Source: Alphaproteobacteria bacterium (GTDB lineage Bacteria; Pseudomonadota; Alphaproteobacteria; SP197). From it: a DNA stretch of 64,000 nucleotides. The stretch covers positions 608,001-672,000 of the forward strand of contig OZ245842.1 in NCBI GenBank assembly GCA_965228895.1. The letters run 5' to 3'. Made by a program: the position numbers and the translations under genes. The notes under the pieces are model-generated. The model was not told where the DNA came from. It saw only the letters and a list, made by a program, of their open reading frames with translations, and made no database searches. Positions 1 through 64,000 of the stretch are shown here, in pieces. How positions within the stretch are numbered: position 1 is the stretch's first letter; the number at the start of each line of letters is the position of its first letter.

Positions 1-434
1 TCACGCGCGACGGTCTGGGCGTCGGATTCCGGCCGGAAGGCAACGGCTTCATCAGCGGTATCACCAACTATGACACGGCGGGGTCATTCTGTTTCGACGT
101 TCAGCACAGCTATTTCGATGAGGTCGTGTGGCCAAAGCTTGCGCATCGCGTGCCGTTGTTCGAGGCGATACGGGTACATAATGCCTGGGCCGGCCACTAC
201 GCCCAGAACACGTTCGACGGCAACATGATCATCGGCCCCTGGTCCGGGCATGCGGATAACTTCCTGCTGGCGACCGGCTATTCCGGTCACGGCCTGCAGC
301 ACACGCCGGCGGTCGGCCGGGCGCTTGCCGAATTGATCCTGGATGGCGGCTACCAGACCATCGATCTTGAGCCACTCAGCTTTCAGCGCGTCGTCGACGG
401 CAAACCTTATCCGGAGCGGGGCGTCAAAGCCTGA
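1..434 (+). CDS. FAD-dependent oxidoreductase (DAO/sarcosine oxidase/FOXRED1-like), C-terminal part, truncated by window start
   Basis: Open frame from position 3 to TGA 434; motifs WPKLAHRVP.FE, WAGHY, ATGYSGHGLQH.PAVGRALAELI. Confidence 0.85.
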   Translation, partial: TRDGLGVGFRPEGNGFISGITNYDTAGSFCFDVQHSYFDEVVWPKLAHRVPLFEAIRVHNAWAGHYAQNTFDGNMIIGPWSGHADNFLLATGYSGHGLQHTPAVGRALAELILDGGYQTIDLEPLSFQRVVDGKPYPERGVKA

Positions 435-438
435 GACG

Positions 439-578
439 TTAGAGCGGATTCTGTTTTGATGGGATCGCTTCGCGATAGCATCAAGCTAGGTGAGTCTGCT
501 CTACTCATAGATGGAGAGCGGATTCACGTGGTTAGGTGGAATCGTAAACCGGTTCCACCTAACCACGATCCGCTTTAC
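439..578. repeat. ~140 bp bipartite palindromic intergenic element (RIME/MITE-like), copy 1
   Basis: TTAGAGCGGATT...GATCCGCTTTA; two hairpins, each opening with AGAGCGGATTC (441, 515); colinear reverse-complement copy at 33966-34105. Confidence 0.9.
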
Positions 579-2188
579 CGCGCCCAGTCGCCCGCACCTT
601 CGCCGACCTCGATCAACGTCGGTCCCTGGCGCGCGGCGGCTGCGGTGACGCTTTCCGCCAACCCGCCCAAACTCTCGACGCGTTCGGCGTGCCAGTGATA
701 GGCGCGGGCCAACCCCAGGAAGTCGGGATTGAGGCCGGTGATCTCCACCGGCTCGATGTCGTCGCCCGCCATGGCGTCGCGGATCTCGCCGAGCGCCTGG
801 TTGTTCCACAGAATCTGGATGATGGGCAGTTTGAGCTCTGCCGCGACGCCCATTTCCTGACAGGTGAACTGGAAACCGCAATCGCCGGCGATCGAGACGA
901 CCGGCGCGCCAGACCGTCCGAGGCTCGCACCGATGGCGGCCGGGAGCGCGAATCCAAGCGTCGCGTAAGCAGCCGGATGCAGCCAGGAGCGCGGATGGCG
1001 TCGGTTGAAGGTCACGTTGGCGGTATAGGCAAGCTGGGTCATGTCGCCGACAAAGATGGTGTCGTCGGGCAGTGTGGCACCCAGGGTTTCCATGACCGCG
1101 CGGTGTTCGGGCGCGCGCTTGCCGCCAAAGCGCTCGGTCTCGGCGCGTAACGCACGGACCTCGCCGAGCATGGTTGTCCTATCTGTGCGGGCGGCAGAGT
1201 CGTTCCCGAGCGCGTGCAACAGATCGTCGAGTGCCTGTTCGGCATCGGCTGTGATGGCGATATCGGCGGGATAGAAGTCGTTCATCTTGCGCGGATCGAT
1301 ATCGATGCGGATGAGTTTGCCGCCGAATGTCAGGCGCTGGTTCGACGAATCGACATTCGAGAGTTCCGTGCCGACGGCCAACACCACATCGGCCTTGGCG
1401 ACGAAGTCGCGCACGGGGGCCAGACACAAGGTGGCGCCAAGCGCCAGCGGCTCGTCTTCGGGGACGATACCTTTGCCGGCGAAGGATGTCGCGACCGGCG
1501 CGCCCAACAGGTCGGCCAGCTTGCGGACGGCTCCGGCAGCATCGCTAACGCCGCCGCCGGCCAGGATAACCGGGCGCGTTGCTGAGGCCAGCATGGCGGC
1601 GGCTTGCTGGATGAGGTCGCGGTTGGCACCCGGTCGGGCGACGGTTGTGGCGGCCTGCCATCGCTCGGAGACCGGTTCGGCCAGGACGTCGCGCGGGATC
1701 TCGATATGCACCGGTCGTGGCCGGCCGGACATCATGACGGTCCACGCCTGCGCCATCAGTTCGGGCACATCGTCGGGCGTCATCGCGGTGCCGGTGAAAG
1801 CGGTCATCTGTTCGGTTATCCGGTTTTGGTTGGGGACTTCGTGAAAGGGACCCCATCCCTTGCCGATCTCGCGCCTTAAGTTGTGTGAACTCACGACCAT
1901 CATCGGCTGGGAGTCCGAATAGGCCTGGGCGATCGGTGTTGCCGCGTTGGTGACGCCGGGTCCGGTGATCAGGAGGCAGGCGGCGGGCTTCCCGGTCGCC
2001 CGCGCGTAGCCGTCCGCCATGAAACCCGCGCCCTGTTCGTGACGCGTCAGAACGTGCCGTAACCGACGCTCGCCGAGGCCACGATAGAACTCGATGGTGT
2101 GGACACCGGGAATGCCGAAGGCGGTATCGATCCCATAGTCCTCGAGCAGGGCGACGGTCGCTTGGCCGCAGGTCATGACGTTCGACAT
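575..2188 (-). CDS. ThDP-dependent enzyme, acetolactate-synthase-like superfamily (resembles 5-guanidino-2-oxopentanoate decarboxylase)
   Basis: FGIPGVH, RHEQGAGFMADGYAR, GPGVTN, ThDP motif GDCGF...WNN; start placed at MSNVMTCG. Confidence 0.9.
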   Translation of the reverse strand: MSNVMTCGQATVALLEDYGIDTAFGIPGVHTIEFYRGLGERRLRHVLTRHEQGAGFMADGYARATGKPAACLLITGPGVTNAATPIAQAYSDSQPMMVVSSHNLRREIGKGWGPFHEVPNQNRITEQMTAFTGTAMTPDDVPELMAQAWTVMMSGRPRPVHIEIPRDVLAEPVSERWQAATTVARPGANRDLIQQAAAMLASATRPVILAGGGVSDAAGAVRKLADLLGAPVATSFAGKGIVPEDEPLALGATLCLAPVRDFVAKADVVLAVGTELSNVDSSNQRLTFGGKLIRIDIDPRKMNDFYPADIAITADAEQALDDLLHALGNDSAARTDRTTMLGEVRALRAETERFGGKRAPEHRAVMETLGATLPDDTIFVGDMTQLAYTANVTFNRRHPRSWLHPAAYATLGFALPAAIGASLGRSGAPVVSIAGDCGFQFTCQEMGVAAELKLPIIQILWNNQALGEIRDAMAGDDIEPVEITGLNPDFLGLARAYHWHAERVESLGGLAESVTAAAARQGPTLIEVGEGAGDWAR

Positions 2189-2366
2189 GGTGTTGCGTTC
2201 CCCTGAAACCCCGACGTGGCAAAACGCGCTGGCTGTCGGCGTTAGAAGCCGCCGCGCCGCGGCCATTCTTCTTGACAAGAGACAGCGCGAATTGCAATTC
2301 TAAATCACATAGTACGTCGTTATATCGTAAAATGATACGTTCGCAGGGTGTCGACTGGATGAACCG

Positions 2367-3563
2367 ATGCTGCCCATGACCGCCGCCTCAGGCGAAGACA
2401 CCGGTATGGCGGGTGCGTGGCAGTTGCCGGATGAACTGGTGCTGCTGCGCGACACCATCCGGCGCTTCATGCGCGAGGAGGTGCGCCCGGTCGAGGAGCG
2501 CCAGCCCCACGACGCCTTCAAGCTGCCGGATGTCGATCTCGCCCGCCTGCAGGCCCGCGCGCGCGAGATGGGCATGTGGTGTTTTGCCTCGCCCGCCGAA
2601 CATGGCGGCGGCGGTTTGGATCTCCTGGCTCAGGTTGTTGTCGCCGAGGAAGCCGCCAAGTGCCGCATGGGCGCTTATGTGCCGGCCTGCGGTGCGTTCG
2701 GCATCGATCCGCCCAGCGTTATCTGGCTTGGCACACCGGACCAAGTTGCGCGTTATGGCGCACCGGCGATTGAACGCGGGCAGAAGTGTTTTGTCGCGAT
2801 CTCCGAAGCATCCGGCGGGTCCGACCCCGCACGCTCGATCCGCACCCGTGCGACACTTAAGGGCGACCGCTACGTCATCAACGGTACGAAGATGTGGATC
2901 ACCGCCGCTGCCGAGGCCGAATGGGGTATCGTCTTCGCGCGCACTGGGGATGCCGGCGATCGCGGCGGCATCACCGCCTTCATCGTCGACCGGTCGATGA
3001 AGGGTCTGTCCACCAAGGAGATCCCTGTCATCCGGTCCTATTCGCCGTTCGAGGTGCACCTGGAGGACGTCGAGGTGCCGGTCGAAAACCGATTGGGCGA
3101 GGAGGGCAAGGGGTTTGAGATCTGCCAGAAGTGGCTGGTCCATGCCCGCGTGCCCTATGCCGCCGCCGTCATCGGCATCGCCCAGGAAGCGCTGGAGATG
3201 GCGATCGACTGGGTGCGCCAGCGCGACTCCTTCAAGTCGCTGTTGGCCGACAAACAGGCGATCCAGTGGATGGTCGCCGATTCCGAAATGGAGCTGCGCG
3301 CCGCGCGCCTCCTGACCTATCAGGCGGCCTGGCAGGCCATGCTGGGGAACGACATCAAGATCGATGCGTCGATCGCCAAGGTCTACGCGACGGAAGCGGC
3401 GGGCCGCGTCATCGACCGCTGTGTCCAGATGTTCGGCGCCATGGGTGTCGCCAAGGAACTGCCGATCGAGCGCTGGTATCGCGAGCTGCGCATCAAACGC
3501 ATCGGCGAAGGTCCGTCCGAAGTCCAGCGCATGGTGCTGGCGCGCCATCTGCTGAAGGGCTGA
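2367..3563 (+). CDS. Acyl-CoA dehydrogenase
   Basis: AISEASGGSD, INGTKMWIT, QMFGAMG, RIGEGPSEVQR; true start may be 2376 or 2406. Confidence 0.93.
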   Translation: MLPMTAASGEDTGMAGAWQLPDELVLLRDTIRRFMREEVRPVEERQPHDAFKLPDVDLARLQARAREMGMWCFASPAEHGGGGLDLLAQVVVAEEAAKCRMGAYVPACGAFGIDPPSVIWLGTPDQVARYGAPAIERGQKCFVAISEASGGSDPARSIRTRATLKGDRYVINGTKMWITAAAEAEWGIVFARTGDAGDRGGITAFIVDRSMKGLSTKEIPVIRSYSPFEVHLEDVEVPVENRLGEEGKGFEICQKWLVHARVPYAAAVIGIAQEALEMAIDWVRQRDSFKSLLADKQAIQWMVADSEMELRAARLLTYQAAWQAMLGNDIKIDASIAKVYATEAAGRVIDRCVQMFGAMGVAKELPIERWYRELRIKRIGEGPSEVQRMVLARHLLKG

Positions 3564-3567
3564 GGCG

Positions 3568-4341
3568 ATGGCGATCGACTTCGACCTCGACGACGGTGTC
3601 GCCGTCATCACCATCAATCGGCCGGAGCGGCGCAACGCGCTGGACGCCGAACACTACGAAATGTTGTCGGCGGCATGGCAGCGCGTGCGCGACGACGATG
3701 CTATCCGTGTCGCCGTCATCACCGGGGCCGGCGACAAGGCGTTCTGCGCCGGCGCCGACATCAAGTCGTTTGTCGGGCGCGACGTCGAGCTGGTCGAGCT
3801 GTGGCTGACCCAGAAAAACCAGCTCCTTAATCGCGGTCTTGAGGTTTGGAAACCGGTTATCGCCGCGGTCAACGGATTCTGCGTCGGCGGCGGCATGACG
3901 TTGATGCTGGCGACAGACATTCGCGTGGCCTCCGATAACGCCGTCTTTTCGCTTGCCGAGGTCAAGCGCGGCATTATCGCCGCCAACGGCGGCACCCAGC
4001 GGATCATGCAGCAGATGCCCTATGCCATCGCGATGGAGATGCTCCTGACCGGCGACAGCATCGATGCGGAGCAGGCCGAACGTTGGGGTCTGGTCAACCG
4101 GGTCGTCGCACCCGATGACCTGATGGCAACGGCACGGGACTACGCGCGGCGCGTCGGTGAGAACGCGCCGCTTGCGCTGCAGGCGGCCAAGGAACTCGCC
4201 ATCCGGTCGGGCGATATGGATCTCACGACCGGGCTGCGCATGGAGCAGCTCGTCAACCGCATCCTCCATGCGTCTGAAGACACGAAGACGGCGAAGGAAG
4301 CCTTCGCCGAGAAACGCAAACCGACCTTCAAGGGGCGTTGA
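3568..4341 (+). CDS. Enoyl-CoA hydratase/crotonase family protein
   Basis: NRPERRNAL, FCAGADI, KPVIAAVNG, LAEVKRG. Confidence 0.93.
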   Translation: MAIDFDLDDGVAVITINRPERRNALDAEHYEMLSAAWQRVRDDDAIRVAVITGAGDKAFCAGADIKSFVGRDVELVELWLTQKNQLLNRGLEVWKPVIAAVNGFCVGGGMTLMLATDIRVASDNAVFSLAEVKRGIIAANGGTQRIMQQMPYAIAMEMLLTGDSIDAEQAERWGLVNRVVAPDDLMATARDYARRVGENAPLALQAAKELAIRSGDMDLTTGLRMEQLVNRILHASEDTKTAKEAFAEKRKPTFKGR

Positions 4342-4347
4342 CACGTC

Positions 4348-5550
4348 GTGGCCGAGACACTTCCCATGCCCCTGGAAGGCGTGACCGTCCTGGATCTGAC
4401 GCAGATCTATAACGGCTCCTACGCGACGTTCCTGATGGCGATGGCCGGCGCCGACGTGATCAAGGTCGAGCCGCCCGGCGGCGAGTTCCTGCGCCGACGT
4501 GACGCGCGTTCCGGTGCGGCCGTGCCGTTTGCCATGCTGAACGCCAACAAACGTTCGATCTCACTCAACTTGAAGTCGGAGAAGGGTCGCGACCTCTTCA
4601 TGCAGCTTGTGGCCGAGGCCGATGTGGTCGCCGAAAACTATGCGCCCGGTGTCATGGATCGTCTTGGCGTCGGCCCCGGCGTGCTGCGAGCGGCCAACCC
4701 GCGTCTGATCGTGGCGTCGGGCTCGGGCTACGGCCAATCGGGCCGCTACCGCGACTTTCCGGCCATGGACCTGACCGTGCAGGCGATGTCCGGCGTCATG
4801 AGCGTCACCGGCTTTGCCGACAATCCGCCGGTCAAGTCCGGCGCGGCGCTGTGCGACTTCTTCGGCGGCGTCCATCTCTACGGCGCCATCATGACCGCGC
4901 TATATCGCCGCGAACAGACCGGTAAGGGGGCGGCCATCGACGTCGCCATGCTGGATGCGGTTTATGCCTCGCTGGCGTCAAGCATCGGCATGACCTATGG
5001 CGAGCGCAACGATATCCCGTCGCGCACCGGCAACCGCCACGGTGGCCTGTCGCTCTGTCCCTATAACGTCTACCCGGCGGTGGACGGTTTCATCGCCGTC
5101 ATCTGCAACAACGACAAACACTGGCAGTCGCTGCTTGGCGCGATGGGTCGTGGCGATCTCAAGACTTGCGAACACTTGTCGACGACACGGGGACGCGTCG
5201 CCCACATGGAGGAGGTCGATTCCCTTGTCGGCCGGTGGACCGCGACGATGACCCGTGCCGCGTTATTCGATCATCTGATCGCCCATCGCGTGCCCTGCGC
5301 GCCCGTCCGCGAACTCGCCGAAGTCATGGCTGATGAGCACATGCACGAACGCGGCATGCTGCTGGAGATCGACCATCCGGACTTCGGCCCGATCACGGTC
5401 TGCCGCAGCCCGTTGCAGTTCGAGGGCCATACCCAGGCCGCCTACAAGCCAAGCCCGGCCTATGGTGCCGACAACGCCGCAATCTATGGCGACTTGTTGG
5501 GTTTGGATGACGACGAACGCGTCGCGCTTGCCGACAGCGGTGTCATCTGA
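4348..5550 (+). CDS. Family III CoA-transferase (CaiB/BaiF/Frc)
   Basis: GADVIKVEPPGGE, NANKRSISLNLK, ENYAPG, PAMDLTVQAMSG (catalytic Asp). Confidence 0.93.
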   Translation: MAETLPMPLEGVTVLDLTQIYNGSYATFLMAMAGADVIKVEPPGGEFLRRRDARSGAAVPFAMLNANKRSISLNLKSEKGRDLFMQLVAEADVVAENYAPGVMDRLGVGPGVLRAANPRLIVASGSGYGQSGRYRDFPAMDLTVQAMSGVMSVTGFADNPPVKSGAALCDFFGGVHLYGAIMTALYRREQTGKGAAIDVAMLDAVYASLASSIGMTYGERNDIPSRTGNRHGGLSLCPYNVYPAVDGFIAVICNNDKHWQSLLGAMGRGDLKTCEHLSTTRGRVAHMEEVDSLVGRWTATMTRAALFDHLIAHRVPCAPVRELAEVMADEHMHERGMLLEIDHPDFGPITVCRSPLQFEGHTQAAYKPSPAYGADNAAIYGDLLGLDDDERVALADSGVI

Positions 5551-6680
5551 TGCGCGGCAGGGCGGTCATCGCCGGTGTCGGGCACACGACCTATGGCAAA
5601 CATCCCGGCCGCGATCGGATCAGCCTGATCGTCGAGGCGTGCCGCAACGCGCTTCACGATGCCGGCATCGAGAAGGACATCGTCGACGGCGTCCTGGTCA
5701 AAATGGCGAACGCGGAACCGTCGATCCTCTACGGCCAGAAGGTCGCCGAGGCGCTTGGTCTGCAGCCGCGCGTCGGTGCGTCGCTCGACCAGGGTGGCGC
5801 CGCGAACATCGCGCTTATCTCCTATGCGGCGATGGCGATCGATGCCGGTCTGATGGAGATCGCGCTCGTGTGCTATGGCGACACGCCGCGCACCGGCAGC
5901 CGGCAGGTCTATCACCGCCCGCGCGGCGATGACGCGGTTTATGGCTGGTACGCGACGGCCGCCGGCTACGCCATGATCCATCAGGCCTATGCCCAGAAAC
6001 ACGACAGTCGGCCCGAACACTTCGGCGCCGTCGCCGTGCAGTGCCGCGCCAACGGGGCGGAGAACCCACACGGGCACCTCAAGAAACCGATCAAGCTCGA
6101 TGACTACATGGAATCGCCGCTGCTGATCGAACCCCTGCGCCGCGACGACTGTTGTCTGGTGTCCGATGGCGGCGCGGCGGTGGTCGTGATGAGCGCCCAG
6201 CGCGCGAAGCAGTTGGGCATCGATAACGCTGTGCCGGTGTTAGGTTTTGGGCAGGGCCAGGAATCCTGGGACGTCCACCTGCGCCCCAACCTGACCGAGA
6301 CGTCGGCCGCCGCCTCGGCTGACACGGCGTTCAAGATGGCCGGGCTCGCGCCGACCGACATCGATGTCGCGCAACTCTATGACTGCTTCACGGTCACCGT
6401 GCTGTTGACGCTTGAAGATTATGGTTTGGCGAAACGCGGTCAGGCCGGACCTATGGCGGCCCAGGGCGCGCTCGCGCTTGACGGCTCGTTGCCGCTGAAC
6501 ACGTCCGGCGGCCTGTTGTCAGAATCCGGTACGCCGGGCCTGCAACTTGTCATCGAGGGTGTGCGCCAGATGCGTGGCGACGCGCGGCTCCAGGTCAAGG
6601 GCGCGCAGACCTGCATTGTCTCCAACCAGGGCGGCAGCATGCACACCCACGCCACGATGATCCTGGGCAACCCGTCATGA
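5550..6680 (+). CDS. Thiolase-like protein (SCP2/Ltp2-like subgroup)
   Basis: AVIAGVGHT, CCLVSDGGAAVVV, AQLYDCFT, LNTSGGLLSE; TGATG overlap with upstream gene. Confidence 0.9.
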   Translation: MRGRAVIAGVGHTTYGKHPGRDRISLIVEACRNALHDAGIEKDIVDGVLVKMANAEPSILYGQKVAEALGLQPRVGASLDQGGAANIALISYAAMAIDAGLMEIALVCYGDTPRTGSRQVYHRPRGDDAVYGWYATAAGYAMIHQAYAQKHDSRPEHFGAVAVQCRANGAENPHGHLKKPIKLDDYMESPLLIEPLRRDDCCLVSDGGAAVVVMSAQRAKQLGIDNAVPVLGFGQGQESWDVHLRPNLTETSAAASADTAFKMAGLAPTDIDVAQLYDCFTVTVLLTLEDYGLAKRGQAGPMAAQGALALDGSLPLNTSGGLLSESGTPGLQLVIEGVRQMRGDARLQVKGAQTCIVSNQGGSMHTHATMILGNPS

Positions 6681-7093
6681 GTTTCCCGGCACCCGAGATC
6701 AATGACCTCAACCGTCCCTATTGGGACGGGCTGGCGGCAGGTGAGTTACGCCACCAGCATTGCTCGAGCTGCGGTAACAACTGGCTGCCGGCGCGTGATG
6801 CCTGCCCCACCTGTCTTGCGCCAGATCCCGCCTGGAAACCGGCGAGCGGCCGCGGCCATGTCGTGAGCTGGGTCGTCTATCACAAGGCCTATCACGACGC
6901 GTTCGCCGACCGCATTCCCTATGACGTCACGCTGGTCGAACTCGACGAAGGGCCGCGCCTTCTCACCAACGTCGTCGACAGCGACGCCGGCCGCGCGCTT
7001 TTCGTCGGCGCTCCGGTCGAACTTGCAATCGAGCGGGAATGCGATCTGGCGCTGGCGCGGTTCCGCCTGGCGCGGGACGGGGGCGCGGCATGA
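6677..7093 (+). CDS. DUF35 Zn-ribbon/OB-fold protein (partner of the thiolase-like enzyme)
   Basis: PYWDG, CSSC..CPTC, PY..LVELDEGPRL; ATGA overlap. Confidence 0.9.
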   Translation: MSFPAPEINDLNRPYWDGLAAGELRHQHCSSCGNNWLPARDACPTCLAPDPAWKPASGRGHVVSWVVYHKAYHDAFADRIPYDVTLVELDEGPRLLTNVVDSDAGRALFVGAPVELAIERECDLALARFRLARDGGAA

Positions 7094-8010
7094 GTAGCGA
7101 ACCCCTGATCGTCGTCAACGGCGACCTCGTGCCCTACGGCCAAGCGACCGCGCATGTCATGTCGCCGGCCATGCGCTATGGCCTCAATGTCTTCGAGGGT
7201 CTGCGTGCCTACTGGAACGCTGACGATAGCGAGCTCTACGTTTTCCGGCTCCAGGAACATTTGGATCGTCTCGACCAGTCGATGAAACTGCTGCGTTTTG
7301 CGCCGACCTTTGAGGTCGCGGAACTGGGTCCGCAACTGCTTGATTTGCTGCGCGCCAACGGGATCAAAGATGCCTGCCATATTCGGATGAGCGCCTATCT
7401 GGACGGCGATGGCGAGCACCATGTGACCGGTCCCGTCAGCTATTTCATTGCCAGTAAGGTCCGGCCGCGTTCGGAGAAGACGGCGACCGGTATTCGCTGC
7501 GCCGTCTCGTCTTGGGTCCGCATGGCCGATTCCGCCATGCCGCCGCGTATCAAGTGCGGCGCCAACTACGTCAACGCACGCCTGGCCCGCTTTCAGGCGC
7601 TGCATGACGGCTATGACGATGCGCTGCTGCTGAACGAAAACGGCAAGGTCGGCGAGGGGCCGGGCGCCTGCGTTTTCCTGATGCGTCGCGGTCAACTCGT
7701 TACGCCGGACATCACCAGCGGTATCCTGGAAAGTATAACACGCGACACCATGATCAGGCTGGCGCGAGAGCTTGGCTTTGATGTTGTCGAACGCATGGTC
7801 GACCGCACGGAGCTCTATGCCGCCGATGAGATGTTCGTCGCCGGATCGGCTGCCGAGATCCTGCCGGTGGTCAGTGTTGACGGCATTGAACTCGGCGATG
7901 GTGGCGTTGGATCGGCGACCAAAACGCTCCAGGCCGCCTACTTTGCCGCCGTGACTGGAGACAGCCATCGCGACAAGGGCTGGCTGACTCCGGTCTACGG
8001 CAGCGCCTGA
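7090..8010 (+). CDS. PLP-dependent aminotransferase class IV (branched-chain/D-amino acid type)
   Basis: YGLNVFEGLR, RIKCGANY (PLP Lys), ILESITR, ADEMFVAGSAAEI; start MSSEPL at ATGA overlap. Confidence 0.92.
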   Translation: MSSEPLIVVNGDLVPYGQATAHVMSPAMRYGLNVFEGLRAYWNADDSELYVFRLQEHLDRLDQSMKLLRFAPTFEVAELGPQLLDLLRANGIKDACHIRMSAYLDGDGEHHVTGPVSYFIASKVRPRSEKTATGIRCAVSSWVRMADSAMPPRIKCGANYVNARLARFQALHDGYDDALLLNENGKVGEGPGACVFLMRRGQLVTPDITSGILESITRDTMIRLARELGFDVVERMVDRTELYAADEMFVAGSAAEILPVVSVDGIELGDGGVGSATKTLQAAYFAAVTGDSHRDKGWLTPVYGSA

Positions 8011-8021
8011 GGCGCATCGGC

Positions 8022-9107
8022 ATGGCACCGGCTGTTTCCGACATCTCCGACACGGAGCGCGTGGGCGGTGTGATAACCGTCGATAATCTGACGGCACGGG
8101 TTACGGCCATTCTGGCGCGGGCGGGCCTTGATCCGGAGGATGCCGCGCGGGCGGCCGATCTGTTGGTGTTTGCCCAGCGAAGCGGCATCGACTCTCACGG
8201 TGTCATGCATCTGCCGGCCTATGTTCGCCGGTTGCGCGACGGCAGCATCAAGGCAAGACCCAGCTTTGTGCTTGAGAGCACAGGCGGTGCAGCGGCGGCG
8301 GTCCTTGATGCCGATGATGCGCTCGGTTGCCTGGCGGCTTGGCGGGCGATGCGCGAGGCGACGGCGCTGGCAAAAGGGCAGGGGGTCGGCGCGGTCGCGG
8401 TCCGGCGCAGTTCCCACATCGGCGCCGCCTCGCCCCATGTGCTGTGGGCGGCGGAGCAGGGGTTCGTCGCGCTGTTGCTGTCGAACGCGTCGGCGACCAT
8501 GGCGCCCTGGGGCAGTCGCGACGCCATACTCGGCACCAACCCGCTGGCCGCCGCGTTCCCGCGCGCCGGAGCTGATCCCGTCGTTATCGACATGGCGACC
8601 AGTGCCGGATCACGCGCGGTCATGCGCCAGGCCGCGCGTGCGGGTGAGCCGATTCCCGAAGGCTGGGCGCTCGATACGGCGGGGCAACCAACGACGGATG
8701 CAAGTGCAGCTTTGGACGGCACGGTGCAGCCGGCTGGCGGCGCCAAAGGCTACGTGCTCTCCCTGATGATCGAGCTGCTGTGTTCTGCTCTTGCCGGTGG
8801 CGCACCGGGATTTGAGGTGCGCCCGCCGCAGGCGAGCGATAGCGCGCCGTGTGGGGTGAGCCATCTCGCTATCGTTTTCGATCCAGGCAAGTTTGCCGGC
8901 AGCGACACGGTTGCACAGCGTGTCTCGACACTTGCCGATCATATCGAAGCCAGTGCGGCAACCGACACCGATCGGCCGGTGCGCACGCCAGGCTCGCGCG
9001 CTGCTGCTCATCGTGCGGCCTGCGATCGCGATGGTCTTGTCATGACTCCGGCTCTCGCGGCCTCGCTCGATGAGGCCGAGTCCTTGGTTGGTGGGACATC
9101 GTCGTGA
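8022..9107 (+). CDS. Ldh_2 family NAD(P)-dependent oxidoreductase (type 2 malate/L-lactate/ureidoglycolate dehydrogenase family)
   Basis: GIDSHG, SSHIGA, GTNPLA, DMATS, KGYVLSLMIELL. Confidence 0.9.
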   Translation: MAPAVSDISDTERVGGVITVDNLTARVTAILARAGLDPEDAARAADLLVFAQRSGIDSHGVMHLPAYVRRLRDGSIKARPSFVLESTGGAAAAVLDADDALGCLAAWRAMREATALAKGQGVGAVAVRRSSHIGAASPHVLWAAEQGFVALLLSNASATMAPWGSRDAILGTNPLAAAFPRAGADPVVIDMATSAGSRAVMRQAARAGEPIPEGWALDTAGQPTTDASAALDGTVQPAGGAKGYVLSLMIELLCSALAGGAPGFEVRPPQASDSAPCGVSHLAIVFDPGKFAGSDTVAQRVSTLADHIEASAATDTDRPVRTPGSRAAAHRAACDRDGLVMTPALAASLDEAESLVGGTSS

Positions 9108-11173
9108 GCTACCAGATCGCTGTCGATATCGGCGGTACGTTTACCGATGGCGTACTACTGGACGATACCAACCACCGGATCTGGGTCGGCAAAACACTGA
9201 CCACCTATTACGACCCCGGCGACGGTATCGCCGACGTCATCGAACAGCTCATGGCTCAAAAACCCGATGATGACCGCGCGGTCTCACGAGTTGTTCACGG
9301 CACCACGCTGATCACCAACACGCTCTTGGAACGCAAGGGTTCGCGGGTCGCGCTGATCGTCAACCACGGCACCCGCGACACGCTCGATATCCGCCGCGAG
9401 CTCCGCTACGACATCTACGATCTCGCCATTACGTTTCCGCCACCGCTCGTCGCGCCGGACGACCGTTACGAAGTCTCGTGCCGCATCGGGCACGACGGTT
9501 CGTGCTGGCAGCCGGTCGACGAGGCGGAACTGACCGATGTTGTGGCGGATGTCGCGGCGTCTGGCGCCGAGGCCGTTGGGGTCTGTCTTTTGCATGCCGC
9601 TGTTTCCGGCGACAACGAACAAACGATCGCCAACGCCTTGAAAGCAGTGGCACCCGGGATTCCAACGACCTTGTCTTCGGAGCTTGCCGCTGAGATCGGC
9701 GAATACGAACGCATGTCGACGGTCGCGGCCAATGCCTATGTGCAGCCGATCGTCGCGCGTTATCTGGGCATGCTGGACCACCGCCTACATGATTTGGGTA
9801 TCGACGGGCGGCTCGACATTATGGTGTCCAATGGCGGTTTCACCGACGCCGAGCAGGCCGCGCGGTTCCCGATCCGCCTGCTTGAGTCCGGCCCCGCCGG
9901 CGGCGTGCTGAGTGCCATCAATTGTGGCGCCGTCAACGGCGTCGACCGCGTGCTTGCCTTCGATATGGGCGGCACGACGGCAAAGTCCTGCCTTGCCGTC
10001 GACGGCAAGCCGGAGATCACGCATCTCTTCGAGTTCGCGCGCGAACGCCGGTTCAAACGCGGCAGCGGCCTGCCCGCGAAGTCCCCGTCGATCGATCTGA
10101 TCGAGATCGGCGCCGGCGGTGGCTCGATCGCCAGGATCGATAGCCTGGGCCTGCTTCAGGTGGGTCCCGATAGCGCGGGGTCCGAGCCGGGGCCCGCCTG
10201 TTATGGCTTGGGCGGTGACGCAGCGACGGTGACCGATGCCGATCTGGTGTTGGGTTATCTCGACGCCGCACGTTTCCTCGGCGGTCGCATGACCCTGGAC
10301 GTAGATCGAGCACGCCGAGCGTTGAAGAAGACAGGCGAGGCGATCGGTCTCGATGTCATCGCGACGGCCTGGGGCATCCACGACATCGTCAACGAGAACA
10401 TGGCGGCGGCCGCGCGCACCCATATTGCCGAAAAGGGACACGATGCCCGTCGTTTCGCGATGATTGCCACTGGCGGCGCCGGCCCCGTGCATGCAGTCGA
10501 CGTGGCGCGACGGCTGCGCATCCGGCGCGTTGTCTGTCCGGTGGCTTCCGGCGTCGGTTCGTGCCTTGGCTTTCTCGCCGCCCCGGCGCGGAGCGACCGC
10601 TCGTGGTCAAGGGTCGAACAGCTTTCGCACGCCGATCTCGATGCCGCCGCGGTTCGCCTTGGCGAGGCCCGCGCTTCGGCAACGGCAGAGCTCGTCGCTG
10701 CCGGTGTCGAACCTTGCGCTGTGCAATGGCGGGCGACGGCAGAGCTTCGCTACGTCGGTCAAGGCAACACGGTCGAGGTGAACGTTGATAGCAAGCCGGA
10801 TCGCAAGGCGATCCTCGACGGTTTCGAAACGGCCTATGCCAGCGCTTTCGGGCGATTGGTGCCCGGCGGCGTGCCCGAGGTCGTGACCTGGCGGTTGGTC
10901 GGCACGTCGCCCATGCCGCCCCGGCCTTTCTCACTCGACGCCGCGAATGCCGGCGATATCGCGAAGGCGACGCGCCCGATCTACTTGCCGGATCACCAGG
11001 ATTACGCCGACGTGCCGGTCTACGACCGCTATAGGTTGCCAACCGGTACGCGGTTGGCGGGGCCGTTGGTGATGGTCGAGCCGGAATCGACCTTGATCGT
11101 CGCCTATCCGGCTGATGTCACGGTGCTGGACGACGGTAGTGTCGAGGTCGTGCTGGCGGAGATCAGCGCATGA
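9104..11173 (+). CDS. hyuA: Hydantoinase/oxoprolinase A (ATP-binding) subunit
   Basis: DIGGTFTD, HGTTL.TN, ESGPAGG, DMGGTTAK, IGAGGGSI, GPACY, GGAGPVHA. Confidence 0.93.
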   Translation: MSYQIAVDIGGTFTDGVLLDDTNHRIWVGKTLTTYYDPGDGIADVIEQLMAQKPDDDRAVSRVVHGTTLITNTLLERKGSRVALIVNHGTRDTLDIRRELRYDIYDLAITFPPPLVAPDDRYEVSCRIGHDGSCWQPVDEAELTDVVADVAASGAEAVGVCLLHAAVSGDNEQTIANALKAVAPGIPTTLSSELAAEIGEYERMSTVAANAYVQPIVARYLGMLDHRLHDLGIDGRLDIMVSNGGFTDAEQAARFPIRLLESGPAGGVLSAINCGAVNGVDRVLAFDMGGTTAKSCLAVDGKPEITHLFEFARERRFKRGSGLPAKSPSIDLIEIGAGGGSIARIDSLGLLQVGPDSAGSEPGPACYGLGGDAATVTDADLVLGYLDAARFLGGRMTLDVDRARRALKKTGEAIGLDVIATAWGIHDIVNENMAAAARTHIAEKGHDARRFAMIATGGAGPVHAVDVARRLRIRRVVCPVASGVGSCLGFLAAPARSDRSWSRVEQLSHADLDAAAVRLGEARASATAELVAAGVEPCAVQWRATAELRYVGQGNTVEVNVDSKPDRKAILDGFETAYASAFGRLVPGGVPEVVTWRLVGTSPMPPRPFSLDAANAGDIAKATRPIYLPDHQDYADVPVYDRYRLPTGTRLAGPLVMVEPESTLIVAYPADVTVLDDGSVEVVLAEISA

Positions 11174-12750
11174 CGGCCATCGACCCGGTCACGCTTGAGA
11201 TCGTCTGGACTCGGCTGATCAGCGTCGTCGACGAAGCGGCGGCGACCTTTGTGCGCGCCTCGTTCTCAACCTTGGTGCGCGAGGCGAACGACTTTGCGGT
11301 CGTGCTGACCGATCGCCACGGCCATAACATCGCCCAGTCGTCGCAAAGCATCCCGAGCTTCATCGCGACGGTTCCGATGACCATCCGTGCGTTCATCGCG
11401 CGCCATGGCGTCGACACGATGGAGGACGGCGATGCCTACATCACCAACGATCCCTGGCTTGGCAGCGGCCACCTGAACGATGCCACCGTTGCCATACCGA
11501 TCATGCGCGACGGCGAGGTTATCGCCTTTGCCGGTGTCGTCAGCCATTTGCCGGATGTTGGTGGACGGCTGCGTAATGCGGCCAACCGCGAACTCTACGA
11601 GGAAGGACTGCAAATCCCGCCGTGGCCGCTGCTGAAGGCAGGCAAGCCGGATGAGACGTTGACGGCGCTGATCCGTCAGAACGTTCGCGTGCCCGACGAA
11701 ACCATGGGCGACATCTGGGCGATGGTCGCGTGCTGCCGCACGCTGGGCGAACGTCTCAACGGACTGCTGAACGAGACCGGCATCGATCTCGACCGTTTCT
11801 CCGGCGAGATCATCAGCCGCACGGAAACCGCCATGCGCGAGGCGATCCGTCAACTGACGCCGGGTACCTATCGTTCCGTGATCGAGAACGACGGACCCGC
11901 CGAGATGCCGGGGGGCGTCATCCGTATTGCCTGTGCGGTGACGGTCGATGGTGACGAAATCACGGTCGACTATGCGGGTTCGAGCGAACAGGTCTCCCTC
12001 GCCATCAACACGGTGTTGAATTACACGTTTGCTTACAGCGCCTATGGTCTGAAGGCCTTGCTGGCGCCGTGGATCCCGAACAGTCACGGCAGTTTTGTGC
12101 CGATCCGCGTCACCGCGCCGGAAGGGTCGATCCTCAACCCACAGCGCCCGGCGCCGTGCGGCGCGCGCGGCATGATCGGTCATCTGCTGCCGCCGGCGAT
12201 CTTTGGCGCACTCGCGGACGCTTTGCCCGAACGCACGCAGGCTGTGCCGGGGTCGCCATCCAACAATGTGCAGCTGGCGTCGTCGCGCGGCGGTGTTCGC
12301 TACGCGGTCAACTGTTTCCTGGGCGCGGGCCAGGGCGCTTCCGCCGCGCAGGACGGTGCGTCGGCGATCAGCTTCCCGAGCAATCTTTCGAACACGCCGA
12401 TTGAGGTGATCGAGAACCAGGCGCCGCTCCATGTCATCGAGCGCTCGATCTGCCGCGGCTCCGGCGGTCGGGGTCAACGCCAAGGTGGCGATGGATTGCG
12501 CTTCGCGTTCGAGATGCTGGGCGAGACGCCGGCCATCGGTTCGTTCATGGTCAACCGGATCAGCAGTCCGGCACCCGGGTTGGCGGGCGGGGAACCAGGC
12601 AGGCCGGCACGGTTTGAGGTCAACGGGCGGCCGGTTGCCTCGGCCGGACAGCACGTCATCAACAAAGGCGATCGTGTTGTCATTGAAACAGGTGGTGGCG
12701 GCGGCTATGGCGTGCCCGACGGACACAAAAGCAAGGTGAAGACACAATGA
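11170..12750 (+). CDS. hyuB: Hydantoinase B/oxoprolinase subunit
   Basis: DPVTLEI, NDPWLGSGHLND, HLPDVGG, EEGLQIPP, NTPIE..E, GGGGYG. Confidence 0.93.
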   Translation: MTAIDPVTLEIVWTRLISVVDEAAATFVRASFSTLVREANDFAVVLTDRHGHNIAQSSQSIPSFIATVPMTIRAFIARHGVDTMEDGDAYITNDPWLGSGHLNDATVAIPIMRDGEVIAFAGVVSHLPDVGGRLRNAANRELYEEGLQIPPWPLLKAGKPDETLTALIRQNVRVPDETMGDIWAMVACCRTLGERLNGLLNETGIDLDRFSGEIISRTETAMREAIRQLTPGTYRSVIENDGPAEMPGGVIRIACAVTVDGDEITVDYAGSSEQVSLAINTVLNYTFAYSAYGLKALLAPWIPNSHGSFVPIRVTAPEGSILNPQRPAPCGARGMIGHLLPPAIFGALADALPERTQAVPGSPSNNVQLASSRGGVRYAVNCFLGAGQGASAAQDGASAISFPSNLSNTPIEVIENQAPLHVIERSICRGSGGRGQRQGGDGLRFAFEMLGETPAIGSFMVNRISSPAPGLAGGEPGRPARFEVNGRPVASAGQHVINKGDRVVIETGGGGGYGVPDGHKSKVKTQ

Positions 12751-13538
12751 GACACGAAGGAAAGGTGGCGGTTGTCACGGGCGCCGCGCAGGGGATCGGA
12801 TTGGCATGCTCGGCGCGGCTGCATGCCGAAGGTGCGCGTGTTGTCTTGAGCGATATTCAGGAGGAGAAGGTCAGGGAAGCTGCATCCGGCCTGGATAAGA
12901 GTGGAGACACAGCGCGCGCGATGGTGACCGATGCGGCGAAACAAGACGACATAGCGTCACTTGTCGGTTTCGCTACGGAAACTTACGGTCGCCTCGACAT
13001 CATGGTGAACAATGCCGGGATCAGTGTCGGCAAATCGGTGCTGGAAGTCAGCGAGGAGGAGTTCGACCGTGTGCTCGGCGTCAATCTGAAGGGCACCTTC
13101 TTCGGCACCCAGGCGGCCGCGCGTGTCATGGTCGGCCAGGAGGGCGGCGGCGCCATCGTCAACATGTCGTCGATGCAGGCGATCCTGGCGATTCCCGACC
13201 GCGTGCCCTACGGCATCTCCAAGGCGGGCATCAACCAGCTCACGCGCATCTTTGCGGTCGCGCTCGCCGATCAGAACGTGCGCGTCAACGCGGTCGGGCC
13301 GGGGACCATTCTGACCGATATGACGCGCAAGGGGGTTCTCTCCAACGAAGACTCCCGCCAGCGTATCCTGTCACGAACACCCATGGGCCGTTGCGGCGAA
13401 GCCGACGAGGTGGCCGGTGTCGTCTCGTTTCTGGCCAGTGACGATGCCTCCTATGTCACCGGCCAAGTGATCTATCCCGATGGCGGCCGCATGCCGCTCA
13501 ACTATACGGTCCCGGTCGACGCACTGCCGGGCACCTGA
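12747..13538 (+). CDS. Short-chain dehydrogenase/reductase (SDR)
   Basis: TGAAQGIG, NNAG, YGISK. Confidence 0.93.
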   Translation: MRHEGKVAVVTGAAQGIGLACSARLHAEGARVVLSDIQEEKVREAASGLDKSGDTARAMVTDAAKQDDIASLVGFATETYGRLDIMVNNAGISVGKSVLEVSEEEFDRVLGVNLKGTFFGTQAAARVMVGQEGGGAIVNMSSMQAILAIPDRVPYGISKAGINQLTRIFAVALADQNVRVNAVGPGTILTDMTRKGVLSNEDSRQRILSRTPMGRCGEADEVAGVVSFLASDDASYVTGQVIYPDGGRMPLNYTVPVDALPGT

Positions 13539-13558
13539 ACGGATCGCGGAAACTCGTC

Positions 13559-14389
13559 ATGACAACACCCTGTATCATTACTGTTGCGATCACCGGTTCG
13601 GTGCCGCGCAAGAAGGACACGCCGGCGGTGCCGGTCACTGTCGCCGAGCAGATCGAGTCGACGCACGCGGCCTATGCAGCCGGCGCCAGCCTGGTGCACA
13701 TCCACGTTCGCGACGATGACGAACGTCCGTCATCGGACCCCGATCGTTTTGGCGCCGTCCAGGACGGCATCCAAAAACACTGCCCGGGCATGATCGTCCA
13801 GTTCTCGACCGGCGCCAGGGGCCGGGCACTCGATCAGCGTGGCGGGATGCTGCATCACCGGCCCGACATGGCGTCGCTGGCGACCGGTTCGGTCAACTTC
13901 CCGACCTTCGTGAACGAGAACCCGCCGGACTTTATCGAAGGCCTGGCCCAACAGATGAAGGATTTCGGTATCAAGCCGGAATGCGAGGTGTTCGACCTCG
14001 CCATGCTCTATAACGCCGCCGATCTGGTGGCCCAGGGCCTGCTGGGCGACCCGCCTCACGTTCAGTTCGTGTTTGGTGTGAAGAACGCCTTGCCAGCGCG
14101 CCGGGAGATCCTCGAGTTTGAAGTCGCGCAACTAAAGGAGATATTGCCGAACGCGACGTGGACAGCGGCGGGCCTCGGCCGCCACCAGCTTGATGTCAAT
14201 CACTGGGCGCTCGAGCTTGGCGGGCACTGCCGCACGGGGTTGGAAGACAACATCCGTTTCGACAAGTCACGTCTGGCGACAAGCAATGCCGAGTTGGTCA
14301 GTCGTGTGGCCGGCCTCTGCGCGACCTATGACCGCCATCCGGCATCGCCGGAAGAGGCGCGATCCATCCTGTCGCTAACACCCGCTTGA
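13559..14389 (+). CDS. Beta-keto acid cleavage enzyme (BKACE/DUF849, 3-keto-5-aminohexanoate cleavage family)
   Basis: IITVAITG, VHIHVR (Zn), STG, GGHCRTGLEDN. Confidence 0.92.
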   Translation: MTTPCIITVAITGSVPRKKDTPAVPVTVAEQIESTHAAYAAGASLVHIHVRDDDERPSSDPDRFGAVQDGIQKHCPGMIVQFSTGARGRALDQRGGMLHHRPDMASLATGSVNFPTFVNENPPDFIEGLAQQMKDFGIKPECEVFDLAMLYNAADLVAQGLLGDPPHVQFVFGVKNALPARREILEFEVAQLKEILPNATWTAAGLGRHQLDVNHWALELGGHCRTGLEDNIRFDKSRLATSNAELVSRVAGLCATYDRHPASPEEARSILSLTPA

Positions 14390-14427
14390 CGGCATCGCGA
14401 CGAAATCCTACCCAAACAGGATTTGGA

Positions 14428-15861
14428 CTAGAGCTCCAGGCTGAGCGGCGCGATATCGAGCGCACGGCGCTTGGCGTGATCGTTGTTCGGGACATCGGCT
14501 TCCATGCGTACTTGCGCCTCGGCGAGCGCGTCATGCGCGGCATCAATATCGAAGCCCGTAGCGCGCCCGGCGGCAACAACCTGGCGGCCATCGACAAAAA
14601 CCTCGGTGACCGCCCGTTCACAGGACGAGAAGATCAGGCTCCTTAGCGGATCGCGCAGCGGGCGCATCGCCGGGTGGTTGGAGTCGACGAGGACGATGTC
14701 GGCGCGGCAGCCAGGTGCCAGGCGGCCCAGGTCATCGCGTCCAAGCGCCGTTGCGCCGCCGACCGTGGCGGCATGAAAGATGTCGGCGACCTGCAGGGTC
14801 TCGATATTCTCGGCCGCAATCCGCGCCAACACGATCGCCCAGCGCATCTCTTCAAGGAAGTTGTGCGGCAGGGTATCGGTGCCGATCCCCATGGTCACGC
14901 CGGCCCGGACGTAGCGGCCGAAATCCTCCAGCGTCTGGCCATAGCGGGCAAATGGCGTCGGACAATGGGCAACCGCCGCGCCGGATGAGGCGATCAGGTC
15001 GAGATCGCGCCGGGTCGACCAGTGCAGCCAGGAGTGCTCGTCGATAAAGATGGCGTGGGCCAGGATGGTGCGCGGTCCCAACAGACCGATCTCGTCGGCC
15101 CATTGCACCGGCGTTATGCCGTGACGCTGCACCATCTCGTTGAACTCGACGACGCTCTGCGAGATGTGGGTCGTCAGCCGGCGGTCTTCAGCCTCGGCCG
15201 CGCGCACGGTTTCCTTAAGCAGGTCTTCCGTGCAGGCGTCGATTACGCCTGGACTATAAAGGCCGGTAAGCCGACCACAGCTATGCCGGTCGGCCTCGTC
15301 CATGACAGCGCGCGCCGCGTCGAACGACGCACGCCCGCCATCGTCGGCCCAGTCGTATTCAAGCCGGTGGCCCGTCGTCATCTTCCATCGCGCCGAGCCA
15401 TACCACGGGGCGACCCAGGCCCTGAGGCCACTTGCCGCCAACGTGTCGAGCCATCCCGGCCACGCGCCGGAGATATCGACCAGGCTGGTGACGCCGCTTT
15501 GCAGGAGTTCCGCAAAGGCCACGGTGGCGCCGGCTTTCTGGCCCTCGGGGTCGAGATTAAAGGCGAGCGAGCGTTCGTAGAGACCGCTCATGTACATCGC
15601 CGGCACGCCATGCTCCTCACGGATGCCCTTATAGGATGGTTCGGTCGACGGATGACTATGCAGGTCGATGAAGCCGGGCAGAACGACACGGGAGCTGCCG
15701 TCGATATCGTTGTCGGACGCGCCGTCGAAGTGACCGCCGACGTGGAGGATGGCGCCCCCATCATCGAACGCGATGTCACCGCCCCTGAGATAACGATGCC
15801 GTTTCTTGTCCCCATCCCACGCGATGATCCAGTCGGCGTCGCGTATAACCGTGACTGCCAT
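14428..15861 (-). CDS. Metal-dependent amidohydrolase (AtzA/MTA-SAH deaminase-like)
   Basis: PGFIDLHSH, THISQ, ILAH, GIGTD, G.LAPG.RADIV; start placed at MAVTVIRD. Confidence 0.9.
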   Translation of the reverse strand: MAVTVIRDADWIIAWDGDKKRHRYLRGGDIAFDDGGAILHVGGHFDGASDNDIDGSSRVVLPGFIDLHSHPSTEPSYKGIREEHGVPAMYMSGLYERSLAFNLDPEGQKAGATVAFAELLQSGVTSLVDISGAWPGWLDTLAASGLRAWVAPWYGSARWKMTTGHRLEYDWADDGGRASFDAARAVMDEADRHSCGRLTGLYSPGVIDACTEDLLKETVRAAEAEDRRLTTHISQSVVEFNEMVQRHGITPVQWADEIGLLGPRTILAHAIFIDEHSWLHWSTRRDLDLIASSGAAVAHCPTPFARYGQTLEDFGRYVRAGVTMGIGTDTLPHNFLEEMRWAIVLARIAAENIETLQVADIFHAATVGGATALGRDDLGRLAPGCRADIVLVDSNHPAMRPLRDPLRSLIFSSCERAVTEVFVDGRQVVAAGRATGFDIDAAHDALAEAQVRMEADVPNNDHAKRRALDIAPLSLEL

Positions 15862-16048
15862 ATCCCAACTCCACTGTTCGGCTTCGGTGAACGCTACGAT
15901 GGCACCCGGTAGACGAGAATTACCAGTGGAAACGCAGGCCGTCGTGCTGGGTGTGCGAGTCATCGGCGGTGATGCTGCCACCGAAATCAACGCTGTCCGG
16001 GCTCGCTTCGACGTCCGCAACCGAAAAGGTCAAGCCGGCAACGGCGTG

Positions 16049-16444
16049 TCAGGTGACCGCCGGTTTGATGTCGAGCAGAGCGGTGCCATCGGTGCAATCG
16101 AGACCGCCGACCGTCAGCGACCCGTCATCGATAGCAAACAGTCTGACCCGGCTCAGCCCGATCGGGTTGGGCCGGTGGGGCGAGCGTTTGCAGAAGACGC
16201 CGATGGGGTTTCCGGTGCGCCGCGACGTCTGGACGAGCTTGGCTTCGGAACGGTCGCCGCGGTCGAGCCAATAAAGGATGTCATAGAGGCGGCCGACCTC
16301 CATGCCGAGCAGTGCGGGCCGGTAACGTTCATGGATCTCAAGCCGACTCGGTGGGTTTTCGTCTCCGATATTGCTTGGGCAGTCATCGGTTTTGGCGTAT
16401 CCGGTAAAGATCCTGCCGATCGGCATCAGTGTCATGTCGTCCAC
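16049..16444 (-). CDS. TsaA/TrmO-like (UPF0066) SAM-binding beta-barrel protein, single domain
   Basis: PIG, LYWLDR, GVFCKRSPHRPNPIGLS, LDCTDGTALLDIKP. Confidence 0.85.
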   Translation of the reverse strand: MDDMTLMPIGRIFTGYAKTDDCPSNIGDENPPSRLEIHERYRPALLGMEVGRLYDILYWLDRGDRSEAKLVQTSRRTGNPIGVFCKRSPHRPNPIGLSRVRLFAIDDGSLTVGGLDCTDGTALLDIKPAVT

Positions 16445-16678
16445 GTCTCGTCATCTCCCGCCTTGCTCGCTGCACATAGTCTCTAACTTTGTTGGAGTAA
16501 GTTAAAACATACTTTTCCTAAGCACCTTTTTGCGATCTCATGCGTGTGAAGGCAGTGGCTCCGTGCGGGTGGCTGCGGCACGCGGGTGGAGGACCCCCGT
16601 GATGATGTTTCTTGTGTCGTTCTCTCGCAATCGACCGAAGGCCGCTGACGCACCCGTTCCGACAGGGGACGGTTGACC

Positions 16679-18697
16679 ATGAGTGGTGCCTGGCAGGTCG
16701 GTGTCGATATCGGTGGTACGTTCACCGACGTTGTTGCCGTCCACCCGCGTGACGGCACGGTGCTGAGCGCGAAGACGCCGAGCCGGCCGGACGATCCGGT
16801 ATCAAGCGTTGAAGCGGGCCTTGCGGCGGTCGGCCTGGCTTGGACCGATGTCGCCGATCTGATGCACGGCACGACCATGGCGACCAATGCCATCGTGCAG
16901 GACCGATTAGCGCCCGTTGTTTTGCTGACGACAGAGGGGTTCGGTGACACGCTGGCTATCGGCCGGCAGAACCGGCGCGAACTCTACCGTCTTGATGTCC
17001 TGCCCAAGCTGCCGCCATTGGTGCCTTCCGAGAGGCGGCTGGAAGTAAGGGAGAGATTGGACTGGGACGGGGCGGTCCTGACCGGCTTGAGCGAGGCGGA
17101 AGCCTCGCGCGCGAGTGACGCGGCGGTGGCATGTGGCGCTGATGCGGCAGCCGTGGCGTTGTTGCACAGCTATGCCAACCCTGCCCACGAAAAGGCGCTG
17201 GGTGCTAAACTGGCCGACAAGGTTCCGCACGTCACGTTGTCCCACGAACTCAATCCCGAGCCGCGCGAATACGAGCGGACCAACGCGACGGTTTTGAACG
17301 CGGCGCTGATGCCATTGATCGGTAACTATCTCGACCGTCTGGAGGCAAACGCCGGTGCAACGACCCGATTGCATCTGTTTCACTCCGCCGGCGGCATGGC
17401 GGCCGTCGATGCCATGCGTGGCAGACCGTTGTCCCTGGCGCTTTCGGGGCCTGCAGCGGGGGTCACGGCCGCCGGTATCGTCGCACGGGAGCTGGGCCTG
17501 GACCGCGCCATCGCGTTCGACATGGGTGGCACGACGACGGATGCTGCCGTTGTCATCGATGGTGAGGTTCAGATCAACAGCGATCAACGGATTGCCGGTC
17601 GTCCGATCCGGCAATTGATGGTCGCCGTCGAGTCGATCGGTGCCGGCGGCGGTTCGATTGCGCGGGTCGATGGTGCGGCGATTCGGGTTGGCCCCGACAG
17701 TGCCGGGGCCAACCCGGGCCCTGCCTGCTATGGCGCGGGCGGCAAAGAACCAACGGTTACCGACGCTAACCTTGTGCTCGGCTACATCAACACCGACCGC
17801 CAATTGGGTGGTGCCGTGACGCTGAACGGCGATCTGGCGCGCACGGCGGTCGGCACGGTAGCGGATGCATTTGGCGTCGGCATCGAAGAGGCCGCACTGG
17901 GTATCCACCGGGTCGCCAATGCCAGCATGGTGCGTGCCCTGCGCCGCGTGACCGTTGAGCGGGGTATTGACGCACGGCAGTGTACGCTGCTCGCCTTTGG
18001 CGGAGCGGGTCCCATGCACGCGGTCGACCTGGCGCGCGCATGCGGCATCGATCACGTGGTCGTGCCGCGTCTGTCCAGCGGATTCTCCGCGCTCGGCTGC
18101 GTGACCGCGCGCCTGACCTACGCGGAGCAGCGGACCGTGCGCGTGGCGCGCGATGCCTGGAATGCCGCGGATCTGGCGTCTCTGTGCGATGACATGGTGT
18201 CCAGATTGTCAGCGCCGTTGACCGCGAGCGGTATTACTAGCGATGGAATCGACGTCTCCTGCGTCGCCTTGATGCACTATGCCGGCCAGAGCGATGCTAT
18301 CGAGGTTCCGTTCGAGCGGCCGGCCGATCCCGCGATCTTGGGTGCGGACTTTATTGACCGGCACCAGCGACTCTACGGGTTCGCCACCGAAGAACCATGG
18401 ATCCTGGATACCCTGCGCATCACGGTGACGGCGCCGCCGCCTCTGGCGCTGTCGTCGCTATCGGCGACCGGTGACGCGGCGGGCAAGGTATCGACTGGCG
18501 CGACTAGCTGTTGGTTCGACGCGGCAGGCGCGTCTGAGACCGAGCGTGTGGCGCGCGAGAGCTTAGAGCCGGACAACCGCCATGCCGGCCCGCTCGTCAT
18601 CGAAGACGATTGGTCGACCGTGGTTGTGCCGCCAGGTTCGACGGTTTGGGCCGACGCACGTGGTCACCTGCACATCGATGTCGGGGGCAGGCCATGA
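16679..18697 (+). CDS. hyuA: Hydantoinase/oxoprolinase A subunit (second copy)
   Basis: DIGGTFTD, HGTTMATN, HSYANPAHE, SGPAAG, DMGGTTTD, GAGGGSI, FGGAGPMHA. Confidence 0.93.
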   Translation: MSGAWQVGVDIGGTFTDVVAVHPRDGTVLSAKTPSRPDDPVSSVEAGLAAVGLAWTDVADLMHGTTMATNAIVQDRLAPVVLLTTEGFGDTLAIGRQNRRELYRLDVLPKLPPLVPSERRLEVRERLDWDGAVLTGLSEAEASRASDAAVACGADAAAVALLHSYANPAHEKALGAKLADKVPHVTLSHELNPEPREYERTNATVLNAALMPLIGNYLDRLEANAGATTRLHLFHSAGGMAAVDAMRGRPLSLALSGPAAGVTAAGIVARELGLDRAIAFDMGGTTTDAAVVIDGEVQINSDQRIAGRPIRQLMVAVESIGAGGGSIARVDGAAIRVGPDSAGANPGPACYGAGGKEPTVTDANLVLGYINTDRQLGGAVTLNGDLARTAVGTVADAFGVGIEEAALGIHRVANASMVRALRRVTVERGIDARQCTLLAFGGAGPMHAVDLARACGIDHVVVPRLSSGFSALGCVTARLTYAEQRTVRVARDAWNAADLASLCDDMVSRLSAPLTASGITSDGIDVSCVALMHYAGQSDAIEVPFERPADPAILGADFIDRHQRLYGFATEEPWILDTLRITVTAPPPLALSSLSATGDAAGKVSTGATSCWFDAAGASETERVARESLEPDNRHAGPLVIEDDWSTVVVPPGSTVWADARGHLHIDVGGRP

Positions 18698-20283
18698 CGA
18701 CCAGCGTCGACCCCTTCACCGTCGAGGTGATCCGCCACGCCATCACGGCGATCGCCGAGGAGATGTCCTATGTGGTCATGCGCTCGGCACGCTCGCCGCT
18801 GCTGCGCGAGGCCGGCGACCTTTCCTCGGCCCTGACCGACGCCGACGGTAACCTGATCGCCCAGGGCCGCGACATTCCCGTCCATATGGGTGTCATGTGC
18901 GCGACCGTGCGCGAGTTTCTGAAGCGGGTGCCGGCGAAGCGCCTGGCGCCAGGCGATGTCTGGTTCGTCAATTTGCCGGAGGTCGGCGGTAATCATCTGC
19001 CGGACGTCAAAGCGATTCGGCCGGTGTTTTTTGACGACGCGTTGCAGGCGTTTGCGGTCAGCCTGGCCCATTGGGCCGATATCGGCGGCGGCCGTCCCGG
19101 CAGCTATGTGCCCAACGCCCGCGATGCCTGGCAGGAAGGCCTGCGTATTCCGCCGACGCGCCTCTTTACCGCCGATGGGCCGGATCGCGAGAAGCTGGGT
19201 TTTGTCACCGCCAATGTGCGCGGCGCGGTCGAGCGTGAAGGCGACATCCTGGCGCAGATGGCGGCGACCCGCGCCGCCGACGAGGCCTTGCAGGGGCTGT
19301 TTGCCGATCACGGCGCCGATACGGTGCAGCAGGCCATCATCGCCCTGCACGACCAATCCGAAAGCGCCATGCGCCAGGCGTTGTCCGATCTGCCCGACGG
19401 CGTTTATGTGGGCGAGGACCAGCTCGACGACGACGGCGCGGGCGGCCCGCCGGTTGCCATTCGCGTCACGCTGACGATCGACGGCGATCGCGCGGTCGTC
19501 GACTTCTCCGCTTGCGATGACGCCACGCCCGGCCCGCTGAACGCGACGCCGTTCTCGACCGCGGCCAGCGTTTTCTACGCATTGAAAGCGGTGGCTGGGC
19601 CGGACATTCAGCCGAACGCCGGCTGTTATCGGCCCCTCGACATCATCACGCGGGCGGGCTCGTTACTGGAACCAACCGTCGACAAGCCGGTTGTTGGCGG
19701 CAACCACGAGACGACCCAGCGTGTCGCCGACGCCATCTTCCGCGCGCTGGAGCCTGTCGTGCCGGAACGGTTGACGGCGGGGTGCGCGGCGACATCAGGT
19801 CTGCTGTTGTTCGGCGGTCGCGATCCGCGCACGGGTGCATGGACGACTCTTTATGAGGTCCATGGCGGTGGCGAGGGCGCGCGTCACGACCGCGACGGCA
19901 TGCCGGTCATCCGCCCGCACATGTCCAACGTCATGAACACGCCGGCCGAGGTGATCGAGACCAACTACCCGATCCGTCTGGTGCGCCAACGGCTGCGTCA
20001 GGGCTCGGGCGGCCAGGGCCGTCACCGGGGCGGTGAAGGACAGGAACGCGTCTATGAAATTGTCGCCGATGAGATGTGGCTGACGTCCATGGTCGACCGC
20101 GCGGTGATCCCGCCCTATGGCCTGCAGGGCGGCAAGCCAGGCGCGCCCTATCGCATCACGTTGCGGCGCGCCGACGGCACGGTCGAACAACTGGGCGGCA
20201 AGGACGAGGCGCGCCTGACGAAAGGCGACAAGGTGATGATCGAAACCAGCGGTGGCGGCGGGTTTGGCGCCGCCGACGCCTGA
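18694..20283 (+). CDS. hyuB: Hydantoinase B/oxoprolinase subunit (second copy)
   Basis: DPFTVEVI, GGNHLPD, HWADIGG, QEGLRIPP, NTPAEVIE, GGGGFG; ATGA overlap. Confidence 0.93.
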   Translation: MTTSVDPFTVEVIRHAITAIAEEMSYVVMRSARSPLLREAGDLSSALTDADGNLIAQGRDIPVHMGVMCATVREFLKRVPAKRLAPGDVWFVNLPEVGGNHLPDVKAIRPVFFDDALQAFAVSLAHWADIGGGRPGSYVPNARDAWQEGLRIPPTRLFTADGPDREKLGFVTANVRGAVEREGDILAQMAATRAADEALQGLFADHGADTVQQAIIALHDQSESAMRQALSDLPDGVYVGEDQLDDDGAGGPPVAIRVTLTIDGDRAVVDFSACDDATPGPLNATPFSTAASVFYALKAVAGPDIQPNAGCYRPLDIITRAGSLLEPTVDKPVVGGNHETTQRVADAIFRALEPVVPERLTAGCAATSGLLLFGGRDPRTGAWTTLYEVHGGGEGARHDRDGMPVIRPHMSNVMNTPAEVIETNYPIRLVRQRLRQGSGGQGRHRGGEGQERVYEIVADEMWLTSMVDRAVIPPYGLQGGKPGAPYRITLRRADGTVEQLGGKDEARLTKGDKVMIETSGGGGFGAADA

Positions 20284-20306
20284 CCGGATAACGGGTGGAG
20301 GATGTC

Positions 20307-21089
20307 ATGAGACTGGACGGCAAGACGGCACTGGTGACCGGCGCGGCCCAAGGGATGGGCAGCGCTATCTGCAAGGCGATGGCGGCGGAAGGTTGCGATC
20401 TCATGCTCGCCGCGCGCACCCAGGGCCCGCTCGATGAGCTGGCCGAAGAGCTGCGCGCCATGGGTCGCCGTGCAGAGGTCGTTACCTGCGATGTCGTTCA
20501 GGAAGATCAGGTTGCCGACATGGTCGAGGCGGCCCTGAAGGCCTTTGACGGCAAGCTCGACATTCTTGTCAACGTGGCCGGCGCGACGGGCCCGATCGAA
20601 ACACCGGTCTGGCAGATCGACCAAAAGGCTTTCGATGAGCTCGTACGGACAAACCTGCAGGGGACCTTCCTGCCGATCAAACACGTGCTGCCGTCCATGG
20701 TCGAGCGGCGCTACGGCAAGATCGTCAACATCGGCGGCAGTTCGGGCATGCGCGGGTACCGCTACCGTGCCGCCTATAGTTCGTCGAAGTGGTCAGTTCG
20801 TGGCCTGACCCGCACCACCGCGCTCGACGTCGGCGAATACAACATCAACGTCAACGCGGTCATGCCGGGCATCGTCGAGACGCCGCGCATGCACAAGCTG
20901 TGCGAGGAAAAAGCGAGGGTGCGCGGCTGGACCTTCGACCAGGTCTATGACGAATACGTGCAGGACATGGCGCTCAAGCGCGTCACGACGCCCGAGGATA
21001 TTGCCCATGCGGTGGTGTTCCTGGCGACCGACGAAGCGCGTCAGATCACCGGCCAGGAAATCGTCGTCGACGGCGGCTGGGACGTCTGA
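20307..21089 (+). CDS. Short-chain dehydrogenase/reductase (SDR)
   Basis: TGAAQGMG, NVAG, YSSSK; GGAGG RBS upstream. Confidence 0.92.
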   Translation: MRLDGKTALVTGAAQGMGSAICKAMAAEGCDLMLAARTQGPLDELAEELRAMGRRAEVVTCDVVQEDQVADMVEAALKAFDGKLDILVNVAGATGPIETPVWQIDQKAFDELVRTNLQGTFLPIKHVLPSMVERRYGKIVNIGGSSGMRGYRYRAAYSSSKWSVRGLTRTTALDVGEYNINVNAVMPGIVETPRMHKLCEEKARVRGWTFDQVYDEYVQDMALKRVTTPEDIAHAVVFLATDEARQITGQEIVVDGGWDV

Positions 21090-21117
21090 CCGCTCGAAAC
21101 AACATGGAGGAAACGAC

Positions 21118-21996
21118 ATGTTACTGAGTTTCGACCTTATCGAACCACGCACGTTATCGGAGGCGCTCGATGCACTGGCGTCGGGCGGTCTGCCCTATGC
21201 CGGCGGCACCAATCTGATCCCCGACCTGCGCTCGGGTAAGGGCCCGGCGGGACCGTTCGTCTCGTTGGCTGCCCTGGACGATCTGCGTGGCATCACGCTT
21301 GACGGCGACGTCGTTGTCATGGGCGCGCGCACGACCATGAGCGACATCCTGAACACCGCCGACATGCGCCGCTGGGCACCGTCTTTGGTCGCCCAAGCCG
21401 ACGTCTTTGCCGGCCACATGGTGCGCAACACGGCGACCGTGGGCGGCAACATCTGCTATGGCTCGCCGTCGGCCGATGTCGTGCCGCCGCTTCTGGCGCT
21501 TGACGCCGAGGTGCTGGTCGCCGGACCCGGCGGCGAACGCGCCATGGCGCTGGAGCGTTTCCTGCTCGACTACAAGAAGACGGCGTTGCAACCGGGCGAA
21601 CTCCTCACAGCGATACGCTGGCAGGTGCCGCCCGAAAACGAGACCCATCTCTTCTATAAGCTTGGACGGCGCAAGGGTGATGCGATCACCGTGACCGGTG
21701 TCGCCGTCGCGCTTGCCGCTGAGCAGGGTCGTTGCACGCGTGCCCGCATTGCGCTGGGTTCGGTTGCGCCGACCGTGTTCCGCGCCCGCGAAGCCGAACG
21801 GTTTCTGGAAGGCCAGCTGGTGTTGCCATCGCTGATCGATGTCGCCGGACGTCAGGCGGCAGCCATGTGCAAGCCGATCAACGATGTGCGCGCCAGCGGC
21901 GCTTATCGCCGCCATACCGCCTTCGCCTTGACCCAGCGCCTATTGACCCAGGCCTGGGAGCGTGTCGGCGGACCCGCCGCAGGGAGGCTGCAATGA
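21118..21996 (+). CDS. Xanthine dehydrogenase family, FAD-binding (medium, CoxM-like) subunit
   Basis: AGGTNL, VRNTATVGGN, SPSAD, DVRASGAYR; GGAGG RBS. Confidence 0.92.
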   Translation: MLLSFDLIEPRTLSEALDALASGGLPYAGGTNLIPDLRSGKGPAGPFVSLAALDDLRGITLDGDVVVMGARTTMSDILNTADMRRWAPSLVAQADVFAGHMVRNTATVGGNICYGSPSADVVPPLLALDAEVLVAGPGGERAMALERFLLDYKKTALQPGELLTAIRWQVPPENETHLFYKLGRRKGDAITVTGVAVALAAEQGRCTRARIALGSVAPTVFRAREAERFLEGQLVLPSLIDVAGRQAAAMCKPINDVRASGAYRRHTAFALTQRLLTQAWERVGGPAAGRLQ

Positions 21997-22481
21997 CCGA
22001 TATGCGAACGATTACCCTGACTGTTAATGGACGGTTCCACGAGGTCGCCGTGCCCGCCCATCGCACGCTCTTAGAACTGCTGCGCGAGCTCGGCCATGTC
22101 GACGTCAAGTGCGGCTGCGAGAAGGGCGATTGCGGTGCCTGTGCTGTGCTGTTGGACGGTGTCGCCGTCGATAGCTGCCTGACGCTGAGCAGACTGGCCG
22201 ATGGCTGCGCCATCACGACCGTCGCCGGCTTGGGCAATACCGAAAACCCTCATCCCCTGCAGACCGCCTTCATCGAGCATGGTGCCGTTCAGTGCGGGTA
22301 CTGTATTCCCGGCATGATCATCGCCGCCAAGGCGTTGCTCGATGATTTTCCCGACCCCAGCGACGACGACATCCGCCGGGGACTAAGCGGCAATCTCTGC
22401 CGCTGCACCGGTTACACACGGATCTTCTCCGCGATCAAGGACGCGGCCGCTGTGATACGCGCCCAAGGAGGTGCCCCATGA
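21993..22481 (+). CDS. Xanthine dehydrogenase family, 2x[2Fe-2S] (small, CoxS-like) subunit
   Basis: [26 protein letters not shown]; ATGA overlap. Confidence 0.94.
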
Positions 22482-24802
22482 CCGATCAACCGACATCACC
22501 GCCGGCACCGGCCAATGTGCAGTTGTCTCAAGTCGGCCAGCCGATCGTCAGAACAGACGCGCCGGGCAAGGCGTTCGGCACCACGACCTATGCCGGCGAT
22601 ATCGTCATGCCCAACATGCTGCATGGGGTCGTGGTGCGTGCCGATCGTCCCAGCGCGACTATTGCCGCGCTTGACGTTGATAAGGCCAGGGCTTTGCCGG
22701 GCGTACACTGCGTTGTCACGGCTGAGGACCTGCCCGCCCGCATGGTGATGACCGATATTCCCGGACAGACCGGCGGCAAGACCAAGATCACGTCCCAGCC
22801 CATGTTGGCGCCCGACCGGGTCAAGTTCGAAGGCGAGGCTATCGCCCTGATCGCCGCCGAGACACTTGATATCGCCCATCATGCGCGCGATCTGGTCGAG
22901 ATCACCTATGAGGATTATCCCGGCGTGTTCGATCCGGTCGACGCCTTGAAGCCGGATGCGCCCAAGGTCTTTGGCGACGACAACGTGGTTGCCAGCTACC
23001 GGATACGGCGCGGCGATGTGGAGAAGGGGTTCGCCGATGCCGACCACATCATCGAGAACACCTTCAAGACGCCCTATCAGGAACAGGCGTTTCTGGAGCC
23101 GGAGGCCGGCGTCGCCTGGGTCGACGAGCACGACGTCATCAACATCCGGGTCAGCACGCAGGTGGTCGAGCATTTCCGCGCGATCGCCGATGCGCTCGGT
23201 CTGCCGCACAACAAGGTCCACCTGAAGGCGGAGTATGTCGGTGGCGGTTTTGGCGGCAAAGAGAGCATCACCATCGAGACCTATCTGGCGCTCCTCGCGC
23301 TTCGCGCGCGCCGCCCGGTCAAGCTTGTCCTACCGCGCGAGGAATCGTTCCTGGCCCACGGTAAGCGCCACCCCTTTACCTTCAAACACAAGACCGGCGT
23401 CACCAAGGACGGCCGGATCGTCGCGGCCCAGGTCGAGGTGACCGGCGATGCCGGACCCTATGCGACGTTGAGCCCTTATGTGTTGCTCTACGCCACCGTC
23501 TCGGCGTGCGGTCCCTACCGGATCGACAACATCAAGATCGACTCGGTGGTGGCCGCGACCAACAACCTGCAGACCGACGCCTTTCGTGGCTTCGGCGCCA
23601 TGCAGGCATGCTGCGCCTATGAGCAGCAGATGGACGAGATCGCCAAGCTGCTCGGCATCGATCGCCTGGAGTTGCGCAAGCGGAACTATCTGAAGACGGG
23701 CGAGGCCAACGCGACCGGTCAGGTCGTCGAAAGCGCGGTGTGGAGCGAACAATGCGCGACAGCCGCGCTCGAGGCGTTGGGCGAGCCGACGCCATCCCAT
23801 GGACCCGTCAAAATCGGTCGTGGTTTCGCCAACTACCAGCAGAGCTATGGCCGTATCCGTTGGTTCAAGGATTCCAGCGAAGCCTGGGTTGGTATCGAGG
23901 TTGACGGCGCGGTCACCGTGCGGTCAGCGGTGACCGATATTGGCGCCGGCCAGTCGTCGGCGTTGGCGCAGATTGCCGCCGAGGTGCTCGGTGTGCCGAT
24001 GGAGCGTGTCTTGACCTATTTCGGTGACACCGCGCTTAACCCCCTGGCCGGCACGATTTCGGCGAGCCGGGCGCTCTATATGTCGGGCAACGCGGTGAAG
24101 CTCGCCGCGACCCATGTGCGCGACAACCTTCTGGTCTGGGCGAGCGAGCATTTTTGCGTCAATGCGGACGCGCTCGACCTGCGCGATGATAAGGTATTCG
24201 TCACCGATGATCCCGAGCGCTCGATGTCGATTCCCGACTTGGTCAAGGCCTGTGCCAGCGCCGGCGTGCACCGCCACGATCTCGCGATCTTTCGGGCGCC
24301 GTCCAGCGAGGGCCTGGATCCTGAGACCGGTCAGGGCGAGGTGTTCCCGGACTTCACCTTCGGCGCCCATGCGGTGGAGGTCGCGGTCGATACGGAGACA
24401 GGCGAGGTAACGGTGTTAAAGAGCGTCGGCGCCCATGATGTCGGTCAAGCCGTCAACCCGCGCGCCGTCGAAGGCCAGATCGAAGGCAGTGCCTTGATGG
24501 GGCAGGGTTTTGCGCTCTCAGAAGACATGTTGGTCCATGAAGGTCGCCTGATGACATCGTCATTCAGCGAGTATCTGATGCCGACCTCCGAAGACGTCCC
24601 GGAGATCACGTCGATCATCCTGGAGTCGCGTTCTGGCCTCGGCCCTTACGGCGCCAAGGGAATCGGCGAGCCGGCCTATGCCCCAGTCGCCGCCTCGATC
24701 GCCAACGCCGTCGCCGATGCCATCGGCATTCGGATCAAGAGCTTGCCGATTACGCCGGAACGGGTGGTGGCGAACCTGGCGCTTCACGGTCCGATCGGCT
24801 GA
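22478..24802 (+). CDS. Xanthine dehydrogenase family, molybdopterin-binding (large) subunit
   Basis: VGGGFGGKE, AFRGFG, GQIEG, GAKGIGEP (catalytic Glu); lacks the form I CO dehydrogenase AYxCSFR loop. Confidence 0.94.
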   Translation: MTDQPTSPPAPANVQLSQVGQPIVRTDAPGKAFGTTTYAGDIVMPNMLHGVVVRADRPSATIAALDVDKARALPGVHCVVTAEDLPARMVMTDIPGQTGGKTKITSQPMLAPDRVKFEGEAIALIAAETLDIAHHARDLVEITYEDYPGVFDPVDALKPDAPKVFGDDNVVASYRIRRGDVEKGFADADHIIENTFKTPYQEQAFLEPEAGVAWVDEHDVINIRVSTQVVEHFRAIADALGLPHNKVHLKAEYVGGGFGGKESITIETYLALLALRARRPVKLVLPREESFLAHGKRHPFTFKHKTGVTKDGRIVAAQVEVTGDAGPYATLSPYVLLYATVSACGPYRIDNIKIDSVVAATNNLQTDAFRGFGAMQACCAYEQQMDEIAKLLGIDRLELRKRNYLKTGEANATGQVVESAVWSEQCATAALEALGEPTPSHGPVKIGRGFANYQQSYGRIRWFKDSSEAWVGIEVDGAVTVRSAVTDIGAGQSSALAQIAAEVLGVPMERVLTYFGDTALNPLAGTISASRALYMSGNAVKLAATHVRDNLLVWASEHFCVNADALDLRDDKVFVTDDPERSMSIPDLVKACASAGVHRHDLAIFRAPSSEGLDPETGQGEVFPDFTFGAHAVEVAVDTETGEVTVLKSVGAHDVGQAVNPRAVEGQIEGSALMGQGFALSEDMLVHEGRLMTSSFSEYLMPTSEDVPEITSIILESRSGLGPYGAKGIGEPAYAPVAASIANAVADAIGIRIKSLPITPERVVANLALHGPIG

Positions 24803-24830
24803 CGGCGTGAGAAGAGGGGAACGGGCGGCG

Positions 24831-24844
24831 TTGACATGGATCAA
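24831..24844 (+). promoter_or_regulatory. FNR/CRP-family (FnrL/FixK/NnrR-type) binding site
   Basis: TTGAC-ATGG-ATCAA versus consensus TTGAT-N4-ATCAA; -10-like TATGCT at 24866-24871 fits class II spacing. Confidence 0.75.
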
Positions 24845-24876
24845 CGGTTCGTTTCCCGGGTGCCGTATGCTTCGCA

Positions 24877-24899
24877 TGTGATGCGACTGTCGCATCACA
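24877..24899. promoter_or_regulatory. Perfect 11-bp inverted repeat over the predicted transcription start (operator or 5' hairpin)
   Basis: TGTGATGCGAC-T-GTCGCATCACA. Confidence 0.5.
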
Positions 24900-24950
24900 G
24901 TCAGGTGCTATGCACCGGCCAAATCTGTTGCCATCGCGCGGGAGGTCAGG

Positions 24951-25490
24951 GTGACGGCACCAATGGTGATTGATGGTCAGACCAAGCTGATCGATGCGTG
25001 GCTGGAGTGCGAGGACCTGCTCGACCGGTTCCGCGCCTACAACCCGGCCTTCAAGGAGTTCCTGCGCGTCCTGGGTGACGAGGACGTCGCGCGCGAACTG
25101 TCGCTGGCCGATATTGCCAGCATGGTCGCGAGTCCGGAGGACGACTTGGTCGCCCTGGCCAACGGAGAACAGGTAGAGTCTACCCCATCGAAGCCGATGA
25201 TCTCAGACACGGATCCCGTGTCGTGGTTCGACGATGTCGATGTCAGCGAAGCCTGCCTTGTCGACACCAGGCCGATTTTCGAAAGCGGCAAGGAGCCTCT
25301 GGCTGTCATTCTTCAGATGGTGGCCGCGGCCGATCGCGATGACATTCTTATCGTCGATGCGCCGTTCTGCCCGGCGCCGCTGCGCCGTCTGCTCGCGCGC
25401 CGGGGCTATGAGTCCGGGGTCAAGGAGCTTGCCGCCAGCCACTGGCGCTGCGCCTTCAAGCCGATGGGCCATGAGGTATCGCCGCGATGA
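24951..25490 (+). CDS. DUF2249 domain protein with probable DUF1858-like N-terminus
   Basis: C-terminal VDTRP..ESGKEPL..I...APFCPAPL..LL..RGY......W pattern; GGGAGG RBS. Confidence 0.7.
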   Translation: MTAPMVIDGQTKLIDAWLECEDLLDRFRAYNPAFKEFLRVLGDEDVARELSLADIASMVASPEDDLVALANGEQVESTPSKPMISDTDPVSWFDDVDVSEACLVDTRPIFESGKEPLAVILQMVAAADRDDILIVDAPFCPAPLRRLLARRGYESGVKELAASHWRCAFKPMGHEVSPR

Positions 25491-26035
25491 CGACGAACGC
25501 ACAGGAAGCCGCGTCGGTGGATGATGGTCTTCCGATTGCCGCTGTTCTTTCCGACGCCTCCAATTCCGCCGGTCTCGTCTTGACGGACGTTGCACGGCAC
25601 CTCCGGCGTGAGGGATGTCGCCTCGCCGGCGCGGTGCAGACCGCTGACCCCGAGGAGGCACGTCAGGGTGCTTGTGTCATGACACTCAGTGTTTTGCCGG
25701 ACGGTCCGGAGCTGCCGATCTGGCAGGAGCTCGGCCAGCATGCCAAGGGCTGCCGACTGAACCATGAAGCGCTCGAAGATGTCGTCGGCTTGGTCGATCG
25801 CGCGATCGACAGCTCGACTGATGTTCTGATCATCAACAAGTTTGGCAAACGCGAAGGCGAGGGCGCAGGGTTCCGGCAAACGATCGCGCGGGCGATCGAT
25901 ATGGACATTCCCGTTCTGGTCGGCATCAGCGACGCTGAACGGCGGGCCTTCGAGAGTTTCGTGGGTGGCGCCGGTCAAGTGTTGCCGGCGCGCGTCGACG
26001 ATGTCCTGGCGTGGTACCGCGACGCCTCGACCTGA
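25487..26035 (+). CDS. DUF2478 domain protein
   Basis: RLAGAVQ, IWQELG..A.GCRL, LIINKFGKRE.EG.G; ATGA overlap. Confidence 0.85.
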   Translation: MTTNAQEAASVDDGLPIAAVLSDASNSAGLVLTDVARHLRREGCRLAGAVQTADPEEARQGACVMTLSVLPDGPELPIWQELGQHAKGCRLNHEALEDVVGLVDRAIDSSTDVLIINKFGKREGEGAGFRQTIARAIDMDIPVLVGISDAERRAFESFVGGAGQVLPARVDDVLAWYRDAST

Positions 26036-26092
26036 CGAAGCCATTTGTTTCGGAGGCGGTTTCTTAGCGACGCCGCAGCTTGACGGCGTGGC

Positions 26093-27424
26093 TTACTCGC
26101 GAAACGCGCGATTGAGCCCGGCCGAGATGGGGTCGAACAGATAGGCAAGGGCGGTGCGCTCGCCGGTCAAGATCATCACTTCCGCCGGCATGCCCGGAAC
26201 CAGATCGACATCATCGAGGCGTGCGATTTGCTCGGGCGGAATCACGATACGGGCCTCGTAGTAGCTTTCGCCGCTTCGCGGATCGTCCAGAAGATCGGCC
26301 GAGACTGTCAGGAGCTGGCCTTCAAGAGTCGGCGTGTTGCGCTGGCTCAGGCCGCTCATTCTTACTTCCGCCGACTGACCGATCACGACATTCTCGATGT
26401 CGTCAGGCCGCACGCGCGCTTCGATGATCAAGGGATCGTCGTGGGGCACGATGTGCATGATGTCGTCGCCGGGCGCGATGACACCGCCCACTGTGTGGGT
26501 GTTCAGGCCCAGGACCGTGCCATCCGCAGGCGCATGAAGGGTGATCCGGTCCATCACATCGGCCGCACCGATCTGGCGCTGTTCGAGATCGAAGATCTGC
26601 GACTGGATATCGCGCAGTTCGGTGACAACTTGTTCGCGTCGACTCTTTTCAAGCTGGATGATCTGCAGTTCCGCTTCGCCAATCGCGGTCTCGGCCCGCG
26701 CGATCGCAGCCAGATCTTCGCCGCGCTCACCGCGCAGGTGCTCGGATTCCCGCTCAAGCGCCAGGATGCGGCTGCGCGTCACATAGCCCTCTTCATAAAG
26801 CTCGCGAAGGCCCTCCAATTCCTGCTCGATGAGTTGAATCTGCTGGTAGCTTGCCGATTGCTGGACCTGCAGGCCGGAAATCTGGTCGTGCAGTTGCTCG
26901 ATTCGCTGATGCAAGATGCCGACTTCGCCGTCGAGGCTGTCGCGCCGCGCGACAAACAGCAGCTCCTGACCCGCCAAGATCATGGCGAGCTCGGACTCAC
27001 CGCGGCGGGCGTCAAGTTCCGGCGGAAAGGTGATCGTCTCCACACCGTCGCGTTCAGCGATAAGGCGGGCCTCGTTCGCCAGGGCTAGATCGAGCTGGCC
27101 GCTGACGATCGACATCGTCGCTTGGGCCCGTGTTGCGTCGAGGCGCAGCAGGGGGTCGCCTTGTCGAACCACATCGCCGTCACGCACGAAGATTTCCTGG
27201 ACAATGCCGCCTTCCAGGTGCTGGACGGTGCGCCAACTGCTGTCCACGGTCACGACGCCGGGCGCGATGGCGGCGCTGCTCAACTGCGCCGTGGCGGCCC
27301 AGGTGCCGACGCCGCCGAACAGCAGAGCCACGATGATCATGCCGCCAAGCACAAAACCGCCCGTCTTGCGCTTGGGTTGGGGAACGACTTCACGTCCGTT
27401 GGACGACAGCAATGTCATGCTCAT
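26093..27424 (-). CDS. HlyD-family type I secretion periplasmic adaptor (PrtE/AprE-like)
   Basis: N-terminal TM, VQHLEGGIV, coiled coil, AP.DG.V, LVPGMPAEV.I.TGERT. Confidence 0.95.
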   Translation of the reverse strand: MSMTLLSSNGREVVPQPKRKTGGFVLGGMIIVALLFGGVGTWAATAQLSSAAIAPGVVTVDSSWRTVQHLEGGIVQEIFVRDGDVVRQGDPLLRLDATRAQATMSIVSGQLDLALANEARLIAERDGVETITFPPELDARRGESELAMILAGQELLFVARRDSLDGEVGILHQRIEQLHDQISGLQVQQSASYQQIQLIEQELEGLRELYEEGYVTRSRILALERESEHLRGERGEDLAAIARAETAIGEAELQIIQLEKSRREQVVTELRDIQSQIFDLEQRQIGAADVMDRITLHAPADGTVLGLNTHTVGGVIAPGDDIMHIVPHDDPLIIEARVRPDDIENVVIGQSAEVRMSGLSQRNTPTLEGQLLTVSADLLDDPRSGESYYEARIVIPPEQIARLDDVDLVPGMPAEVMILTGERTALAYLFDPISAGLNRAFRE

Positions 27425-29130
27425 GATGCATTCTCCAACCGGACATCGTCGTTGCGCCGCACGATGACCTTCGTCAGAACCTCGTCCTTGTAACCAAAAT
27501 TCTCGATATGGCCGTCGCGCAGCATGATCAACTGATCGACCGATGCGATGGCGCTCGGGCGATGGGCCATCACAATGACCGTCTTGCCCTGCTGCTTCAT
27601 GGCCGCGATGGCGTCGCTCAAAGCGTTGTCGCCTTCGGCGTCCAGGCTGGAATTGGGCTCGTCCAGCACGATCAGCGATGGTTTGCGATAGAGCGCGCGG
27701 GCCAAAGCGATGCGCTGACGTTGCCCGCCGGACAGACGCCGGCCGCCTTCGCCGATGACCGTGTCGTAGCCATCAGGCAAACGCAGGATCATCTCGTGTA
27801 CGTTGGCCAGCCGTGCTGCCTCGACGATGTCGTCGGGTGAGGCGTCCTCGTCGAACCTGGAGATGTTCTCCGCGATGGAGCCGTCAAACAGCTCGACCTC
27901 CTGGGGCAGGTAGCCGATGTAGCGACCGAGATCTTCCGGGTCGTAGTGGGAAAGCTCCGCGCCGTCGAGGCGTATGTTGCCGTCAAACGGCGGCCAAACG
28001 CCGACCAGAGCCCGCGCCAGACTGGATTTGCCGGCGCCGGTCGGTCCAATGACGCCAACCGCCGCACCGGGCTCCAGCGCAAAACTGATGCGTTTCAAGG
28101 ATGGCTCGGATGCACCGGGTGGCACCGCGACGAGCCCTTCGACCGACACCGCGCCGCGCGGCTCGGGCAGCCGCATGCGGTCGGTCTGCGGCGCTTGCCT
28201 GGCCATCAGTTTTTTCAAGCGGCCATAGGCATGGCGCGCCGAAACGAACGACCGCCAGTTGCCGATCGCTTGTTCAACCGGCTGCAAAGCGCGGGCCATG
28301 ATGATCGATGCCGCGATCATGACGCCAGGTGAGACGATCTGGTGAATGGCGAGGTAGGCGCCCGTGCCCAGAATGGCCAGTTGAGCGATCAGCCGAACGA
28401 ATTTGGAGATCGCGCCGAGTGTGCCGTTGCGGTCGCTGGCAATACCCTGGAAATAGAGCGACGCTTGATGGCGGGTCCGCCACAGACGCCGGAGCGCCGG
28501 CATCATGCCCATGGCCTGAATGACATCGGCGTTACGCAGGCTGGACTGGGCAAACAGCTCGGCTTCGGCCGCGTGTCGGTTGGCTTCCTCAAGCGGCGGG
28601 CGGGTGCGCAGCTCGCTGATCAGCGCCAGCGCGAAAAGCAAGAACGCACTTGCTAGCGCGACGAAGCCCAACAACGGATGAAACAGGAAGATGACGACGA
28701 CGTAGATCGGCACCCACGGCGCATCGAAAAGCGAGAACGGTGCTGTGGTCGCCATGAACTGACGAACGAAGATGAGATCGCGCAGCGCTTGGCCACGGTC
28801 GATGCGGGCTGCCGTCAGGCTTCGTTCAAAGGTCGCGGTGAAGACCGCATCGCTCAGATGTTCGTCAAGCCGTGCGCCGACACGCACCAGGATCCGGCTG
28901 CGGAACATCTCCAAAAGCCCCATGATGAAGATCAGACCGACCGCGAGGATCGTGAGGGCGGCCAGCGTCGATTCGCTGCCACTGGTCAGGACACGATCGA
29001 AGACCTGCAGCATGTAGAGCGGCGTCGCCAGCATCAGCAGGTTGATGAAAAGACTGAAAAAGCCAACGGCGTAGAAGGTCCGGCGCATGCTGCGCACGGC
29101 CAACTGAAGTTTGGTCGGTTCCTTCGTCAT
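27421..29130 (-). CDS. Type I secretion ABC permease/ATPase (PrtD/AprD-like)
   Basis: YMLQVFDRVL, FDAPW, GPTGAGKS, LSGGQRQR, LDEPNSSLD. Confidence 0.95.
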   Translation of the reverse strand: MTKEPTKLQLAVRSMRRTFYAVGFFSLFINLLMLATPLYMLQVFDRVLTSGSESTLAALTILAVGLIFIMGLLEMFRSRILVRVGARLDEHLSDAVFTATFERSLTAARIDRGQALRDLIFVRQFMATTAPFSLFDAPWVPIYVVVIFLFHPLLGFVALASAFLLFALALISELRTRPPLEEANRHAAEAELFAQSSLRNADVIQAMGMMPALRRLWRTRHQASLYFQGIASDRNGTLGAISKFVRLIAQLAILGTGAYLAIHQIVSPGVMIAASIIMARALQPVEQAIGNWRSFVSARHAYGRLKKLMARQAPQTDRMRLPEPRGAVSVEGLVAVPPGASEPSLKRISFALEPGAAVGVIGPTGAGKSSLARALVGVWPPFDGNIRLDGAELSHYDPEDLGRYIGYLPQEVELFDGSIAENISRFDEDASPDDIVEAARLANVHEMILRLPDGYDTVIGEGGRRLSGGQRQRIALARALYRKPSLIVLDEPNSSLDAEGDNALSDAIAAMKQQGKTVIVMAHRPSAIASVDQLIMLRDGHIENFGYKDEVLTKVIVRRNDDVRLENAS

Positions 29131-30006
29131 GGCTTAACCGCCTTCACCGGACGATCGACTCTGGCGCGCGGTCGTTCGGCCCGGCTGCTGTGACTCCGGG
29201 GTGCGGATGGGGATCTCACTCGTTCGGTGTTCGACACAGGCTGACAATCCTCTTGGCGTGCTGCCCCCGCGTCTGTTGCGCGGTTCTTAACGAAGGCGGC
29301 TATGTGTCCAGATGACGCGGCTATGCCGACGACCCGACGATGAAGCCACCGCCCACCGGAAACGCCATGAAGAAGCCACGGGCAGTCTTGGCGCTGCTGG
29401 TCATCTTCACGTTCCGGTGATCGCCACTTTACATCGCTACGATGAAACGATCTGGCCGCAATGGTCGTGATTTCGTGCGAAGAATAATTACTACTTTTGC
29501 CTATCGCCCATCCGCCGTCGGTTGATTGACCTATCCGATCGAAATTTCAATGCGTCACAATGACGACAGTACTGGTGTGTATCGATTGAGGATCCGACTG
29601 AAGATCTTGTTGTCGGCTGCTGTGACCTGACACCTGCGCGCTTGTCGAGATGGCGAATCATCCCCGCGTCGATGGCGACAAAGCGGCATGGAAGTGTCAA
29701 AGAAACTTGCGGAAATCCCCGCGTTTTTTGTCCCTACGCTGAAGGTGGGACGAATGGGGGAGAGCGCCAGACTGCCCAGGTGTTGGACATCCACTGCGCG
29801 AGTGGTGGTAGCCCTATGCACGACTGCTACCCTTTATAGTTCTGATCACGGGTCCGTGATCACCTAGACTGTTTCCGTGATCAGTTGGCTGGCCCGTACG
29901 AAAAAAGCGGCGCCTTACCTCGGCGATGGTCCGGGGGATATCATGGCGCTGCCTCCGCGTTCCTGCAGCCAACTAAACTGCTTGCGATTAACGTTAGAGG
30001 CCCGTC

Positions 30007-32859
30007 ATGTCTGTTAGGTTCACCGATTTCTGGGAAAACGACGGCGACGATACCGACCCGTTTCAGAAGCTCTTCGATAGCCTGGCAGGCGGACCTGAGG
30101 GAACTGGCGCCGACAGGGCGTTTCGACCTCTGACCGAGAACGCCGCGGCCCCATCCAATGTAGGCCGTCCGGATTCATCACCCCAACGGTCCGTTGAGAA
30201 TGACGGCCTCAAGGAGGATGACGCCGACCAAACGAGCGAGGTGTTCGCGAAGAACACTGACGATGAGGCCGACGACTCGGGCGCGCCCGGCGACCGGGGA
30301 AGTCCGCCGCAACGGTCGTTCCAATTGGAAGCTCCCGGGGAACCCAACAAGTCGTCTTCTGGCGAGACTGGTGGCAACGTAGAGACCGCGCCGAGCATCA
30401 TCGCGGCAACAACAGCGACCGCTCCGAACGCCGGGGGGATGGTTGGCGAGTACCGCTCGATCGACGGTAGTGGCAACAACCAGACCAACGTTTCATGGGG
30501 ATCTGCCGGCCAGGATTTCCTTCGTGTGGCCGCGGCGGACTACGCCGATGGGTTTTCGGCGCCTGCCGGTGACGACCGTCCGAGCGCACGCGAAATCAGC
30601 AACGCCGTGTTCAACGAACCCGAAGGGACCACCGACCCTTATCTCGTGAGCGATATGTTCTGGGCCTGGGGGCAGTTTCTGGACCACGACATCGATCTGG
30701 CGCGAGAAGGTGAGACACACGAGGCCTTCAATATCCAGGTGCCCACCGGGGACCCGTACTTCGATCCATACGGCACGGGGACACAGGAAATCAGCCTGAA
30801 CCGCTCCGGCTACAATGAAGACACGGGAACCGATTCGCCGCGTCAGCAGGTCAACGACATCACGGCGTTCGTGGATGCCTCGATGATCTACGGCTCCAAT
30901 GCGAGCCGAGAAGCGTTCCTGCGCGATGAGGGCGGCAAGCTCAAGGTCAGCGACGGCGACTACATGCCCTACAACGACGGCAGCCAGCCGAATGCGGGCG
31001 GCCCTGACACGTCTCTGTTTGTGGCCGGCGATGTGCGGGCCAACGAAACGACATCGTTGACGACGCTGCACACGTTATTTGTGCGTGAGCACAATCGTCT
31101 GGTCGACGAGCTTGCCGAACAGCATCCGGAATACACGGATGAGCAGCTCTACCAGGAAGCCAAGGCGATCGTCGAAGCGCAGATTCAGGTGATCACCTAT
31201 AACGAGTTCCTGCCCTTGCTGCTGGGTCCGGATGCTCTGGGTGACTACAGCGGCTATAACGCCAGTATCGATCCCGGGATTGCCAACATGTTTGCGACGG
31301 CTGCCTATCGGGTCGGCCACACCATGTTGTCGTCGGAGATCCAACGGCTGAACAGCGACGGCAGCGAGTCGGAATACGGCAACCTGCAACTGCGCGATGC
31401 TTTTTTCCGACCTGACCTGATCGTTAACGAGGGCGGCCTCGATCCCATTCTGCGCGGCCTGGCCGACGGCCAGGCGAACAAGATCGATGCCCAGGTTATC
31501 GATGATGTCCGCAACTTCCTGTTCGGTCCGCCGGGCGCCGGTGGTTTCGATCTGGTGTCCCTCAACATCCAGCGTGGCCGCGATCATGGTCTGGCGAGCT
31601 ACAACGATGCGCGCGAGGCCTATGGGCTGGAACGCGTCGACGACTTCGACGACATCACATCGGATGTTGAGCTACAGAACATCCTTCGAGACCTCTACGG
31701 TTCGGTTGACAACATTGACCCGTTCGTCGGCGGTCTGGTCGAAGACAGGGTCCCCGGCGCCATGGTTGGCGAGTTCTTCCTTGTTGTCCTGACCGACCAG
31801 TTCATGCGTCTGCGTGACGGCGACAGGTTCTGGTACGAGAACCGTTTCTCGGGCGACATGCTGGCGGCGCTTCAGGCCACCACCCTCGCCGACATCATCG
31901 AGCGCAACACCGATATCGATCATATCCAGGATCACATCTTCCTGGCTTACAACCGCATCGGCGGCAGCGACACCAATGACCGGCTGTATGGCGATGACGG
32001 TCGCGACCTCGTTATCGGCTATGACGGCAACGACATGCTGTTTGGCCGGGAGGGAGACGACCAGCTGTTCGGCGATGCCGGCAACGACAGGCTCTATGGT
32101 CAGGACGGCAACGACATACTGGAAGGTGGCGATGGCAGGGATCAGCTGTTCGGCGGCGATGGAGACGACCTGCTGAAGGGTGATGCCGGCAACGACACGA
32201 TCCATGGCAATGACGGCGACGACACGGCCTTTGGCGGTGCTGGCGATGACCGCATGTATGGTGGCGACGGCAACGATACGTTAATCGGCCAAAGCGGCGA
32301 TGACCAGGCGTATGGCGGTGACGGCGATGATACGATCATGGGCGGATCCGACGACGACAGGCTCTATGGCGGCCGAGGAAACGATGTTGTCATGGGCGAG
32401 AGTGGCGACGACGTTGTCTCCGGAGGGTCGGGCGACGACTTGGTCACCGGCGGTTCCGGTGACGATGACGTGCGTGGTGGCAGCGGCGATGACGACGTGC
32501 AAGGTGGATCCGGTGACGACAAGGTTTACGGCGATGGCGGTGACGACATCGTTCACGGGGGTACAGGCGACGATATGATGTATGGCGGTTCTGGTGCCGA
32601 TACCTTCGTCTTCAACGAAGGCGATGGCGCCGACATCATCATGGATTTCAGTCGCGGTTCGTCCAACGTCATCAAGGTGGATGCGGCCTTGGCATCCGAC
32701 TTCTCGGATCTGGACACCACACAGGACAACGTTCTCGATGAGAACGACGATGCTATCAGTGTCAGTCGTGGCCGCCTGACCATTGACTTCGGCGAGGGTG
32801 ACACCCTTACCGTCGTGGGCGTTCAGTCGCTGGCCGATGACGACATCACGTTCGGCTAG
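30007..32859 (+). CDS. Animal-type heme peroxidase (peroxidase-cyclooxygenase superfamily) with C-terminal RTX Ca-binding repeats
   Basis: YRSIDGSGNN, WGQFLDHD, TAFVDAS.IYG, GDVRANE, AYRVGH, LNIQRGRDHG, RDGDRFWYE; many GGxGDD nonapeptides after ~residue 650. Confidence 0.93.
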   Translation: MSVRFTDFWENDGDDTDPFQKLFDSLAGGPEGTGADRAFRPLTENAAAPSNVGRPDSSPQRSVENDGLKEDDADQTSEVFAKNTDDEADDSGAPGDRGSPPQRSFQLEAPGEPNKSSSGETGGNVETAPSIIAATTATAPNAGGMVGEYRSIDGSGNNQTNVSWGSAGQDFLRVAAADYADGFSAPAGDDRPSAREISNAVFNEPEGTTDPYLVSDMFWAWGQFLDHDIDLAREGETHEAFNIQVPTGDPYFDPYGTGTQEISLNRSGYNEDTGTDSPRQQVNDITAFVDASMIYGSNASREAFLRDEGGKLKVSDGDYMPYNDGSQPNAGGPDTSLFVAGDVRANETTSLTTLHTLFVREHNRLVDELAEQHPEYTDEQLYQEAKAIVEAQIQVITYNEFLPLLLGPDALGDYSGYNASIDPGIANMFATAAYRVGHTMLSSEIQRLNSDGSESEYGNLQLRDAFFRPDLIVNEGGLDPILRGLADGQANKIDAQVIDDVRNFLFGPPGAGGFDLVSLNIQRGRDHGLASYNDAREAYGLERVDDFDDITSDVELQNILRDLYGSVDNIDPFVGGLVEDRVPGAMVGEFFLVVLTDQFMRLRDGDRFWYENRFSGDMLAALQATTLADIIERNTDIDHIQDHIFLAYNRIGGSDTNDRLYGDDGRDLVIGYDGNDMLFGREGDDQLFGDAGNDRLYGQDGNDILEGGDGRDQLFGGDGDDLLKGDAGNDTIHGNDGDDTAFGGAGDDRMYGGDGNDTLIGQSGDDQAYGGDGDDTIMGGSDDDRLYGGRGNDVVMGESGDDVVSGGSGDDLVTGGSGDDDVRGGSGDDDVQGGSGDDKVYGDGGDDIVHGGTGDDMMYGGSGADTFVFNEGDGADIIMDFSRGSSNVIKVDAALASDFSDLDTTQDNVLDENDDAISVSRGRLTIDFGEGDTLTVVGVQSLADDDITFG
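31955..32640 (+). repeat. Tandem 27-bp RTX nonapeptide-coding repeats within the peroxidase gene
   Basis: Over 20 units of the form G(G/D)xG(D/N)DxLx. Confidence 0.85.
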
Positions 32860-33122
32860 CAGCGTCTGTCGTCAGAGCACGCGGGAGGGAGCTTAGCCCG
32901 CCAAGGAGCGTTGTTAGGCTGCTGTACATGAAGGTGAAGGGCCGCATGCTGCGCACGTCCGTGTGGCCGCGTCCTTCGCCAGCCATAAAAAGTGGACGCG
33001 CATACAACTGAAACAATTATGCGCGGCTGCTGACACCGAACTGAAATTTCGGATCACAATCTTTCCTACCGTAGGACAACTTTTCGTGCGCTCGCCGCAC
33101 TTTCTTACGGATGGAGATTGCC

Positions 33123-33914
33123 ATGACCCATTGTAAATCAGTCCTTATCGCTCTTGTTGCCGCCGCTGGACTTTCGCTCGGCAGTGTGTCGAGCGCTCAG
33201 GCGGTACAGAGTACGTCGGAGGAGATTCCCCTCATCGAATGGGACACGACACTGGTCACGTTCCAGTTCGACAACGACAAGTTCCTCGGTCAGCGTTTCA
33301 CCGCCAAGTGCAAGCCGGCCAATGTCGACGACATGGACGAGACCGTCTATGGCACCGATGTCTATCCCAGCAACAATTCGATCTGCGTCGCCGCCGTGCA
33401 CGCTGGTCTGGTTGACCGGGACGGCGGCGTTGTCACCGTTCAGCTCAATCCCGGCGCCGAAGAGTACGTTGGCAGCAGCCGTAACGGCATTGATACACAG
33501 AGCCTGCCTGGAACACAGCGCAGCATGGTCTTTGTGACCGGACCCGAGGCTGGCGCCATCGATCAGGTGCTGCTCGACAACGTGCAGAGGATCGACTGGG
33601 ACACCAAGTTTACCCGCACAGGCCTTGCCTATGAGCAGTTGATCGGTCAGCACTTCGTCTTCAGCTGCCCGGAAGCGCCGAGCAATCTCAACTCCCGTCG
33701 GGTTGTCGGCACGGACTCCTATGCCTTTGACAGCATGATCTGCCGCGCCGCGGTCCATGCCGGTGCCATCACCACCGACGGTGGGCTGGTGACCGTCCAG
33801 ATGGATTCGGGCAAGGAGCGGCTGGTCGGCAGCATCCGCAACGGCATCGAGACCAAGGACGGCCCCGGCGGCCACCGCACGCTCTCGTTTGTCGAAGCGA
33901 CGACACAGAACTAG
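33123..33914 (+). CDS. Exported protein with two LCCL domains
   Basis: Signal peptide ending AQA; two units VYGTDVY..NNSICVAAVHAG and VVGTDSY..DSMICRAAVHAG, each followed by GS.RNGI; GGAG RBS before ATG 33123. Confidence 0.85.
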   Translation: MTHCKSVLIALVAAAGLSLGSVSSAQAVQSTSEEIPLIEWDTTLVTFQFDNDKFLGQRFTAKCKPANVDDMDETVYGTDVYPSNNSICVAAVHAGLVDRDGGVVTVQLNPGAEEYVGSSRNGIDTQSLPGTQRSMVFVTGPEAGAIDQVLLDNVQRIDWDTKFTRTGLAYEQLIGQHFVFSCPEAPSNLNSRRVVGTDSYAFDSMICRAAVHAGAITTDGGLVTVQMDSGKERLVGSIRNGIETKDGPGGHRTLSFVEATTQN

Positions 33915-33929
33915 TGTCGGGCAGCCGCG

Positions 33930-33961
33930 AAAAGGGCCGGTTTCTCACCGGCCCTTTTTTT
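33930..33961 (+). terminator. Rho-independent terminator
   Basis: AAAAGGGCCGGT-TTCTC-ACCGGCCCTTTTTTT. Confidence 0.9.
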
Positions 33962-33965
33962 GCGT

Positions 33966-34105
33966 CTAGAGCGGATCGTGCTTAGGTGGAACCGGTTGAC
34001 GGTTCCACCTAAGCACGTGAATCCGCCCTTTATCGATGAGTAGAGCAGATTCACCCGTCTTGATGGCATCGCAAAGCGATTCCATCAAAACGGGATCTGC
34101 TCTAG
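33966..34105. repeat. ~140 bp bipartite palindromic intergenic element, copy 2 (inverted relative to copy 1)
   Basis: CTAGAGCGGATC...GATCTGCTCTAG terminal inverted repeats; reverse complement aligns with 439-578. Confidence 0.9.
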
Positions 34106-34197
34106 GCCGTGGCAAATTGCCAAGTTGACAGTGCCGTTGACGACTTTGCCGTTGTAGAGTGAAGCCCCGAACCGGCTTCACAGAGATGATACGGCAG

Positions 34198-34980
34198 ATG
34201 GCAGGACACAACCTACTGCATGGCAAGCGCGCGCTCGTTACGGGAGCGGGAAGTGGCATCGGGCGGGCGATCGTGCACGCGTTCGCGCGTGAAGGCGCGC
34301 AGATTGCCGTCAGCGACGTCGACTTGGATCGTGCAAAGGCCGTCGCCGGCGAGATCGGTTCGGCGGGATCGCCGTTTCGCCTTGATGTCACCGATGCCGC
34401 GGAGACCAGGTCGGTCGTCGAGGCGGCTGTCGAGCAACTTGGCGGCCTGGATCTGGTGGCCGCGAATGCCGGGATTTCGACCATGAACGCTGTGGTCGAC
34501 CTGACCGAGGAGGAATGGGATGCCAACATGGCGGTCAACGCCAAGGGCGTCTTCCTGACCAACCGCGAAGCCGTGCGCCAATTCCTGGCGACGGGCACCA
34601 AGGGTGTCATCGTCAACACCGCGTCGCTTGCCGCCAAGATCGGGGCACCGTTCCTGGCCCACTACGCAGCCAGCAAGTTTGCCGTTGTCGGCTTTACCCA
34701 GTCGCTGGCCAAGGAGGTCGGCGAACATGGCATCCGCGTGAACGCTGTGTGTCCGGGCTACGTGCGGACATCCATGCAAGAGCGGGAACTCGCCTGGGAA
34801 GGCAAGCTGCGCGGGATGACGCCGGAGGCGGTCTATGACGAATACATCGCGACGACACCGCTGGGCCGCATCGAGGAACCGGAGGATGTCGCCGAGATCG
34901 TGGTCTTCCTGGCCAGCGACCTCTCGGGCTTCCTGACCGGTGAAGCGATCAACGCCAGCGGTGGCGTGTTGATGGATTAG
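34198..34980 (+). CDS. SDR, polyol/sugar-alcohol dehydrogenase-like
   Basis: TGAGSGIG, ANAG, YAASK, CPGYVRT. Confidence 0.9.
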   Translation: MAGHNLLHGKRALVTGAGSGIGRAIVHAFAREGAQIAVSDVDLDRAKAVAGEIGSAGSPFRLDVTDAAETRSVVEAAVEQLGGLDLVAANAGISTMNAVVDLTEEEWDANMAVNAKGVFLTNREAVRQFLATGTKGVIVNTASLAAKIGAPFLAHYAASKFAVVGFTQSLAKEVGEHGIRVNAVCPGYVRTSMQERELAWEGKLRGMTPEAVYDEYIATTPLGRIEEPEDVAEIVVFLASDLSGFLTGEAINASGGVLMD

Positions 34981-35002
34981 TTCTCTTCTTTGGGGGATAT
35001 CG

Positions 35003-35812
35003 ATGGGTTGGTTGAAGGATCTGTTGGGCAGCGATAAGCCGGTCATTGCGATGGCGCATCTGCCGCCGCTGCCGGGCTCACCGCTGTATGATGCCAAGGG
35101 CGGCATGAACGCGATCGTCGATTATGTCTCGCGTGATATCGAGGCGCTGCAGGCCGGCGGCGTCGATTGCATCATGTTCGGCAACGAGGGCGATCGTCCT
35201 TATCTTCTGAAGGCCACACCGGAGAGCCTGGCAGCAATGACCTCGGCGGTCGCGGCGGTGAAGAACCAGATAATGGTGCCGTTCGGCGTCAACTATCTGT
35301 GGGATCCCGTCGCCACGGTGGCCCTGGCGGTCGCGACCGGTGCCGTGTTCGCACGCGAGATCTTCACCGGTGTCTATGATTCCGACATGGGCCTGTGGGC
35401 GCCCGATGCGGCAAGCGCCCTGCGTTTACGTCACGACCTCGGGCGCGACGACCTTAAGCTGCTGTTCAACATCAATGCCGAGTTTGCTGCGCCGGTCGGC
35501 GACCGGCCGATCGAAGCGCGCGCCAAGAGTGCCGTTTTCTCGTCACTCGCCGATGCGGTTTTGGTGTCCGGCCCCATGACCGGCCAGCCGGTTGATCAGT
35601 CTAACCTGCAGCGGGTCAAGGAAGCCGTCGGCGACACACCGGTCTTCGCCAACACCGGCTGCAACATCGACAACATCGCCGACATCCTGTCGACAGCCGA
35701 CGGATGCGTGATCGGGACCCATTTCAAGGTCGATGGCGACACCTGGAATCCTGTCGATTCCGACCGGGTGCGGCGTTTCATGGAGGTCGTGGCGAAGGTC
35801 CGCAACCCGTGA
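35003..35812 (+). CDS. BtpA/SgcQ family TIM-barrel protein
   Basis: MAHLPPLPGSP, NEGDRPY, PFGVN, VSGPMTG, NTG, GTHFKVDG. Confidence 0.9.
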   Translation: MGWLKDLLGSDKPVIAMAHLPPLPGSPLYDAKGGMNAIVDYVSRDIEALQAGGVDCIMFGNEGDRPYLLKATPESLAAMTSAVAAVKNQIMVPFGVNYLWDPVATVALAVATGAVFAREIFTGVYDSDMGLWAPDAASALRLRHDLGRDDLKLLFNINAEFAAPVGDRPIEARAKSAVFSSLADAVLVSGPMTGQPVDQSNLQRVKEAVGDTPVFANTGCNIDNIADILSTADGCVIGTHFKVDGDTWNPVDSDRVRRFMEVVAKVRNP

Positions 35813-37332
35813 GCCTGTTGCTCGGGCTGGATATCGGGACGACATCGACCATCGGTATTTTCATCGACACCGATGGCGTCGTCGTCGCGACGGCATCGCG
35901 TCCGAGCGAGCTGATTTCCAAGCACGCCAATTGGGCTGAGGAAGATCCTGCGCTCTGGTGGTCGAACGTCTGCGCCATCGTGCCCGAGCTCCTGGCGGCA
36001 ACGGGCGCTAAAGCTGATCAGATTGCCGCCGTCGGCGTCACCGGCATGGTGCCGACCGTGATCTTGCTGGATGAGGAGAATGAGCCGCTGCGCTACTCGA
36101 TCCAGCAGAACGATGCGCGCGCGATTGACGAAATCGACGCAATGAAAACCGCGATCGATCCCGACGACTACTTTGCGCGGACCGGCGGCAGCATCAACCA
36201 ACAGCTTGTCGCGCCGAAGCTGCGCTGGTTGGAACATCACGAACCCGACCACATGGCTCGGGCAAAAACGGTGTTGGGTTCCTATGACTACATCACCGCG
36301 CGCCTGACCGGCTCCCTTTCGGTCGAGCAGAATTGGGCGCTGGAAGCGGGGTTCCTGGATCTTGGTGGCGGCCGTCTTGATGACAGGTTGATTAACCTTG
36401 GCGGCATCACGCCAGACCACCTGCCGCCACTGCGCGCCTCCCACGATGTCGTCGGTGAGGTGACGGGGGACGCCGCGGCGCAAACCGGCTTGGCCGCCGG
36501 GACGCCAGTTGTGGCCGGGTGCGCCGATCATATCGCGTCGGCGTTTGTTGCCGGCGCATCGCGGGACGGCGATCTCGTGGTTAAGTATGGGGGCGCCGGC
36601 GATATCATGCTGTCGACAAGCCGCGCGGTCACCGATCCCCGCATGTTTATCGACTACCACATCGTGCCCGGCCTTTTTTTCACCAACGGCTGTATGGCTG
36701 CCAGCGGCAGCGTGCTGAACTGGATCGCTGCCCATCTCGCCAAGGCCGAGGCGGACGAGGCGCGGGCGGCCGGCCAGTCCGTGCACGCTTATCTGGACGA
36801 CCAGGCGCAAGCGCTGCCGCCCGGCGCCGGTGGTATTGTTTTGCTGCCCTATTTCCTGGGCGAAAAGACGCCGCTGCACGACCCCCACGCGCGCGGCACC
36901 CTGGTCGGCCTCGGCCTGCACCACGGGTTGCCCAATATCTGGCGATCCGCGCTCGAATCCGTCGCCTTCGGTTTTCGTCACCATACCGAGGTGTTTGCCG
37001 AGATGGGGCAGGATGTCGGGCGGGTTCTCGCCTGCGATGGCGGCGCGGCGAGCGATCTGTGGGTGCAGATCACGGCCGATGTTTTGGATAAACCGATCGA
37101 GCGCCTGCTGTCACACCCCGGTTCCAGTCTGGGCGCGGCCTTTGTCGCGGGCATGGGTGTAGGCGCACTCGACGATTGGGCGGCAATCACCGCCTATGTC
37201 GAGCCGGACCGGACTTTCGAGCCCGACGCCCGCAACGTTGAGATCTATCGCGATGCCTACGGTCTCTATCGCGAGACCTACGAACGGCTCAAGACGCTCT
37301 ATCCGCAGATCGGTGGTTTGCCCGCAGGCTGA
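35809..37332 (+). CDS. FGGY-family carbohydrate kinase (xylulokinase-like)
   Basis: LGLDIGTTS, QNDAR, AGCAD, LPYFLGEKTP, DGGA.S.LW.QI.ADV; GTGA overlap. Confidence 0.92.
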   Translation: MSLLLGLDIGTTSTIGIFIDTDGVVVATASRPSELISKHANWAEEDPALWWSNVCAIVPELLAATGAKADQIAAVGVTGMVPTVILLDEENEPLRYSIQQNDARAIDEIDAMKTAIDPDDYFARTGGSINQQLVAPKLRWLEHHEPDHMARAKTVLGSYDYITARLTGSLSVEQNWALEAGFLDLGGGRLDDRLINLGGITPDHLPPLRASHDVVGEVTGDAAAQTGLAAGTPVVAGCADHIASAFVAGASRDGDLVVKYGGAGDIMLSTSRAVTDPRMFIDYHIVPGLFFTNGCMAASGSVLNWIAAHLAKAEADEARAAGQSVHAYLDDQAQALPPGAGGIVLLPYFLGEKTPLHDPHARGTLVGLGLHHGLPNIWRSALESVAFGFRHHTEVFAEMGQDVGRVLACDGGAASDLWVQITADVLDKPIERLLSHPGSSLGAAFVAGMGVGALDDWAAITAYVEPDRTFEPDARNVEIYRDAYGLYRETYERLKTLYPQIGGLPAG

Positions 37333-37337
37333 ACCGG

Positions 37338-38441
37338 TCAGTTGCCGGCAATCGCCTGACCGGTTTCGGCATCAAAGAAATGGGCGCGGTCGAGGTCGGC
37401 ATAGAGCTGAAGGTCGGAACCGGCGGATGCCGCGAAATCACGGCTTAGTCGCGCCGAAAGTTCCTGGCCGTTTGCCATGCTTGCGACGAGAACCACCTCT
37501 GGCCCCAAGGCTTCGACCGCGATCACATTGATCGCAATGGGGGCGTGGGCGGCGCTCGGCGGATCGACATAGAGATCCTCGGGACGAACGCCGAAGGTGA
37601 TCTTTGAACCCTTGTGGTTTGCCAAGGCCGCTTGCCGTTGCGACGGGATCGGTAGCTTGACGGGGCCAAGGTCCACCTCGTCGATGCCGTTGGGACCGCC
37701 AAGCTGGGCGTCGAGAAGGTTCATCGGCGGGCTTGCCAGGAAACCGGCGACAAAGGTGTCGACGGGGTTGCGGTAGACGTCGAGCGGCGGGCCGACCTGG
37801 ACGATTCTGCCGTCGCGCATGACGCAGATACGCTCACCCATCGTCATGGCTTCCACCTGGTCGTGGGTGACATGGACGACGGTGCGGCCGAGTTCTCGAT
37901 GGATCTTGATCAGTTCCGTGCGCATGGCCGCACGCAGCTTGGCGTCCAGGTTGGACAGCGGTTCGTCGAACAGGAAGGCCACGGGGTCGCGCACCAGGGC
38001 GCGGCCGAGCGCGACGCGCTGCTGCTGGCCGCCGCTCAGCTCCTTTGGGCGGCGCGCCAGCAGCTCCTCGATGCCCAACATGGTCGCGGTCTGCTTGATC
38101 CGCCGGTCGATTTCATCGCGCTCGACCTTGCGCAGCTTAAGGCCGAACGCCAGGTTACCGGAGACGGTCATATGCGGATAGAGCGCGTAGTTCTGGAACA
38201 CGACGGCAAGGTCCCGGTCGGCCGGATCGACGTTGTTGACGACCTTGCCGTCGATCGACATCTGGCCGGATGTGATCTCCTCAAGGCCCGCGATCATACG
38301 AAGCGTCGTCGACTTGCCGCAGCCCGACGGACCCAGAAGCACCATGAACTCGCCGTCCATGATCTCCAGGTCGATGTTGTCGACCGCCACGACATCCTGG
38401 CCGTAGATCTTGGTTATGCCCTCTAGAGTAATCTGCGCCAC
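37338..38441 (-). CDS. Carbohydrate ABC transporter ATP-binding protein (MalK/UgpC-like)
   Basis: GPSGCGKST, VFQNYALYPHM, LSGGQQQR, DEPLSNLDAKLR. Confidence 0.95.
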   Translation of the reverse strand: MAQITLEGITKIYGQDVVAVDNIDLEIMDGEFMVLLGPSGCGKSTTLRMIAGLEEITSGQMSIDGKVVNNVDPADRDLAVVFQNYALYPHMTVSGNLAFGLKLRKVERDEIDRRIKQTATMLGIEELLARRPKELSGGQQQRVALGRALVRDPVAFLFDEPLSNLDAKLRAAMRTELIKIHRELGRTVVHVTHDQVEAMTMGERICVMRDGRIVQVGPPLDVYRNPVDTFVAGFLASPPMNLLDAQLGGPNGIDEVDLGPVKLPIPSQRQAALANHKGSKITFGVRPEDLYVDPPSAAHAPIAINVIAVEALGPEVVLVASMANGQELSARLSRDFAASAGSDLQLYADLDRAHFFDAETGQAIAGN

Positions 38442-38453
38442 GGTGGCGAACTC

Positions 38454-39344
38454 CTATTTCAACGAACGCATGTAGCGGTAGAGGTAGGTGGTCAACACCA
38501 GGACAATGACCAGCAGCCCGACCGACATGGCCGACGCGCGTCCGATATCCAGGCCGAAGAACGCGGCGCGGTAGATGAAGTAGCTGATCAGGTCGGTTGC
38601 CGTACCCGGTCCGCCTTTCGTCATGATGAAGATGATGTCGAACGTCTTGATCGCGAAGATCAGGCGCAAGAGCAGGGCGACCATGATCACCGGCCGCATC
38701 AACGGCAGCGTGATGTGGATGAAACACCGTAGCGCGGACGCACCGTCCATCCGCGCGGCTTCATAGGGTTCGCGCGGCAGGGCAGCCAGCCCAGCCAGAA
38801 GCAGGATCGCCATGAACGATACCTGATGCCAGATGTCGACCATCACGACGGTCCAGAACGCATTCGTCGCGTTGCCCAGCCAGTTGACAGGACTGATGCC
38901 GGCAAGTCCGATCGCATAGTTGACGATGCCGAGCTCGGAATGCAGCAGCATGCGCCACAACAGGCCAACGACAACCGGGTTGACCAGAAGCGGCGCCAAC
39001 AAGATCAGGTAGTAGATCGTCTTGAAACGTTCGACCTTGTTAAGCGCCAGCGCGACCGAGAAACCGATGATGAACTCGATGACGACGGAGGCCAGCACGA
39101 ATTTGACCGTGACCCACATGGATCCCGGCAAGTACTCCTCGTCCGCCGCCTCTTCGTAGTTCTCCAAGCCGACAAAGTCCTCATGGACCGGCGTCAGCAG
39201 GGTGTAGTCGTAGAAACTGGTAAAGAGGGCAAAGATCAGCGGGAACATGATGACAAGCATCAACGCGGCAAGACCGGGCGCCGTGAGCCAATACCCAAAG
39301 CGCCGGTCCCGCCGCGCGAGCGTCAGCGTGTCAGCCGTTGCCAA
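38454..39344 (-). CDS. Carbohydrate ABC transporter permease (MalF-like)
   Basis: FVGLENY, YEAARMDGA, TKGGPG; several TM segments. Confidence 0.93.
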   Translation of the reverse strand: MATADTLTLARRDRRFGYWLTAPGLAALMLVIMFPLIFALFTSFYDYTLLTPVHEDFVGLENYEEAADEEYLPGSMWVTVKFVLASVVIEFIIGFSVALALNKVERFKTIYYLILLAPLLVNPVVVGLLWRMLLHSELGIVNYAIGLAGISPVNWLGNATNAFWTVVMVDIWHQVSFMAILLLAGLAALPREPYEAARMDGASALRCFIHITLPLMRPVIMVALLLRLIFAIKTFDIIFIMTKGGPGTATDLISYFIYRAAFFGLDIGRASAMSVGLLVIVLVLTTYLYRYMRSLK

Positions 39345-39368
39345 CGTTCTGAATCCGCTGTCTTACCG

Positions 39369-40649
39369 TTATTCCGAGATCTTGCCGTCTTTAACCAGCA
39401 AGGCTCGGAGTTCTTCTTGGGCGTCCGCCATGGCTTCGGGCACCGGTTTTTCGCCGGTCGCCGCCAGGTTCAACTCACGGCCGACTTCCTCGACGAACTC
39501 GGTCGTATAGGTGAAGACCGGGAAGTCCTGGGTGCCGGCAAGGATCTCACCCAAGATCGGATAATAGGGGCGCGCGGCCACCACATCCGGATCGGTGAAG
39601 ATCTGTGCCTGGGTCGGCGCGCCGCCCAGAAGCGCCCGCTCCTTGGCGATCTCCTGTGACTCCGCCCACTTGATGAACTCCCAAGCCGCGTCCTTGTTCG
39701 GGCTGGAATTGGGGATCGCCCAGCCCCAACCGCCATTCAGGCCACCGCCCGGATTGGGCGCGATGCCGACCTTGCCGGCGACCGTCGAGGCTTCCGGATC
39801 CTCGAATCCGGCATAGAGAATGTTGAACGTGACAAAACTATAGGCCTTGCCCTGGGCCATCACGTTGAACGCCTCGTCGAAACAATAGGCTTCCGAACCC
39901 GGAGGACTGTAGTTCTCCACGGCTTCGCGATAGTACTCCATCGCCCGGATCGCCTCGTCACTGTCGAGCAGCGGGTTCCAGTTCTCGTCGTGATAACGGC
40001 CACCCTGGGAATAGAGGTAGTTCGCCCACTGCATGGAGATGCAGTCGCCGCGCTGACCCTGGATGACAGTGCCGAAGAAGTCGCGTTCGCCGTCGCCGTT
40101 TTCGTCACGGGTGAAGAACTCGACCTGCTTCCAGTATTCGTCCCACGTCTCGGGAACCCTCAAGTCGATACCGTAGGCTTCCTTGAACGCCGCCTGTTCG
40201 GCGGGATCGTCGATCAGATCCTGACGATAGATGACGGCCATGGAGTAGTTATAGAACGGCAGCATATAGAGCGTGCCGTCGACGCGGCCGACCAGATCCA
40301 TCAGCTTGGGCACATAGACGTCGACATCGACGCCGTCGCGTGCGACCAGGTCGTCCAGCGGCATCAGCCAGCCGGCCTTGGTGAACTCGCCGACCCAATA
40401 GAAGTCAACGACGATCAGGTCGTAGCTGCCTTCCGGCGCGATGAGCTGGGGCACCAGCTTCGAATGCATGTCGATATAGCTGATCGCCTCGATCTCGACG
40501 TCGATGCCGGTTTCTTCCACGAACTGCGGCAACAGTTCCTGGATGTAACGGGTGTCCGGCACCGTTTCCATAAGGATACGGATGGTCTCCGCCTTGGCGA
40601 CACTGACGCTCAGCGCCAATGCCGCGATTACCGCTAGGACAAACTTCAT
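39369..40649 (-). CDS. Carbohydrate ABC transporter solute-binding protein (CUT1)
   Basis: Signal peptide, F..ETGI.V, PETWDE, GGWGWAIP..S.NKDAAWEFIKW. Confidence 0.93.
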   Translation of the reverse strand: MKFVLAVIAALALSVSVAKAETIRILMETVPDTRYIQELLPQFVEETGIDVEIEAISYIDMHSKLVPQLIAPEGSYDLIVVDFYWVGEFTKAGWLMPLDDLVARDGVDVDVYVPKLMDLVGRVDGTLYMLPFYNYSMAVIYRQDLIDDPAEQAAFKEAYGIDLRVPETWDEYWKQVEFFTRDENGDGERDFFGTVIQGQRGDCISMQWANYLYSQGGRYHDENWNPLLDSDEAIRAMEYYREAVENYSPPGSEAYCFDEAFNVMAQGKAYSFVTFNILYAGFEDPEASTVAGKVGIAPNPGGGLNGGWGWAIPNSSPNKDAAWEFIKWAESQEIAKERALLGGAPTQAQIFTDPDVVAARPYYPILGEILAGTQDFPVFTYTTEFVEEVGRELNLAATGEKPVPEAMADAQEELRALLVKDGKISE

Positions 40650-40734
40650 AACTCACGTCCTCCCTGTTTGAAGTTTTGCTCCACGTGTGCCCGGCCATGG
40701 ATCGTCCCGTCCCCGGCCAGGCGAACTCGTTAAG

Positions 40735-41553
40735 TCATTTCAGCGCCCCCAGTGAGAGTCCCTTGATGAGATAGCGCCGCATGAAGGGCAGCAGGATGAA
40801 GACTGGCAGGATGGCACAGATGGTCGCGGCCGAAAGCAAAGCGATATCGACGCCGCGATGGGTCTGGAATGATGACAGACCGACTGGCAGCGTGTTGGTT
40901 GACGGCCCACTGATGATCAACGCGAACAGGAACTCGTTCCAGCTCAAGATGAAGGACAACAGGCCGGCAGCCAGGATTCCGGGCGCCGCAACCGGCAAGG
41001 TGATGCGCAGGAAAGCCTGGAAGCGCGACGCGCCGTCGATCCTTGCGGCTTGTTCCAAAAGCGCGACATCGCCTTCGAAGAAGGCCACCAGAAGCCAGGC
41101 CAGGAACGGCAAGCTGATCGTCATGTGGGCGATGATCAGGCCGGGCAATGTGTTCAGGAGCGAAGCCTTCAAGAACAACGTGAACAACGGCAGCACCAGG
41201 ATCACCGGCGGCAGCATCTGACTCGACAAAACGAACAGGCGCAGAGGCAGGCCGCCGGTGTTGTAGCGCGCGAACGCATAGGCAATCGACGCCGCCATCG
41301 GCAGCGCGATGATCGTCGCGCCAAGCGCGACCGTGACGCTGTTCAGAAAGTAGTTGAAGAACGGGTAACCGGTGAAGATCTCGACAAAATTAGCAAGGCT
41401 GGCCTGGCCCCATTCCGGCGGTATCTTATAGGCCGTCAGCTTGTCGGTAAGCGCGACGCGAAGTAGCCATAGGAGCGGCAACAGGATGGTTGCGCTGAAG
41501 GCGATCAGAACACCATGCGGCAAAAGCCATGACAACACCCCCCGACCGCGCAT
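40735..41553 (-). CDS. Carbohydrate ABC transporter permease (MalG-like)
   Basis: LEQAARIDGA, SWNEFLFA, TLPV. Confidence 0.93.
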   Translation of the reverse strand: MRGRGVLSWLLPHGVLIAFSATILLPLLWLLRVALTDKLTAYKIPPEWGQASLANFVEIFTGYPFFNYFLNSVTVALGATIIALPMAASIAYAFARYNTGGLPLRLFVLSSQMLPPVILVLPLFTLFLKASLLNTLPGLIIAHMTISLPFLAWLLVAFFEGDVALLEQAARIDGASRFQAFLRITLPVAAPGILAAGLLSFILSWNEFLFALIISGPSTNTLPVGLSSFQTHRGVDIALLSAATICAILPVFILLPFMRRYLIKGLSLGALK

Positions 41554-41781
41554 TGCCTATCCCCAAGACAAAAACAGCGTTACCGATGACCGGTGATGGT
41601 CACCAAAAAGGGCATTCCCCACGTTCACCTATCACCCCGATCCACCCCGTCGCCCGGTTCATGACACGTGCATTCAGGCGCTGGGTGATTTGCTAAATGT
41701 CAACAGGTAAGATCTCTTGTCATCCTAGCGCAATGGCAGGGCAGCACAAGGCGATACGTCACTTCTGAGGATCCAAATACG

Positions 41782-44049
41782 ATGAATAAATCACCGTCGG
41801 CCAACCGATGGAAACGCTACGACGTGTGGGATGACCGTCCCTTGCGCCTCGACGGATTTGCACCCGATAGCCCCGAGGACGGGTTCCGTGCAACCGACAG
41901 CCCGACCGACCCGTCACCCTCACTGCGTATCGATGATGGCGCGGTCGTCGAGATGGATGGCGTGGAGGCCGACCGCTTCGATATGATCGACGCCTTCATT
42001 GCGCGCTATCACCTTGATCTCGAGGTGGCGGAGGAAGCGATGGCCGTCGAGAGCGCGGATTTCGCCCGCCGCCTGATCGACGTCAATGTACCGCGTGATG
42101 ACGTTATCCGGTTGGCGCGCGGCATGACGCCGGCGAAACTGTGCGAGGTCATGGCGTGCCTGAACACGCTGGAGCTTTCGTTTGCGCAGACCAAACTTCG
42201 CGCGCGCAAGGCGCCGGGCAATCAGGCGCACGTGACCAACGCGAAGGATGATCCCGTGCAGATGGTTGCCGATGCGGCGACGGCGGCGGCCATGGGATTT
42301 GATGAAGTCGAGACCACCATGCGGGTCGCGCGCAATTCATGGTCCAATGCGCTTGCCTGTTTGATCGGCGCGACGGTCGGCAAACCGGGAACCCTTGTGC
42401 AGTGCGCCTGCGAAGAAGCCGAAGAGCTTAAGCTTGGCATGGCAGGCCTCACCTCCTATGCCGAGACCATCTCGGTCTATGGCACCGAGGGGTCGTTCAT
42501 CGACGGCGATGATACGCCGTGGTCGAAGGCGTTTTTGATTGCGGCCTATGCGTCGCGCGGCATCAAGTCGCGGTGCACGTCCGGTGGCGGCTCCGAACTC
42601 CTGATGGGGTTCCACGATGCCAAGTCACTGCTGTACCTCGAAGCGCGATGTCTTTGCGTACAGCGCGGCATGGGTGTTCAGGGTACGCAAAACGGCGGCA
42701 TAGACGGCGCGCCGGTAACGTCGTCGATCGCCGGCGGCATGCGCGAAATCCTGGCTGAAAACGTTCTGGCCGCTTTGTTGGACCTGGAATGCGCGTCTGG
42801 CAACGACACGCGTATCAGCGAGTCGGAGATCCGCGTCGGCGCCAAGATCATGCCCCATCTCATGTCCGGCACCGACTTCCTTTGCTCCGGTTTCGGGTCG
42901 GTGCCGGCTTACGACAACTCGTTCGCTGCGTCGCTGTTCAACGCCGAGGAGATCGAGGATTTTCTGACACTGCAACGCGATTTCGAGTTGGACGGCGGTC
43001 TGCGGCACATGCCGGAAGATGATGTCATGACATTGCGCCGCCGCGCTATTGATGCGTTGAAAGCCGTCTATGGCGAGCTGGGCCTTGCCGAGCTGAGCGA
43101 GCAACAAAAGACAAGCGCGTGTTATGCCAGCGGCTCCCAAGACACCGTGGCGTTTCGTTTCACGGAAGTCGGCCGGATCTCCGAACAGATCCGCGACCGC
43201 GGTATCACCTTGATCGACGTCATCGGCGCGTTGGCGCGAAGCGGGTTTGAAGATGTCGCGGAAAACCTGCTGGCACTGTGGCGCCAGCGCGTCAGCGGCG
43301 ATTATCTGCAGACAGCGGCGATCGTACGGGATGGCGTGGTCGTCAGCGCCGTCAACGATCCCAACGACTATGCCGGACCGCAGACGGGCTATCGCCTTTC
43401 ACCGGACCGCCACCAAGAGATCGCCCGGGTACGCGGCATCATGACCAAGGATCAGATCGTCGAGCTGGAGGAGCGCCATGCGACAGCGGAACGGCGGCGC
43501 TACCACATGGAGCCGGTCGGTCCGGCCGCAAAGGGCAATGGCGTTAACGAGGTTGTCATCGGGCTCAGCCCTGCCTTCGGAGAACGCCTGCACCGCACGA
43601 CATCGGGACTCTATCTGTCGCAAGTGCTGGCGGCCTTGGTCGACGGTATCAAGGAAGGTGGCGGGACAGCCCATGTGGTCCGCATACGCCACACCGCCGA
43701 CACATCGTTCCTGGGCCTGACGGCGGCTAGACTTTCCAACTCCGGAATCGGTATCGGCATTCAGGCGAAGGGAACGGCCGTCATTCACACCGCGCAGGAT
43801 GAACCGCATATGAACCTTGAGCTTTTTTCCCAGGCGCCGATTACGACTCTCGACCATTATCATGGCATGGGCCGCAATGCTGCCGCCTATGCGCAGGGTC
43901 TCGATCCCGAGCCGATCAGTATTCCCTATCGCGGCGAGGCATTGGGCGCGCGCTATCATGTTCAGACGTCGCTGATCTATGCCATCGAAACGGCGATGTT
44001 GGACCCCGACGCCGAACCGCAAACGTTGGAGGTGACGTTTCATGGCTGA
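41782..44049 (+). CDS. pduC: Adenosylcobalamin-dependent diol/glycerol dehydratase family, fused large (alpha) and medium (beta) subunits
   Basis: Alpha motifs NQAHVTN, GFDE.ETT, YAETISVYGT, DGDDTPWSK, QRD..DGGL, GDYLQT, SAVND.NDY.GP.TGYR, then beta motifs EVVIGLSPAF, SGIGIGIQ.KGT.VIH, NLELFSQAP, GRNAA.YA in one 755-aa frame. Confidence 0.93.
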   Translation: MNKSPSANRWKRYDVWDDRPLRLDGFAPDSPEDGFRATDSPTDPSPSLRIDDGAVVEMDGVEADRFDMIDAFIARYHLDLEVAEEAMAVESADFARRLIDVNVPRDDVIRLARGMTPAKLCEVMACLNTLELSFAQTKLRARKAPGNQAHVTNAKDDPVQMVADAATAAAMGFDEVETTMRVARNSWSNALACLIGATVGKPGTLVQCACEEAEELKLGMAGLTSYAETISVYGTEGSFIDGDDTPWSKAFLIAAYASRGIKSRCTSGGGSELLMGFHDAKSLLYLEARCLCVQRGMGVQGTQNGGIDGAPVTSSIAGGMREILAENVLAALLDLECASGNDTRISESEIRVGAKIMPHLMSGTDFLCSGFGSVPAYDNSFAASLFNAEEIEDFLTLQRDFELDGGLRHMPEDDVMTLRRRAIDALKAVYGELGLAELSEQQKTSACYASGSQDTVAFRFTEVGRISEQIRDRGITLIDVIGALARSGFEDVAENLLALWRQRVSGDYLQTAAIVRDGVVVSAVNDPNDYAGPQTGYRLSPDRHQEIARVRGIMTKDQIVELEERHATAERRRYHMEPVGPAAKGNGVNEVVIGLSPAFGERLHRTTSGLYLSQVLAALVDGIKEGGGTAHVVRIRHTADTSFLGLTAARLSNSGIGIGIQAKGTAVIHTAQDEPHMNLELFSQAPITTLDHYHGMGRNAAAYAQGLDPEPISIPYRGEALGARYHVQTSLIYAIETAMLDPDAEPQTLEVTFHG

Positions 44050-44473
44050 CAAACGCGATCAGGTCGAAGCGCTCTATCCGGCCAGCGAAAAACAGCAGGA
44101 TCGATTGACCACACCCGGCGGCCACACACTCAGCGATCTGACACTGCCGAACGTGTTGGCGGGAGGGCTTGGGACCGGTGATCTCGGTATCTCACCGGAT
44201 GCCTTGCGCCTGCAACGCGATGTCGCCGAGGCGACCGGCCGGTCTTGTTTGGCAGAGAACTTCGAGCGCGGTGCGGAACTGACCGGTGTCTCTCAGGACG
44301 AGATCTTCGCGACCTACAATCTGTTGCGTCCGGGACGCGCCGAAAGCAAACAGGAGCTTCTCGACCTCGCGCGGCGCTATCGTGACGAACACAACGCGCC
44401 CGAGATCGCCGGTCTGATCGAAGACGCCGCGGAAACGTACGAGAGACGTGGGCTGTTTCGTACCCGCTACTAG
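44042..44473 (+). CDS. pduE: Diol/glycerol dehydratase small (gamma) subunit
   Basis: YP.SEK, TP.G..L.DLTL, ENFERGAEL, YNLLRPGR, A..YE.RG; overlaps upstream stop. Confidence 0.9.
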   Translation: MADKRDQVEALYPASEKQQDRLTTPGGHTLSDLTLPNVLAGGLGTGDLGISPDALRLQRDVAEATGRSCLAENFERGAELTGVSQDEIFATYNLLRPGRAESKQELLDLARRYRDEHNAPEIAGLIEDAAETYERRGLFRTRY

Positions 44474-44534
44474 TTAGCGAGGGCGCCGACGACGCCTATC
44501 AATTGCCCAACATCAACGTCTGGGGAGGAAACCG

Positions 44535-44936
44535 TTGGTTACGCATGAGAGTTTCACCAAGTGGCTCGACGCCTATGGCAGTGCCTGGGTTAACCAGAAC
44601 CCGGACGGCACCCTGGCTCTCTTCACCGATGACGCCACCTATATGTACACGCCGTTCCACAAGATCATGAAAGGCAAGGACGAGATTCGCCGCTACGTCG
44701 AGAAGGGCGCCGTTGGTCTACAGGAGGATATCGAATTCGACTACGAGGTCCTGGCCGTCACGGACGCGTACGGTATTAACCGATGGAAAGCGGCCTTGAC
44801 GTGGAAGGAGACCGGCGAGCGCCTCCACTTTGACGGCATCTATCAGGTCTTCTTGAACGACGACAACCTATGCCATCGCTTCGACGAGTGGTGGCATGCA
44901 AATCCACCGCTACCCGAAGACAACGCACCGGAATAG
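44535..44936 (+). CDS. SnoaL-like/NTF2 family protein
   Basis: WLDAYGSAW....LFTDDATY...PF...G..EI, DG......DD..C.RF.EWW; GGAGG RBS before TTG. Confidence 0.82.
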   Translation: MVTHESFTKWLDAYGSAWVNQNPDGTLALFTDDATYMYTPFHKIMKGKDEIRRYVEKGAVGLQEDIEFDYEVLAVTDAYGINRWKAALTWKETGERLHFDGIYQVFLNDDNLCHRFDEWWHANPPLPEDNAPE

Positions 44937-44971
44937 GGACTTTCGGCTGGTGATGCCGCGTTACAATGCAC

Positions 44972-46504
44972 TCAAGCGATCGCGCCGACGACGCGTACGC
45001 GGGCGCGCAGGCTGTTGCCCGGCATATAGGCAAGCGGCAGGTCCTCAACCTCGACCAACTCCAGGCTTTCGGCATCCGCGCCCGCCTCGACCGCACGTCT
45101 TTCGGCGATACCACGCGCCTCGGCGATAGCGTCTTCGCGCGACAGACCTTGAAAGATCTGGTCGCACTCACCGGAGATCTGGGCAATCGCAGCGCCGACC
45201 GCATTGGCGACCTCGCCGTGTTCGACATGGATGACGTCGCTGACGCCGGCAATCTGATCAGGCACCAGAAAGGCGCCGCCGCCGACGGCAATGACCGGCA
45301 CGTCGCCGGCTTCGGTCTTCATGCGGTCAATTGCGACCGCGGTCATCTCGCGCATGGCCGCTATTGTTTCCTCGACCATCGCCTTGGGCAGGTCATCGAC
45401 CTTGTCGCGATCACCCAGGTCAATCAGGCCCTGGGCAACGGCGATGTCGGTTGCCGTCAGGTCGGGCCCGCCAAAGACGAGCCCGCGCTCGGTCAGCCGG
45501 TAGCCCGTACTCTCGGGGCCGATGGTGAGGGGATCTCTACCAATGAGCGTGCCGCCGCCGAGCGCGATGGAAAGTAGATCCGGCATCCGGAACAAGGTTC
45601 TGACACCGCCAATCTCGACGACGTTGTTGGCTTCGCGCGGAAAACCCGATTTCAGCATGCCGATATCGGTCGTTGTGCCGCCGACATCGACGACCATGGC
45701 GTCGGAAAGCCGGGACAGGAATGCCGCGCCGCGCATACTGTTGGTCGGGCCTGAAGCGAAACTGAACACCGGATACTTTTCGGCGACGTCGGCCAGCATC
45801 ACCGTGCCGTCGTTCTGGGTCAGGTAAAGCTGCGCTGTGATACCGCTGGTTTCGATCGCTTTGGTGAAGGCGGCTGTCGTCTTCTTGGCGAGGTCCTGCA
45901 GGCTGGCGTTCAGCAACGTGGCGTTCTCGCGTTCCAAGAGCCCGATGCGACCGAGCGCGCTGGAGCGGGTAACCGCGACGTCCGGACATTCCTCGGCAAG
46001 GATCGCGGCGGCCTGGTCCTCCAACTCGCTCGTCAGCGGTGAAAAAACAGAGGTGACGCCGACAGCCGTATAGCCGGCATCGCCAATGCGCTTTGCCGCC
46101 TCGCGCATGCCGGCTTCGTCAAACGGGGCAATGGGACGGCCGTCATACTCGTGGCCGCCCTGCAGCATGACGATCTCGCCCCGGACCTCCTCAGCGAGAT
46201 CGTCCGGCCAATCGATGAACGGCTCCAATGATGCGCTGGCCGGCAGGCAGATGCGAATGGCCGCGACCTTCGCGACGTCGCGCCGCTGGGCAACGGCGTT
46301 GGTGAAATGCGTGGTGCCGATCATGACGGCATCCAGGCCGGTCGGGTCGGCCGATGTCTGGGCCAAGACCTGCTTCAGGGCCTTGGTAATGCCCGACATC
46401 ACGTCTTCGGTCGTCGGCGTCTTGACCGAGCCGACGATGACATCGTCCTCGACCAGGACCGCGTCCGTGTTGGTGCCGCCGACGTCGATGCCGATGCGTT
46501 TCAT
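44972..46504 (-). CDS. Short stand-alone hydantoinase/oxoprolinase A-type (ATP-binding) protein, DUF917-associated
   Basis: GIDVGGTNTD, GTTHFTNA, ERENA, SGPTNSMRGA, DVGGTTTD, ANAVGAA; 510 aa; no B subunit adjacent. Confidence 0.9.
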   Translation of the reverse strand: MKRIGIDVGGTNTDAVLVEDDVIVGSVKTPTTEDVMSGITKALKQVLAQTSADPTGLDAVMIGTTHFTNAVAQRRDVAKVAAIRICLPASASLEPFIDWPDDLAEEVRGEIVMLQGGHEYDGRPIAPFDEAGMREAAKRIGDAGYTAVGVTSVFSPLTSELEDQAAAILAEECPDVAVTRSSALGRIGLLERENATLLNASLQDLAKKTTAAFTKAIETSGITAQLYLTQNDGTVMLADVAEKYPVFSFASGPTNSMRGAAFLSRLSDAMVVDVGGTTTDIGMLKSGFPREANNVVEIGGVRTLFRMPDLLSIALGGGTLIGRDPLTIGPESTGYRLTERGLVFGGPDLTATDIAVAQGLIDLGDRDKVDDLPKAMVEETIAAMREMTAVAIDRMKTEAGDVPVIAVGGGAFLVPDQIAGVSDVIHVEHGEVANAVGAAIAQISGECDQIFQGLSREDAIAEARGIAERRAVEAGADAESLELVEVEDLPLAYMPGNSLRARVRVVGAIA

Positions 46505-47607
46505 GCTGCGTCCTTCCCATTCGTCAGGGGGTGAGGGGAGTGATAGTCCATGTCATAGCCGAACGCCCGTGGCCCGACCACTTTGAGGGCGTGGGGCGTG
46601 GTCAGGACCGGTGCGGCGGGCAGTGAGACGATGACGACACGCTGGCCGTAGCGGATCGATTCCGTGCCGATCGCTTCGCCGTTGACCGCATCCAGAATGC
46701 AAATCAGATCGGGCACCATGACGCGGATCTCATTGTCGATGCTGCCGATCGTGAACTCGTTTTGAAAGTCGACGTCGAAGGTCTGACCGGCATAGCCGTC
46801 ACTTCCCGCGATGCGTGCCTTGCCCCGCACGAAGCCGTCCGTCGTGCGCCGGGCGACATCGACCACCTTGCCGCTGAACAAACGTAGACCGGCTTCGGCA
46901 TCAAGTACCGCATCACTGGGGTCCAGGTGACGACGCCGGGCCTCGGTGACCGCGCGGCCCAGGCGTATGGCGCGGCTGATGGAGCCGATGACGGCGTGGT
47001 CGCGAATCTGACGGCCGGTGCGCGGCGGTTTGCAGGTCGCGATCATCGCGCCGGTTTCCGTACAAAGCTTTCGGCCGATCCGCTCGGTCCATCGCGCGCT
47101 CGCGGTCTTCAGCAGCAGGACCTCGTTGTCACGGATGTCGGCCATGGCGATCGGATAAAGCGGCAGGTCGGCAATGACGAAGCTGGACATCTGCATTTCC
47201 GGGAAGGCGCGCCCGCGCGGGTCGGCGTCAAGCAGAGGAATATCCAACAGGGCCGCAACGACCAGAGGCAGAATGCCGTTTTCACCACCGATCTCCGACG
47301 ACATGACGGCGCGGAACGGCCGGCCCGTCAGATCCTGCATCATCTCGATAGGCCGGCAGATCTGCGCGGGATCGGGCAGTCGTTCCTTGGTGACCAGCGG
47401 CGCACCCATGAAACCGACCTCGGCGACCAGATCGTCGTTATCGAGGTCACATGGCTCGATCATTCCGACCCGCTTGCCCTCGCCGTAGAGTTTCTGAATG
47501 TTCAGCAGCTCGAGATAAGGATGGGTCCCACCACCGGTCCCCAAAATGCCCGTGCCGATCGCCAGAGCGGGCAGGTCATCGGCTTCGATGGGACGACGGC
47601 CCGTCAT
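46501..47607 (-). CDS. DUF917 family protein (paralogue 3 of tandem)
   Basis: LGTGGG, MGAP, EIGGEN, GRAFPE.QM, FQNE, VPDLIC, RYG, GPRAFG. Confidence 0.88.
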   Translation of the reverse strand: MTGRRPIEADDLPALAIGTGILGTGGGTHPYLELLNIQKLYGEGKRVGMIEPCDLDNDDLVAEVGFMGAPLVTKERLPDPAQICRPIEMMQDLTGRPFRAVMSSEIGGENGILPLVVAALLDIPLLDADPRGRAFPEMQMSSFVIADLPLYPIAMADIRDNEVLLLKTASARWTERIGRKLCTETGAMIATCKPPRTGRQIRDHAVIGSISRAIRLGRAVTEARRRHLDPSDAVLDAEAGLRLFSGKVVDVARRTTDGFVRGKARIAGSDGYAGQTFDVDFQNEFTIGSIDNEIRVMVPDLICILDAVNGEAIGTESIRYGQRVVIVSLPAAPVLTTPHALKVVGPRAFGYDMDYHSPHPLTNGKDAA

Positions 47608-48698
47608 GGGTCTGTTCCGAACAGCGACACGTAGTCGATGTCGTATCCGAAGGCGCGCGGGCCAACGAAGCTGAGACCGGCGTCGGAGGTCAGGATATCG
47701 GCGGCGGCAATCGCAACGATGCCAACGCGCAAACCATACCGAATGGTCTCGGTCCCGATCGCTTCGCCGGTATCGGCATCGAGGATGCAGATGAGGTCGG
47801 GCACCATCACCTTCAGCGCGCTATCGATCCAGGCGATGGTGAACTCGTTCTGAAAATCAACGTCGAAGATCTGACCTTCAAAATCATCCTGACCTTCAAT
47901 CCGGGCGCGCCCGCGCACGAAACCTGCCGTGGTTTGCCGCGCGACATCGACGACCTTGCCGCGGAACAGCAACAGGCCGTCTTCGGACTCCATGACCGCG
48001 GCGATGGGATCCGTGTGGGCCTTGCGTGCGCGGCGCACGGCACCGCCCAGCCGAATGGCGCGGCTGACGGTGCCGTGAACCGCATGGTCCTTGATCTCGC
48101 GCCCGGTTCGCGGCGGCCGGCACGTTGCGGCGATCGCACCCATCTCGGTGCAGAGGCGCCGGTTGATGCGCTCGACCCAGAGCGGCCCGCCGGCCTTCAT
48201 CATCAGGACCTCATTGTCGCGGATATCGGCCATGGCGAAGGGATAGAGCGGCAGGCCGCGAATCACGAAGCTCGACATCTGCATTTCGGGGAAGGCCCTG
48301 CCCATGCAATCGGCATCGACCACCGGGAGGTTCAGGAGAGCGGCGACCAGGAATGGCAAGACGCCGTTCTCCGCGCCGACTTCGCCCGCCATGACCGCAC
48401 TGAAGGTGGCGCCGGTCGCCTGGCGCATCATCTCGACCGGCCTGAGCGTGTGATGGGGATCGGGAAGGCGTTCCTTGGTGACCAGCGGCGCACCCATGAA
48501 GCCGAGTTCGGCAACGTGGTCATTGTCGTTGAGGTCATCGGGCGCAATCAGCGAAACACTGCGACCGGCGCGATAAAGCTTCTCGATGTTCAGCAGCTCG
48601 AAATAAGGATGGGTACCGCCGCCGGTTCCCAGAATGCCCGTCCCGATAGCGAGACTTCGCAAGTCATCGAAGGCCACAGGCGTGGTTGTCGCCATCAT
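47604..48698 (-). CDS. DUF917 family protein (paralogue 2 of tandem)
   Basis: Same motifs (EVGAEN variant); start overlaps upstream stop (TGATG). Confidence 0.88.
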   Translation of the reverse strand: MMATTTPVAFDDLRSLAIGTGILGTGGGTHPYFELLNIEKLYRAGRSVSLIAPDDLNDNDHVAELGFMGAPLVTKERLPDPHHTLRPVEMMRQATGATFSAVMAGEVGAENGVLPFLVAALLNLPVVDADCMGRAFPEMQMSSFVIRGLPLYPFAMADIRDNEVLMMKAGGPLWVERINRRLCTEMGAIAATCRPPRTGREIKDHAVHGTVSRAIRLGGAVRRARKAHTDPIAAVMESEDGLLLFRGKVVDVARQTTAGFVRGRARIEGQDDFEGQIFDVDFQNEFTIAWIDSALKVMVPDLICILDADTGEAIGTETIRYGLRVGIVAIAAADILTSDAGLSFVGPRAFGYDIDYVSLFGTDP

Positions 48699-49780
48699 CA
48701 GCCGCCGTGAAGCGAGACGTAGTCGAGGTCGTAGCCGAAGGCGCGCGGTCCGACCCACTCAAGTCCTTCCGGCGACCGCTGCAGGGGATCGGCGGCCAAT
48801 GACAGGACGTCGACACGCTGGCCATAGCGAATGGTCTCGGTGCCCAGGGCCTCGCCGGTCACGCTGTCGAGAATGCAGATCAGATCGGGCACGGTGACGA
48901 CAACGTCGCCGTCACGCCAGCCGATCGAAAATTCGTTCTGGAAGTCGACGTTGAAAACCGATCCGGCAAAATCATCCAGACCGTCGATCTTGGCATAGCC
49001 GCGGACAAAGCCGTCGGTCATGCGCCGTGCGACGTCGGCCACTTTGCCGCGAAACAGCGCCACACCGTTTTCCGCCTGAAGCACAGCCTGGATCGGGTTT
49101 TCATGCCGCCGCCGCGCCGCGCGCACTGCCGCACCGAGCCTGAGCGCCCGTGATACCGAGCCCAGTATGGCGTGGTCCTTGATCTCACGTCCGGTGCGTG
49201 GCGCCGAACAGGTCGCGGCAATCGAGCCGACCTCGATGCAGGCCTGGCGTCCCAGCCGTTCCGTCCAGGTCGGGCTGGCGGTTTTGGTGAGGATGAGGTC
49301 GTTATCGCGGATATCACACATGGCAAATGGCGCCATGGAGAGGCCGCGAATGGCAAAGCTCGCCATCTGCGCTTCGGGAAACGCGCGGCCCATGGCATCC
49401 GCATCGACCATCGGCATGCCGGTGAGCGCACCGATGAGGAGCGGCAGCATCGAGTTTTCGCTGCCGATCTCGATCGACATGACGGCCTTGAAGGGCTTGC
49501 CCGTGAACGCCTCCATCAAGTGCAGAGGACGCACGGCGTGATCGGGATCGGGCAGACGTTCCTTGGTCACCAGCGGTGCGCCCATGAAACCAACCACCGC
49601 GATTGTGTCGTCGTCTTCCAGGTCCTGTGGGTCGACCATCGTGACGCGCTTGCCTTCGCCGTAGAGTTTCTGGATGTTGAGCAGCTCAAGATAGGGGTGA
49701 GTGCCGCCGCCGGTGCCGAGCACGCCCGCACCTGTCGCGAGGTCTTCGAGTTCGTCGGCTGTTATCTCGCGCAATGACAA
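48698..49780 (-). CDS. DUF917 family protein (paralogue 1 of tandem)
   Basis: Same motifs (EIGSEN variant); GGAGG RBS before TTG start. Confidence 0.88.
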   Translation of the reverse strand: MSLREITADELEDLATGAGVLGTGGGTHPYLELLNIQKLYGEGKRVTMVDPQDLEDDDTIAVVGFMGAPLVTKERLPDPDHAVRPLHLMEAFTGKPFKAVMSIEIGSENSMLPLLIGALTGMPMVDADAMGRAFPEAQMASFAIRGLSMAPFAMCDIRDNDLILTKTASPTWTERLGRQACIEVGSIAATCSAPRTGREIKDHAILGSVSRALRLGAAVRAARRRHENPIQAVLQAENGVALFRGKVADVARRMTDGFVRGYAKIDGLDDFAGSVFNVDFQNEFSIGWRDGDVVVTVPDLICILDSVTGEALGTETIRYGQRVDVLSLAADPLQRSPEGLEWVGPRAFGYDLDYVSLHGG

Positions 49781-49789
49781 GGCGGCCTC

Positions 49790-50383
49790 CTAATCCAGTT
49801 TTTCGCCGCGGGACCAGCGTCGGGTCGCGGCAGCGACGCGGTGGCCGAACAAACGCGCCGTCAATCGATCGGTTTCGGGCGGCGAGGCGGGCGTCACCGC
49901 CTTGCCATCGGAATCCGCCATGGCGCCCAGGTAGCCGCCCTGGATGTTGTAACCTTCGGGCTTGCCCTGGCCGGTTCGGATGTCATTCATGGGATCCATA
50001 CCGACCCAGACCATGGCGTGCTGGGCGGCATAGACGGAGAGCGCCATCAAGACGCTTTGTTTGTCGCCGCTGGGTTCGCCGGCACAGGTGAAGCCGGCCG
50101 CGATCTTGTCGCGCCAACGCATGTCACCCCAGAAGGCGTCGGTCGCGTCCAGAAAAGCTTTCAGTTCGGCCGAGATGCCGCCGAAGTGGGTCGGACAGCC
50201 AAAGACGATGGCGTCGGCCTCGAACAGGCTGTCCCAGGGGACCGGATCGACGGCGACATCAACCAAAAGCGTCCTGACATCGCCGCCGTTCTCGGCGCCT
50301 TCTGCGATTTCCTTGGCGATGGCGGCGGTGTGACCCTTGCCGCTGTGAAAGCAGATGGCGATTGTGGTTTTTGCTTCGGCCAT
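49790..50383 (-). CDS. Flavodoxin-like WrbA family NAD(P)H-dependent oxidoreductase
   Basis: HSGKGHT, FGCPTHFG, K.AAGFT, SGDK, TARLFG.RVA. Confidence 0.88.
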   Translation of the reverse strand: MAEAKTTIAICFHSGKGHTAAIAKEIAEGAENGGDVRTLLVDVAVDPVPWDSLFEADAIVFGCPTHFGGISAELKAFLDATDAFWGDMRWRDKIAAGFTCAGEPSGDKQSVLMALSVYAAQHAMVWVGMDPMNDIRTGQGKPEGYNIQGGYLGAMADSDGKAVTPASPPETDRLTARLFGHRVAAATRRWSRGEKLD

Positions 50384-50391
50384 GGCAGGCG

Positions 50392-51471
50392 CTAGAGCAC
50401 GACGGCTGAGTCTGGCGCCCAGGTAAGACCGACCGACTGTCCCTGGGCAGGAACGGCGTCACCGGCATTGACGTTGACCTGCAGGCGTGAGCCGTCGGTG
50501 ACCGCAACGGTGACCTTGGCGACGGCGCCGGAAAAGACGACCTCGTCGATGGTGCCGTGAACGCCTTTGAAGCTGTCATCGGGGTTGCTGACAACCGTGA
50601 TGTTTTCGGGACGCACCACGAGGCGGACTTCGTCGCCCGATGCCAGTTTCCGGTGTTCGAAGTTGCGCGCCGCGAACACGTCGCCCGCCTGATTGCGCAC
50701 GGTCACTTGGTCGCCATCGATCCCGTCAACCGTGCAGATCAGCATGTTGGCTTCGCCCACGAAGTCGGCGACAAAGGCGCTTGCCGGGCGCTTGTAGACT
50801 TCTTCCGGTCCGGCAAGCTGCTCGACCTTGCCGAGGTTCATGACCGCGATCCGGTCGGACATGGTTAGCGCTTCTTCCTGATCATGGGTGACGTAGATGA
50901 ACGTGATGCCGACCCGACGCTGGATCTGCTTGAGCTCCGACTGCATTTGTTTGCGCAGCTTGAAGTCGAGCGCGCCCAGAGGTTCGTCGAGCAGAAGTAC
51001 GGCCGGTTCGACGATCAGCGCGCGGCCTAGCGCGACGCGCTGCTGTTGGCCGCCGGAAATCTCGCTGATGCGCCGCACGCCCATGCCCGGTAGGCCCAAG
51101 AGGTCGAGCATTTTTTCGACCCGTTCGGCGATTTCAGCTTTCCCCGTCTTGCGCATGCGCAACCCGAACGCAAGGTTCTGCGCCACGGTGCGGTGAGGGA
51201 AGAGGGCGTAGTCCTGAAACACCATGGACGTGTTGCGCTGATAGGGCGGCACGCCCAGAACCGATTGACCATGCAGGCGGATGTCCCCGGAGGTCGGCTC
51301 CAGGAAACCGCTGATCATCCGCAGCAAGGTCGACTTGCCGCAGCCTGACGGCCCCAGCAGCGTGACGAACTCGCCCTCCGCGATATCGATGCTGACATCG
51401 TCGACCGCGAGCACGTCATCGTAATACTTGACCACGTTCTCGACCGCGACGGCGGCCGTTGCTTCAACCAT
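50392..51471 (-). CDS. Polyamine/opine-type ABC transporter ATP-binding protein (PotA-like)
   Basis: GPSGCGKST, VFQDYALFPH, ISGGQQQR, DEPLGALD. Confidence 0.94.
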   Translation of the reverse strand: MVEATAAVAVENVVKYYDDVLAVDDVSIDIAEGEFVTLLGPSGCGKSTLLRMISGFLEPTSGDIRLHGQSVLGVPPYQRNTSMVFQDYALFPHRTVAQNLAFGLRMRKTGKAEIAERVEKMLDLLGLPGMGVRRISEISGGQQQRVALGRALIVEPAVLLLDEPLGALDFKLRKQMQSELKQIQRRVGITFIYVTHDQEEALTMSDRIAVMNLGKVEQLAGPEEVYKRPASAFVADFVGEANMLICTVDGIDGDQVTVRNQAGDVFAARNFEHRKLASGDEVRLVVRPENITVVSNPDDSFKGVHGTIDEVVFSGAVAKVTVAVTDGSRLQVNVNAGDAVPAQGQSVGLTWAPDSAVVL

Positions 51472-52327
51472 CGGCCTTGCCCTTCTGCGGCACGGTGTTG
51501 CGCATCTGACGCAGCATCCAGAGTTGGGCGGTTACGCTGAGCGTGATCGAGACGACCATGATAATGGTCGCGATGGCGTTGATTTCCGGCGACAACATGA
51601 AACGCAGACTGGTCCAGATTGCGATCGGCAACGTTTCATCGAACCCGGCGACAAACCACGCGACGATGAACTCGCCGAATGACTCGGTGAAGACCAGCAG
51701 AACGACGGCGATGATCGCCGGCGTCGTCATGGGCAGGATGATCTCGAAGAAGACACGCAGTTCGGACGCACCGAGATCCATCGCCGCCTCGATCAATGAC
51801 CGGCGAAAGCCCAGCAGACGCGAATAAAAGATCATCACGGCAAAACACAGCGTCAGCGTCGTGTGGGCGATGACGACGCCGATGCCGCCCATGAGCTCCG
51901 GAGAAAAGCGGAACAAAAGCAGCAGGCTGATGCCGATGACCATCTGGGGAATGATGATGGGTGAGAGGATCAGACCGAACACGATCGCCTTGCCGCGGAA
52001 CGGCCGCCACGCGAGCACCATGGCGGCGGGCATGCCGATGGCTGTCGCGACGACTGCCGTCACCAAGGCGATCCATGTGCTCAGCCACAGCGACTCCATC
52101 AGCGGCTCGTCGTTGAGCGCTTCGTCGAACCAGCCGAGTGTCAGGCCCTCGATCGGCAGCGCCGGGATCTGCTTGTCATTGAACGCAAAGAGGATGATCA
52201 CGAAGATCGGCAAATAGAAGAAAATATAGATCAGCGACACATAGGAAATGCCGAGAACGCGGCCGGTCTTGCCGCCGCCCGAACGATCGCCGCGGCGCGG
52301 CGAGGGGTTGTGATCGATGACCGCCAT
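51464..52327 (-). CDS. ABC transporter permease (PotC-like)
   Basis: YLPI, IAH, EAAMDLGAS, TLPIAIW, PEINAIAT; start MAVIDH. Confidence 0.92.
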   Translation of the reverse strand: MAVIDHNPSPRRGDRSGGGKTGRVLGISYVSLIYIFFYLPIFVIILFAFNDKQIPALPIEGLTLGWFDEALNDEPLMESLWLSTWIALVTAVVATAIGMPAAMVLAWRPFRGKAIVFGLILSPIIIPQMVIGISLLLLFRFSPELMGGIGVVIAHTTLTLCFAVMIFYSRLLGFRRSLIEAAMDLGASELRVFFEIILPMTTPAIIAVVLLVFTESFGEFIVAWFVAGFDETLPIAIWTSLRFMLSPEINAIATIIMVVSITLSVTAQLWMLRQMRNTVPQKGKADG

Positions 52328-53238
52328 CAGACCACATCCTCCATCTTCACCCACCGGAAGAGCGCGGCCAGGATCGCGAGAATGATGACCAGCAGAACGA
52401 CGGAAAGCGCCGCGCCGCCGGGCCAGTTCTGCGACGTCTCGAACTCCATGATGATGGCTTGCGAGATCAGCAGGTCCTTGCCACCGCCAAGCAGCTGCGG
52501 CACGACAAAGTCGCCGACCGAAAAAATGAAAGTGAAGACGGCGCCGACCACGAGCCCGGGAATGCAGAGCGGGAAGGTGACTTCGAAAAAGGCGCGCAGC
52601 CGGGTGGCGCCCAGGTCGGTCGCCGCGTCGAGCCACGAATCCTGCACCTTGTCGATGCTGGTATAGAGCGGCAGGATAAAGAAGGGCAGGAACGAATAGA
52701 TCAACCCGATGGCCGTCGCGACGGGCGAATAGAGCAGGAACGACAGGGGTTCATCGAGCACGCCGCCCAGCACCATGCCGGAATTGATGAACCCGCGCTC
52801 GCCGAGCAGCAGTTTCCAGGCGTAGGCGCGCAGGATGAGGCTGGTCCAGAACGGGATGATCACCATGATCAACAGCAACACGCGCCACGCGCCCGACTTC
52901 TTGGCGATGAAGTAGGCGATGGGGTAGGCGAGGATGGCGCAGACAATGGTGACGGCGACGGCGACTTCGAGCGACAGAATCAGCGCGTTGAACAGCAGCG
53001 GGTTTTCGAAGATCTGGGCGTAGTTGTAGAGCGTGAACGTGTAATCCATGCGGTAGTCGATCAGACGCCAGAAGCTGTAGATCGACAGCATGCCCATGGG
53101 CACCACGAAGAAGATGATCTGCCACAGAACGACGGGTCCAAGGCCCATCACGGACTTGAACCAGCCGCGCGCCAGAAGTGATCGGCGGGCCTGCGGTCGC
53201 GCCGCCGTGTCCGGCGCTGCTGCGTCTACCGTGCTCAT
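52327..53238 (-). CDS. ABC transporter permease (PotB-like)
   Basis: AYPIAY, PFWTS..LRAYAW, AA.DLGA, NWPGGAALS. Confidence 0.92.
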   Translation of the reverse strand: MSTVDAAAPDTAARPQARRSLLARGWFKSVMGLGPVVLWQIIFFVVPMGMLSIYSFWRLIDYRMDYTFTLYNYAQIFENPLLFNALILSLEVAVAVTIVCAILAYPIAYFIAKKSGAWRVLLLIMVIIPFWTSLILRAYAWKLLLGERGFINSGMVLGGVLDEPLSFLLYSPVATAIGLIYSFLPFFILPLYTSIDKVQDSWLDAATDLGATRLRAFFEVTFPLCIPGLVVGAVFTFIFSVGDFVVPQLLGGGKDLLISQAIIMEFETSQNWPGGAALSVVLLVIILAILAALFRWVKMEDVV

Positions 53239-53252
53239 GGACCTATGCTGCC

Positions 53253-53990
53253 CTAGGCGGCGTCGAAGCGATACTCCGCCCGCGCGTTGGGCGGTGTTGG
53301 ATAGGCGATCTTGCTGTGCCGCATGCCGGTCGAGACCAGCGCCTCGGTCAGCTTCATGGTCGCCTTCACCGGATCAATCACGGGGACATAAGCGCCGAGC
53401 CGCTGCTTCAGCGATTCCTCGATCTTCGCGGCCATGTCGACGCCGGTGCCCGTGCAGCCCATGACGATGACCTCCGCGCCGTCGTCTTCGACCGCCGCGA
53501 CCGCCTGGTCGACCGCCTTGGGCACGCGGTCGAGCCCGAAATCGAGGACGCCGGCGCCGACCTCGCGAACCGAGGCCAGCCGTTCACCCATGCCGACCTG
53601 GGCGGCAAGCTTGCGCATCATGGGGAACAGCTCGCGCTGGGTGATCATGATGGTGAAGCGGCCACCCAGGAGGCTCGCCATATGCAACGCGGCTTCGCCT
53701 TCGCCGACCACGGGGATCGACACCAGCTCCTTGGCGCCGGCGGCACCGGGATCGCCGAAACAGGTGATCATGCAGCCGTCGGCGCCATCGGCCTCGGCGT
53801 CGCGGATCAGACGCATGACCTCAGGCTGGGCGAGCGCCATGTCGTATTCGGACTCGATGCTGTTGGTCCCGTTCGCAACACAAGCGACCGTCAAGTCGAC
53901 GCCCGGAGAGGCGCAGGCTTGATATTCAAGCCTGGCCTTCTCCGCGAGAGCATCGGAGTGGAGGACCGGGACAACGATACGGATGTCCAT
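53253..53990 (-). CDS. Hydantoin racemase-like (Asp/Glu/hydantoin racemase family)
   Basis: SIES, CFGDPG and MGCTG (two catalytic Cys), PVIDP; GGAGG RBS. Confidence 0.88.
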   Translation of the reverse strand: MDIRIVVPVLHSDALAEKARLEYQACASPGVDLTVACVANGTNSIESEYDMALAQPEVMRLIRDAEADGADGCMITCFGDPGAAGAKELVSIPVVGEGEAALHMASLLGGRFTIMITQRELFPMMRKLAAQVGMGERLASVREVGAGVLDFGLDRVPKAVDQAVAAVEDDGAEVIVMGCTGTGVDMAAKIEESLKQRLGAYVPVIDPVKATMKLTEALVSTGMRHSKIAYPTPPNARAEYRFDAA

Positions 53991-54006
53991 GGTTTCCTCC
54001 GACCGA

Positions 54007-55131
54007 TCAGGCAGCCTTGAACGTCTGCCAGGCCAAACGCCAGGCCTCTTCGTCGACCGGCGCGCGGTTGAGTTTGGACCGCAGGCCCCACTCGTCGATC
54101 TTGTCGAGGTTGAGGATGCGGAACTGCTCGGCGGTAATGTAGTCGGCCACCTTGGCGTTGCAGACCGCAATCTTCTGGCGGCCCCAGGCGAACTTGGAGA
54201 GCGCCTCGGCGCTGGTCATGTAGTTCAGGTACTGCTTGGCCGCGTCGACGTTTTGCGAACCCTGAACAATCTGCAGCGACTCCGTCCACATCGCGCCGCC
54301 CTGCTCGGGGATCGTCAGCGCGATGTCGTAACCGGCTTCCTGGACCGCAATCGACGTCTGATTGCTGCTGCTGCCCCACACGATCCACGCATCCTGGTTG
54401 GCAAGGTCGGTCTTGCCGGCGCCGACCTCGTTGTGGATGGCGCGCAGGTTGGGTTTGATCTCAACCAATCGTGCGACGATCTCATCAAGGGCTTCACCGC
54501 TTGCTTCTTCCGGTTTCTCCATGCCCAACCATTGGCCGGCCTGCCACAGGTAGAGCTCGCCCCAGTCGATGATGCTGATGCGATCGGCAAACTTGGAATC
54601 CCAGATGACATTGGCATCTAGAGCGTCGGCTTCCGACAGTTTGTCGCGCCAATGGACGATGCCGTTGATGCCCCAGCGTGTCGTGACGCCATAGAGCTGG
54701 TCGCCGACCAAACAATCGTAACAGTCCTTGAACGGCTCGAACATTTCCTCGAGGTGCGGAAAGTCGGCCCGGTCAAGCGGCATGGTCAGTCCGCTTTGGG
54801 CAAACTTGTCGGTCCACACGGTGTCCGGGTTGACGACATCGAACTGAATCGCGCCGGCGCGAAGCTGATCGAGCTGGTTGGCGTTGCTGCTCGCCGTCTT
54901 CACGTTGACGGTGATGCCGGTCGCCTCCTCGAACGGGCGCACGATGTCGGGATCGTCATAGCCCTCCCACGCCAGGACGTTGACGACACCTTCGGCGCGT
55001 GCCGGCGCCGGCCGGCCGACTTGGGATGCGATGGCGGCAAACATCGCGGCATTGGCGCCGTCGCGCATCAGGTGCCGGCGCGACAGCCGCTTCTTCAACA
55101 GGTCACGAAGCTCTTTTGTGCTGGATGCCAT
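54007..55131 (-). CDS. PotD-like ABC solute-binding protein with probable Tat signal
   Basis: SRRHLM...ARA signal, WEGY, FEEATGITV, WG..GI, P.QG...W. Confidence 0.9.
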   Translation of the reverse strand: MASSTKELRDLLKKRLSRRHLMRDGANAAMFAAIASQVGRPAPARAEGVVNVLAWEGYDDPDIVRPFEEATGITVNVKTASSNANQLDQLRAGAIQFDVVNPDTVWTDKFAQSGLTMPLDRADFPHLEEMFEPFKDCYDCLVGDQLYGVTTRWGINGIVHWRDKLSEADALDANVIWDSKFADRISIIDWGELYLWQAGQWLGMEKPEEASGEALDEIVARLVEIKPNLRAIHNEVGAGKTDLANQDAWIVWGSSSNQTSIAVQEAGYDIALTIPEQGGAMWTESLQIVQGSQNVDAAKQYLNYMTSAEALSKFAWGRQKIAVCNAKVADYITAEQFRILNLDKIDEWGLRSKLNRAPVDEEAWRLAWQTFKAA

Positions 55132-55287
55132 GTGTGTCTCTCCCCCTGGTCAGATAACGCCGCCCGGGAATCGGGCAGACCGCTGACATTCTCGCCCGGT
55201 CCGAACAACCATCTGCGGTTGCTCTACGGAGCGATTCCCGGCCTGATTTCGAAGACCGGTTCGCCGGTCAACCGGTCGGAACTGCGC

Positions 55288-55303
55288 TACAAAGCGCTTT
55301 GTA
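55288..55303. promoter_or_regulatory. LacI-family operator
   Basis: Perfect palindrome TACAAAGCGCTTTGTA with central CG, just downstream of the minus-strand promoter and adjacent to a LacI-family gene. Confidence 0.8.
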
Positions 55304-55310
55304 TTGGTGA

Positions 55311-55340
55311 ATTGTTTGATCCAACTTGCAAGGCTGTCAA
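55311..55340 (-). promoter_or_regulatory. Sigma70-type promoter for the SBP-racemase-ABC-DUF917 operon
   Basis: Minus strand TTGACA-N18-AACAAT. Confidence 0.6.
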
Positions 55341-55413
55341 GGATTCTTGCAATTCTCTCGCGCCACGTGGTCGTTCGGCACCGGCGCCAACGGCCAAGGA
55401 CGAAGGTTTCGTT

Positions 55414-56424
55414 CTACATGCGGCTCGCGCCCCGTCGGTCGGTGCTCGCGCGCACCACAAGCTCGACGGAGACCAGTTTTGCACGTTCGCCGCCGCCGTC
55501 ATTCACGAGGTCGAGCAGCATCTCGACCGCCAGGTCTCCCAGCCTATCGGGAAAGACGCGAATGCTGGTCAGCGGCGGAATTGAACTGGCGGCAAGCACG
55601 GTCTCGCCTTCGCCGACCACGCCGAGGTCATCGGGTATGGCGATGCCGAGGTCGCTGGCCGCCTGCAGAACAGAAAGCGCCAGACTGTCTGTGCTGGCGA
55701 TGATGACATCGGGTCGTTCCGCGGCAGTCAATATCTCACGGGCGACGTCATAGGTTTTCTGGCTGAAAAAGTTGTCGCACCAAACGACCCGGCCCGGCAT
55801 CCCCCGCGCTTCGGTTTCTTTGCGAAATGCCTGCTCAACATCCGACTCGTAAGAGATAGTCGGTTCCTTGGTGAGCAGGAGTGGTCGCCGGTAACCCTGT
55901 TCGTCGAGATGCACGAAAAGGTCCGTGATCGCCTTGGTGTGGTCGTTGTCGACCCAGGGGATGTCTTTGCGATCCATCCAACGTCCGACCGTGATGACGG
56001 GCAGGTCGCGGTCGAGAAAGGCTGCGAGCCGCGCGTCGTTTGCGGCCGGATCGGCAACGATGACACCGTCGAGTTGCCCGAGCAATTCACCCTGGGCGAC
56101 GCCATTCTCGCCAAGCGCGTTGGGGATGAGAAGAAAGCCATACCCGACCTTGCCGGCGGCAGCGGACAGACCTTCGAGCAGCGCTGGGAAGTAAGGGTTG
56201 CGGTGCAGCAAGCTGCCTTCGGCTGGAAAACACACACCCAGGATCATCGAGCGCCCGGTCGCCAGCGCCTTGGCGCTCAGCCGGGGGCTGTAATCGAGAT
56301 CCCTGGCGGCCTCCATGACCCGCGCGACCGTATCCGCCGCCACGTGCCGGTTGCCCGAATAGACATGGGACACCGTGGTGATCGAAACGCCGGCCGCTGC
56401 CGCGACGTCATAGATGCTGGCCAT
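55414..56424 (-). CDS. LacI family transcriptional regulator
   Basis: SIYDVAAAAGVSITTVS HTH, A.AL hinge, IPDDL.VVG, PPLTSI. Confidence 0.95.
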   Translation of the reverse strand: MASIYDVAAAAGVSITTVSHVYSGNRHVAADTVARVMEAARDLDYSPRLSAKALATGRSMILGVCFPAEGSLLHRNPYFPALLEGLSAAAGKVGYGFLLIPNALGENGVAQGELLGQLDGVIVADPAANDARLAAFLDRDLPVITVGRWMDRKDIPWVDNDHTKAITDLFVHLDEQGYRRPLLLTKEPTISYESDVEQAFRKETEARGMPGRVVWCDNFFSQKTYDVAREILTAAERPDVIIASTDSLALSVLQAASDLGIAIPDDLGVVGEGETVLAASSIPPLTSIRVFPDRLGDLAVEMLLDLVNDGGGERAKLVSVELVVRASTDRRGASRM

Positions 56425-56575
56425 AGTCCGGGCACCTTGCCCCGGTGATGCTCAAATGTCTAACCGAGGTATCCGACCCCGACTCGACACTCACGCAAGC
56501 GGCTGGACTCGCCGGTCGGACCCGTGTTGAGGTGGTCGCACGCACCGGTAGAACGGTGACACGAGGGAGGGTGTG

Positions 56576-57325
56576 ATGCGAATTCGCGTACTGGTTCCCG
56601 TCCTCTATTCCGACGCATTGGTGAAGAAAGCGGCCGATGAATACCGCGCTGCCGCGGCGCCGGGAACGGAGATATCGGTGGCCGCGCTGGCGAATGGGAC
56701 GCGTACCATCGAGGCCGATTTCGACATTAGTCTTGCCGAGCCGGACACCATGCGTTTGACCGAGGTCGCCGAAAGAGACGGCATCGACGCGTGCACCGTC
56801 GCCTGTTTCAGCGACCCCGGCGTTGCCGGTGCGCGTGAGCTGGTGAGTATCCCGGTTATCGGAGAAGGTCAGGCGTCACTGACCCTCGCAAGTCTGCTCG
56901 GCACGCGCATCTGCGTGGTGACGACCTGGAATCAGTGTGTGCCGCGCATCAAGCGGCTGGTCGGCCAGCACGGCTTTGCCGAGAAGGTCGCCGCGATAAG
57001 GGCGGTCAATCTCGGTGTCATGGAACTCGACGAAACGTCGGTGCCCAGGATTGTCGCCATGACGGCCGATGCCGTGCGCACCGATGGCGCCGATGTCGTC
57101 GTCATGGGTTGCACGGGTACGGGCCTGGACATGGCCGGCGCCGTCGAATGTGGACTCGAAGAAGCGGTTGGTGCCCGCGTTCCGGTAATCGATCCGGTCA
57201 AGGCCGCGATCAAACTCGCCGAAACCTGTGTCGCGACGGACATGCGCCATAGCAAGACTGCCTGGCCGACGCCACCCCATGACCGACAAGAGTATCGTCA
57301 TCTCACGGCCGAGGCGGCCGCTTAG
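56576..57325 (+). CDS. Hydantoin racemase-like (second copy)
   Basis: CFSDPG, MGCTG, PVIDP; colinear with 53253-53990. Confidence 0.88.
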   Translation: MRIRVLVPVLYSDALVKKAADEYRAAAAPGTEISVAALANGTRTIEADFDISLAEPDTMRLTEVAERDGIDACTVACFSDPGVAGARELVSIPVIGEGQASLTLASLLGTRICVVTTWNQCVPRIKRLVGQHGFAEKVAAIRAVNLGVMELDETSVPRIVAMTADAVRTDGADVVVMGCTGTGLDMAGAVECGLEEAVGARVPVIDPVKAAIKLAETCVATDMRHSKTAWPTPPHDRQEYRHLTAEAAA

Positions 57326-57328
57326 GTC

Positions 57329-58453
57329 ATGCCGGCAGGCCGACTGTCATCGCGTGAGGATATCGAGGACTTCACCCGGGGCACCGACTTTCTGTCCGCT
57401 TCGGGCGGTGGGCCGACAACGGAAGCGCGCGGGTTTCTGGGTGAGCTGCTGGAGCAGGGAACATCGATTGCCTGGTGCGACATCGACGCCATCGACGATG
57501 ACGCGCGGGTGTGTTGCACGTTCTTTTCTGGGTCGGTGGCACCAAGCCGCTATGACCGAAGCGGACCGGAACGCGAGTTCGGCATCACCACGACGGATCC
57601 CCATCCGACGGTCTTGGCGGTCTTGGAACTGGAACGCCAACTTGGTCATGAGTTTGATGTCATCGTGCCGATCGAAATTGGCGGCAACAACACAGGCCAC
57701 GCCCTGGCGACCGCTGCGGCACTCGGCAAAACGGTGCCTGATGGCGACTTCGCCGGACGTGCGATTCCAGAAGCGACCTGCATCACCCCGCACATAGCCG
57801 GCCTCGCCATGACGCCGCTGGCGTGCGCGAACTACTACGGCAACCGCGTCTTTCTTCGTTCGTCCCAGAACAACGAAATGGCGGAACGCGTGACCAAGCA
57901 GCTGGCGGTCGCGTCATTCGGCTGTGTCGGTTGCGCCGCGTTTCCCATGTCAGGCAAGGACGCGAAGAAACTGGCGGTGCCCGGCACGTTGACACGGTCA
58001 CTGCTGATCGGCCAGGCCATCCGCGAGGCGCAAACGGCCGGGCGCGATCCGCTGGACGAAGTCGCATCGCGGGTCGACGGTGTCCACGTGTTGTTTCGCG
58101 GCCAGATCGTCAAACGATGGTGGGAAAGCCGAGACGGCTACATGTGGGGCGAGCATGTGTTGGCTGGTCTCGACGCCAGCGAAGGCCACGAACTGAAGCT
58201 GTGGTTCAAGAACGAAAACCATGTCTCCTGGCTCGACGGTGAGCCTTGGGTCAGCGGACCGGACGTTCTCGAACTGGTCGATCTCGGCAGCGGCGAGCCC
58301 GTCGTCAACAGCTTTGCCGAGGAAGGCCAGAAGGTCGGCGTCATGGGTGTTCGGCGCTGTGCCCAATTTGGTGGTGAGGCGGGCATCGCAGCGCTCGGCC
58401 CGCGCCATTGGGGTTTCGACTGGGACTACCGGCCGATCGAGGACCTAATCTGA
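57329..58453 (+). CDS. DUF917 family protein (fourth, divergent paralogue)
   Basis: SASGGG, EIGGNN, DGDFAGRAIPE, FKNEN, PD, LGPRHWG. Confidence 0.85.
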   Translation: MPAGRLSSREDIEDFTRGTDFLSASGGGPTTEARGFLGELLEQGTSIAWCDIDAIDDDARVCCTFFSGSVAPSRYDRSGPEREFGITTTDPHPTVLAVLELERQLGHEFDVIVPIEIGGNNTGHALATAAALGKTVPDGDFAGRAIPEATCITPHIAGLAMTPLACANYYGNRVFLRSSQNNEMAERVTKQLAVASFGCVGCAAFPMSGKDAKKLAVPGTLTRSLLIGQAIREAQTAGRDPLDEVASRVDGVHVLFRGQIVKRWWESRDGYMWGEHVLAGLDASEGHELKLWFKNENHVSWLDGEPWVSGPDVLELVDLGSGEPVVNSFAEEGQKVGVMGVRRCAQFGGEAGIAALGPRHWGFDWDYRPIEDLI

Positions 58454-59365
58454 CGCGCTCAAGAAGCGCGACAACGTGTCGTAGTAGGCATCGGGTTCCT
58501 CGAAAAAGGGGATGTGACCGCTCTCCTCGAAGACGGTTAGTTGTGCGTGCGGCAATGCATCGGCGATTAGACCCGCTTCGTGCGGCGTGCACCAGCCGTG
58601 CCGTCCGACCATAACGCAAGCCGGTACGTCGAGGGCCGCGAGCCGGTCTAGACATGACCAGCCGGCGATGACGCCGGTGAAGCGGAACTCGTTGGGTCCC
58701 TGCAGGTGGTCATAGAGCGGTTTGTTGAGCGACTCTACGGAGTGGCGGAACGGCTCCGGCCACGGGTCAAGCCGGCAAACATGGCGCGCGAAGATTTCCA
58801 TCATCGCGGCGTCGTAGTCCGGGTGGTCCGTCGTGCCGTCGGCTTCGCGGCGCTTCATCATCGCGACCGTCTCCGGCGCGAGCGCACCACGGAGGCGTTC
58901 CGCCTCATCCAGATGCACATTGATGTCACCGATGGCCGTCAGGACGATCAAGCTCTTGAGGTTCACTCGCCGAACAAACGCTGCTTCGATGGCCAGCATG
59001 GCGCCCCAGTCCTGGCCCAAAAGATGTATGTCGCCGAGTTCGAGCGCGGTGCGCACCGCGTCGATCTCATCGGCATAACGTTCGAGCGTCCAAAGCGACG
59101 GATCTGCTGGGTTGTCGGATTGACCGCATCCCAACTGGTCCCAGGACACGACCCTTCGGCCCCGGTCCGCGATCGGGCGGTGGCCTTCGAACAGGGCCTC
59201 GCACGACCACCCGGGACCGCCGGAGACCAGCATCAGCACCGGTCCGGATCCGCCGGTGTCGTAAACCGCGACCTTACCGCCGGGCACGTGCACGAAGCCT
59301 GATGGCGTCACGCTTCCAATCCTCACCCCATCCTGTGGCCCTTGGGGTGGAAGGATTGGCATCAA
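58445..59365 (-). CDS. Alpha/beta hydrolase, proline iminopeptidase/L-amino acid amidase scaffold with atypical catalytic residues
   Basis: GGPG, WDQLGCG.SD.P.D..LWT, H.CR..PWP, GP.EF..TG, F..SGH.PF.EEP; start uncertain. Confidence 0.85.
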   Translation of the reverse strand: MMPILPPQGPQDGVRIGSVTPSGFVHVPGGKVAVYDTGGSGPVLMLVSGGPGWSCEALFEGHRPIADRGRRVVSWDQLGCGQSDNPADPSLWTLERYADEIDAVRTALELGDIHLLGQDWGAMLAIEAAFVRRVNLKSLIVLTAIGDINVHLDEAERLRGALAPETVAMMKRREADGTTDHPDYDAAMMEIFARHVCRLDPWPEPFRHSVESLNKPLYDHLQGPNEFRFTGVIAGWSCLDRLAALDVPACVMVGRHGWCTPHEAGLIADALPHAQLTVFEESGHIPFFEEPDAYYDTLSRFLSASD

Positions 59366-59541
59366 TTCTCGTGAACGTCCATGGTGTCGGCCGCAACGAG
59401 AGTCGCATCAACTGCCGGCTGGCGCTTCCGCCGGCTTGACTCGGGAACCAGACACGAAAGAGATTGGGCCATGGTGACTAGAACGAACCGATGGGACACA
59501 CGGCGCGACGGCGCCGCTGTGATCCCGAATTGTGTGCTGAG

Positions 59542-60846
59542 ATGACGGTAAGCGCTCGATCCCAGGACTTGATCGACCGGCGGCGGCGTCTGCTCGGCCC
59601 GAACGTCTCGACGTTTTATGAGGAGCCGGTCCATCTGGTGAAAGGTGAAGGCGTCTGGGTGTGGGATGCCGACGGCCGCAAGTATCTGGATTGCTACAAC
59701 AACGTGCCCCATGTCGGACACTGTCATCCCCGCGTTGTCGAGGCCATCTGCCGTCAGGCGGGGACGCTGAACACGCATACGCGCTACCTGCACGAAACGA
59801 TCCTGGACTATGTCGAGCGGCTGACGGCGACCTTCGACGATCCGTTCTCGACCATGATCATGACCTGCACGGGATCGGAAGCGAACGACATCGCGCTTCG
59901 CATGGGCGAGGCGGTAACCGGCAAACGGGGTGTCATCGCGACCGATCACACCTATCACGGCAACACCGCGACGGTGGCGCAGTTAAGCCGCACCAACCCG
60001 CCCAAGACCGGGGATGGTTCGCATATCCGCCATGTGCCGGCGCCGGACAGCTACCGGCCTTTGGGCGGTGAAGCAGGCGCGGCCCATGCTCACGCTTTTG
60101 CGGCCGCCGTCGAGGCCGCCATTCAGGAGCTCGAAGCGTCAGGGCACGGTTTCTCGTCCCTGATCATCTGCCCGTTCTTCGCCAACGAGGGGTTCCCGAC
60201 CTTGATCGACGGATTCCTGGCCGAGACCGAAGCGATCGTGCGCAAGGCCGGCGGGGTCATCATCGCCGACGAGGTCCAGCCGGGTTTCGGTCGCATCGGG
60301 ACCCACATGTGGGGCCATCACAAGATCGGCCTGACACCCGATATCGTGACGCTCGGCAAACCCATGGCGAACGGCCATCCGGTCGCGGGCGTCGTGACAA
60401 CGCCGGAGATCATGGCCGCGTTCCGCACGTCGTTTCGCTACTTCAACACCTTTGGCGGCAACCCGGTGTGCGCCGCCGCGGCGCTTGCCACGCTGGAGGT
60501 GGTCCAGGACGAAGGGTTGATGGAAAACGCGCGTGTCGTCGGCGACTACGCGCGCGACGGTCTGGGCACTCTCGCCGACCGTCACGGTGTTATCGGCGAC
60601 ATCAGAGGGTCCGGCCTCTTTTTCGGCGCGGAACTGGTGCTCGATCGTGCGACCAAGGAACCGGCGACGGCTTACGCGGCGAAGATCGCCAACGCGATGA
60701 GGGATCGCGGTGTTCTGCTCAATGTCTTGGGTATCCATTACAATACGCTAAAGATTCGCCCGCCGCTGCCGTTCTCCCAGGAGAACGCCGATGTTCTGTT
60801 GGAAGCACTCGACGACGCCTTGACGAACGTCCCCGTGAGCTCATGA
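59542..60846 (+). CDS. Class III PLP aminotransferase family (AGXT2L/phospho-lyase-like)
   Basis: [49 protein letters not shown]. Confidence 0.92.
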
Positions 60847-61790
60847 CGAGCGACCTTGTTCGTGCGGCGGCGTCGCGCTGGCGGCTCTCCTCAGACACCC
60901 TCGACCTGGTCGCGGAGCGTGAGAACAAGATCTACAGCGCGCTCGACACGAACGGGCAGAGGTTCGCGCTTCGCCTGCATCGCGACGGCTACGTTACGGA
61001 GCAGGAGATCCTCTCCGAACTCGCCTGGGTCGATGTGCTGAGTGCCGATGGCGTTGCGGTTCCGTCGCCTCTCGCATCGGCAAGCGGCCGGTTCGTTGAG
61101 AGCATCGAAGGGCGGCTGTTTAGCGCGCTCTCGTGGATGCCGGGCAGGCCCATGGGCGAGGGTGGTGCGCCGCTGGAGCTCGATAATCGCCAGGACGTGT
61201 TTCGAAACATCGGCGTCGCGCTGGCGCAGATGCATACGAGCTCCGATAGCTGGTCACCCCCGGCATCGTTCGAAAGACGGTCATGGGATCTTGATGGGCT
61301 GTTGGGCGAGGCACCGGTGTGGGGCAGGTTCTGGGAGAATCCCTATTTGAACGACGACGACCTTACGGTGATCACGCAGGCGCGTGCCGCGACCCGTGCG
61401 ATCCTCGAGGCGGTCGGTCCGTCGCTCGACTATGGTTTGATCCACGCGGATGCCCTGCGCGAGAACGTCCTGGTTGATGGGAACGACGTCATCCTCATCG
61501 ACTTTGATGACAGCGGATATGGGTTCCGTCTGTTCGAGATCGCGACGACACTGCTGCGCAACAACGACGAGCCCGATATCGCCGACCTCGAGCGCGCACT
61601 GTTGGCGGGTTATCGAAGCGTACGGCCGCTCGACACGACCTACCTGCCGCTCTTCATGGTGCTGCGCGCCTTCACCTATCTGGGATGGATCGTGCCCCGT
61701 ATCGACGAGCCGGAAGGGCATGAACGGTGCGAACTGTTCGTGCGTGAGGCCGTGGGTTTCAGCCGTCAGTTTCTCGAGACGCACAGGTAG
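60843..61790 (+). CDS. APH/choline-kinase-family phosphotransferase (type II homoserine kinase-like)
   Basis: REN, ALRLHR, LIHAD...EN, LIDFDD; ATGA overlap. Confidence 0.88.
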   Translation: MTSDLVRAAASRWRLSSDTLDLVAERENKIYSALDTNGQRFALRLHRDGYVTEQEILSELAWVDVLSADGVAVPSPLASASGRFVESIEGRLFSALSWMPGRPMGEGGAPLELDNRQDVFRNIGVALAQMHTSSDSWSPPASFERRSWDLDGLLGEAPVWGRFWENPYLNDDDLTVITQARAATRAILEAVGPSLDYGLIHADALRENVLVDGNDVILIDFDDSGYGFRLFEIATTLLRNNDEPDIADLERALLAGYRSVRPLDTTYLPLFMVLRAFTYLGWIVPRIDEPEGHERCELFVREAVGFSRQFLETHR

Positions 61791-61809
61791 TCGTCAGAGA
61801 ACGAGGGGT

Positions 61810-62253
61810 TCACGCGGATTGAAGGTTGGACAACCTTCGCAAGACGTTCGCGAGAACCTTCGACTCCTCGGCCGTCAGGTCGGCCGTCAGTCTGTCGTTG
61901 TAGGCGCTGGCTTGTGACTTCAGGTCTTCGAACGCTTCCCGGCCGATCTCCGTCAGTTCCAGATTCTCGCGCCGGCGATCCTCGGTATCGGTCTTACGGA
62001 CCAGGAAGCGGCGTTCGGCCAGTTTCTGAACGGCGCGGCTGACCTTGGTTTTGTGGGTCTTGGCGCGCAACGAAATCTCGTTCGCGGTCATCACGCCGTA
62101 GCGCCCTAGATGAAACAGAACCCGCCACTCGGTGCGCGTCATGCCGTAGCGTGATTTGTAGGTTTCCCTAAACGCCAGACTGCATTCCTCGGCCGCCTGG
62201 TTCAGCAGATAGGGGAGAAAGTTGATCAAATCGAAATCGCTTTTCTTCGCCAT
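61810..62253 (-). CDS. MarR family regulator divergent from hmgA
   Basis: FLPYLLNQAAE, EWRVL.HL, KVSRAV, DRR...L.LT..G. Confidence 0.9.
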   Translation of the reverse strand: MAKKSDFDLINFLPYLLNQAAEECSLAFRETYKSRYGMTRTEWRVLFHLGRYGVMTANEISLRAKTHKTKVSRAVQKLAERRFLVRKTDTEDRRRENLELTEIGREAFEDLKSQASAYNDRLTADLTAEESKVLANVLRRLSNLQSA

Positions 62254-62274
62254 GAGGTCACAATAACGCTTGTT

Positions 62275-62298
62275 AGTTACAGATGCAACTGTTACAGA
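62275..62298. promoter_or_regulatory. Candidate MarR operator
   Basis: Near-palindrome AGTTAC-AGAT-GCAACT plus direct repeat GTTACAGA in the 71-bp divergent spacer. Confidence 0.5.
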
Positions 62299-62324
62299 AG
62301 ATACCAGTTGAATGAGGACGTGCG

Positions 62325-63692
62325 ATGAACGACCAAAGCTCTGTCCAAACGACCCATACGGACTCCGCGACGGATCGCGGGTCCGAAGGCTACATGCCGG
62401 GGTTCGGCAATGACTTCGAGACCGAGGCGTTGCCCGGCGCCTTGCCGAAAGGCATGAACAGCCCACAGAAATGTCCCTACGGCCTTTATGCCGAACAGTT
62501 ATCGGGCACGCCCTTTACCGCGCCACGCGGCCAGAACGAGCGGGTGTGGTGCTACCGCATTCGGCCGTCGGTCAAACACACCGGTCGTTTCACCAGGATC
62601 GACCTGCCCCGTTGGAAGAGCGCGCCCTGCGTTGACCCCGACGTCATCAGTCTCGGCCAATACCGTTGGGATCCTGTGCCGCACACGCGCGAGACGCTGA
62701 CCTTCATCAGCGGCATGCGCACGATGACGACAGCGGGCGATGTCAACGCGCAGGTCGGCATGGCCGCGCACATCTACCTGGCGACCGCGTCGATGGAGGA
62801 CGAATACTTCTATTCGGCCGACAGCGAATTGCTCGTCGTGCCGCAGGAAGGACGTCTGAGGTTCTGCACCGAACTTGGCATCGTCGACCTGGAACCCAAG
62901 GAAGTCGCCATCCTGCCGCGCGGCATGGTGTTCCGTGTCGAACTGATCGACGGGCCGGCGCGCGGTTTCGTCTGCGAGAACTACGGTCAGAAGTTCGACC
63001 TGCCGTCACGCGGACCGATCGGCGCCAACGGTCTGGCCAACCCTCGGGATTTCAAGACACCGGTCGCCGCCTTCGAGGACCGCGAGGCCAAATCGCGCCT
63101 GATCGTCAAGTGGTGTGGTCAGTTCCACGAAACATCGATCGATCACTCGCCGCTGGATGTTGTCGCCTGGCACGGCAACTACGCCGTCTGCAAGTATGAC
63201 CTCAGCACCTTCAGCCCCGTCGGCTCGATTCTGTTCGATCATCCCGACCCGTCGATCTTCACGGTGCTGACAGCGCCGTCAGGCGTCGAGGGCACGGCGA
63301 ATATCGACTTTGTGCTGTTCCGCGAACGCTGGATGGTCGCCGAGGATACGTTCCGTCCGCCGTGGTATCACAAGAACATCATGTCCGAGCTGATGGGCAA
63401 CATCTACGGTATCTATGACGCTAAACCTCACGGGTTCGTCCCCGGCGGCATGTCGCTGCACAACATGATGCTGCCCCACGGGCCCGACGAGGCGGCCTTC
63501 GAAGGCGCGTCGCGCGCTGAGCTGAAACCCGAGAAGTACGAGGACACCATGTCTTTCATGCTCGAGACCCGGTTTCCCCAGCACGTGACGGCCTTCGCGG
63601 CCAAGGAAGCGCCGCTGCAGAGCAACTATCCCGACTGCTGGACGGGGCTGAAGAAACGTTTCGACGGGTCGCGGGAAGGCGACTGGTCATAA
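62325..63692 (+). CDS. hmgA: Homogentisate 1,2-dioxygenase
   Basis: [56 protein letters not shown]. Confidence 0.97.
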
Positions 63693-63702
63693 GGGAGAAC
63701 GT

Positions 63703-64000
63703 ATGGGCCTGGTGACATCGTGGGTCGCGTCCGCCAACGAAACTGATAGCGACTTTCCGCTCAACAATCTGCCCTTCGGCGTCTTCTCCGACGGCAGGCC
63801 GGCGCGCTGCTGCACGGCGATCGGAGATCAGGCGCTCGATCTGGCGGCGCTCGAAACCGCCGGCCTCATGCCGGTCATGGGGTTCGATGAGGATGGTCTT
63901 AACACGTTCATGGCCAAAGGCAGCGACGCGTGGGATCAGGTCCGCGAGACCCTGACCGCACTGCTCGCCGAAGGTTCTGGCGATCAGGACAAGGTCGCCC
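63703..64000 (+). CDS. fahA: Fumarylacetoacetase, N-terminal part, truncated by window end
   Basis: MGLVTSWVASAN...DFPLNNLPFGVFS...AIGDQ.LDL...LN.FM; follows hmgA; not in the supplied ORF track. Confidence 0.9.
   Translation, partial: MGLVTSWVASANETDSDFPLNNLPFGVFSDGRPARCCTAIGDQALDLAALETAGLMPVMGFDEDGLNTFMAKGSDAWDQVRETLTALLAEGSGDQDKVA

Follow-up and report, generated by a model that had tools for sequence, protein, structure and literature searches.

An alpha-beta-fused B12-dependent diol dehydratase beside a separable polyol-type importer block in an alphaproteobacterial genome

Do a coenzyme B12 (AdoCbl)-dependent diol dehydratase and the carbohydrate importer and kinase genes next to it form one pathway, or are they two units that lie side by side? 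The question is raised by a locus in the window, i.e. the whole 64,000-nt stretch of contig OZ245842.1 (alphaproteobacterial assembly GCA_965228895.1) analysed here, for which a sequence-only reading had proposed a new B12-radical pathway for larger sugars or polyols. All of the genes listed in that reading are present where it placed them, as judged by profile matches, and these are strong family matches rather than chance open reading frames. Our leading, still tentative, explanation is that the dehydratase works on glycerol or a comparable small diol, does so independently of a reactivase and was recruited beside polyol importers.

The first gene of the locus (34159..34980, forward strand) encodes an SDR oxidoreductase resembling polyol/sugar dehydrogenases (PF13561, E 2e-59; PF00106, E 8e-57). 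In-frame ATG codons at 34186 and 34198 are alternative starts, the latter taken in the earlier reading; among NCBIfam models only the glucose 1-dehydrogenase subfamily cut-off was passed (223 vs 215 bits), and orthologues of 69–78% identity occur in loci L011, L030, L031 and L137–L140. On the same strand follow genes for a BtpA/SgcQ-family TIM-barrel protein (35003..35812; PF03437, E 3e-80; TIGR00259, 273 bits with a cut-off of 153) and an XylB (xylulokinase)-like carbohydrate kinase of the FGGY family (35809..37332; PF00370, PF02782), whose GTG start at 35809 overlaps the preceding stop codon by 4 nt (GTGA), pointing to translational coupling. Convergent with the kinase gene, at a 5-nt gap, the reverse strand carries an importer operon composed, from its first gene, of a MalG-like CUT1 ABC permease (40735..41553; PF00528), a periplasmic family 1 solute-binding protein, SBP (39369..40649; SBP_bac_1, PF01547, E 3e-42), a UgpA/MalF-like CUT1 permease (38454..39344; PF00528; 149 bits with the UgpA model, under its cut-off) and a MalK/UgpC-type ATPase with an OB/TOBE tail (37338..38441; PF00005, PF17912, PF08402; NF008653, 461.7 bits vs 432). 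A divergent spacer of 228 nt (41554..41781) leads to the forward-strand genes for a 755-aa fused alpha-beta AdoCbl diol/glycerol dehydratase (41782..44049; PF02286, PF02288; NF011979, 821 bits vs 788), its gamma (small) subunit (44042..44473; PF02287, E 1e-36; 8-nt overlap with the fused gene) and a SnoaL_2/NTF2-like protein (44535..44936; PF12680, E 1e-9). Positions 34159–41553 are referred to below as block A and positions 41782–44473 as block B.

In the fused protein, PF02286 covers residues 9–555 (E 2e-224) and PF02288 residues 596–709 (E 5e-23), the latter being the only PF02288 match in the whole genome. The large-subunit part matches PDB entries 1iwp and 1dio (E 5e-183 and 2e-175), and with these Klebsiella enzymes (DhaB1-3 and K. 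oxytoca PduCDE) the window enzyme has in common all three domains and the residues Q142, H144, E171, E222, T223, Q297, D336, S363 and F375 (K. pneumoniae numbering, counted off along the alignment), which we take to be those that bind Ca and act in catalysis. Since all of them are kept, a radical 1,2-OH shift as in the Klebsiella enzymes is expected. In contrast to Klebsiella, alpha and beta form one polypeptide and no DdrAB/DhaFG-type reactivase was detected: a profile search of the 98.7%-complete, single-contig genome for the DdrA-type family (PF08841) found none, as was the case in six of six fused-clade genomes, whereas PF08841 was above cut-off in 4 of the 5 control genomes fetched with the canonical representative P0004. 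The proposal of an intact fused AdoCbl dehydratase is thereby borne out. The genome also encodes B12 adenosyltransferases of the PduO and CobA types, and the scanned locus proteins include no facilitator, DhaT/PduP/PduQ or shell proteins.

Both the fusion and the missing reactivase are already in print. Passages of PMC4777399 and PMC7674605 describe, in Mesorhizobium, Mycobacterium and Hyphomicrobium, natural glycerol dehydratase (GDHt) fusions whose active site is 'slightly different' and which come with no genes for reactivation factors; for the fused enzymes of Mesorhizobium loti, Mycobacterium and Hyphomicrobium, PMC4777399 (Martins-Pinheiro 2016) cites Liu et al. 2010. In our tree, the same fused clade takes in Mesorhizobium and Hyphomicrobium loci, which belong to its clades Y and Z, the window enzyme belonging to clade X. 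The passages in PMC4777399 place the enzyme within a glycerol dha regulon, and ABC, FGGY and RMM-like settings do not appear in them. The window enzyme also aligns end to end (residues 9–751, E 3e-222) with 9vig, one of the engineered K. pneumoniae GDHt fusions (9vig, 9vi2 and others), which agree with it in domain order and almost in length (754 vs 755 aa) but carry an artificial linker and a canonical active site, and which were studied with reactivase; one stop-codon fusion variant is described, in a passage of the review, as inactivating more slowly in cell lysate. The enzyme type is known and widespread, and what is new here is its active-site signature, three gene settings that follow the tree, the non-conserved BtpA and SnoaL neighbours and a sugar block that stands alone.

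These three settings correspond to clades X (n = 8), Y (n = 13) and Z (n = 61) of the dehydratase tree. In clade X, a CUT1 ABC importer adjoins the dehydratase in all eight loci (that of G001 lying on a second contig) and an FGGY kinase gene is found within 10 kb in seven. Clade Y has a CUT1 importer beside the dehydratase in 11 of 13 loci, some of them near glpK-glpD, and its dehydratase genes can be embedded in a single CUT1 ABC operon, with permease genes on one side and the ATPase gene on the other. The 61 clade Z loci are of an RMM-like amino-alcohol/microcompartment type, with APH kinase/class-III aminotransferase genes in 39 and BMC shell genes in 12. Their make-up is that of Mycobacterium RMM2, for which Axen 2014 (PMC4207490) lists, in the passage concerned, diol dehydratase genes, an amino-alcohol kinase, a class-III aminotransferase, an SDR, a permease and shell genes, and we infer that they make small (C2/C3) aldehydes; the window locus has none of the RMM2 partner genes. 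By tblastn, 94 of 103 loci have a gamma gene after the fused gene, and 4 of 100 have BtpA/SgcQ near the dehydratase. Of the suggested link to ABC, SgcQ and FGGY genes, importer and kinase are borne out in the window's own clade, and SgcQ is not a conserved neighbour over the 100 loci.

The dehydratase tree comprised 99 rows (95 of the fused clade and 4 outgroup representatives). Throughout the 95, the catalytic and Ca residues are kept, the loop G-I-D-G-A-P is invariant and D-[T/A]-R occupies the canonical Gln336 position, the Arg with few exceptions; the outgroup has [SA][IV]SC and D-[QA]-x at these pocket sites. Compared with the Klebsiella enzymes, the window enzyme thus has Asp for Ser301, Thr for Gln336 and Arg at the next residue, together with the G-I-D-G-A-P loop. 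Position 343 is Thr in the ABC-linked clades and Ala in clade Z, and a fused representative of 47% identity (P0003) is without the G-I-D-G signature. Judged from the alignment, the substrate-C3 side of the pocket is remodelled. According to parts of a review (PMC7674605, with Table 1), Ser301 contacts the C3-OH of glycerol in an inactivating pose, and the k_inact with glycerol falls from 1.15 to 0.22 (S301A) or 0.081 per min (Q336A). Asp in place of Ser301 and Thr/Ala in place of Gln336, both clade-wide, may likewise lessen substrate-induced suicide inactivation, and we propose that a reactivase would for this reason not be needed. The substitutions tested were to Ala; the natural Asp and Arg differ from it and could instead offer contacts for further hydroxyls or for a charged group. 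No assay of any fused-clade enzyme was found in the literature searched.

The new Asp308/Arg344 pair might instead read a charged or amino substituent on C3 of a 1,2-diol, such as sn-glycerol 3-phosphate, a glycerophosphodiester, 2,3-dihydroxypropanesulfonate or 3-amino-1,2-propanediol. The spread of this Asp and Arg over the fused clade fits the idea, as do the one most UgpA-like permease, a glycerophosphodiester phosphodiesterase gene upstream of the dehydratase in four Anaerolineales loci, the presence of APH kinase and class-III aminotransferase genes at 49 of 100 dehydratase loci and a sulfoquinovosyl-glycerol SBP among the weak PDB matches of the window's SBP. The ATPase scores above the cut-off of the UgpC subfamily model, but every ATPase of the MalK-like kind is hit by that model, no UgpB match was obtained for the SBP, the window locus contains no sulfonate or phosphonate genes, and a link of this sort between a B12 dehydratase and dihydroxypropanesulfonate was not found in the parts of the literature consulted. 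We regard such a substrate as very unlikely.

The FGGY partners of the fused dehydratases belong to two subfamilies, one of which is a true GlpK next to GlpD. Locus L077 has the dehydratase flanked by GlpK (706 bits vs 498) and GlpD (784 bits), GlpK is also above cut-off in L093, and L101 resembles L077, as judged by its layout. In L093, the dehydratase lies within one CUT1 operon with a separate glp ABC operon alongside, and the embedded importer may carry a solute other than glycerol. The window's nearest relatives (L001, L002, L008, L009 and L014) are 77–79% identical; L008, the example scanned among them, has a GlpK-like kinase (494 bits, under the cut-off) and a 2-hydroxyacid dehydrogenase. 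An SDR gene follows gamma in those relatives with a downstream flank, e.g. L001, L008, L009, L011 and L014; this SDR was found neither in the window nor in its genome, where the best match is 39% identical. A kinase of the window's XylB-like type also neighbours the dehydratase in L011, L030, L031, L098 and L105, recurring across three dehydratase subclades, and in the database protein P0174 the two are joined in a single frame, with identities of 68% and 66% to their window counterparts.

In a pathway along the lines of the sequence-only reading, a larger imported polyol (C4–C6) or an FGGY-made phosphate would become a 2-deoxy-aldose (phosphate) that is passed on to the SDR and BtpA, blocks A and B acting together. 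The CUT1 importers of clades X and Y, the recurrent XylB-like kinase with its P0174 fusion, a depositor-named sorbitol SBP among the SBP's closest solved relatives, a pocket widened at its C3 side by Gln336 to Thr/Ala and given polar groups by Asp308/Arg344, and the phosphate-binding barrel fold of BtpA (an aldolase/epimerase kind) agree with it. The larger-sugar setting is weakened by the GlpK or GlpK-like partners elsewhere, by the identical pocket signature in all 61 clade Z loci, by the rarity of BtpA and its non-specific structural matches, and by block A occurring without a dehydratase (see below); overall it is possible but rather unlikely. True GlpK next to GlpD favours glycerol over a larger sugar. 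The window's own kinase, XylB-like rather than GlpK, and the recurrence of this type beside the dehydratase and in P0174 are hard to fit with plain glycerol.

Block A was scored by its SBP orthologue in 14 related genomes, 7 of which carry the SDR-BtpA-FGGY-ABC block without any dehydratase and 2 more of which have a dehydratase elsewhere; in all three dehydratase-less genomes checked its layout is identical. Block A is thus an independent unit, and the dehydratase is not a fixed part of it. Alphaproteobacterial polyol modules combine a CUT1 importer, an SDR polyol dehydrogenase and a xylulokinase. Block A is like them in its family-1 SBP, SDR and XylB-like kinase and unlike them in its extra BtpA/SgcQ gene. 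The nearest solved chains of the SBP are a trehalose/maltose-binding protein (1eu8), a 'sugar ABC transporter' (5iai) and a 'sorbitol' SBP (4rya), with E 5e-43 to 2e-33, and it has no equivalog match in NCBIfam. The kinase (300 bits with the XylB model TIGR01312, cut-off 380) is, like the SBP, under every curated equivalog cut-off; among solved chains, 3IFR is closest to it (491 bits), and this entry is placed under XylB (PMC3245297). For BtpA, no solved relative was found by sequence, and its AF2 model (pLDDT 90) gave generic Foldseek matches to phosphate-binding barrels (TM 0.5–0.6).

The independence of block A could also mean that the adjacency is a matter of chance, with the dehydratase acting by itself on 1,2-propanediol or ethylene glycol and delivering propionaldehyde or acetaldehyde to general metabolism. 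Divergent transcription from an own promoter region, a downstream flank that differs even within the genus, the absence of both blocks from same-genus G002 and the C2/C3 aldehydes inferred for most of the fused clade are in line with this. However, the CUT1 importers that adjoin the dehydratase include at least three that are not orthologous (SBPs 30–40% identical), in several gene orders, same-strand embedding included, and the RMM-like microcompartment locus that this genome does have is 3.5 Mb distant and contains no dehydratase. Moreover, the orthologous block-A importer stands beside dehydratases of two lineages, that of the window clade and a 60–64% identical one in genus g3, and this speaks for a genuine functional link with block A. 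Chance adjacency is therefore unlikely.

Under the favoured explanation, two separable blocks are neighbours. Block A would be a polyol/ketose module, in which a solute resembling a sugar alcohol enters through the CUT1 importer and is oxidised by the SDR, the XylB-like kinase phosphorylates the product and the BtpA/SgcQ barrel probably works on the sugar phosphate. The enzyme of block B would dehydrate a small vicinal diol, likeliest glycerol or a close C3 analogue, entering through the neighbouring importer, to a 3-hydroxy aldehyde; no 3-hydroxypropanal enzyme is evident at the locus. The tie between the blocks would then be shared uptake or regulation and not a fixed sugar pathway, with SnoaL outside it.

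The SnoaL gene, once regarded as a partner of the dehydratase, occurs near it (tblastn) in 1 of 100 loci, the window's own, and G001 has an AhpD-like gene at the same place; it is an adjacent gene and not a conserved partner. The spacer gave no sigma-70 consensus or Rfam match. It is not alignable to that of L011 but is 84% identical in same-genus G001, and it contains a TGACC-N6-GGTCA palindrome.

All eleven features of the gene set named by the sequence-only reading were confirmed at the locus. They fall into two blocks. Block A (34159–41553) begins with a plus-strand operon encoding an SDR (34159–34980), a BtpA/SgcQ protein (35003–35812; placed in this family by matches to TIGR00259, 273 bits against a cut-off of 153, and to PF03437, 270 bits) and an FGGY kinase, whose GTG start at 35809 overlaps the BtpA stop. 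Across an interval of 5 nt, the operon converges with a minus-strand importer, which profile searches assigned to the CUT1 type: a MalK/UgpC-type ATPase with an OB/TOBE tail (37338–38441), two BPD_transp_1 permeases (38454–39344 and 40735–41553) and a family-1 SBP (39369–40649). A divergent spacer of 228 nt (41554–41781) lies between the importer and block B (41782–44473), which encodes an alpha-beta-fused dehydratase of 755 aa (PF02286 on residues 9–555, PF02288 on residues 596–709) and a gamma subunit (PF02287), the two genes overlapping by 8 nt; a SnoaL_2 protein gene follows. The window genome (G000, GCA_965228895.1), a single contig of 5.53 Mb that is 98.7% complete, encodes both PduO-type and CobA-type adenosyltransferases.

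All dehydratase subunit domains were present (PF02286 746 bits, PF02288 82 bits, PF02287 126 bits), and the fused protein scored above the NF011979 cut-off (821 vs 788 bits). It aligned over residues 9–751 (E 3e-222) with 9vig, an engineered fused enzyme of K. pneumoniae, and every Ca ligand and catalytic residue was identical. Mapped by counting along the printed alignment, these are Q142, H144, E171, E222, Q297, D336 and S363 in K. pneumoniae numbering. They were kept in all 95 rows of the fused clade, bar one N-terminally truncated row gapped at Q142. By its domains and residues, the window enzyme appears to be of the AdoCbl-dependent diol/glycerol dehydratase type.

The enzyme departs from the canonical form where the pocket faces substrate C3: Ser302 (Ser301 in K. 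oxytoca) is replaced by Asp308, and Gln337 (K. oxytoca Gln336) by Thr343, which is followed by Arg344. In a MAFFT alignment of 99 rows (95 from the fused clade and four outgroup representatives), window positions 306–311 read G-I-D-G-A-P in 95 of 95 fused-clade rows; the four outgroup representatives, among them another fused protein (P0003, 47% identical), have [SA][IV]SC at this loop. Asp at position 308 is invariant within the clade, Thr or Ala predominates at 343 (Thr in the ABC-linked clades, Ala/Ser in the largest one) and Arg occupies 344 in nearly all rows. The window enzyme belongs to this clade: alpha and beta share one frame, gamma is separate, and both the G-I-D-G-A-P loop and D-[T/A]-R are present. 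According to a review (PMC7674605), glycerol in an inactivating pose is hydrogen-bonded through its C3-OH to Ser301, and k_inact with glycerol falls from 1.15 to 0.22 (S301A) or 0.081 (Q336A) per min. Since both substitutions lower k_inact, an ordinary explanation for the changes at Asp308 and Thr343 would be that the enzyme can dispense with a reactivase. The changes may also accompany an altered substrate; that this is a charged or aminated C3-substituted diol is, in our estimate, very unlikely.

Whereas pdu/dha operons encode a DdrAB/DhaFG/PduGH reactivase, none was found in the window genome. The DdrA-type reactivase (PF08841) was detected in none of six fused-clade genomes, the window genome included, and was above cut-off in four of five genomes fetched as positive controls with a canonical representative (P0004), so the search is sound. 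The fifth control genome (L175, Tropicibacter sp., G049) had no DdrA-type reactivase above cut-off, so lack of a reactivase may not be confined to the G-I-D-G clade. No second PF02288 copy was found in the window genome, and no facilitator, aldehyde/alcohol dehydrogenase or BMC shell gene among the window ORFs at 27–64 kb. A hydantoinase-A-like gene (44972–46504) was considered as a substitute reactivase, given weak MutL/GlmL-like matches at its N-terminus, and rejected: its sole other matching locus is L033 (28% identical), and in the window it is the first gene of an opposite-strand DUF917 operon.

Neither the fusion nor the missing reactivase is new. PMC7674605, citing Liu et al. 2010, mentions alpha-gamma enzymes with a beta-like extension on alpha in Mesorhizobium loti and Mycobacterium smegmatis, and PMC4777399 adds Hyphomicrobium, calls the active site "slightly different" and describes reactivation-factor genes as absent in Mesorhizobium, Mycobacterium and Hyphomicrobium. 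Diol dehydratase genes of unclear role are also mentioned, in PMC4207490, for Mycobacterium RMM2 microcompartment loci. Enzymes of this kind are known; our searches turned up no earlier description of the invariant pocket signature, the three types of gene context or the FGGY link. The fused form is no curiosity, given its abundance. A representative library at 50% identity held just a handful of full-length clusters; a protein search at 90% identity returned at least 7999 clusters at E <= 1e-30 (a number that counts in canonical large subunits), and all 120 proteins among the matches listed carry both subunit domains, those with names coming mostly from Alphaproteobacteria. A species-level genome scan gave at least 589 relatives of the dehydratase, and the 80 loci kept from it were nearly all labelled Alphaproteobacteria or Pseudomonadota. 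The literature search turned up no assay of any naturally fused dehydratase; with apparently none of the clade assayed, a major B12-dependent process of soil and marine bacteria would lack a known substrate.

Gene neighbourhoods were compared at 103 loci (the window, 17 close loci, five from related genomes and 80 from the scan), of which 100 remained after three duplicates were dropped. ORFs were called with a crude GC3-based picker, clustered by BLASTP and named by Pfam/NCBIfam; since the picker misses or merges genes (e.g. BtpA/SDR in L011 and FGGY in L002), the family counts from ORF clusters are lower bounds, and those of key partners were cross-checked by tblastn. An SDR was present at no fewer than 64 of the 100 loci, an APH kinase and/or class-III aminotransferase at at least 49, an isochorismatase-family gene directly 3' of gamma at at least 38, a Pfam-less gene of about 398 aa heading a Pot-like ABC operon at at least 30, CUT1 components at at least 23, an amino-acid permease at at least 19, BMC shell genes at at least 12, and FGGY at 12, with two further cases by tblastn. 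The protein of about 398 aa, which has neither a Pfam nor an NCBIfam match and stands directly after the dehydratase genes (e.g. L046:13687-14883 and L089:13331-14638), is probably an undescribed solute-binding protein family.

A FastTree phylogeny of 95 dehydratases and four outgroups, with SH-like support only, split the fused clade from the outgroup representatives with 100% support and revealed that gene context tracks dehydratase phylogeny. The largest subclade (clade Z; 60 tree rows, 61 loci) is nearly all amino-alcohol/RMM-like, with CUT1 components at two of its 61 loci. Such an RMM-like microcompartment/amino-alcohol locus also occurs in the window genome (L150, G000:C1:~4142460-4153450), 3.5 Mb from the window locus; it is complete (a Pfam-less SBP-like gene, Pot-like ABC, SDR, APH kinase, class-III aminotransferase, acylating aldehyde dehydrogenase and BMC shell genes) and holds no dehydratase. 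Loci of this type house the fused dehydratase in many other Alphaproteobacteria. Clade Y (13 loci) has CUT1 components at 11, often in the order permease-SBP-permease-dehydratase-gamma-ATPase-SDR in one direction. At one of its loci (L077) a glycerol operon adjoins the dehydratase and encodes GlpK (706 bits, cut-off 498) as well as GlpD (784 bits); GlpK is likewise above cut-off at L093, and L101 has a layout like L077, known from gene order alone. At five loci (L073, L074, L093, L104 and L105) dehydratase and gamma are flanked by the permease genes of a CUT1 operon on one side and its ATPase gene on the other. An SDR, an APH-like kinase and a class-III aminotransferase follow in L093 and L105, the latter also with a GntR regulator, and part of this tail in L073, L074 and L104.

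The window clade (clade X, eight rows) bears out one part of the association proposed from the sequence, namely that of ABC importer, SgcQ and FGGY kinase with this dehydratase: the CUT1 importer adjoins the dehydratase in seven rows and lies on a second contig in the eighth (G001, of the same genus as the window), and an FGGY kinase is found within 10 kb in seven of the eight. The window and L011 have a XylB-like kinase; those of L001, L002, L008, L009 and L014 are just 26–27% identical to the window kinase, and the one scanned among these five, that of L008, is GlpK-like and accompanied by a 2-hydroxyacid dehydrogenase. The SgcQ part did not hold, as tblastn placed BtpA beside the dehydratase at four of the 100 loci (the window, L011, L030 and L031). 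The SnoaL protein, taken as a pathway partner, adjoins the dehydratase in the window alone (tblastn, 100 loci) and was rejected as a pathway member.

Block A is an independent unit, because it occurs in related genomes without an adjacent dehydratase and with its layout kept. An SBP orthologue was found in 14 of 41 related genomes, all 14 with a BtpA orthologue 69–93% identical to that of the window. Searched with the window query, seven of them gave no dehydratase, and two (G021 and G023) keep theirs elsewhere, next to another, paralogous importer. The SDR-BtpA-FGGY operon with its convergent ABC genes was the same in all three genomes checked (G016, G019 and G023), and in the two annotated ones (G019 and G023) a FIST-domain gene follows the importer in place of the dehydratase. 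Elsewhere among these relatives, a dehydratase remnant (L031, G004:C2:144904-145668; residues 4–258) lies beside an intact block A, and a BtpA orthologue has an in-frame TGA (G006:C76:19023-19820).

These absences weigh against the larger-polyol/deoxy-sugar pathway of the sequence-only reading, which would join both blocks. Several findings speak for a genuine link between the blocks. Two dehydratase lineages, the window clade and a genus-g3 group 60–64% identical to it, adjoin an orthologous block A importer, and in G008 the dehydratase stands directly 3' of the ATPase gene on the same strand. A window-type kinase (53% identical) recurs beside the dehydratase in L098 and L105, and a protein of 1269 aa (P0174, from public sources ncbi and lgn) joins a XylB-like FGGY kinase and a fused dehydratase (68% and 66% identical to the window proteins) with no stop between them, which may be either a true fusion or a read-through. 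A search for longer fusions above 1322 aa found none, which is weak evidence. Orthologues of the other importer set and of the SDR commonly found after gamma are both missing from the window genome, where the closest matches are 33% and 40% identical for the importer set and 39% for the SDR. Overall, we consider such a joint pathway rather unlikely, and it is unlikely as well that the adjacency of dehydratase and block A is meaningless. What stands of the earlier interpretation is an intact fused enzyme beside an importer and an FGGY kinase in its own clade; BtpA and SnoaL as conserved partners do not. We tentatively favour, at slightly less than an even chance, a dehydratase that acts on glycerol or a comparable small diol, needs no reactivase and was repeatedly recruited beside CUT1 polyol importers, with block A as a separable pentitol-like module and SnoaL as a bystander.

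The nearest solved relatives of the window SBP, a trehalose/maltose binding protein and two Agrobacterium-type sugar/'sorbitol' SBPs (about E 1e-41), are too distant to name its ligand. The kinase scored 300 bits with TIGR01312 (XylB; cut-off 380), and its closest solved relative is 3IFR, grouped with xylulokinases (XylB) in PMC3245297. No solved relative of BtpA was found by sequence, and the literature search found no functional paper on the BtpA/SgcQ family. The BtpA model is a confident one (pLDDT 90) and shows a phosphate-binding TIM barrel, but as its Foldseek neighbours are generic TIM barrels (e.g. thiamin-phosphate synthase, TrpA, RPE and class I aldolases), the reaction is not assignable. 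A second, distant BtpA/SgcQ paralogue (36% identical) is encoded at G000:C1:3955918-3956673.

It is conceivable, albeit doubtful, that the ABC-linked branches (window clade and clade Y) are B12-radical dehydratases that work without a reactivase on an imported polyol which is neither glycerol nor 1,2-propanediol. A C4–C6 sugar alcohol, its phosphate or a 1-substituted glycerol would then yield a 2-deoxy-aldose-type intermediate, which would enter central metabolism via the co-encoded XylB-like kinase, the SDR and, in some genomes, the BtpA barrel. Use of a larger polyol would add a new class of B12 reaction to sugar catabolism; a glycerol enzyme that needs no reactivase would make the natural Asp301/Thr-or-Ala336/Arg solution attractive for producing 3-hydroxypropanal and 1,3-propanediol. 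The three gene settings offer concrete candidate substrates, and cultured strains exist in Mesorhizobium, Ancylobacter, Dongia and Roseovarius, with orthologues of the window enzyme in, for example, Mesorhizobium sp. YM1C-6-2, Ancylobacter rudongensis and Dongia soli.

Regulatory searches yielded little: an Rfam search over 30–50 kb of the window gave a chance miRNA match only, a sigma-70 promoter scan at the locus returned no sites, terminator-like sites there were no commoner than in shuffled sequence, and the locus holds no regulator gene. Sequence conservation of the 228-nt spacer is, by alignment, confined to the genus. The spacer contains a palindrome, TGACC-N6-GGTCA, which is retained in G001 and may be an operator.

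Beyond block B lies an island rich in cyclic-amide genes (44972–58453), with related genes at 9104–12750 and 16673–20283. It comprises the short hydantoinase-A-like gene, three tandem DUF917/S-Me-THD paralogues and a fourth at 57329–58453, two Asp/Glu/hydantoin racemases and an ABC system; two hydantoinase A/B pairs and a BKACE gene (13559–14389) are located upstream of it. The region 30007–33914 encodes a 950-aa animal-type haem peroxidase with 11 stretches of RTX Ca-binding repeats and then a protein with two LCCL domains, which are unusual domain types for a bacterium.

Follow-up and report, generated by a model that had tools for sequence, protein, structure and literature searches.

Among radical enzymes, the B12-dependent diol dehydratases are a textbook case, and industry uses them as catalysts (for 1,3-propanediol, 3-hydroxypropionate, and butanediol). 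Two properties restrict this use: they accept only a narrow range of substrates, and they undergo suicide inactivation, so that they need an ATP-dependent reactivase. The solved and verified enzymes of Klebsiella (K. oxytoca PddABC and K. pneumoniae DhaB123; 1DIO, 3AUJ, 1IWP, and 1MMF) have Ser and Gln at positions 301 and 336. We take Q141, E170, E221, Q296, and S362 to be the ligands of Ca2+ or substrate, and H143 and D335 to be the catalytic residues. Several of these are listed in the mutant table of PMC7674605. According to that paper, the C3 hydroxyl of glycerol faces Ser301 in diol dehydratase, and S301 and Q336 control suicide inactivation, as a preliminary description of our locus, made from the DNA letters only, had also stated. 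Enzymes engineered at these two positions, namely S301A/Q336A (with or without V300M) in diol dehydratase and S302A/Q337A in the glycerol dehydratase of K. pneumoniae (KpGDH), have more activity on 1,2,4-butanetriol, erythritol, and C4/C5 polyols (PMC13180773, cited portions).

Fused enzymes have also been described. First, Mesorhizobium loti (mll6722/6721), M. opportunistum, and Hyphomicrobium have a naturally fused dhaB1-dhaB2 and a separate dhaB3 (PMC4777399, citing Liu 2010). These are aerobic Alphaproteobacteria, the reactivation factor is absent, and the active site is said to be "slightly different" (PMC4777399), so the fusion, the lack of a reactivase, and an altered active site are already in print. 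In the cited portions of these papers, glycerol is kept as the substrate, and no contexts with polyol modules or amino-alcohol genes are reported. Second, the cited part of Axen et al. 2014 (PMC4207490) describes homologs of diol dehydratase that are associated with RMM2 microcompartments in Mycobacterium and Rhodococcus; these are our clade C. In the literature that we searched, we found no measured activity or assigned substrate for the fused enzymes or for clade B (our locus) or clade C, only names given by homology.

The locus lies in an alphaproteobacterial genome, within what we call the window (the whole stretch of 64,000 nucleotides that was analyzed). Its two dehydratase genes are:

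41782-44049, forward strand: fused large and medium (alpha-beta) subunit of the AdoCbl-dependent diol/glycerol dehydratase family, clade B (755 amino acids, one open reading frame)
44042-44473, forward strand: small (gamma) subunit (PF02287, 126 bits)

Judging from domains and residues, these genes are an intact AdoCbl-dependent radical dehydratase of the diol/glycerol family. Alpha corresponds to about residues 1-555 of the fused protein and beta to about residues 556-755, with matches to Dehydratase_LU (PF02286, residues 9-555, 746 bits), to Dehydratase_MU (PF02288, residues 596-709, 82 bits), and to the NCBIfam model of the large subunit (NF011979, 821 bits, cut-off 788). The start of gamma overlaps the stop of alpha-beta by 8 nucleotides and is preceded by GGAGG. 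The scores for PF02288 and PF02287 both exceed the Pfam cut-offs, but those for the NCBIfam models of the medium subunit (170, cut-off 248) and of the small subunit (143 for the best model, cut-off 196) are all too low, which implies a divergent branch of the family. By phmmer, the alpha-beta protein matches the fused K. pneumoniae glycerol dehydratase chain 9vig with E = 2.6e-222, and alpha is 49-51% identical to its counterparts in PddABC and DhaB123. An AlphaFold2 model (pLDDT 89.2, but below 50 for residues 305-307 in the pocket loop) has the fold of the alpha chains of 5ysh, 1mmf, and 1dio (TM 0.97-0.98, rmsd 1.2 Å). The fold, the Ca2+ ligands, the catalytic His, Glu, and Asp, and the three-subunit composition are those of the Klebsiella enzymes, except that alpha and beta are on one polypeptide; the assembled enzyme would be (alpha-beta fusion)2 gamma2. 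A search among proteins of 1323-3775 amino acids found no longer fusion partners, which is weak evidence, and we found no riboswitch in 33000-46000.

To number the residues, we used the phmmer alignment to 9vig, which is gap-free over query residues 111-517, so that the query number is the KpGDH number plus 6. Because S302 and Q337 of KpGDH are S301 and Q336 of K. oxytoca (PMC13180773, in the part cited), the query number is also the K. oxytoca number plus 7. The codons of retained and changed residues were checked in the nucleotide sequence. The sites are as follows, with K. oxytoca numbers and the evidence in brackets:

42223-42231, forward strand: Q148-A-H150, Ca2+ ligand and catalytic His, retained (Q141/H143; alignment, codons; Q and H each in 120 of 120 homologs; Q148 codon 42223-42225)
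42310-42342, forward strand: E177, retained (E170), then the clade-specific M180, R181, N185, and W187, in ETTMRVARNSW (alignment, codons; R181 codon 42322-42324)
42463-42468, forward strand: E228-T229, retained (E221/T222; alignment, homologs, codons)
42688-42708, forward strand: Q303, retained (Q296); G306-I307-D308-G309 in place of S/A-V-S-C, with S301 replaced by D308 (D308 codon 42703-42705)
42805-42816, forward strand: D342, retained (D335); T343-R344-I345 in place of Q336-T337-F338 (alignment, codons; T343-R344 codons 42808-42813)
42886-42888, forward strand: S369, Ca2+ ligand, retained (S362; alignment, homologs, codons)
42919-42924, forward strand: S380 in place of M373, and F381, retained (F374; alignment, codons; S380 codon 42919-42921)

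The preliminary description had named the equivalents of Q141/H143, E170, E221, Q296, D335, S362, and F374 as retained and S301D, Q336T, and a new Arg as changed, and the gap-free alignment to the solved Klebsiella enzymes bears out both lists. The strings that it quoted (NQAH, QNGGIDG, NDTRI, ETTMRVARNSWS, and DNSF) are all present, and its interval of 42220-42940 brackets them. The replacements are S301 to D308, Q336 to T343, T337 to R344, M373 to S380, Ala/Gly174 to R181, and Y178 to N185; positions M180, W187, G306, I307, G309, and I345 are also changed. The Ser301/Gln336 distal pocket of the verified glycerol and propanediol enzymes is not present, and we did not find the changes in those enzymes, as the solved Klebsiella proteins carry Ser/Gln. 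The pocket was also said to be larger, and here the sizes of the residues point both ways: Asp is bigger than Ser, and Arg than Thr, but Thr or Ala is smaller than Gln. R181, R344, and S380 may line the pocket. In the preliminary description, Asp was to bind an amine or hydroxyl and Arg a phosphate or carboxylate, but D308 and the arginines might instead pair with each other.

Because the residues for binding Ca2+ and the vicinal hydroxyls and for migration of OH are all present, a terminal vicinal diol (R-CHOH-CH2OH) should go to the aldehyde (R-CH2-CHO), and the chemical core that had been proposed for vicinal diols seems to be intact. The residues that lie around "R" in the Klebsiella enzymes are the ones replaced, and replaced throughout the clade (S301D, and Q336T or Q336A), with R181, R344, and S380 nearby. 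So glycerol and propanediol may not be what the enzyme uses: the native substrate would be a diol that, from C3 onward, carries a group that is polar, forms hydrogen bonds, or is charged. The suggestion of a new substrate had been made in the preliminary description as well. What stands is that engineering at S301 and Q336 opens the enzyme to C4/C5 polyols; the identity of the native substrate is something that we infer.

These changes had been presented as a feature of one gene, which they are not. Among the 120 closest homologs (62-81% identity to the query), D308 and R181 are each found in 120, R344 and S380 are each found in 117, and Q148, H150, E177, E228, T229, Q303, D342, S369, and F381 are each invariant (120/120). 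At position 343, 54 of the 120 have T and 65 have A; the latter is the residue of the engineered Q336A. Clade B differs from the engineered enzymes in having Asp rather than Ala at 301, as well as two arginines and a serine. In contrast, seven full-length representatives of the canonical clade A all have S at 308 and G at 181, with Q or A at 343. At sixteen positions (including 181, 185, 302, 308, and 309), clade B (55 sequences) and clade A (the 7 representatives) are each fixed for a different residue, and positions 181 and 185 separate clade B from both clade A and clade C. Given this conservation, we regard the residue pattern as the signature of a whole clade, beyond chance or drift.

We define clade B by the alpha-beta fusion, the absence of a reactivase, and R181/D308/R344/S380. 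In a FastTree phylogeny (midpoint root, SH-like supports only), it is monophyletic, with a support of 100 and a branch length of 0.43. The query has the four signature residues and the fusion, and it falls within the clade, in a group of 7 rows with L005, L001-3, L006, and L016 (support 100). A protein from a Hyphomicrobium MAG (P0090) carries the clade-B motifs, and the Mesorhizobium enzymes, which share with the window the fusion, the separate small subunit, and the absent reactivase, presumably belong to clade B too. Clade C, the actinobacterial RMM2 type, is the sister of clade B and shares with it the fusion and the QNGGIDG loop with S301D (D308), but in clade C positions 181, 344, and 380 are occupied by Pro, Leu, and Met, without the arginines, and part of its loci keep reactivase, shell, and GntR genes. 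The query has R181, R344, and S380 and none of those neighbors, so it is not a member of clade C.

Could the gene be a relic that is decaying or no longer catalytic? Its occurrence is patchy (of 401 genomes in the class, 7 have the dehydratase), and a relative from the same family (G340) keeps only dehydratase residues 4-258. But the window's reading frame of 755 residues is unbroken and can be aligned over its full length with relatives at 81% identity, none of the catalytic residues is lost, and the gene for the small subunit is translationally coupled. We consider a relic extremely improbable.

A more serious alternative is a glycerol or 1,2-propanediol dehydratase of the ordinary kind, with a lineage-specific build of the same site, such as a D308-R344 salt bridge in place of the S301-Q336 pair, perhaps tuned to resist inactivation so that these aerobes need no reactivase. 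The reactivase does seem to be missing. A search for the domain of DdrAB/PduGH/GdrAB-type reactivases (PF08841) gave nothing in the window's genome, at a completeness of 98.7%, and the domain was not found in any of 5 clade-B genomes (this one included), while the single clade-C genome that served as a control has it. Similarly, PF08841 lies within 8 kb of 0 of 65 clade-B loci versus 17 of 37 clade-C loci. (A hydantoinase-A-like gene at 44972-46504 has weak matches to MutL/GlmL; we rejected it as a substitute reactivase because it has no match in 17 related loci and is part of the adjoining DUF917/hydantoin-type cluster.) For the supply of cofactor, the genome encodes adenosyltransferases of the PduO and CobA types. 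As mutants at S301 and Q336 have altered inactivation rates (table in PMC7674605), a lineage that lacks the reactivase might be selected at just these sites. Also, the fused enzymes of Mesorhizobium, Hyphomicrobium, and Mycobacterium are annotated as glycerol dehydratases in the literature. And sister loci point to ordinary substrates: the kinase beside the dehydratase in L001-3, L006, and L016 is glycerol-kinase-like (494 bits, cut-off 590), which would fit glycerol and so counts against a new substrate; sister loci also have a gene like glycerate/hydroxypyruvate reductase; and two loci have a propionate-CoA-ligase-like gene.

Nevertheless, D308 and the arginines would be an unusual, charged lining for the methyl group of propanediol, and D308 is more than the partner in a salt bridge, as clade C has it while lacking both arginines. 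Among the open reading frames that we scanned (21.7-63.7 kb of the window), there are no pdu/dha or shell genes, no PduL, PduP, or PduQ, no 1,3-propanediol oxidoreductase (DhaT), and no reactivase, so that the window also differs from the Klebsiella systems in its surroundings. Finally, the window's own kinase is like xylulokinase rather than glycerol kinase. On balance, we think that an ordinary enzyme is somewhat unlikely.

That kinase belongs to a module of genes next to the dehydratase:

34159-34980, forward strand: short-chain dehydrogenase (SDR; Pfam adh_short), the first gene of the module
35003-35812, forward strand: TIM-barrel protein of the BtpA/SgcQ family (PF03437, 270 bits)
35809-37332, forward strand: xylulokinase-like FGGY carbohydrate kinase (FGGY_N and FGGY_C), with the likely start a GTG at 35809 (listed reading frame from 35704)
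37338-41553, reverse strand: ABC importer of the CUT1 type, divergent from the dehydratase (Pfam, reading frames)
37338-38441, 38454-39344, 39369-40649, and 40735-41553, reverse strand: the importer's ATPase, permease, binding protein, and second permease
44535-44936, forward strand: small SnoaL-like protein downstream of gamma (PF12680, 39 bits), of uncertain membership

The kinase scores 300 bits against the XylB model, below the cut-off of 380, and 490 bits against the uncharacterized 3ifr. Its identity with the N-terminal half of P0024 is 68%, and P0024 goes on into a dehydratase, so that in this relative the kinase's ortholog is fused or immediately adjacent to the dehydratase. The best solved relatives of the binding protein (1eu8, a trehalose/maltose-binding protein; 5iai, a sugar ABC protein; and 4rya, labeled "(Sorbitol)") include one polyol binder. 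The SDR is closest to 3ak4, an NADH-dependent quinuclidinone reductase (326 bits), with sorbitol dehydrogenases at about 146-155 bits. For the BtpA protein, we found no solved relative by sequence, no lead in the Atlas, and nothing useful about its function in the literature searched; its orthologs (62-71% identity) adjoin the kinase in all 6 genomes examined.

The module recurs in other genomes that have the dehydratase, with orthologs of the SDR (57-69% identity) and of the importer (55-69%). In G213, G036, and G342, SDR-permease-binding protein-permease-ATPase-BtpA-FGGY form one run that is orthologous at 55-71% identity, and L005 has both the module and the dehydratase in the same arrangement as the window. 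The kinase's ortholog is found in 10 of 401 genomes of the class, and G000, G340, G036, G213, and G342 have both kinase and dehydratase, in only about three lineages, so these are not independent cases. Module and dehydratase are adjacent in the window, fused or adjacent in one relative, and far apart in the genome in some others, and BtpA-FGGY also occurs in G079 and G247, where no dehydratase was found.

With these neighbors, the likeliest candidate at this locus would be a C4-C6 sugar alcohol, or a polar derivative of one (phosphorylated, for example), that is taken up by the polyol-type importer and processed with the SDR, the FGGY kinase, and the BtpA barrel. A possible order would be polyol to 2-deoxy-aldose, then oxidation or reduction and phosphorylation, and then central metabolism. 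So our best guess, which we hold tentatively and with less than even confidence, is a dehydratase with a remodeled pocket for a diol other than propanediol or glycerol, probably a sugar alcohol that arrives via the polyol module. Against this, the SDR-ABC-BtpA-FGGY module looks self-sufficient as a route from polyol to ketose phosphate. Also, the contexts of clade B are heterogeneous while the pocket is invariant. A sugar alcohol accounts for this less well than would an amine-linked substrate or a shared C3 intermediate (propanediol, for example).

Those contexts bring in another type of substrate. Within 65 clade-B loci, there are 19 with an isochorismatase-family gene, 13 with a PotD-like binding protein, 13 with a class-III aminotransferase, 6 with an APH kinase, and a few with shell genes. 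The commonest order is a class-III aminotransferase on the opposite strand, then dehydratase, gamma, isochorismatase-family gene, PotD-like binding protein, ATPase, permeases, and SDR, with an APH kinase nearby. The window's binding protein shares only about 30% identity with those of other clade-B loci. L036, L041, and L045 have an importer of the same family, gamma, and an SDR co-directional with the dehydratase. Clade-C loci (n = 37) have the DDR reactivase in 17 cases, shell genes in 12, and a GntR regulator in 20. Thus the substrate might be an amine-bearing, zwitterionic, or anionic diol of the C3 type (3-amino-1,2-propanediol, a dihydroxypropyl amine or amide, or dihydroxypropanesulfonate), with D308 binding the ammonium and the arginines an acidic group, and the enzyme would serve the catabolism of amino alcohols instead of the polyol module. 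The aminotransferase and kinase genes of clade B, the occasional shell genes, and the sharing of D308 with the amino-alcohol type of microcompartment (RMM2) in clade C all fit this. So does the window's SDR, with its resemblance to a reductase of an amino ketone, and so does a class-III aminotransferase and APH kinase pair at 59491-61790 in the window. Furthermore, the genome has an amino-alcohol microcompartment locus. (BMC-domain genes are at 4.15 Mb, outside the window.)

However, that locus is about 3.5 Mb from the dehydratase, and 15 kb separate the dehydratase from the aminotransferase/kinase pair, with an unrelated hydantoinase/DUF917 cluster in between. The dehydratase's own neighbors are a sugar/polyol-type importer and a carbohydrate kinase. 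We know of no activity on amino-diols in the diol/glycerol dehydratase family, and the literature that we searched did not link dihydroxypropanesulfonate with a diol dehydratase. In favor of an ordinary enzyme, clade B4 and clade C are found near genes for aminopropanol kinase and phospho-lyase, whose product would be propanal, as from propanediol. An amino-diol or its like seems to us quite improbable as the substrate, and we return to the sugar alcohol as our preferred reading.

A broader version of our preferred reading is that clade B is a branch of reactivase-independent and oxygen-tolerant enzymes, with an Asp/Arg/Arg/Ser pocket for sugar alcohols or charged diols (polyol phosphates, dihydroxypropanesulfonate, or amino-diols), and nature's equivalent of the S301A/Q336A enzymes that were made to convert butanetriol and erythritol. 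With the SDR-ABC-BtpA-FGGY module as its partner, the dehydratase would make up an aerobic route, not described before, that leads from a polyol to a 2-deoxy-aldose or an omega-substituted aldehyde. We think it unlikely that all of this is right. If the substrate is new, there would be an extra reaction for the aerobic catabolism of polyols, organosulfonates, or amino alcohols, and if it is glycerol, then the clade is an example of how an enzyme can be made that needs no reactivation. In both cases, the genes of this clade are now named "propanediol/glycerol dehydratase" by homology alone. Clade B is a widespread, natural variation at exactly the residues that engineers mutate, without a reactivase: a scan of metagenomes gave at least 566 confirmed matches for clades B and C together.

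As for the SnoaL-like gene, it was considered as a conserved partner and rejected, as it had no tblastn match in 17 related loci; in relatives, its place is taken by an SDR or an isochorismatase-family gene.

Because the large and medium domains lie in one ORF and the small subunit is encoded next, the window's enzyme is a natural alpha-beta fusion plus gamma. Pfam places the large-subunit domain at residues 9-555 (746 bits) and, after it, the medium-subunit domain at residues 596-709 (82 bits). The gamma ATG, with GGAGG in front, overlaps the alpha-beta stop by 8 nt.

Genes around the dehydratase in the window
34159-34980, plus strand: SDR, first gene of the module left of the dehydratase
35003-35812, plus strand: BtpA-family barrel, after the SDR
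about 35809-37332, plus strand: xylulokinase-like FGGY kinase, after the BtpA barrel
37338-41553, minus strand: CUT1-type ABC importer, divergent from the dehydratase genes
41782-44049, plus strand: alpha-beta dehydratase ORF, 755 codons, containing 42220-42940
44042-44473, next ORF after alpha-beta: small (gamma) subunit (PF02287, 126 bits)
44535-44936, plus strand: SnoaL-like gene, after the dehydratase genes
past the SnoaL-like gene: hydantoinase-A-like, three tandem DUF917/S-Me-THD, flavodoxin-like, PotD-type ABC, racemases

Family, subunit composition and fold are established. The NCBIfam model “propanediol/glycerol family dehydratase large subunit” is passed (821 bits, cut-off 788); the medium-subunit model falls below its cut-off (170, cut-off 248), as do all the small-subunit models for the window's genes. 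An AlphaFold2 model from 45 sequences (mean pLDDT 89.2) matches the alpha chains of K. oxytoca and K. pneumoniae at TM 0.97-0.98 (rmsd 1.2 A) and the beta chains at TM 0.93-0.96. The genome also encodes cofactor-activating enzymes, namely PduO-type and CobA-type adenosyltransferases.

In a phmmer alignment, residues 111-517 pair with the K. pneumoniae enzyme without gaps, and query residues 308 and 343 correspond to chain residues 302 and 337. The accessible part of a review (PMC13180773) equates S302/Q337 of K. pneumoniae glycerol dehydratase (KpGDH) with S301/Q336 of K. oxytoca diol dehydratase, so the query number is the K. oxytoca number plus 7. The preliminary description had claimed a retained catalytic core with changes in the distal pocket at 42220-42940, and codon-by-codon translation bears this out, coordinates included. 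Q148, H150, E177, E228, T229, Q303, D342, S369 and F381 are kept, the catalytic and Ca2+-binding residues among them. S-V-S-C is replaced by G306-I307-D308-G309, Q-T-F by T343-R344-I345, V-A...Y-A-P-F by M180-R181...N185-S186-W187-S188, and M by S380. The AlphaFold2 model, which is unreliable at residues 305-307 (pLDDT below 50), puts R181, R344 and S380 just after barrel strands (strand 175-179, strand 336-338, and after 366-369); in the model this is the catalytic face, from which they may reach the substrate.

The preliminary description also has S301 and Q336 contacting the region of the glycerol C3-OH and affecting suicide inactivation. In the accessible part of another review (PMC7674605), the C3-OH of glycerol points at Ser301 in the pro-S binding mode, and S301A, Q336A and the double mutant alter Km, kcat and inactivation rate. 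Furthermore, the portion of PMC13180773 available to us describes turnover of 1,2,4-butanetriol by Q336A, S301A/Q336A and S301A/Q336A/V300M, and a gain of activity on C4 and C5 polyols, including erythritol, by KpGDH S302A/Q337A. Going by these excerpts, the family's two best-documented specificity positions are the ones replaced in the window's enzyme.

The pocket changes are a clade signature rather than a private oddity of this gene. A word-indexed search scored 8,000 candidate proteins, of which 7,999 matched at E ≤ 1e-20. Among the best 120 of these (62-81% identical and about 750-785 aa, except for one of 1269 aa), D308 and R181 are present in 120/120, and R344 and S380 in 117/120 each; position 343 holds Thr in 54 sequences, Ala in 65 and Ser in one. 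Each catalytic residue is present in 120/120, and it is highly improbable that the gene is a relic. Among 1.84 billion 50%-identity representatives, 209 matched at E ≤ 1e-30, mostly as fragments, and those covering the pocket fall into three types.

Pocket types among the representatives
Type A, canonical: ...VG..RY.P / QNG[SA][IV]SC / D[QA].. / M or T before F
Type B, the window's: ...[MV]R..N.W / QNGGIDG / D[TA]R / S before F
Type C: ...VP..D.P / QNGGIDG / D[AT]L[MV] / M before F

Of 104 loci taken from genome and metagenome scans, 65 are of type B (including the window), 37 of type C and 2 too short to class. The metagenome seeds (QNGGIDGA and DGDDTPWS) could not return type A, so how abundant B and C are compared with type A cannot be read from these counts. 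We built a FastTree tree of 93 rows (92 distinct sequences) from 86 loci with at least 1950 nt matched (55 B and 31 C) and 7 type-A representatives. The split between type A and B+C has support 99, type B forms a single clade (support 100, branch 0.43), and the window sits in a 7-row subclade with L005, L001-3, L006 and L016 (support 100); because supports are SH-like and the root is the midpoint, the tree gives no direction of change. At sixteen positions B has one fixed residue (at least 93% of 55 sequences) and A has another (at least 6 of 7): 156, 160, 181, 185, 265, 278, 302, 308, 309, 347, 353, 356, 372, 387, 390 and 392. At six of these (156, 308, 309, 347, 372 and 387), C has the same residue as B. 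The substitutions at C3-facing positions are clade-invariant. At position 343, Ala is the natural state in about half of clade B: nature often has what was engineered as Q336A in the excerpted work.

Clade-B dehydratases also occur in Chloroflexota (L007-L015, L058, L059 and L062, from Anaerolineales and metagenome contigs), with Arg rather than Trp at position 187, and adjoin an enolase-superfamily (MR_MLE) gene or a class-III aminotransferase.

We clustered 782 ORFs within 8 kb of the dehydratase at 102 classed loci and named representatives by Pfam.

Neighbours within 8 kb of the dehydratase, clade B then clade C (counts are lower bounds; many contigs are short)
Gamma subunit: at least 36/65; at least 15/37
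ABC ATPase: at least 31/65; at least 1/37
SDR: at least 22/65; at least 19/37
Isochorismatase-family hydrolase: at least 19/65; 0/37
PotD-like binding protein: at least 13/65; 0/37
Class-III aminotransferase: at least 13/65; at least 9/37
CUT1 binding protein: at least 10/65; 0/37
APH kinase: at least 6/65; at least 18/37
Shell (BMC): at least 3/65; at least 12/37
DDR reactivase: 0/65; at least 17/37
GntR/UTRA regulator: 0/65; at least 20/37

The clade-C neighbours are those of the RMM2 microcompartment of Axen et al. 2014 (PMC4207490), which, in the part available to us, leaves the role of its diol dehydratase open. Whole-genome searches agree with the reactivase counts: PF08841, the reactivase family, has 0 matches in the window's genome (5.5 Mb, 98.7% complete) and in 0/4 further clade-B genomes, and is present in the 1/1 clade-C genome searched. 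The context is not of the pdu/dha kind: the ORFs scanned at 21.7-63.7 kb of the window include no shell proteins, PduL/P/Q, DhaT or reactivase, and no cobalamin riboswitch was found at 33-46 kb.

Much of this frame is already known. According to the accessible parts of PMC7674605 and PMC4777399, both citing Liu et al. 2010, natural alpha-beta fusions occur in Mesorhizobium, Hyphomicrobium and Mycobacterium, reactivation genes are absent from the first two, and the fused enzymes have a “slightly different” active site. In the excerpt of PMC9604228, M. smegmatis MSMEG_1547 remains “potentially” a glycerol dehydratase. In the main texts that we searched, we did not find the signature at residue level or its invariance, the division into reactivase-less B and reactivase-bearing C with a common S301D, the parallel to mutants engineered to accept polyols, the link in occurrence to the SDR-ABC-BtpA-FGGY module, or a proposed substrate other than glycerol/propanediol. 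The clade-B variant is real, conserved and directly testable.

Enzymes of this family begin with Co-C homolysis and abstraction of H from C1; the C2 hydroxyl of the Ca2+-bound diol then undergoes a 1,2-shift, and loss of water yields R-CH2-CHO. Here R would be a polar group exceeding H/OH-methyl in size; a polyol chain or a charged group is the probable candidate, and the product might be handed on to the SDR and kinase. We tentatively favor a non-canonical, polyol-type substrate linked to the module, at slightly under an even chance. On the other hand, the same pocket signature occurs in loci with very different transporters and partners, and the nearest sister loci carry glycerol-kinase-like genes (494 bits, cut-off 590). 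An ordinary glycerol/propanediol enzyme whose pocket is built differently, and perhaps resists inactivation, is doubtful but a serious alternative.

Gene orders divide clade B by residue 343. The Thr343 loci, including the window, have sugar-type importers, SDR and FGGY kinases; for example, L036, L041 and L045 read LuxR< SBP> permease> permease> ATPase> dehydratase> gamma> SDR>. The arrangement at most Ala343 loci is aminotransferase< dehydratase> gamma> isochorismatase> PotD-like SBP> ATPase> permeases> SDR>, and an APH kinase lies near; shell genes are present at three of these loci. A substrate linked to amino-alcohol catabolism, either an anionic C3-type diol or one bearing an amine, seems improbable.

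Taken alone, the module looks, from its gene families, like a classical route from polyol to ketose to ketose phosphate. Among solved proteins, the ABC binding protein is nearest to a trehalose/maltose binder, an unnamed sugar binder and an entry labelled sorbitol. For the kinase the closest is 3ifr, an uncharacterised structural-genomics entry (490 bits); for the SDR it is a quinuclidinone reductase that depends on NADH (326 bits), sorbitol dehydrogenases ranking lower. The window's synteny is repeated in L005 (dehydratase 79% identical). The first part of P0024, the 1269-aa homolog, is an FGGY kinase sharing 68% identity with that of the window, and a clade-B dehydratase (66% identical to the window's) follows; the two may be truly fused, or neighboring genes may have been merged in one gene call.

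Of 401 sampled genomes of the class, 7 have the dehydratase and 10 have the kinase ortholog (E ≤ 1e-120), with both in five: G000 (the window's genome), G340, G036, G213 and G342. G084 has the dehydratase without the kinase ortholog, as does G399 with a clade-C dehydratase; G375 (82% complete, same genus as G084), G079, G247, G373 and G361 have only the kinase ortholog. SDR-permease-SBP-permease-ATPase-BtpA-FGGY is one co-directional run in G213, G036 and G342, and its proteins share 55-71% identity with those of the window. In G213 the run lies 18 kb from the dehydratase; in G036 and G342 the two are on different contigs. G079 and G247 have BtpA-FGGY and lack this importer and SDR. Because the five genomes represent about three lineages (three are of one genus), the co-occurrence is suggestive rather than statistical.

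In G340, of the same family as the window's genome, only dehydratase residues 4-258 were matched (G340:C2:144904-145668, L024/L030), perhaps a remnant of the gene; an intact SDR-BtpA-FGGY-TPP enzyme group lies about 5 kb away. The window's genome also has a microcompartment locus (L115, G000:C1:4142000-4154000) with a PotD-like SBP, SDR, APH kinase, class-III aminotransferase, aldehyde dehydrogenase and three shell genes. In the homologous metagenome loci L040 and L044, the shell genes are followed by a clade-B dehydratase; L115 itself has none.

The cluster past the SnoaL-like gene (44972-49780 (-), 57329-58453 (+), 53253-54170 (-), 56573-57325 (+)) looks unrelated to the dehydratase. The hydantoinase-A-like gene and three tandem DUF917/S-Me-THD paralogs occupy 44972-49780 (-), with a fourth copy 8 kb from the tandem ones; alongside are a PotD-type ABC system, a LacI regulator and two Asp/Glu/hydantoin racemases. 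With 105 bits against 450, the DUF917 genes stay well under the thiohydantoin desulfurase cut-offs. A class-III aminotransferase (59491-60846 (+)) is followed by an APH-family kinase (about 60849-61790 (+)), a pairing that is typical of amino-alcohol kinase/phospho-lyase systems and likewise neighbors many clade-B and clade-C dehydratases. On the other side of the dehydratase, 30007-32859 (+) encodes a 950-aa protein with an animal-haem-peroxidase domain (544 bits) and 11 RTX calcium-binding repeat stretches, adjoined by HlyD-family and ABC exporter genes (26093-29130 (-)) that are likely a type I secretion pair. Finally, 33111-33914 (+) encodes a bacterial protein with two stretches of the LCCL domain (142 bits), which is better known from animal proteins.

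Follow-up and report, generated by a model that had tools for sequence, protein, structure and literature searches.

Within the window (the whole stretch of DNA analysed, 64,000 nucleotides), a minus-strand operon runs from genes for a PotF-like binding protein, a racemase, an ABC transporter and a WrbA-like flavoprotein into three DUF917 paralogues, here D1, D2 and D3, and ends with a gene for a short HyuA-type (ASKHA) ATPase. D1 (48698-49780, minus strand; 360 aa; DUF917/S-Me-THD-like) has a TTG start codon with GGAGG upstream and overlaps D2 (47604-48698, minus strand; 364 aa from ATG) by 1 nt (TGATG); for D2, this ATG was taken over an upstream GTG at 48758 in the ORF list, since it fits the orthologue alignments. 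D3 (46501-47607, minus strand; 368 aa) lies directly upstream of HyuA (44972-46504, minus strand; 510 aa; assigned by Pfam), and the D2/D3 and D3/HyuA junctions are both 4-nt overlaps (ATGA). Read from these overlapping stop and start codons, the four genes are translationally coupled. The reading frames of D1-D3 are all intact and the paralogues are 61% (D1/D2), 64% (D1/D3) and 67% (D2/D3) identical in the alignment. Each belongs to DUF917 by both of its Pfam domains, matching the full profiles of PF06032 (E 1e-47 to 1e-51, 160-172 bits) and PF20906 (E 1e-64 to 1e-66, 216-222 bits) above the gathering cut-off of 27. Gene calls, Pfam and junctions bear out an earlier sequence-only reading of three intact, overlapping DUF917 paralogues before a single short HyuA, and the shared motifs that it quoted are all present in the D1-D3 alignment, as is the loop in which it saw the copies differ (EIGSEN in D1, EVGAEN in D2, EIGGEN in D3).

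The remaining genes of the operon suggest uptake and processing of a chiral solute. The solute-binding protein (54007-55131, minus strand; Pfam SBP_bac_8) is PotF/PotD-like, with weak NCBIfam PotF/PotD matches and PDB sequence matches to PotF/PotD-type proteins (E 1e-11 to 5e-21). Rac1 (53253-53990, minus strand) belongs to the Asp/Glu/hydantoin racemase family (PF01177, E 1.6e-37), its best solved relatives being the 'putative hydantoin racemase' 3QVJ (E 1.6e-32) and the allantoin racemase 5LFD (E 2.1e-24), and its translation contains two Cys-containing motifs, which we take to be catalytic in this family. Two ABC transporter permeases (52327-53238 and 51464-52300, both minus strand and PF00528; the start codon of the second is our choice), a transporter ATPase with a TOBE domain (50392-51471, minus strand; PF00005 and PF08402) and the WrbA-like flavodoxin-fold protein (49790-50383, minus strand; FMN_red and Flavodoxin matches, with NCBIfam WrbA models under their cut-offs) complete the path to D1. 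A LacI-family regulator (55414-56424, minus strand; Pfam LacI and Peripla_BP_3/1) sits between this and a divergent transcription unit, which comprises a second racemase of the same family, Rac2 (56573-57325, plus strand; PF01177, E 5.6e-35), and a fourth, divergent DUF917 gene, D4 (57329-58453, plus strand), on the other side of the regulator. D4, which the earlier reading had missed, is 29% identical to D1 by tblastn and 26-27% in alignments, and all 23 family-invariant residues are retained in D1-D4. The one promoter-like site found in 14.2 kb (55311-55340, minus strand; TTGACA-18-AACAAT, 10/12 matches) lies upstream of the gene for the binding protein, and since 2.8 such sites are expected by chance, its location is all that makes it suggestive.

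No HyuB accompanies the short HyuA, as had been claimed: a Pfam search of the operon gave no match to PF02538, neither adjoining nor fused to HyuA, and D1-D3 did not match this profile at E up to 0.001. The whole genome has 12 PF02538 matches, all outside the triplet operon and most within a few kb of a full-length Hydantoinase_A match by coordinates; two are in the window, at ~11.2-12.7 kb and ~18.7-20.3 kb, and are near full-length Hydantoinase_A. The D3 model (pLDDT 92.3) shares the two-domain fold of 2O3I (Foldseek E 1.6e-23, TM 0.80; VIA-align Z 40, rmsd 2.2 over 336 residues), the only solved DUF917 member, CV_3147 from Chromobacterium violaceum, a structural-genomics entry with no function given and 21-22% identity. 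2O3I alone exceeded Z 5, and no HyuB-type chain was among the Foldseek or VIA-align matches of the D3 model, although a fold missing from such matches is not thereby excluded. With 2O3I as the sole match and HyuB-type chains missing from the lists, DUF917 would be at most a non-homologous replacement for HyuB, and the proposal that 'DUF917 replaces HyuB' is to be qualified accordingly.

The triplet is rare. It occurs in one of 400 other genomes in an even sample of the class, and a search of 40 relatives from its genus, family or class did not turn it up, as would be expected of a recent, redundant strain-level amplification heading for decay. We consider such an origin hardly credible, since a ~13-kb module with one-to-one D1, D2 and D3 orthologues is present, with unrelated flanks, in three other alphaproteobacterial assemblies (L022, L024 and L025), in all of which the D1 orthologue holds the same position at 71-77% identity, and the paralogues are just 61-67% identical to one another. 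Moreover, a second organism's sequencing run covers the triplet region at 96-99% identity with no indels, and pairwise dN/dS, though rough because dS is near saturation, is 0.12-0.44 for D1-D3 and alike for HyuA (0.12-0.32). In the tree, D1, D2 and D3 form separate orthologue clades across the four assemblies (SH-aLRT 99 for the four rows of D2), and D1 and D2 nest within a clade of HyuA-linked proteins. Judged from these alignments, the triplication precedes the divergence of the known carriers, and the possibility raised with the first reading, that it might be strain-specific and decaying, finds no support in orthologues, dN/dS or the second run. The copies have also kept distinct signatures: 136 family-conserved columns are retained to 86% in D1, 81% in D2 and 80% in D3, and copy-specific residues are fixed in each orthologue group (S, A or G at position 108, M131R in D3, and differences at position 193).

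D1-D3 share their Pfam family with the thiohydantoin desulfurases, and their sole NCBIfam matches are the two desulfurase models, NF058529 and NF058532; the sequence-only reading had entertained a desulfurase role. That D1-D3 are (S-methyl)thiohydantoin desulfurases of an ergothioneine-like pathway, releasing H2S or thiol, is nevertheless very improbable, and this candidate was rejected on score, gene context and residues. The three proteins score 86-110 bits against cut-offs of 440 and 450, compared to 574-599 bits for true desulfurases in the class sample. Among three true thiohydantoin desulfurase loci examined, none has HyuA within ~9 kb, and in two (L189 and L191) the gene is adjoined by aromatic-lyase-like (ergothionase-like) and urocanase-like (hydratase) genes, neither of which was found in the triplet operon or its flanks. 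Although D127, R133, N283 and E284 are among the invariants shared with desulfurases, overall identity is ~22-28%, and E105, N110, D129 and E137, invariant in the HyuA-linked, D4 and fifth-copy groups, are Q, S, V and T in desulfurases. The low score, the missing ergothioneine gene context and the differing conserved acidic residues therefore argue that D1-D3 are not thiohydantoin desulfurases.

The ATPase has both domains expected of HyuA: Hydant_A_N scores 131.9 bits over positions 1-176 of 176, and Hydantoinase_A 90.7 bits, each above cut-off, the latter covering just 1-176 of 291. Its model (pLDDT 90.9) matches 9H03, 5M45_B, 5SVC_B, 5L9W_B/b and 6YRA_A (E 2e-22 to 2e-30, TMq 0.65-0.80), and hence has the fold of the HyuA-type subunits of N-methylhydantoinase, acetone and acetophenone carboxylases and caprolactamase, but at 510 aa it falls ~180-200 residues short of the solved subunits (650-730 aa). 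Two DxGGT-type, putatively phosphate-binding motifs, D7-G-G-T11...D14 and D273-x-G-G-T-T...D280, are invariant in 48 sequences. These D/T motifs resemble residues of CapA, from the caprolactamase CapAB of Pseudomonas jessenii, that are named in the available text of PMC8453981, to which they were matched by motif rather than by residue-level structural alignment. Could the protein instead be a non-catalytic, ATP-driven activase or maintenance factor (for example in metal loading or reactivation), acting sub-stoichiometrically on D1-D3? One helper for several enzymes would account for the 3:1 gene ratio, and HyuA has weak Pfam and NCBIfam matches to MutL/GlmL and BcrAD/BadFG-type ASKHA helpers. 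We nonetheless regard this as improbable, given that the model reaches a TMq of only ~0.3 with other ASKHA ATPases, including activators, and that widespread 1:1 fusions and tight adjacency with DUF917 better fit a stoichiometric subunit.

This adjacency extends far beyond the triplet. DUF917 was followed directly by a short HyuA, at a median gap of 15 nt, in 76 of 79 genome loci; in the other three, HyuA was 3.1 kb away, absent or not evaluable. An adjacent pair was found in 70 of 79 metagenome loci, and the pairing spans several phyla, down to ~35% identity. All 38 longer relatives of D3 are HyuA-DUF917 fusions (Hydant_A_N, Hydantoinase_A and both S-Me-THD domains), with the HyuA part N-terminal in four of five checked, and of the best 150 representatives of the short HyuA, 59 are at least 641 aa long, 49 of the 50 scanned among them containing S-Me-THD domains. 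At E up to 1e-30 there are 876 representative clusters from several bacterial phyla, with an archaeal label in one MAG, while the fusions are carried by fungi and some invertebrates, annotated as 'hydantoinase' or 'DUF917-domain-containing protein', their DUF917 part being 30-52% identical to D3. The earlier statement that DUF917 often neighbours or fuses to hydantoinase-A is borne out by these loci and fusions, and a functional pair of DUF917 and short HyuA, general beyond the triplet, is supported on genomic grounds. No biochemical data or function for HyuA-linked DUF917 were found in the literature searched.

Some observations speak against use of the ATPase by all three copies. The fusions, as single polypeptides, imply a 1:1 ratio, as against three separate DUF917 genes per HyuA here, and L066 has a D3-type gene and HyuA but no D1 or D2, as do L101 and L102 in pieces, which argues against an obligate D1-D2-D3 complex. 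Since DUF917 works without HyuA elsewhere, as at the desulfurase loci and in the genome's fifth DUF917 copy (55% identity), which like its orthologues has no HyuA nearby, D1 and D2 might do without the ATPase too. D3 alone might then work with HyuA, and D1 and D2 be ATP-independent hydrolases acting on other intermediates of the same pathway. This would fit how common stand-alone DUF917 proteins are (the fifth copy and its orthologues, D4 and the true desulfurases), as well as duplicated whole pairs, in which each DUF917 mostly keeps its own HyuA (L088, L092, L135 and L183). We rate it as unlikely, if the most serious of the alternatives, because D1 and D2 are nested in the HyuA-linked clade, D1/D2 and D2/D3 are translationally coupled, and three more families of the sampled class (L180/L185, L181 and L182/L183) also combine a pair of DUF917 genes with a single HyuA. 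No more than five columns distinguish HyuA-linked DUF917s from stand-alone ones, and these do not settle which copies bind HyuA.

Altogether, we give an even chance to a two-component, ATP-dependent cyclic-amide hydrolase with three specialised DUF917 modules. The operon would import and degrade a small chiral cyclic amide or ureide, probably of the hydantoin, lactam or imide type; hints to the substrate are the binding-protein importer, the two hydantoin/allantoin-type racemases and, in L023, an AstE/AspA-type deacylase gene between its two DUF917 genes. By analogy with HyuA/HyuB enzymes, whose mechanism is described for CapAB in the available text of PMC8453981, the short HyuA may bind ATP and phosphorylate the substrate amide oxygen (lactim form), whereupon a DUF917 protein, with its conserved acidic cluster and a fold apparently unrelated to HyuB, would process the activated ring. 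Because the triplication predates the divergence of its carriers and each copy kept its own signature, D1, D2 and D3 could be three specialised modules that are co-produced with a single ATPase: each might engage it in turn, for related substrates or for consecutive intermediates, or the three might join in a mixed DUF917 assembly.

Like the hydantoinase, 5-oxoprolinase and caprolactamase CapAB (PMC8453981, available text), the proposed enzyme has an ASKHA HyuA ATPase of matching fold with putative phosphate-binding motifs, whose gene adjoins that of a second subunit, or is fused to it, in an operon presumed to break down a cyclic amide. Unlike them, its partner is DUF917, with no Pfam match to HyuB and no HyuB-type fold among the listed matches, and the Asp-His-Asp-His metal tetrad of CapB, as given in that text, has no counterpart in the DUF917 invariants, which are Asp, Glu, Asn and Arg. 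Acetophenone carboxylase offers a precedent for such a mixed assembly: it is a HyuA/HyuB-type enzyme whose core complex, according to the available text of PMC5214803, is (alpha alpha' beta gamma)2 and combines diverged paralogous subunits, although the duplicated subunit there is of the HyuA type, whereas here it is the non-HyuB partner. If real, a mixed DUF917 assembly could similarly give one ATP module several substrate sites. More tentatively, and with a probability clearly below that of the two-component hydrolase itself, short HyuA and DUF917 may constitute a large class of ATP-dependent ring-processing enzymes, in which a HyuB-unrelated fold takes the phosphorylated intermediate and DUF917 was duplicated, in several lineages, into a mixed assembly around one ATPase.

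The data reveal a second, very common partner for the HyuA-type ATPase, a neighbour gene across several phyla and fused in eukaryotes, of which the triplet is a rare form that introduces no new principle. To our knowledge, HyuA/HyuB (oxoprolinase, N-methylhydantoinase, caprolactamase and acetone carboxylase) is the only studied ATP-spending route that opens very stable cyclic amides, and DUF917-HyuA enzymes could serve to hydrolyse hydantoins or lactams under mild conditions. The operon offers a good place to start: as it includes an importer with binding protein, racemases and a regulator, ligand screening could reveal the substrate, and with three diverged DUF917 copies one can test how a single ATPase comes to serve different specificities.

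The rest of the module is conserved to varying degrees. No orthologue of the LacI-family regulator was found in the L022, L024 and L025 modules (the sole match, 26%, is in L024); in these modules D4 is adjoined by a TetR-family gene at the far end. Rac2 is present in L024 and L025 and was not found in L022. D4 orthologues (62-67% identity) and the WrbA-like gene occur in all three, the latter being absent from single-copy Hoeflea and Shinella loci. Convergent with HyuA is a SnoaL-like gene (44535-44936, plus strand; PF12680), whose position is kept in the three modules at 74-83% identity, and which is also present in L184, on the same contig as L024.

The DUF917 triplet and its ATPase gene lie in a compact minus-strand operon that runs from a binding protein to HyuA: a PotF/PotD-like solute-binding protein (54007-55131), an Asp/Glu/hydantoin racemase-family gene, Rac1 (53253-53990), two ABC permeases and an ABC ATPase (50392-53238), a WrbA-like flavodoxin-fold protein (49790-50383), the DUF917 paralogues D1 (48698-49780), D2 (47604-48698) and D3 (46501-47607), and a HyuA-like gene of 510 aa (44972-46504), convergent with which is a SnoaL-like gene (44535-44936, plus strand). 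A LacI-family regulator gene (55414-56424) lies upstream of the operon; past this gene, the opposite strand carries Rac2 (56573-57325), another racemase, followed by D4 (57329-58453), a DUF917 that is the fourth of the region and divergent from the other three. A promoter scan gave one site against 2.8 expected by chance, which is no evidence in itself.

D1, D2 and D3, 61-67% identical to one another, each match the two Pfam domains of S-Me-THD (the former DUF917) over their full length; D1 and D2 overlap by one base, and D2/D3 and D3/HyuA by ATGA. The motifs quoted in the sequence-only reading, including the EIGSEN/EVGAEN/EIGGEN difference, are all present in the alignment of D1-D3, and a profile search of the operon found no gene for HyuB (PF02538). 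All 12 matches to HyuB in the genome lie outside it, most at a distance of a few kb or less from a full-length Hydantoinase_A match, two of these in the window. Because gene calls, domains, motifs, overlaps and the absence of an operon HyuB all agree, the observation of a DUF917 triplet with a single short HyuA is confirmed. The window also has two canonical full-length HyuA/HyuB pairs (about 9710-12717 and 17276-20271, plus strand), and with 12 Hydantoinase_A matches besides those to Hydantoinase_B the genome holds an unusually rich ATP-dependent hydantoinase/oxoprolinase-type set.

Coupling of DUF917 to the short HyuA, as the same reading had proposed, is strongly supported and general. Short HyuA directly follows a DUF917 of this clade in 76 of 79 genome loci (median gap 15 nt), and in the remaining three HyuA is 3.1 kb away, is missing, or the contig ends too early. 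Among 79 metagenome loci, which include many gut-metagenome contigs at ~40% identity, the two genes are adjacent in 70; one locus is HyuA-less with room to spare, seven are not evaluable and one has no DUF917 match. Each of the 38 longer D3 relatives joins Hydant_A_N and Hydantoinase_A to both S-Me-THD domains in one protein; most come from fungi, a sea cucumber and a clam being represented too, and HyuA is N-terminal in four of the five checked. The search from the HyuA side returned 876 representative clusters (E up to 1e-30), of which the best 150 comprise 61 of stand-alone size, 59 of at least 641 aa and 30 fragments; S-Me-THD domains were found in 49 of the 50 long relatives scanned, taken from those 59. 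Adjacency and fusion together indicate that DUF917 and the short HyuA form a functional pair, and probably a physical one. The system is a variant of HyuA-type ATP-dependent hydrolases, and the triplet elaborates on it in a form that is rare but conserved. The freely accessible literature that was searched gave no account of a DUF917 enzyme linked to HyuA. Assemblies bearing the pair are labelled Alphaproteobacteria, Rokubacteria/Methylomirabilota, Acidobacteriota, Chloroflexota, Verrucomicrobiota and, for one MAG, Nitrosotalea. In the last (L071, labelled Nitrosotalea sp.) the pair occurs with ABC transporter genes and is of a type nearly identical to the Rokubacteria/Methylomirabilota pairs, among which it nests in the tree; this archaeal-labelled pair could reflect transfer or a binning error.

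Superposed on solved HyuA-type subunits (those of N-methylhydantoinase, acetone carboxylase, acetophenone carboxylase and caprolactamase), the HyuA model (pLDDT 90.9) reaches TMq 0.65-0.80, compared to only about 0.3 for other ASKHA ATPases. It is 140-220 residues shorter than these subunits; both its DxGGT-type motifs are invariant in 48 homologues. For caprolactamase, PMC8453981 proposes that the HyuA-type subunit phosphorylates the lactim and that the activated intermediate reaches the metal site of the HyuB-type subunit via a tunnel. The D3 model (pLDDT 92.3) has a single match, 2O3I (Foldseek E 1.6e-23, VIA-align Z 40), a structural-genomics entry without function; every other score is Z 5 or lower, and the Foldseek and VIA-align matches listed include no HyuB-type chain. 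If DUF917 does take the place of HyuB, as had been suggested, it would do so with an apparently unrelated predicted fold. Nine polar residues are invariant in a set of 63 sequences to which D4 belongs: E105, N110, D127, D129, R133, E137, E175, N283 and E284 (D3 numbering), with no invariant His or Cys; D1, D2 and D3 retain all nine.

The desulfurase role also considered in the sequence-only reading was rejected. Against the NCBIfam equivalog models for thiohydantoin desulfurase and S-methyl thiohydantoin desulfurase (cut-offs 440-450 bits), D1-D3 score 86-110 bits, compared to 574-599 bits for three true desulfurases in the class sample. The loci of these three have no HyuA within about 9 kb, and two of them have aromatic-lyase-like and urocanase-like neighbour genes, a context that agrees with the ergothioneine pathway. 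In the alignment, the desulfurases share D127, R133, N283 and E284 with D1-D4 but carry Q, S, V and T in place of E105, N110, D129 and E137. Sub-cut-off scores, a different gene context and the four replaced residues thus speak against D1-D3 as thiohydantoin desulfurases. From the shared and replaced residues we infer that the DUF917 family may have a common scaffold for attack on a ring carbon, to which the HyuA-linked branch perhaps adds an acidic cluster for a metal and a phosphate leaving group. A primary paper on thiohydantoin desulfurase was not found in the literature searched.

In 40 relatives from the genus, family or class, we found only single-copy DUF917 of another type and a few tandem pairs thereof, 51-57% identical and of the type of the genome's fifth copy. 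In the even class sample the triplet occurs in one of 400 other genomes (G107), on the same contig as locus L024. A further scan, with one genome per species, found the whole module (binding protein, racemase, permeases, ATPase, WrbA, D1, D2, D3 and HyuA, with convergent SnoaL and divergent D4) in the same gene order in three alphaproteobacterial assemblies, L022, L024 and L025, the last labelled Dongiaceae; Rac2 was found in L024 and L025 alone. In all three the flanks are unrelated and a TetR-family gene adjoins D4, while a LacI orthologue was not found, so the module of roughly 13 kb has moved or been reshuffled. In L022 the match to Rac1 (5784-6510) is split between two reading frames, because of a frameshift or of faulty assembly of this MAG, and Rac2 was not found there.

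Trees with D4 as the root recover a D2 clade (SH-aLRT 99) and a D3 clade (90-93), which group together at 96-98; the smaller tree unites the D1 genes at 91. Beside the triplet clades branch the single-copy DUF917 of a Hoeflea MAG and of Shinella sumterensis, whose loci share the transporter and racemase but are missing WrbA. Given these orthologue clades, the triplication predates the divergence of its carriers. The conservation raised in the sequence-only reading is borne out by one-to-one orthologues in L022, L024 and L025, with pairwise NG86 dN/dS of 0.14-0.39 for D1, 0.18-0.39 for D2, 0.12-0.44 for D3 and 0.12-0.32 for HyuA, values that are rough because dS is near saturation. In a run from another study, labelled as another organism, three contig pieces together cover every one of the region's 30 bins, with 35, 45 and 68 differences over 2,439, 1,116 and 1,913 bases and no indels. 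A metagenome scan with D2 gave no further D2 orthologue, its two best matches (L101, L102) being D3-type. The triplet is thus rare, yet old and constrained. In two runs from different studies, contigs break at the same spots in the paralogue array (47383-47410 and 48471-48498) with ~28-base overlaps, probably reflecting words common to the paralogues; short-read assemblies can split arrays of this sort.

Among 71 HyuA-linked relatives with a single copy, 136 columns reach 95% conservation or more; of these D1 keeps 86%, D2 81% and D3 80%. Departures common to D1-D3 and the Hoeflea and Shinella genes (W20G, S65G/C, Q113L/F, W171P/A, M174T/V and L260V) predate the triplication and fit a substrate change in the transporter-linked clade. 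Others, fixed in individual orthologue groups, adjoin the invariant motifs: at position 108 D1 has S, D2 has A and D3 has G; D3 carries M131R; at position 193 D1 has S, D2 has R and D3 has K/R; and A194P is found in D2 and D3. Such a pattern is that of subfunctionalisation, not redundancy.

Duplicated pairs elsewhere usually keep a HyuA for each DUF917 (L088, L092, L135, L183). In the class sample, however, three more families have one HyuA for two DUF917 genes, as DUF917-DUF917-HyuA in L180 and L185 and as HyuA-DUF917-DUF917 in L181 and in L182 and L183, through duplications separate from that of the window. Downstream of a sodium:solute symporter gene, L023 (4477-9221) has D1-type, AstE/AspA-type deacylase, D3-type and HyuA genes in that order. 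That such arrangements recur favours a real several-to-one relation, in which D1-D3 may share the ATPase or form a hetero-oligomer. An obligate three-part complex is spoken against by L066 (944-3893), where D3-type and HyuA stand alone, and by L101 (1-2177) and L102 (300-1474), where they are in pieces, all 73-80% identical to those of the window. Directly before D3-type, L066 and L102 have a 97-residue fragment of an alpha/beta hydrolase that in the window lies beyond D4, as if some 11 kb, from D4 through D2, had been deleted; L101 starts inside D3. Stand-alone DUF917 genes (the fifth copy type and true desulfurases) show that the fold is able to work without HyuA; only five columns discriminate HyuA-linked from stand-alone DUF917, and these are uninformative. 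The fifth DUF917 (G000:C1:4499284-4500336; L018 7273-8358), 55% identical to D1 and without HyuA, overlaps the end of an alpha/beta-hydrolase gene near amidohydrolase and FAD/2Fe-2S oxidase-like genes, and its type is the common single copy in the organism's family.

Hints to the substrate come from the importer with its PotF-like binding protein, from the two racemases, to which allantoin/hydantoin racemases are the nearest relatives of solved structure, from the flavoprotein and SnoaL-like protein kept in all triplet modules, and from the deacylase in L023. PMC11055893 describes DUF917, hydantoin racemase and AroM genes as enriched near cyclodipeptide oxidases, and says of DUF917 proteins that they 'have not been experimentally characterized'. 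Taken jointly, the hints suggest that the substrate is a small chiral ureide or cyclic amide. Outside the conserved module, with no counterpart seen in L022, L024 or L025, the window encodes a B12-type diol/glycerol dehydratase (41782-44473, plus strand) with large and medium subunits fused in 755 aa (Dehydratase_LU and Dehydratase_MU), followed by a small subunit of 143 aa. A class-III aminotransferase gene followed by one for an APH-family phosphotransferase (59491-61790, plus strand) resembles kinase/phospho-lyase pairs.
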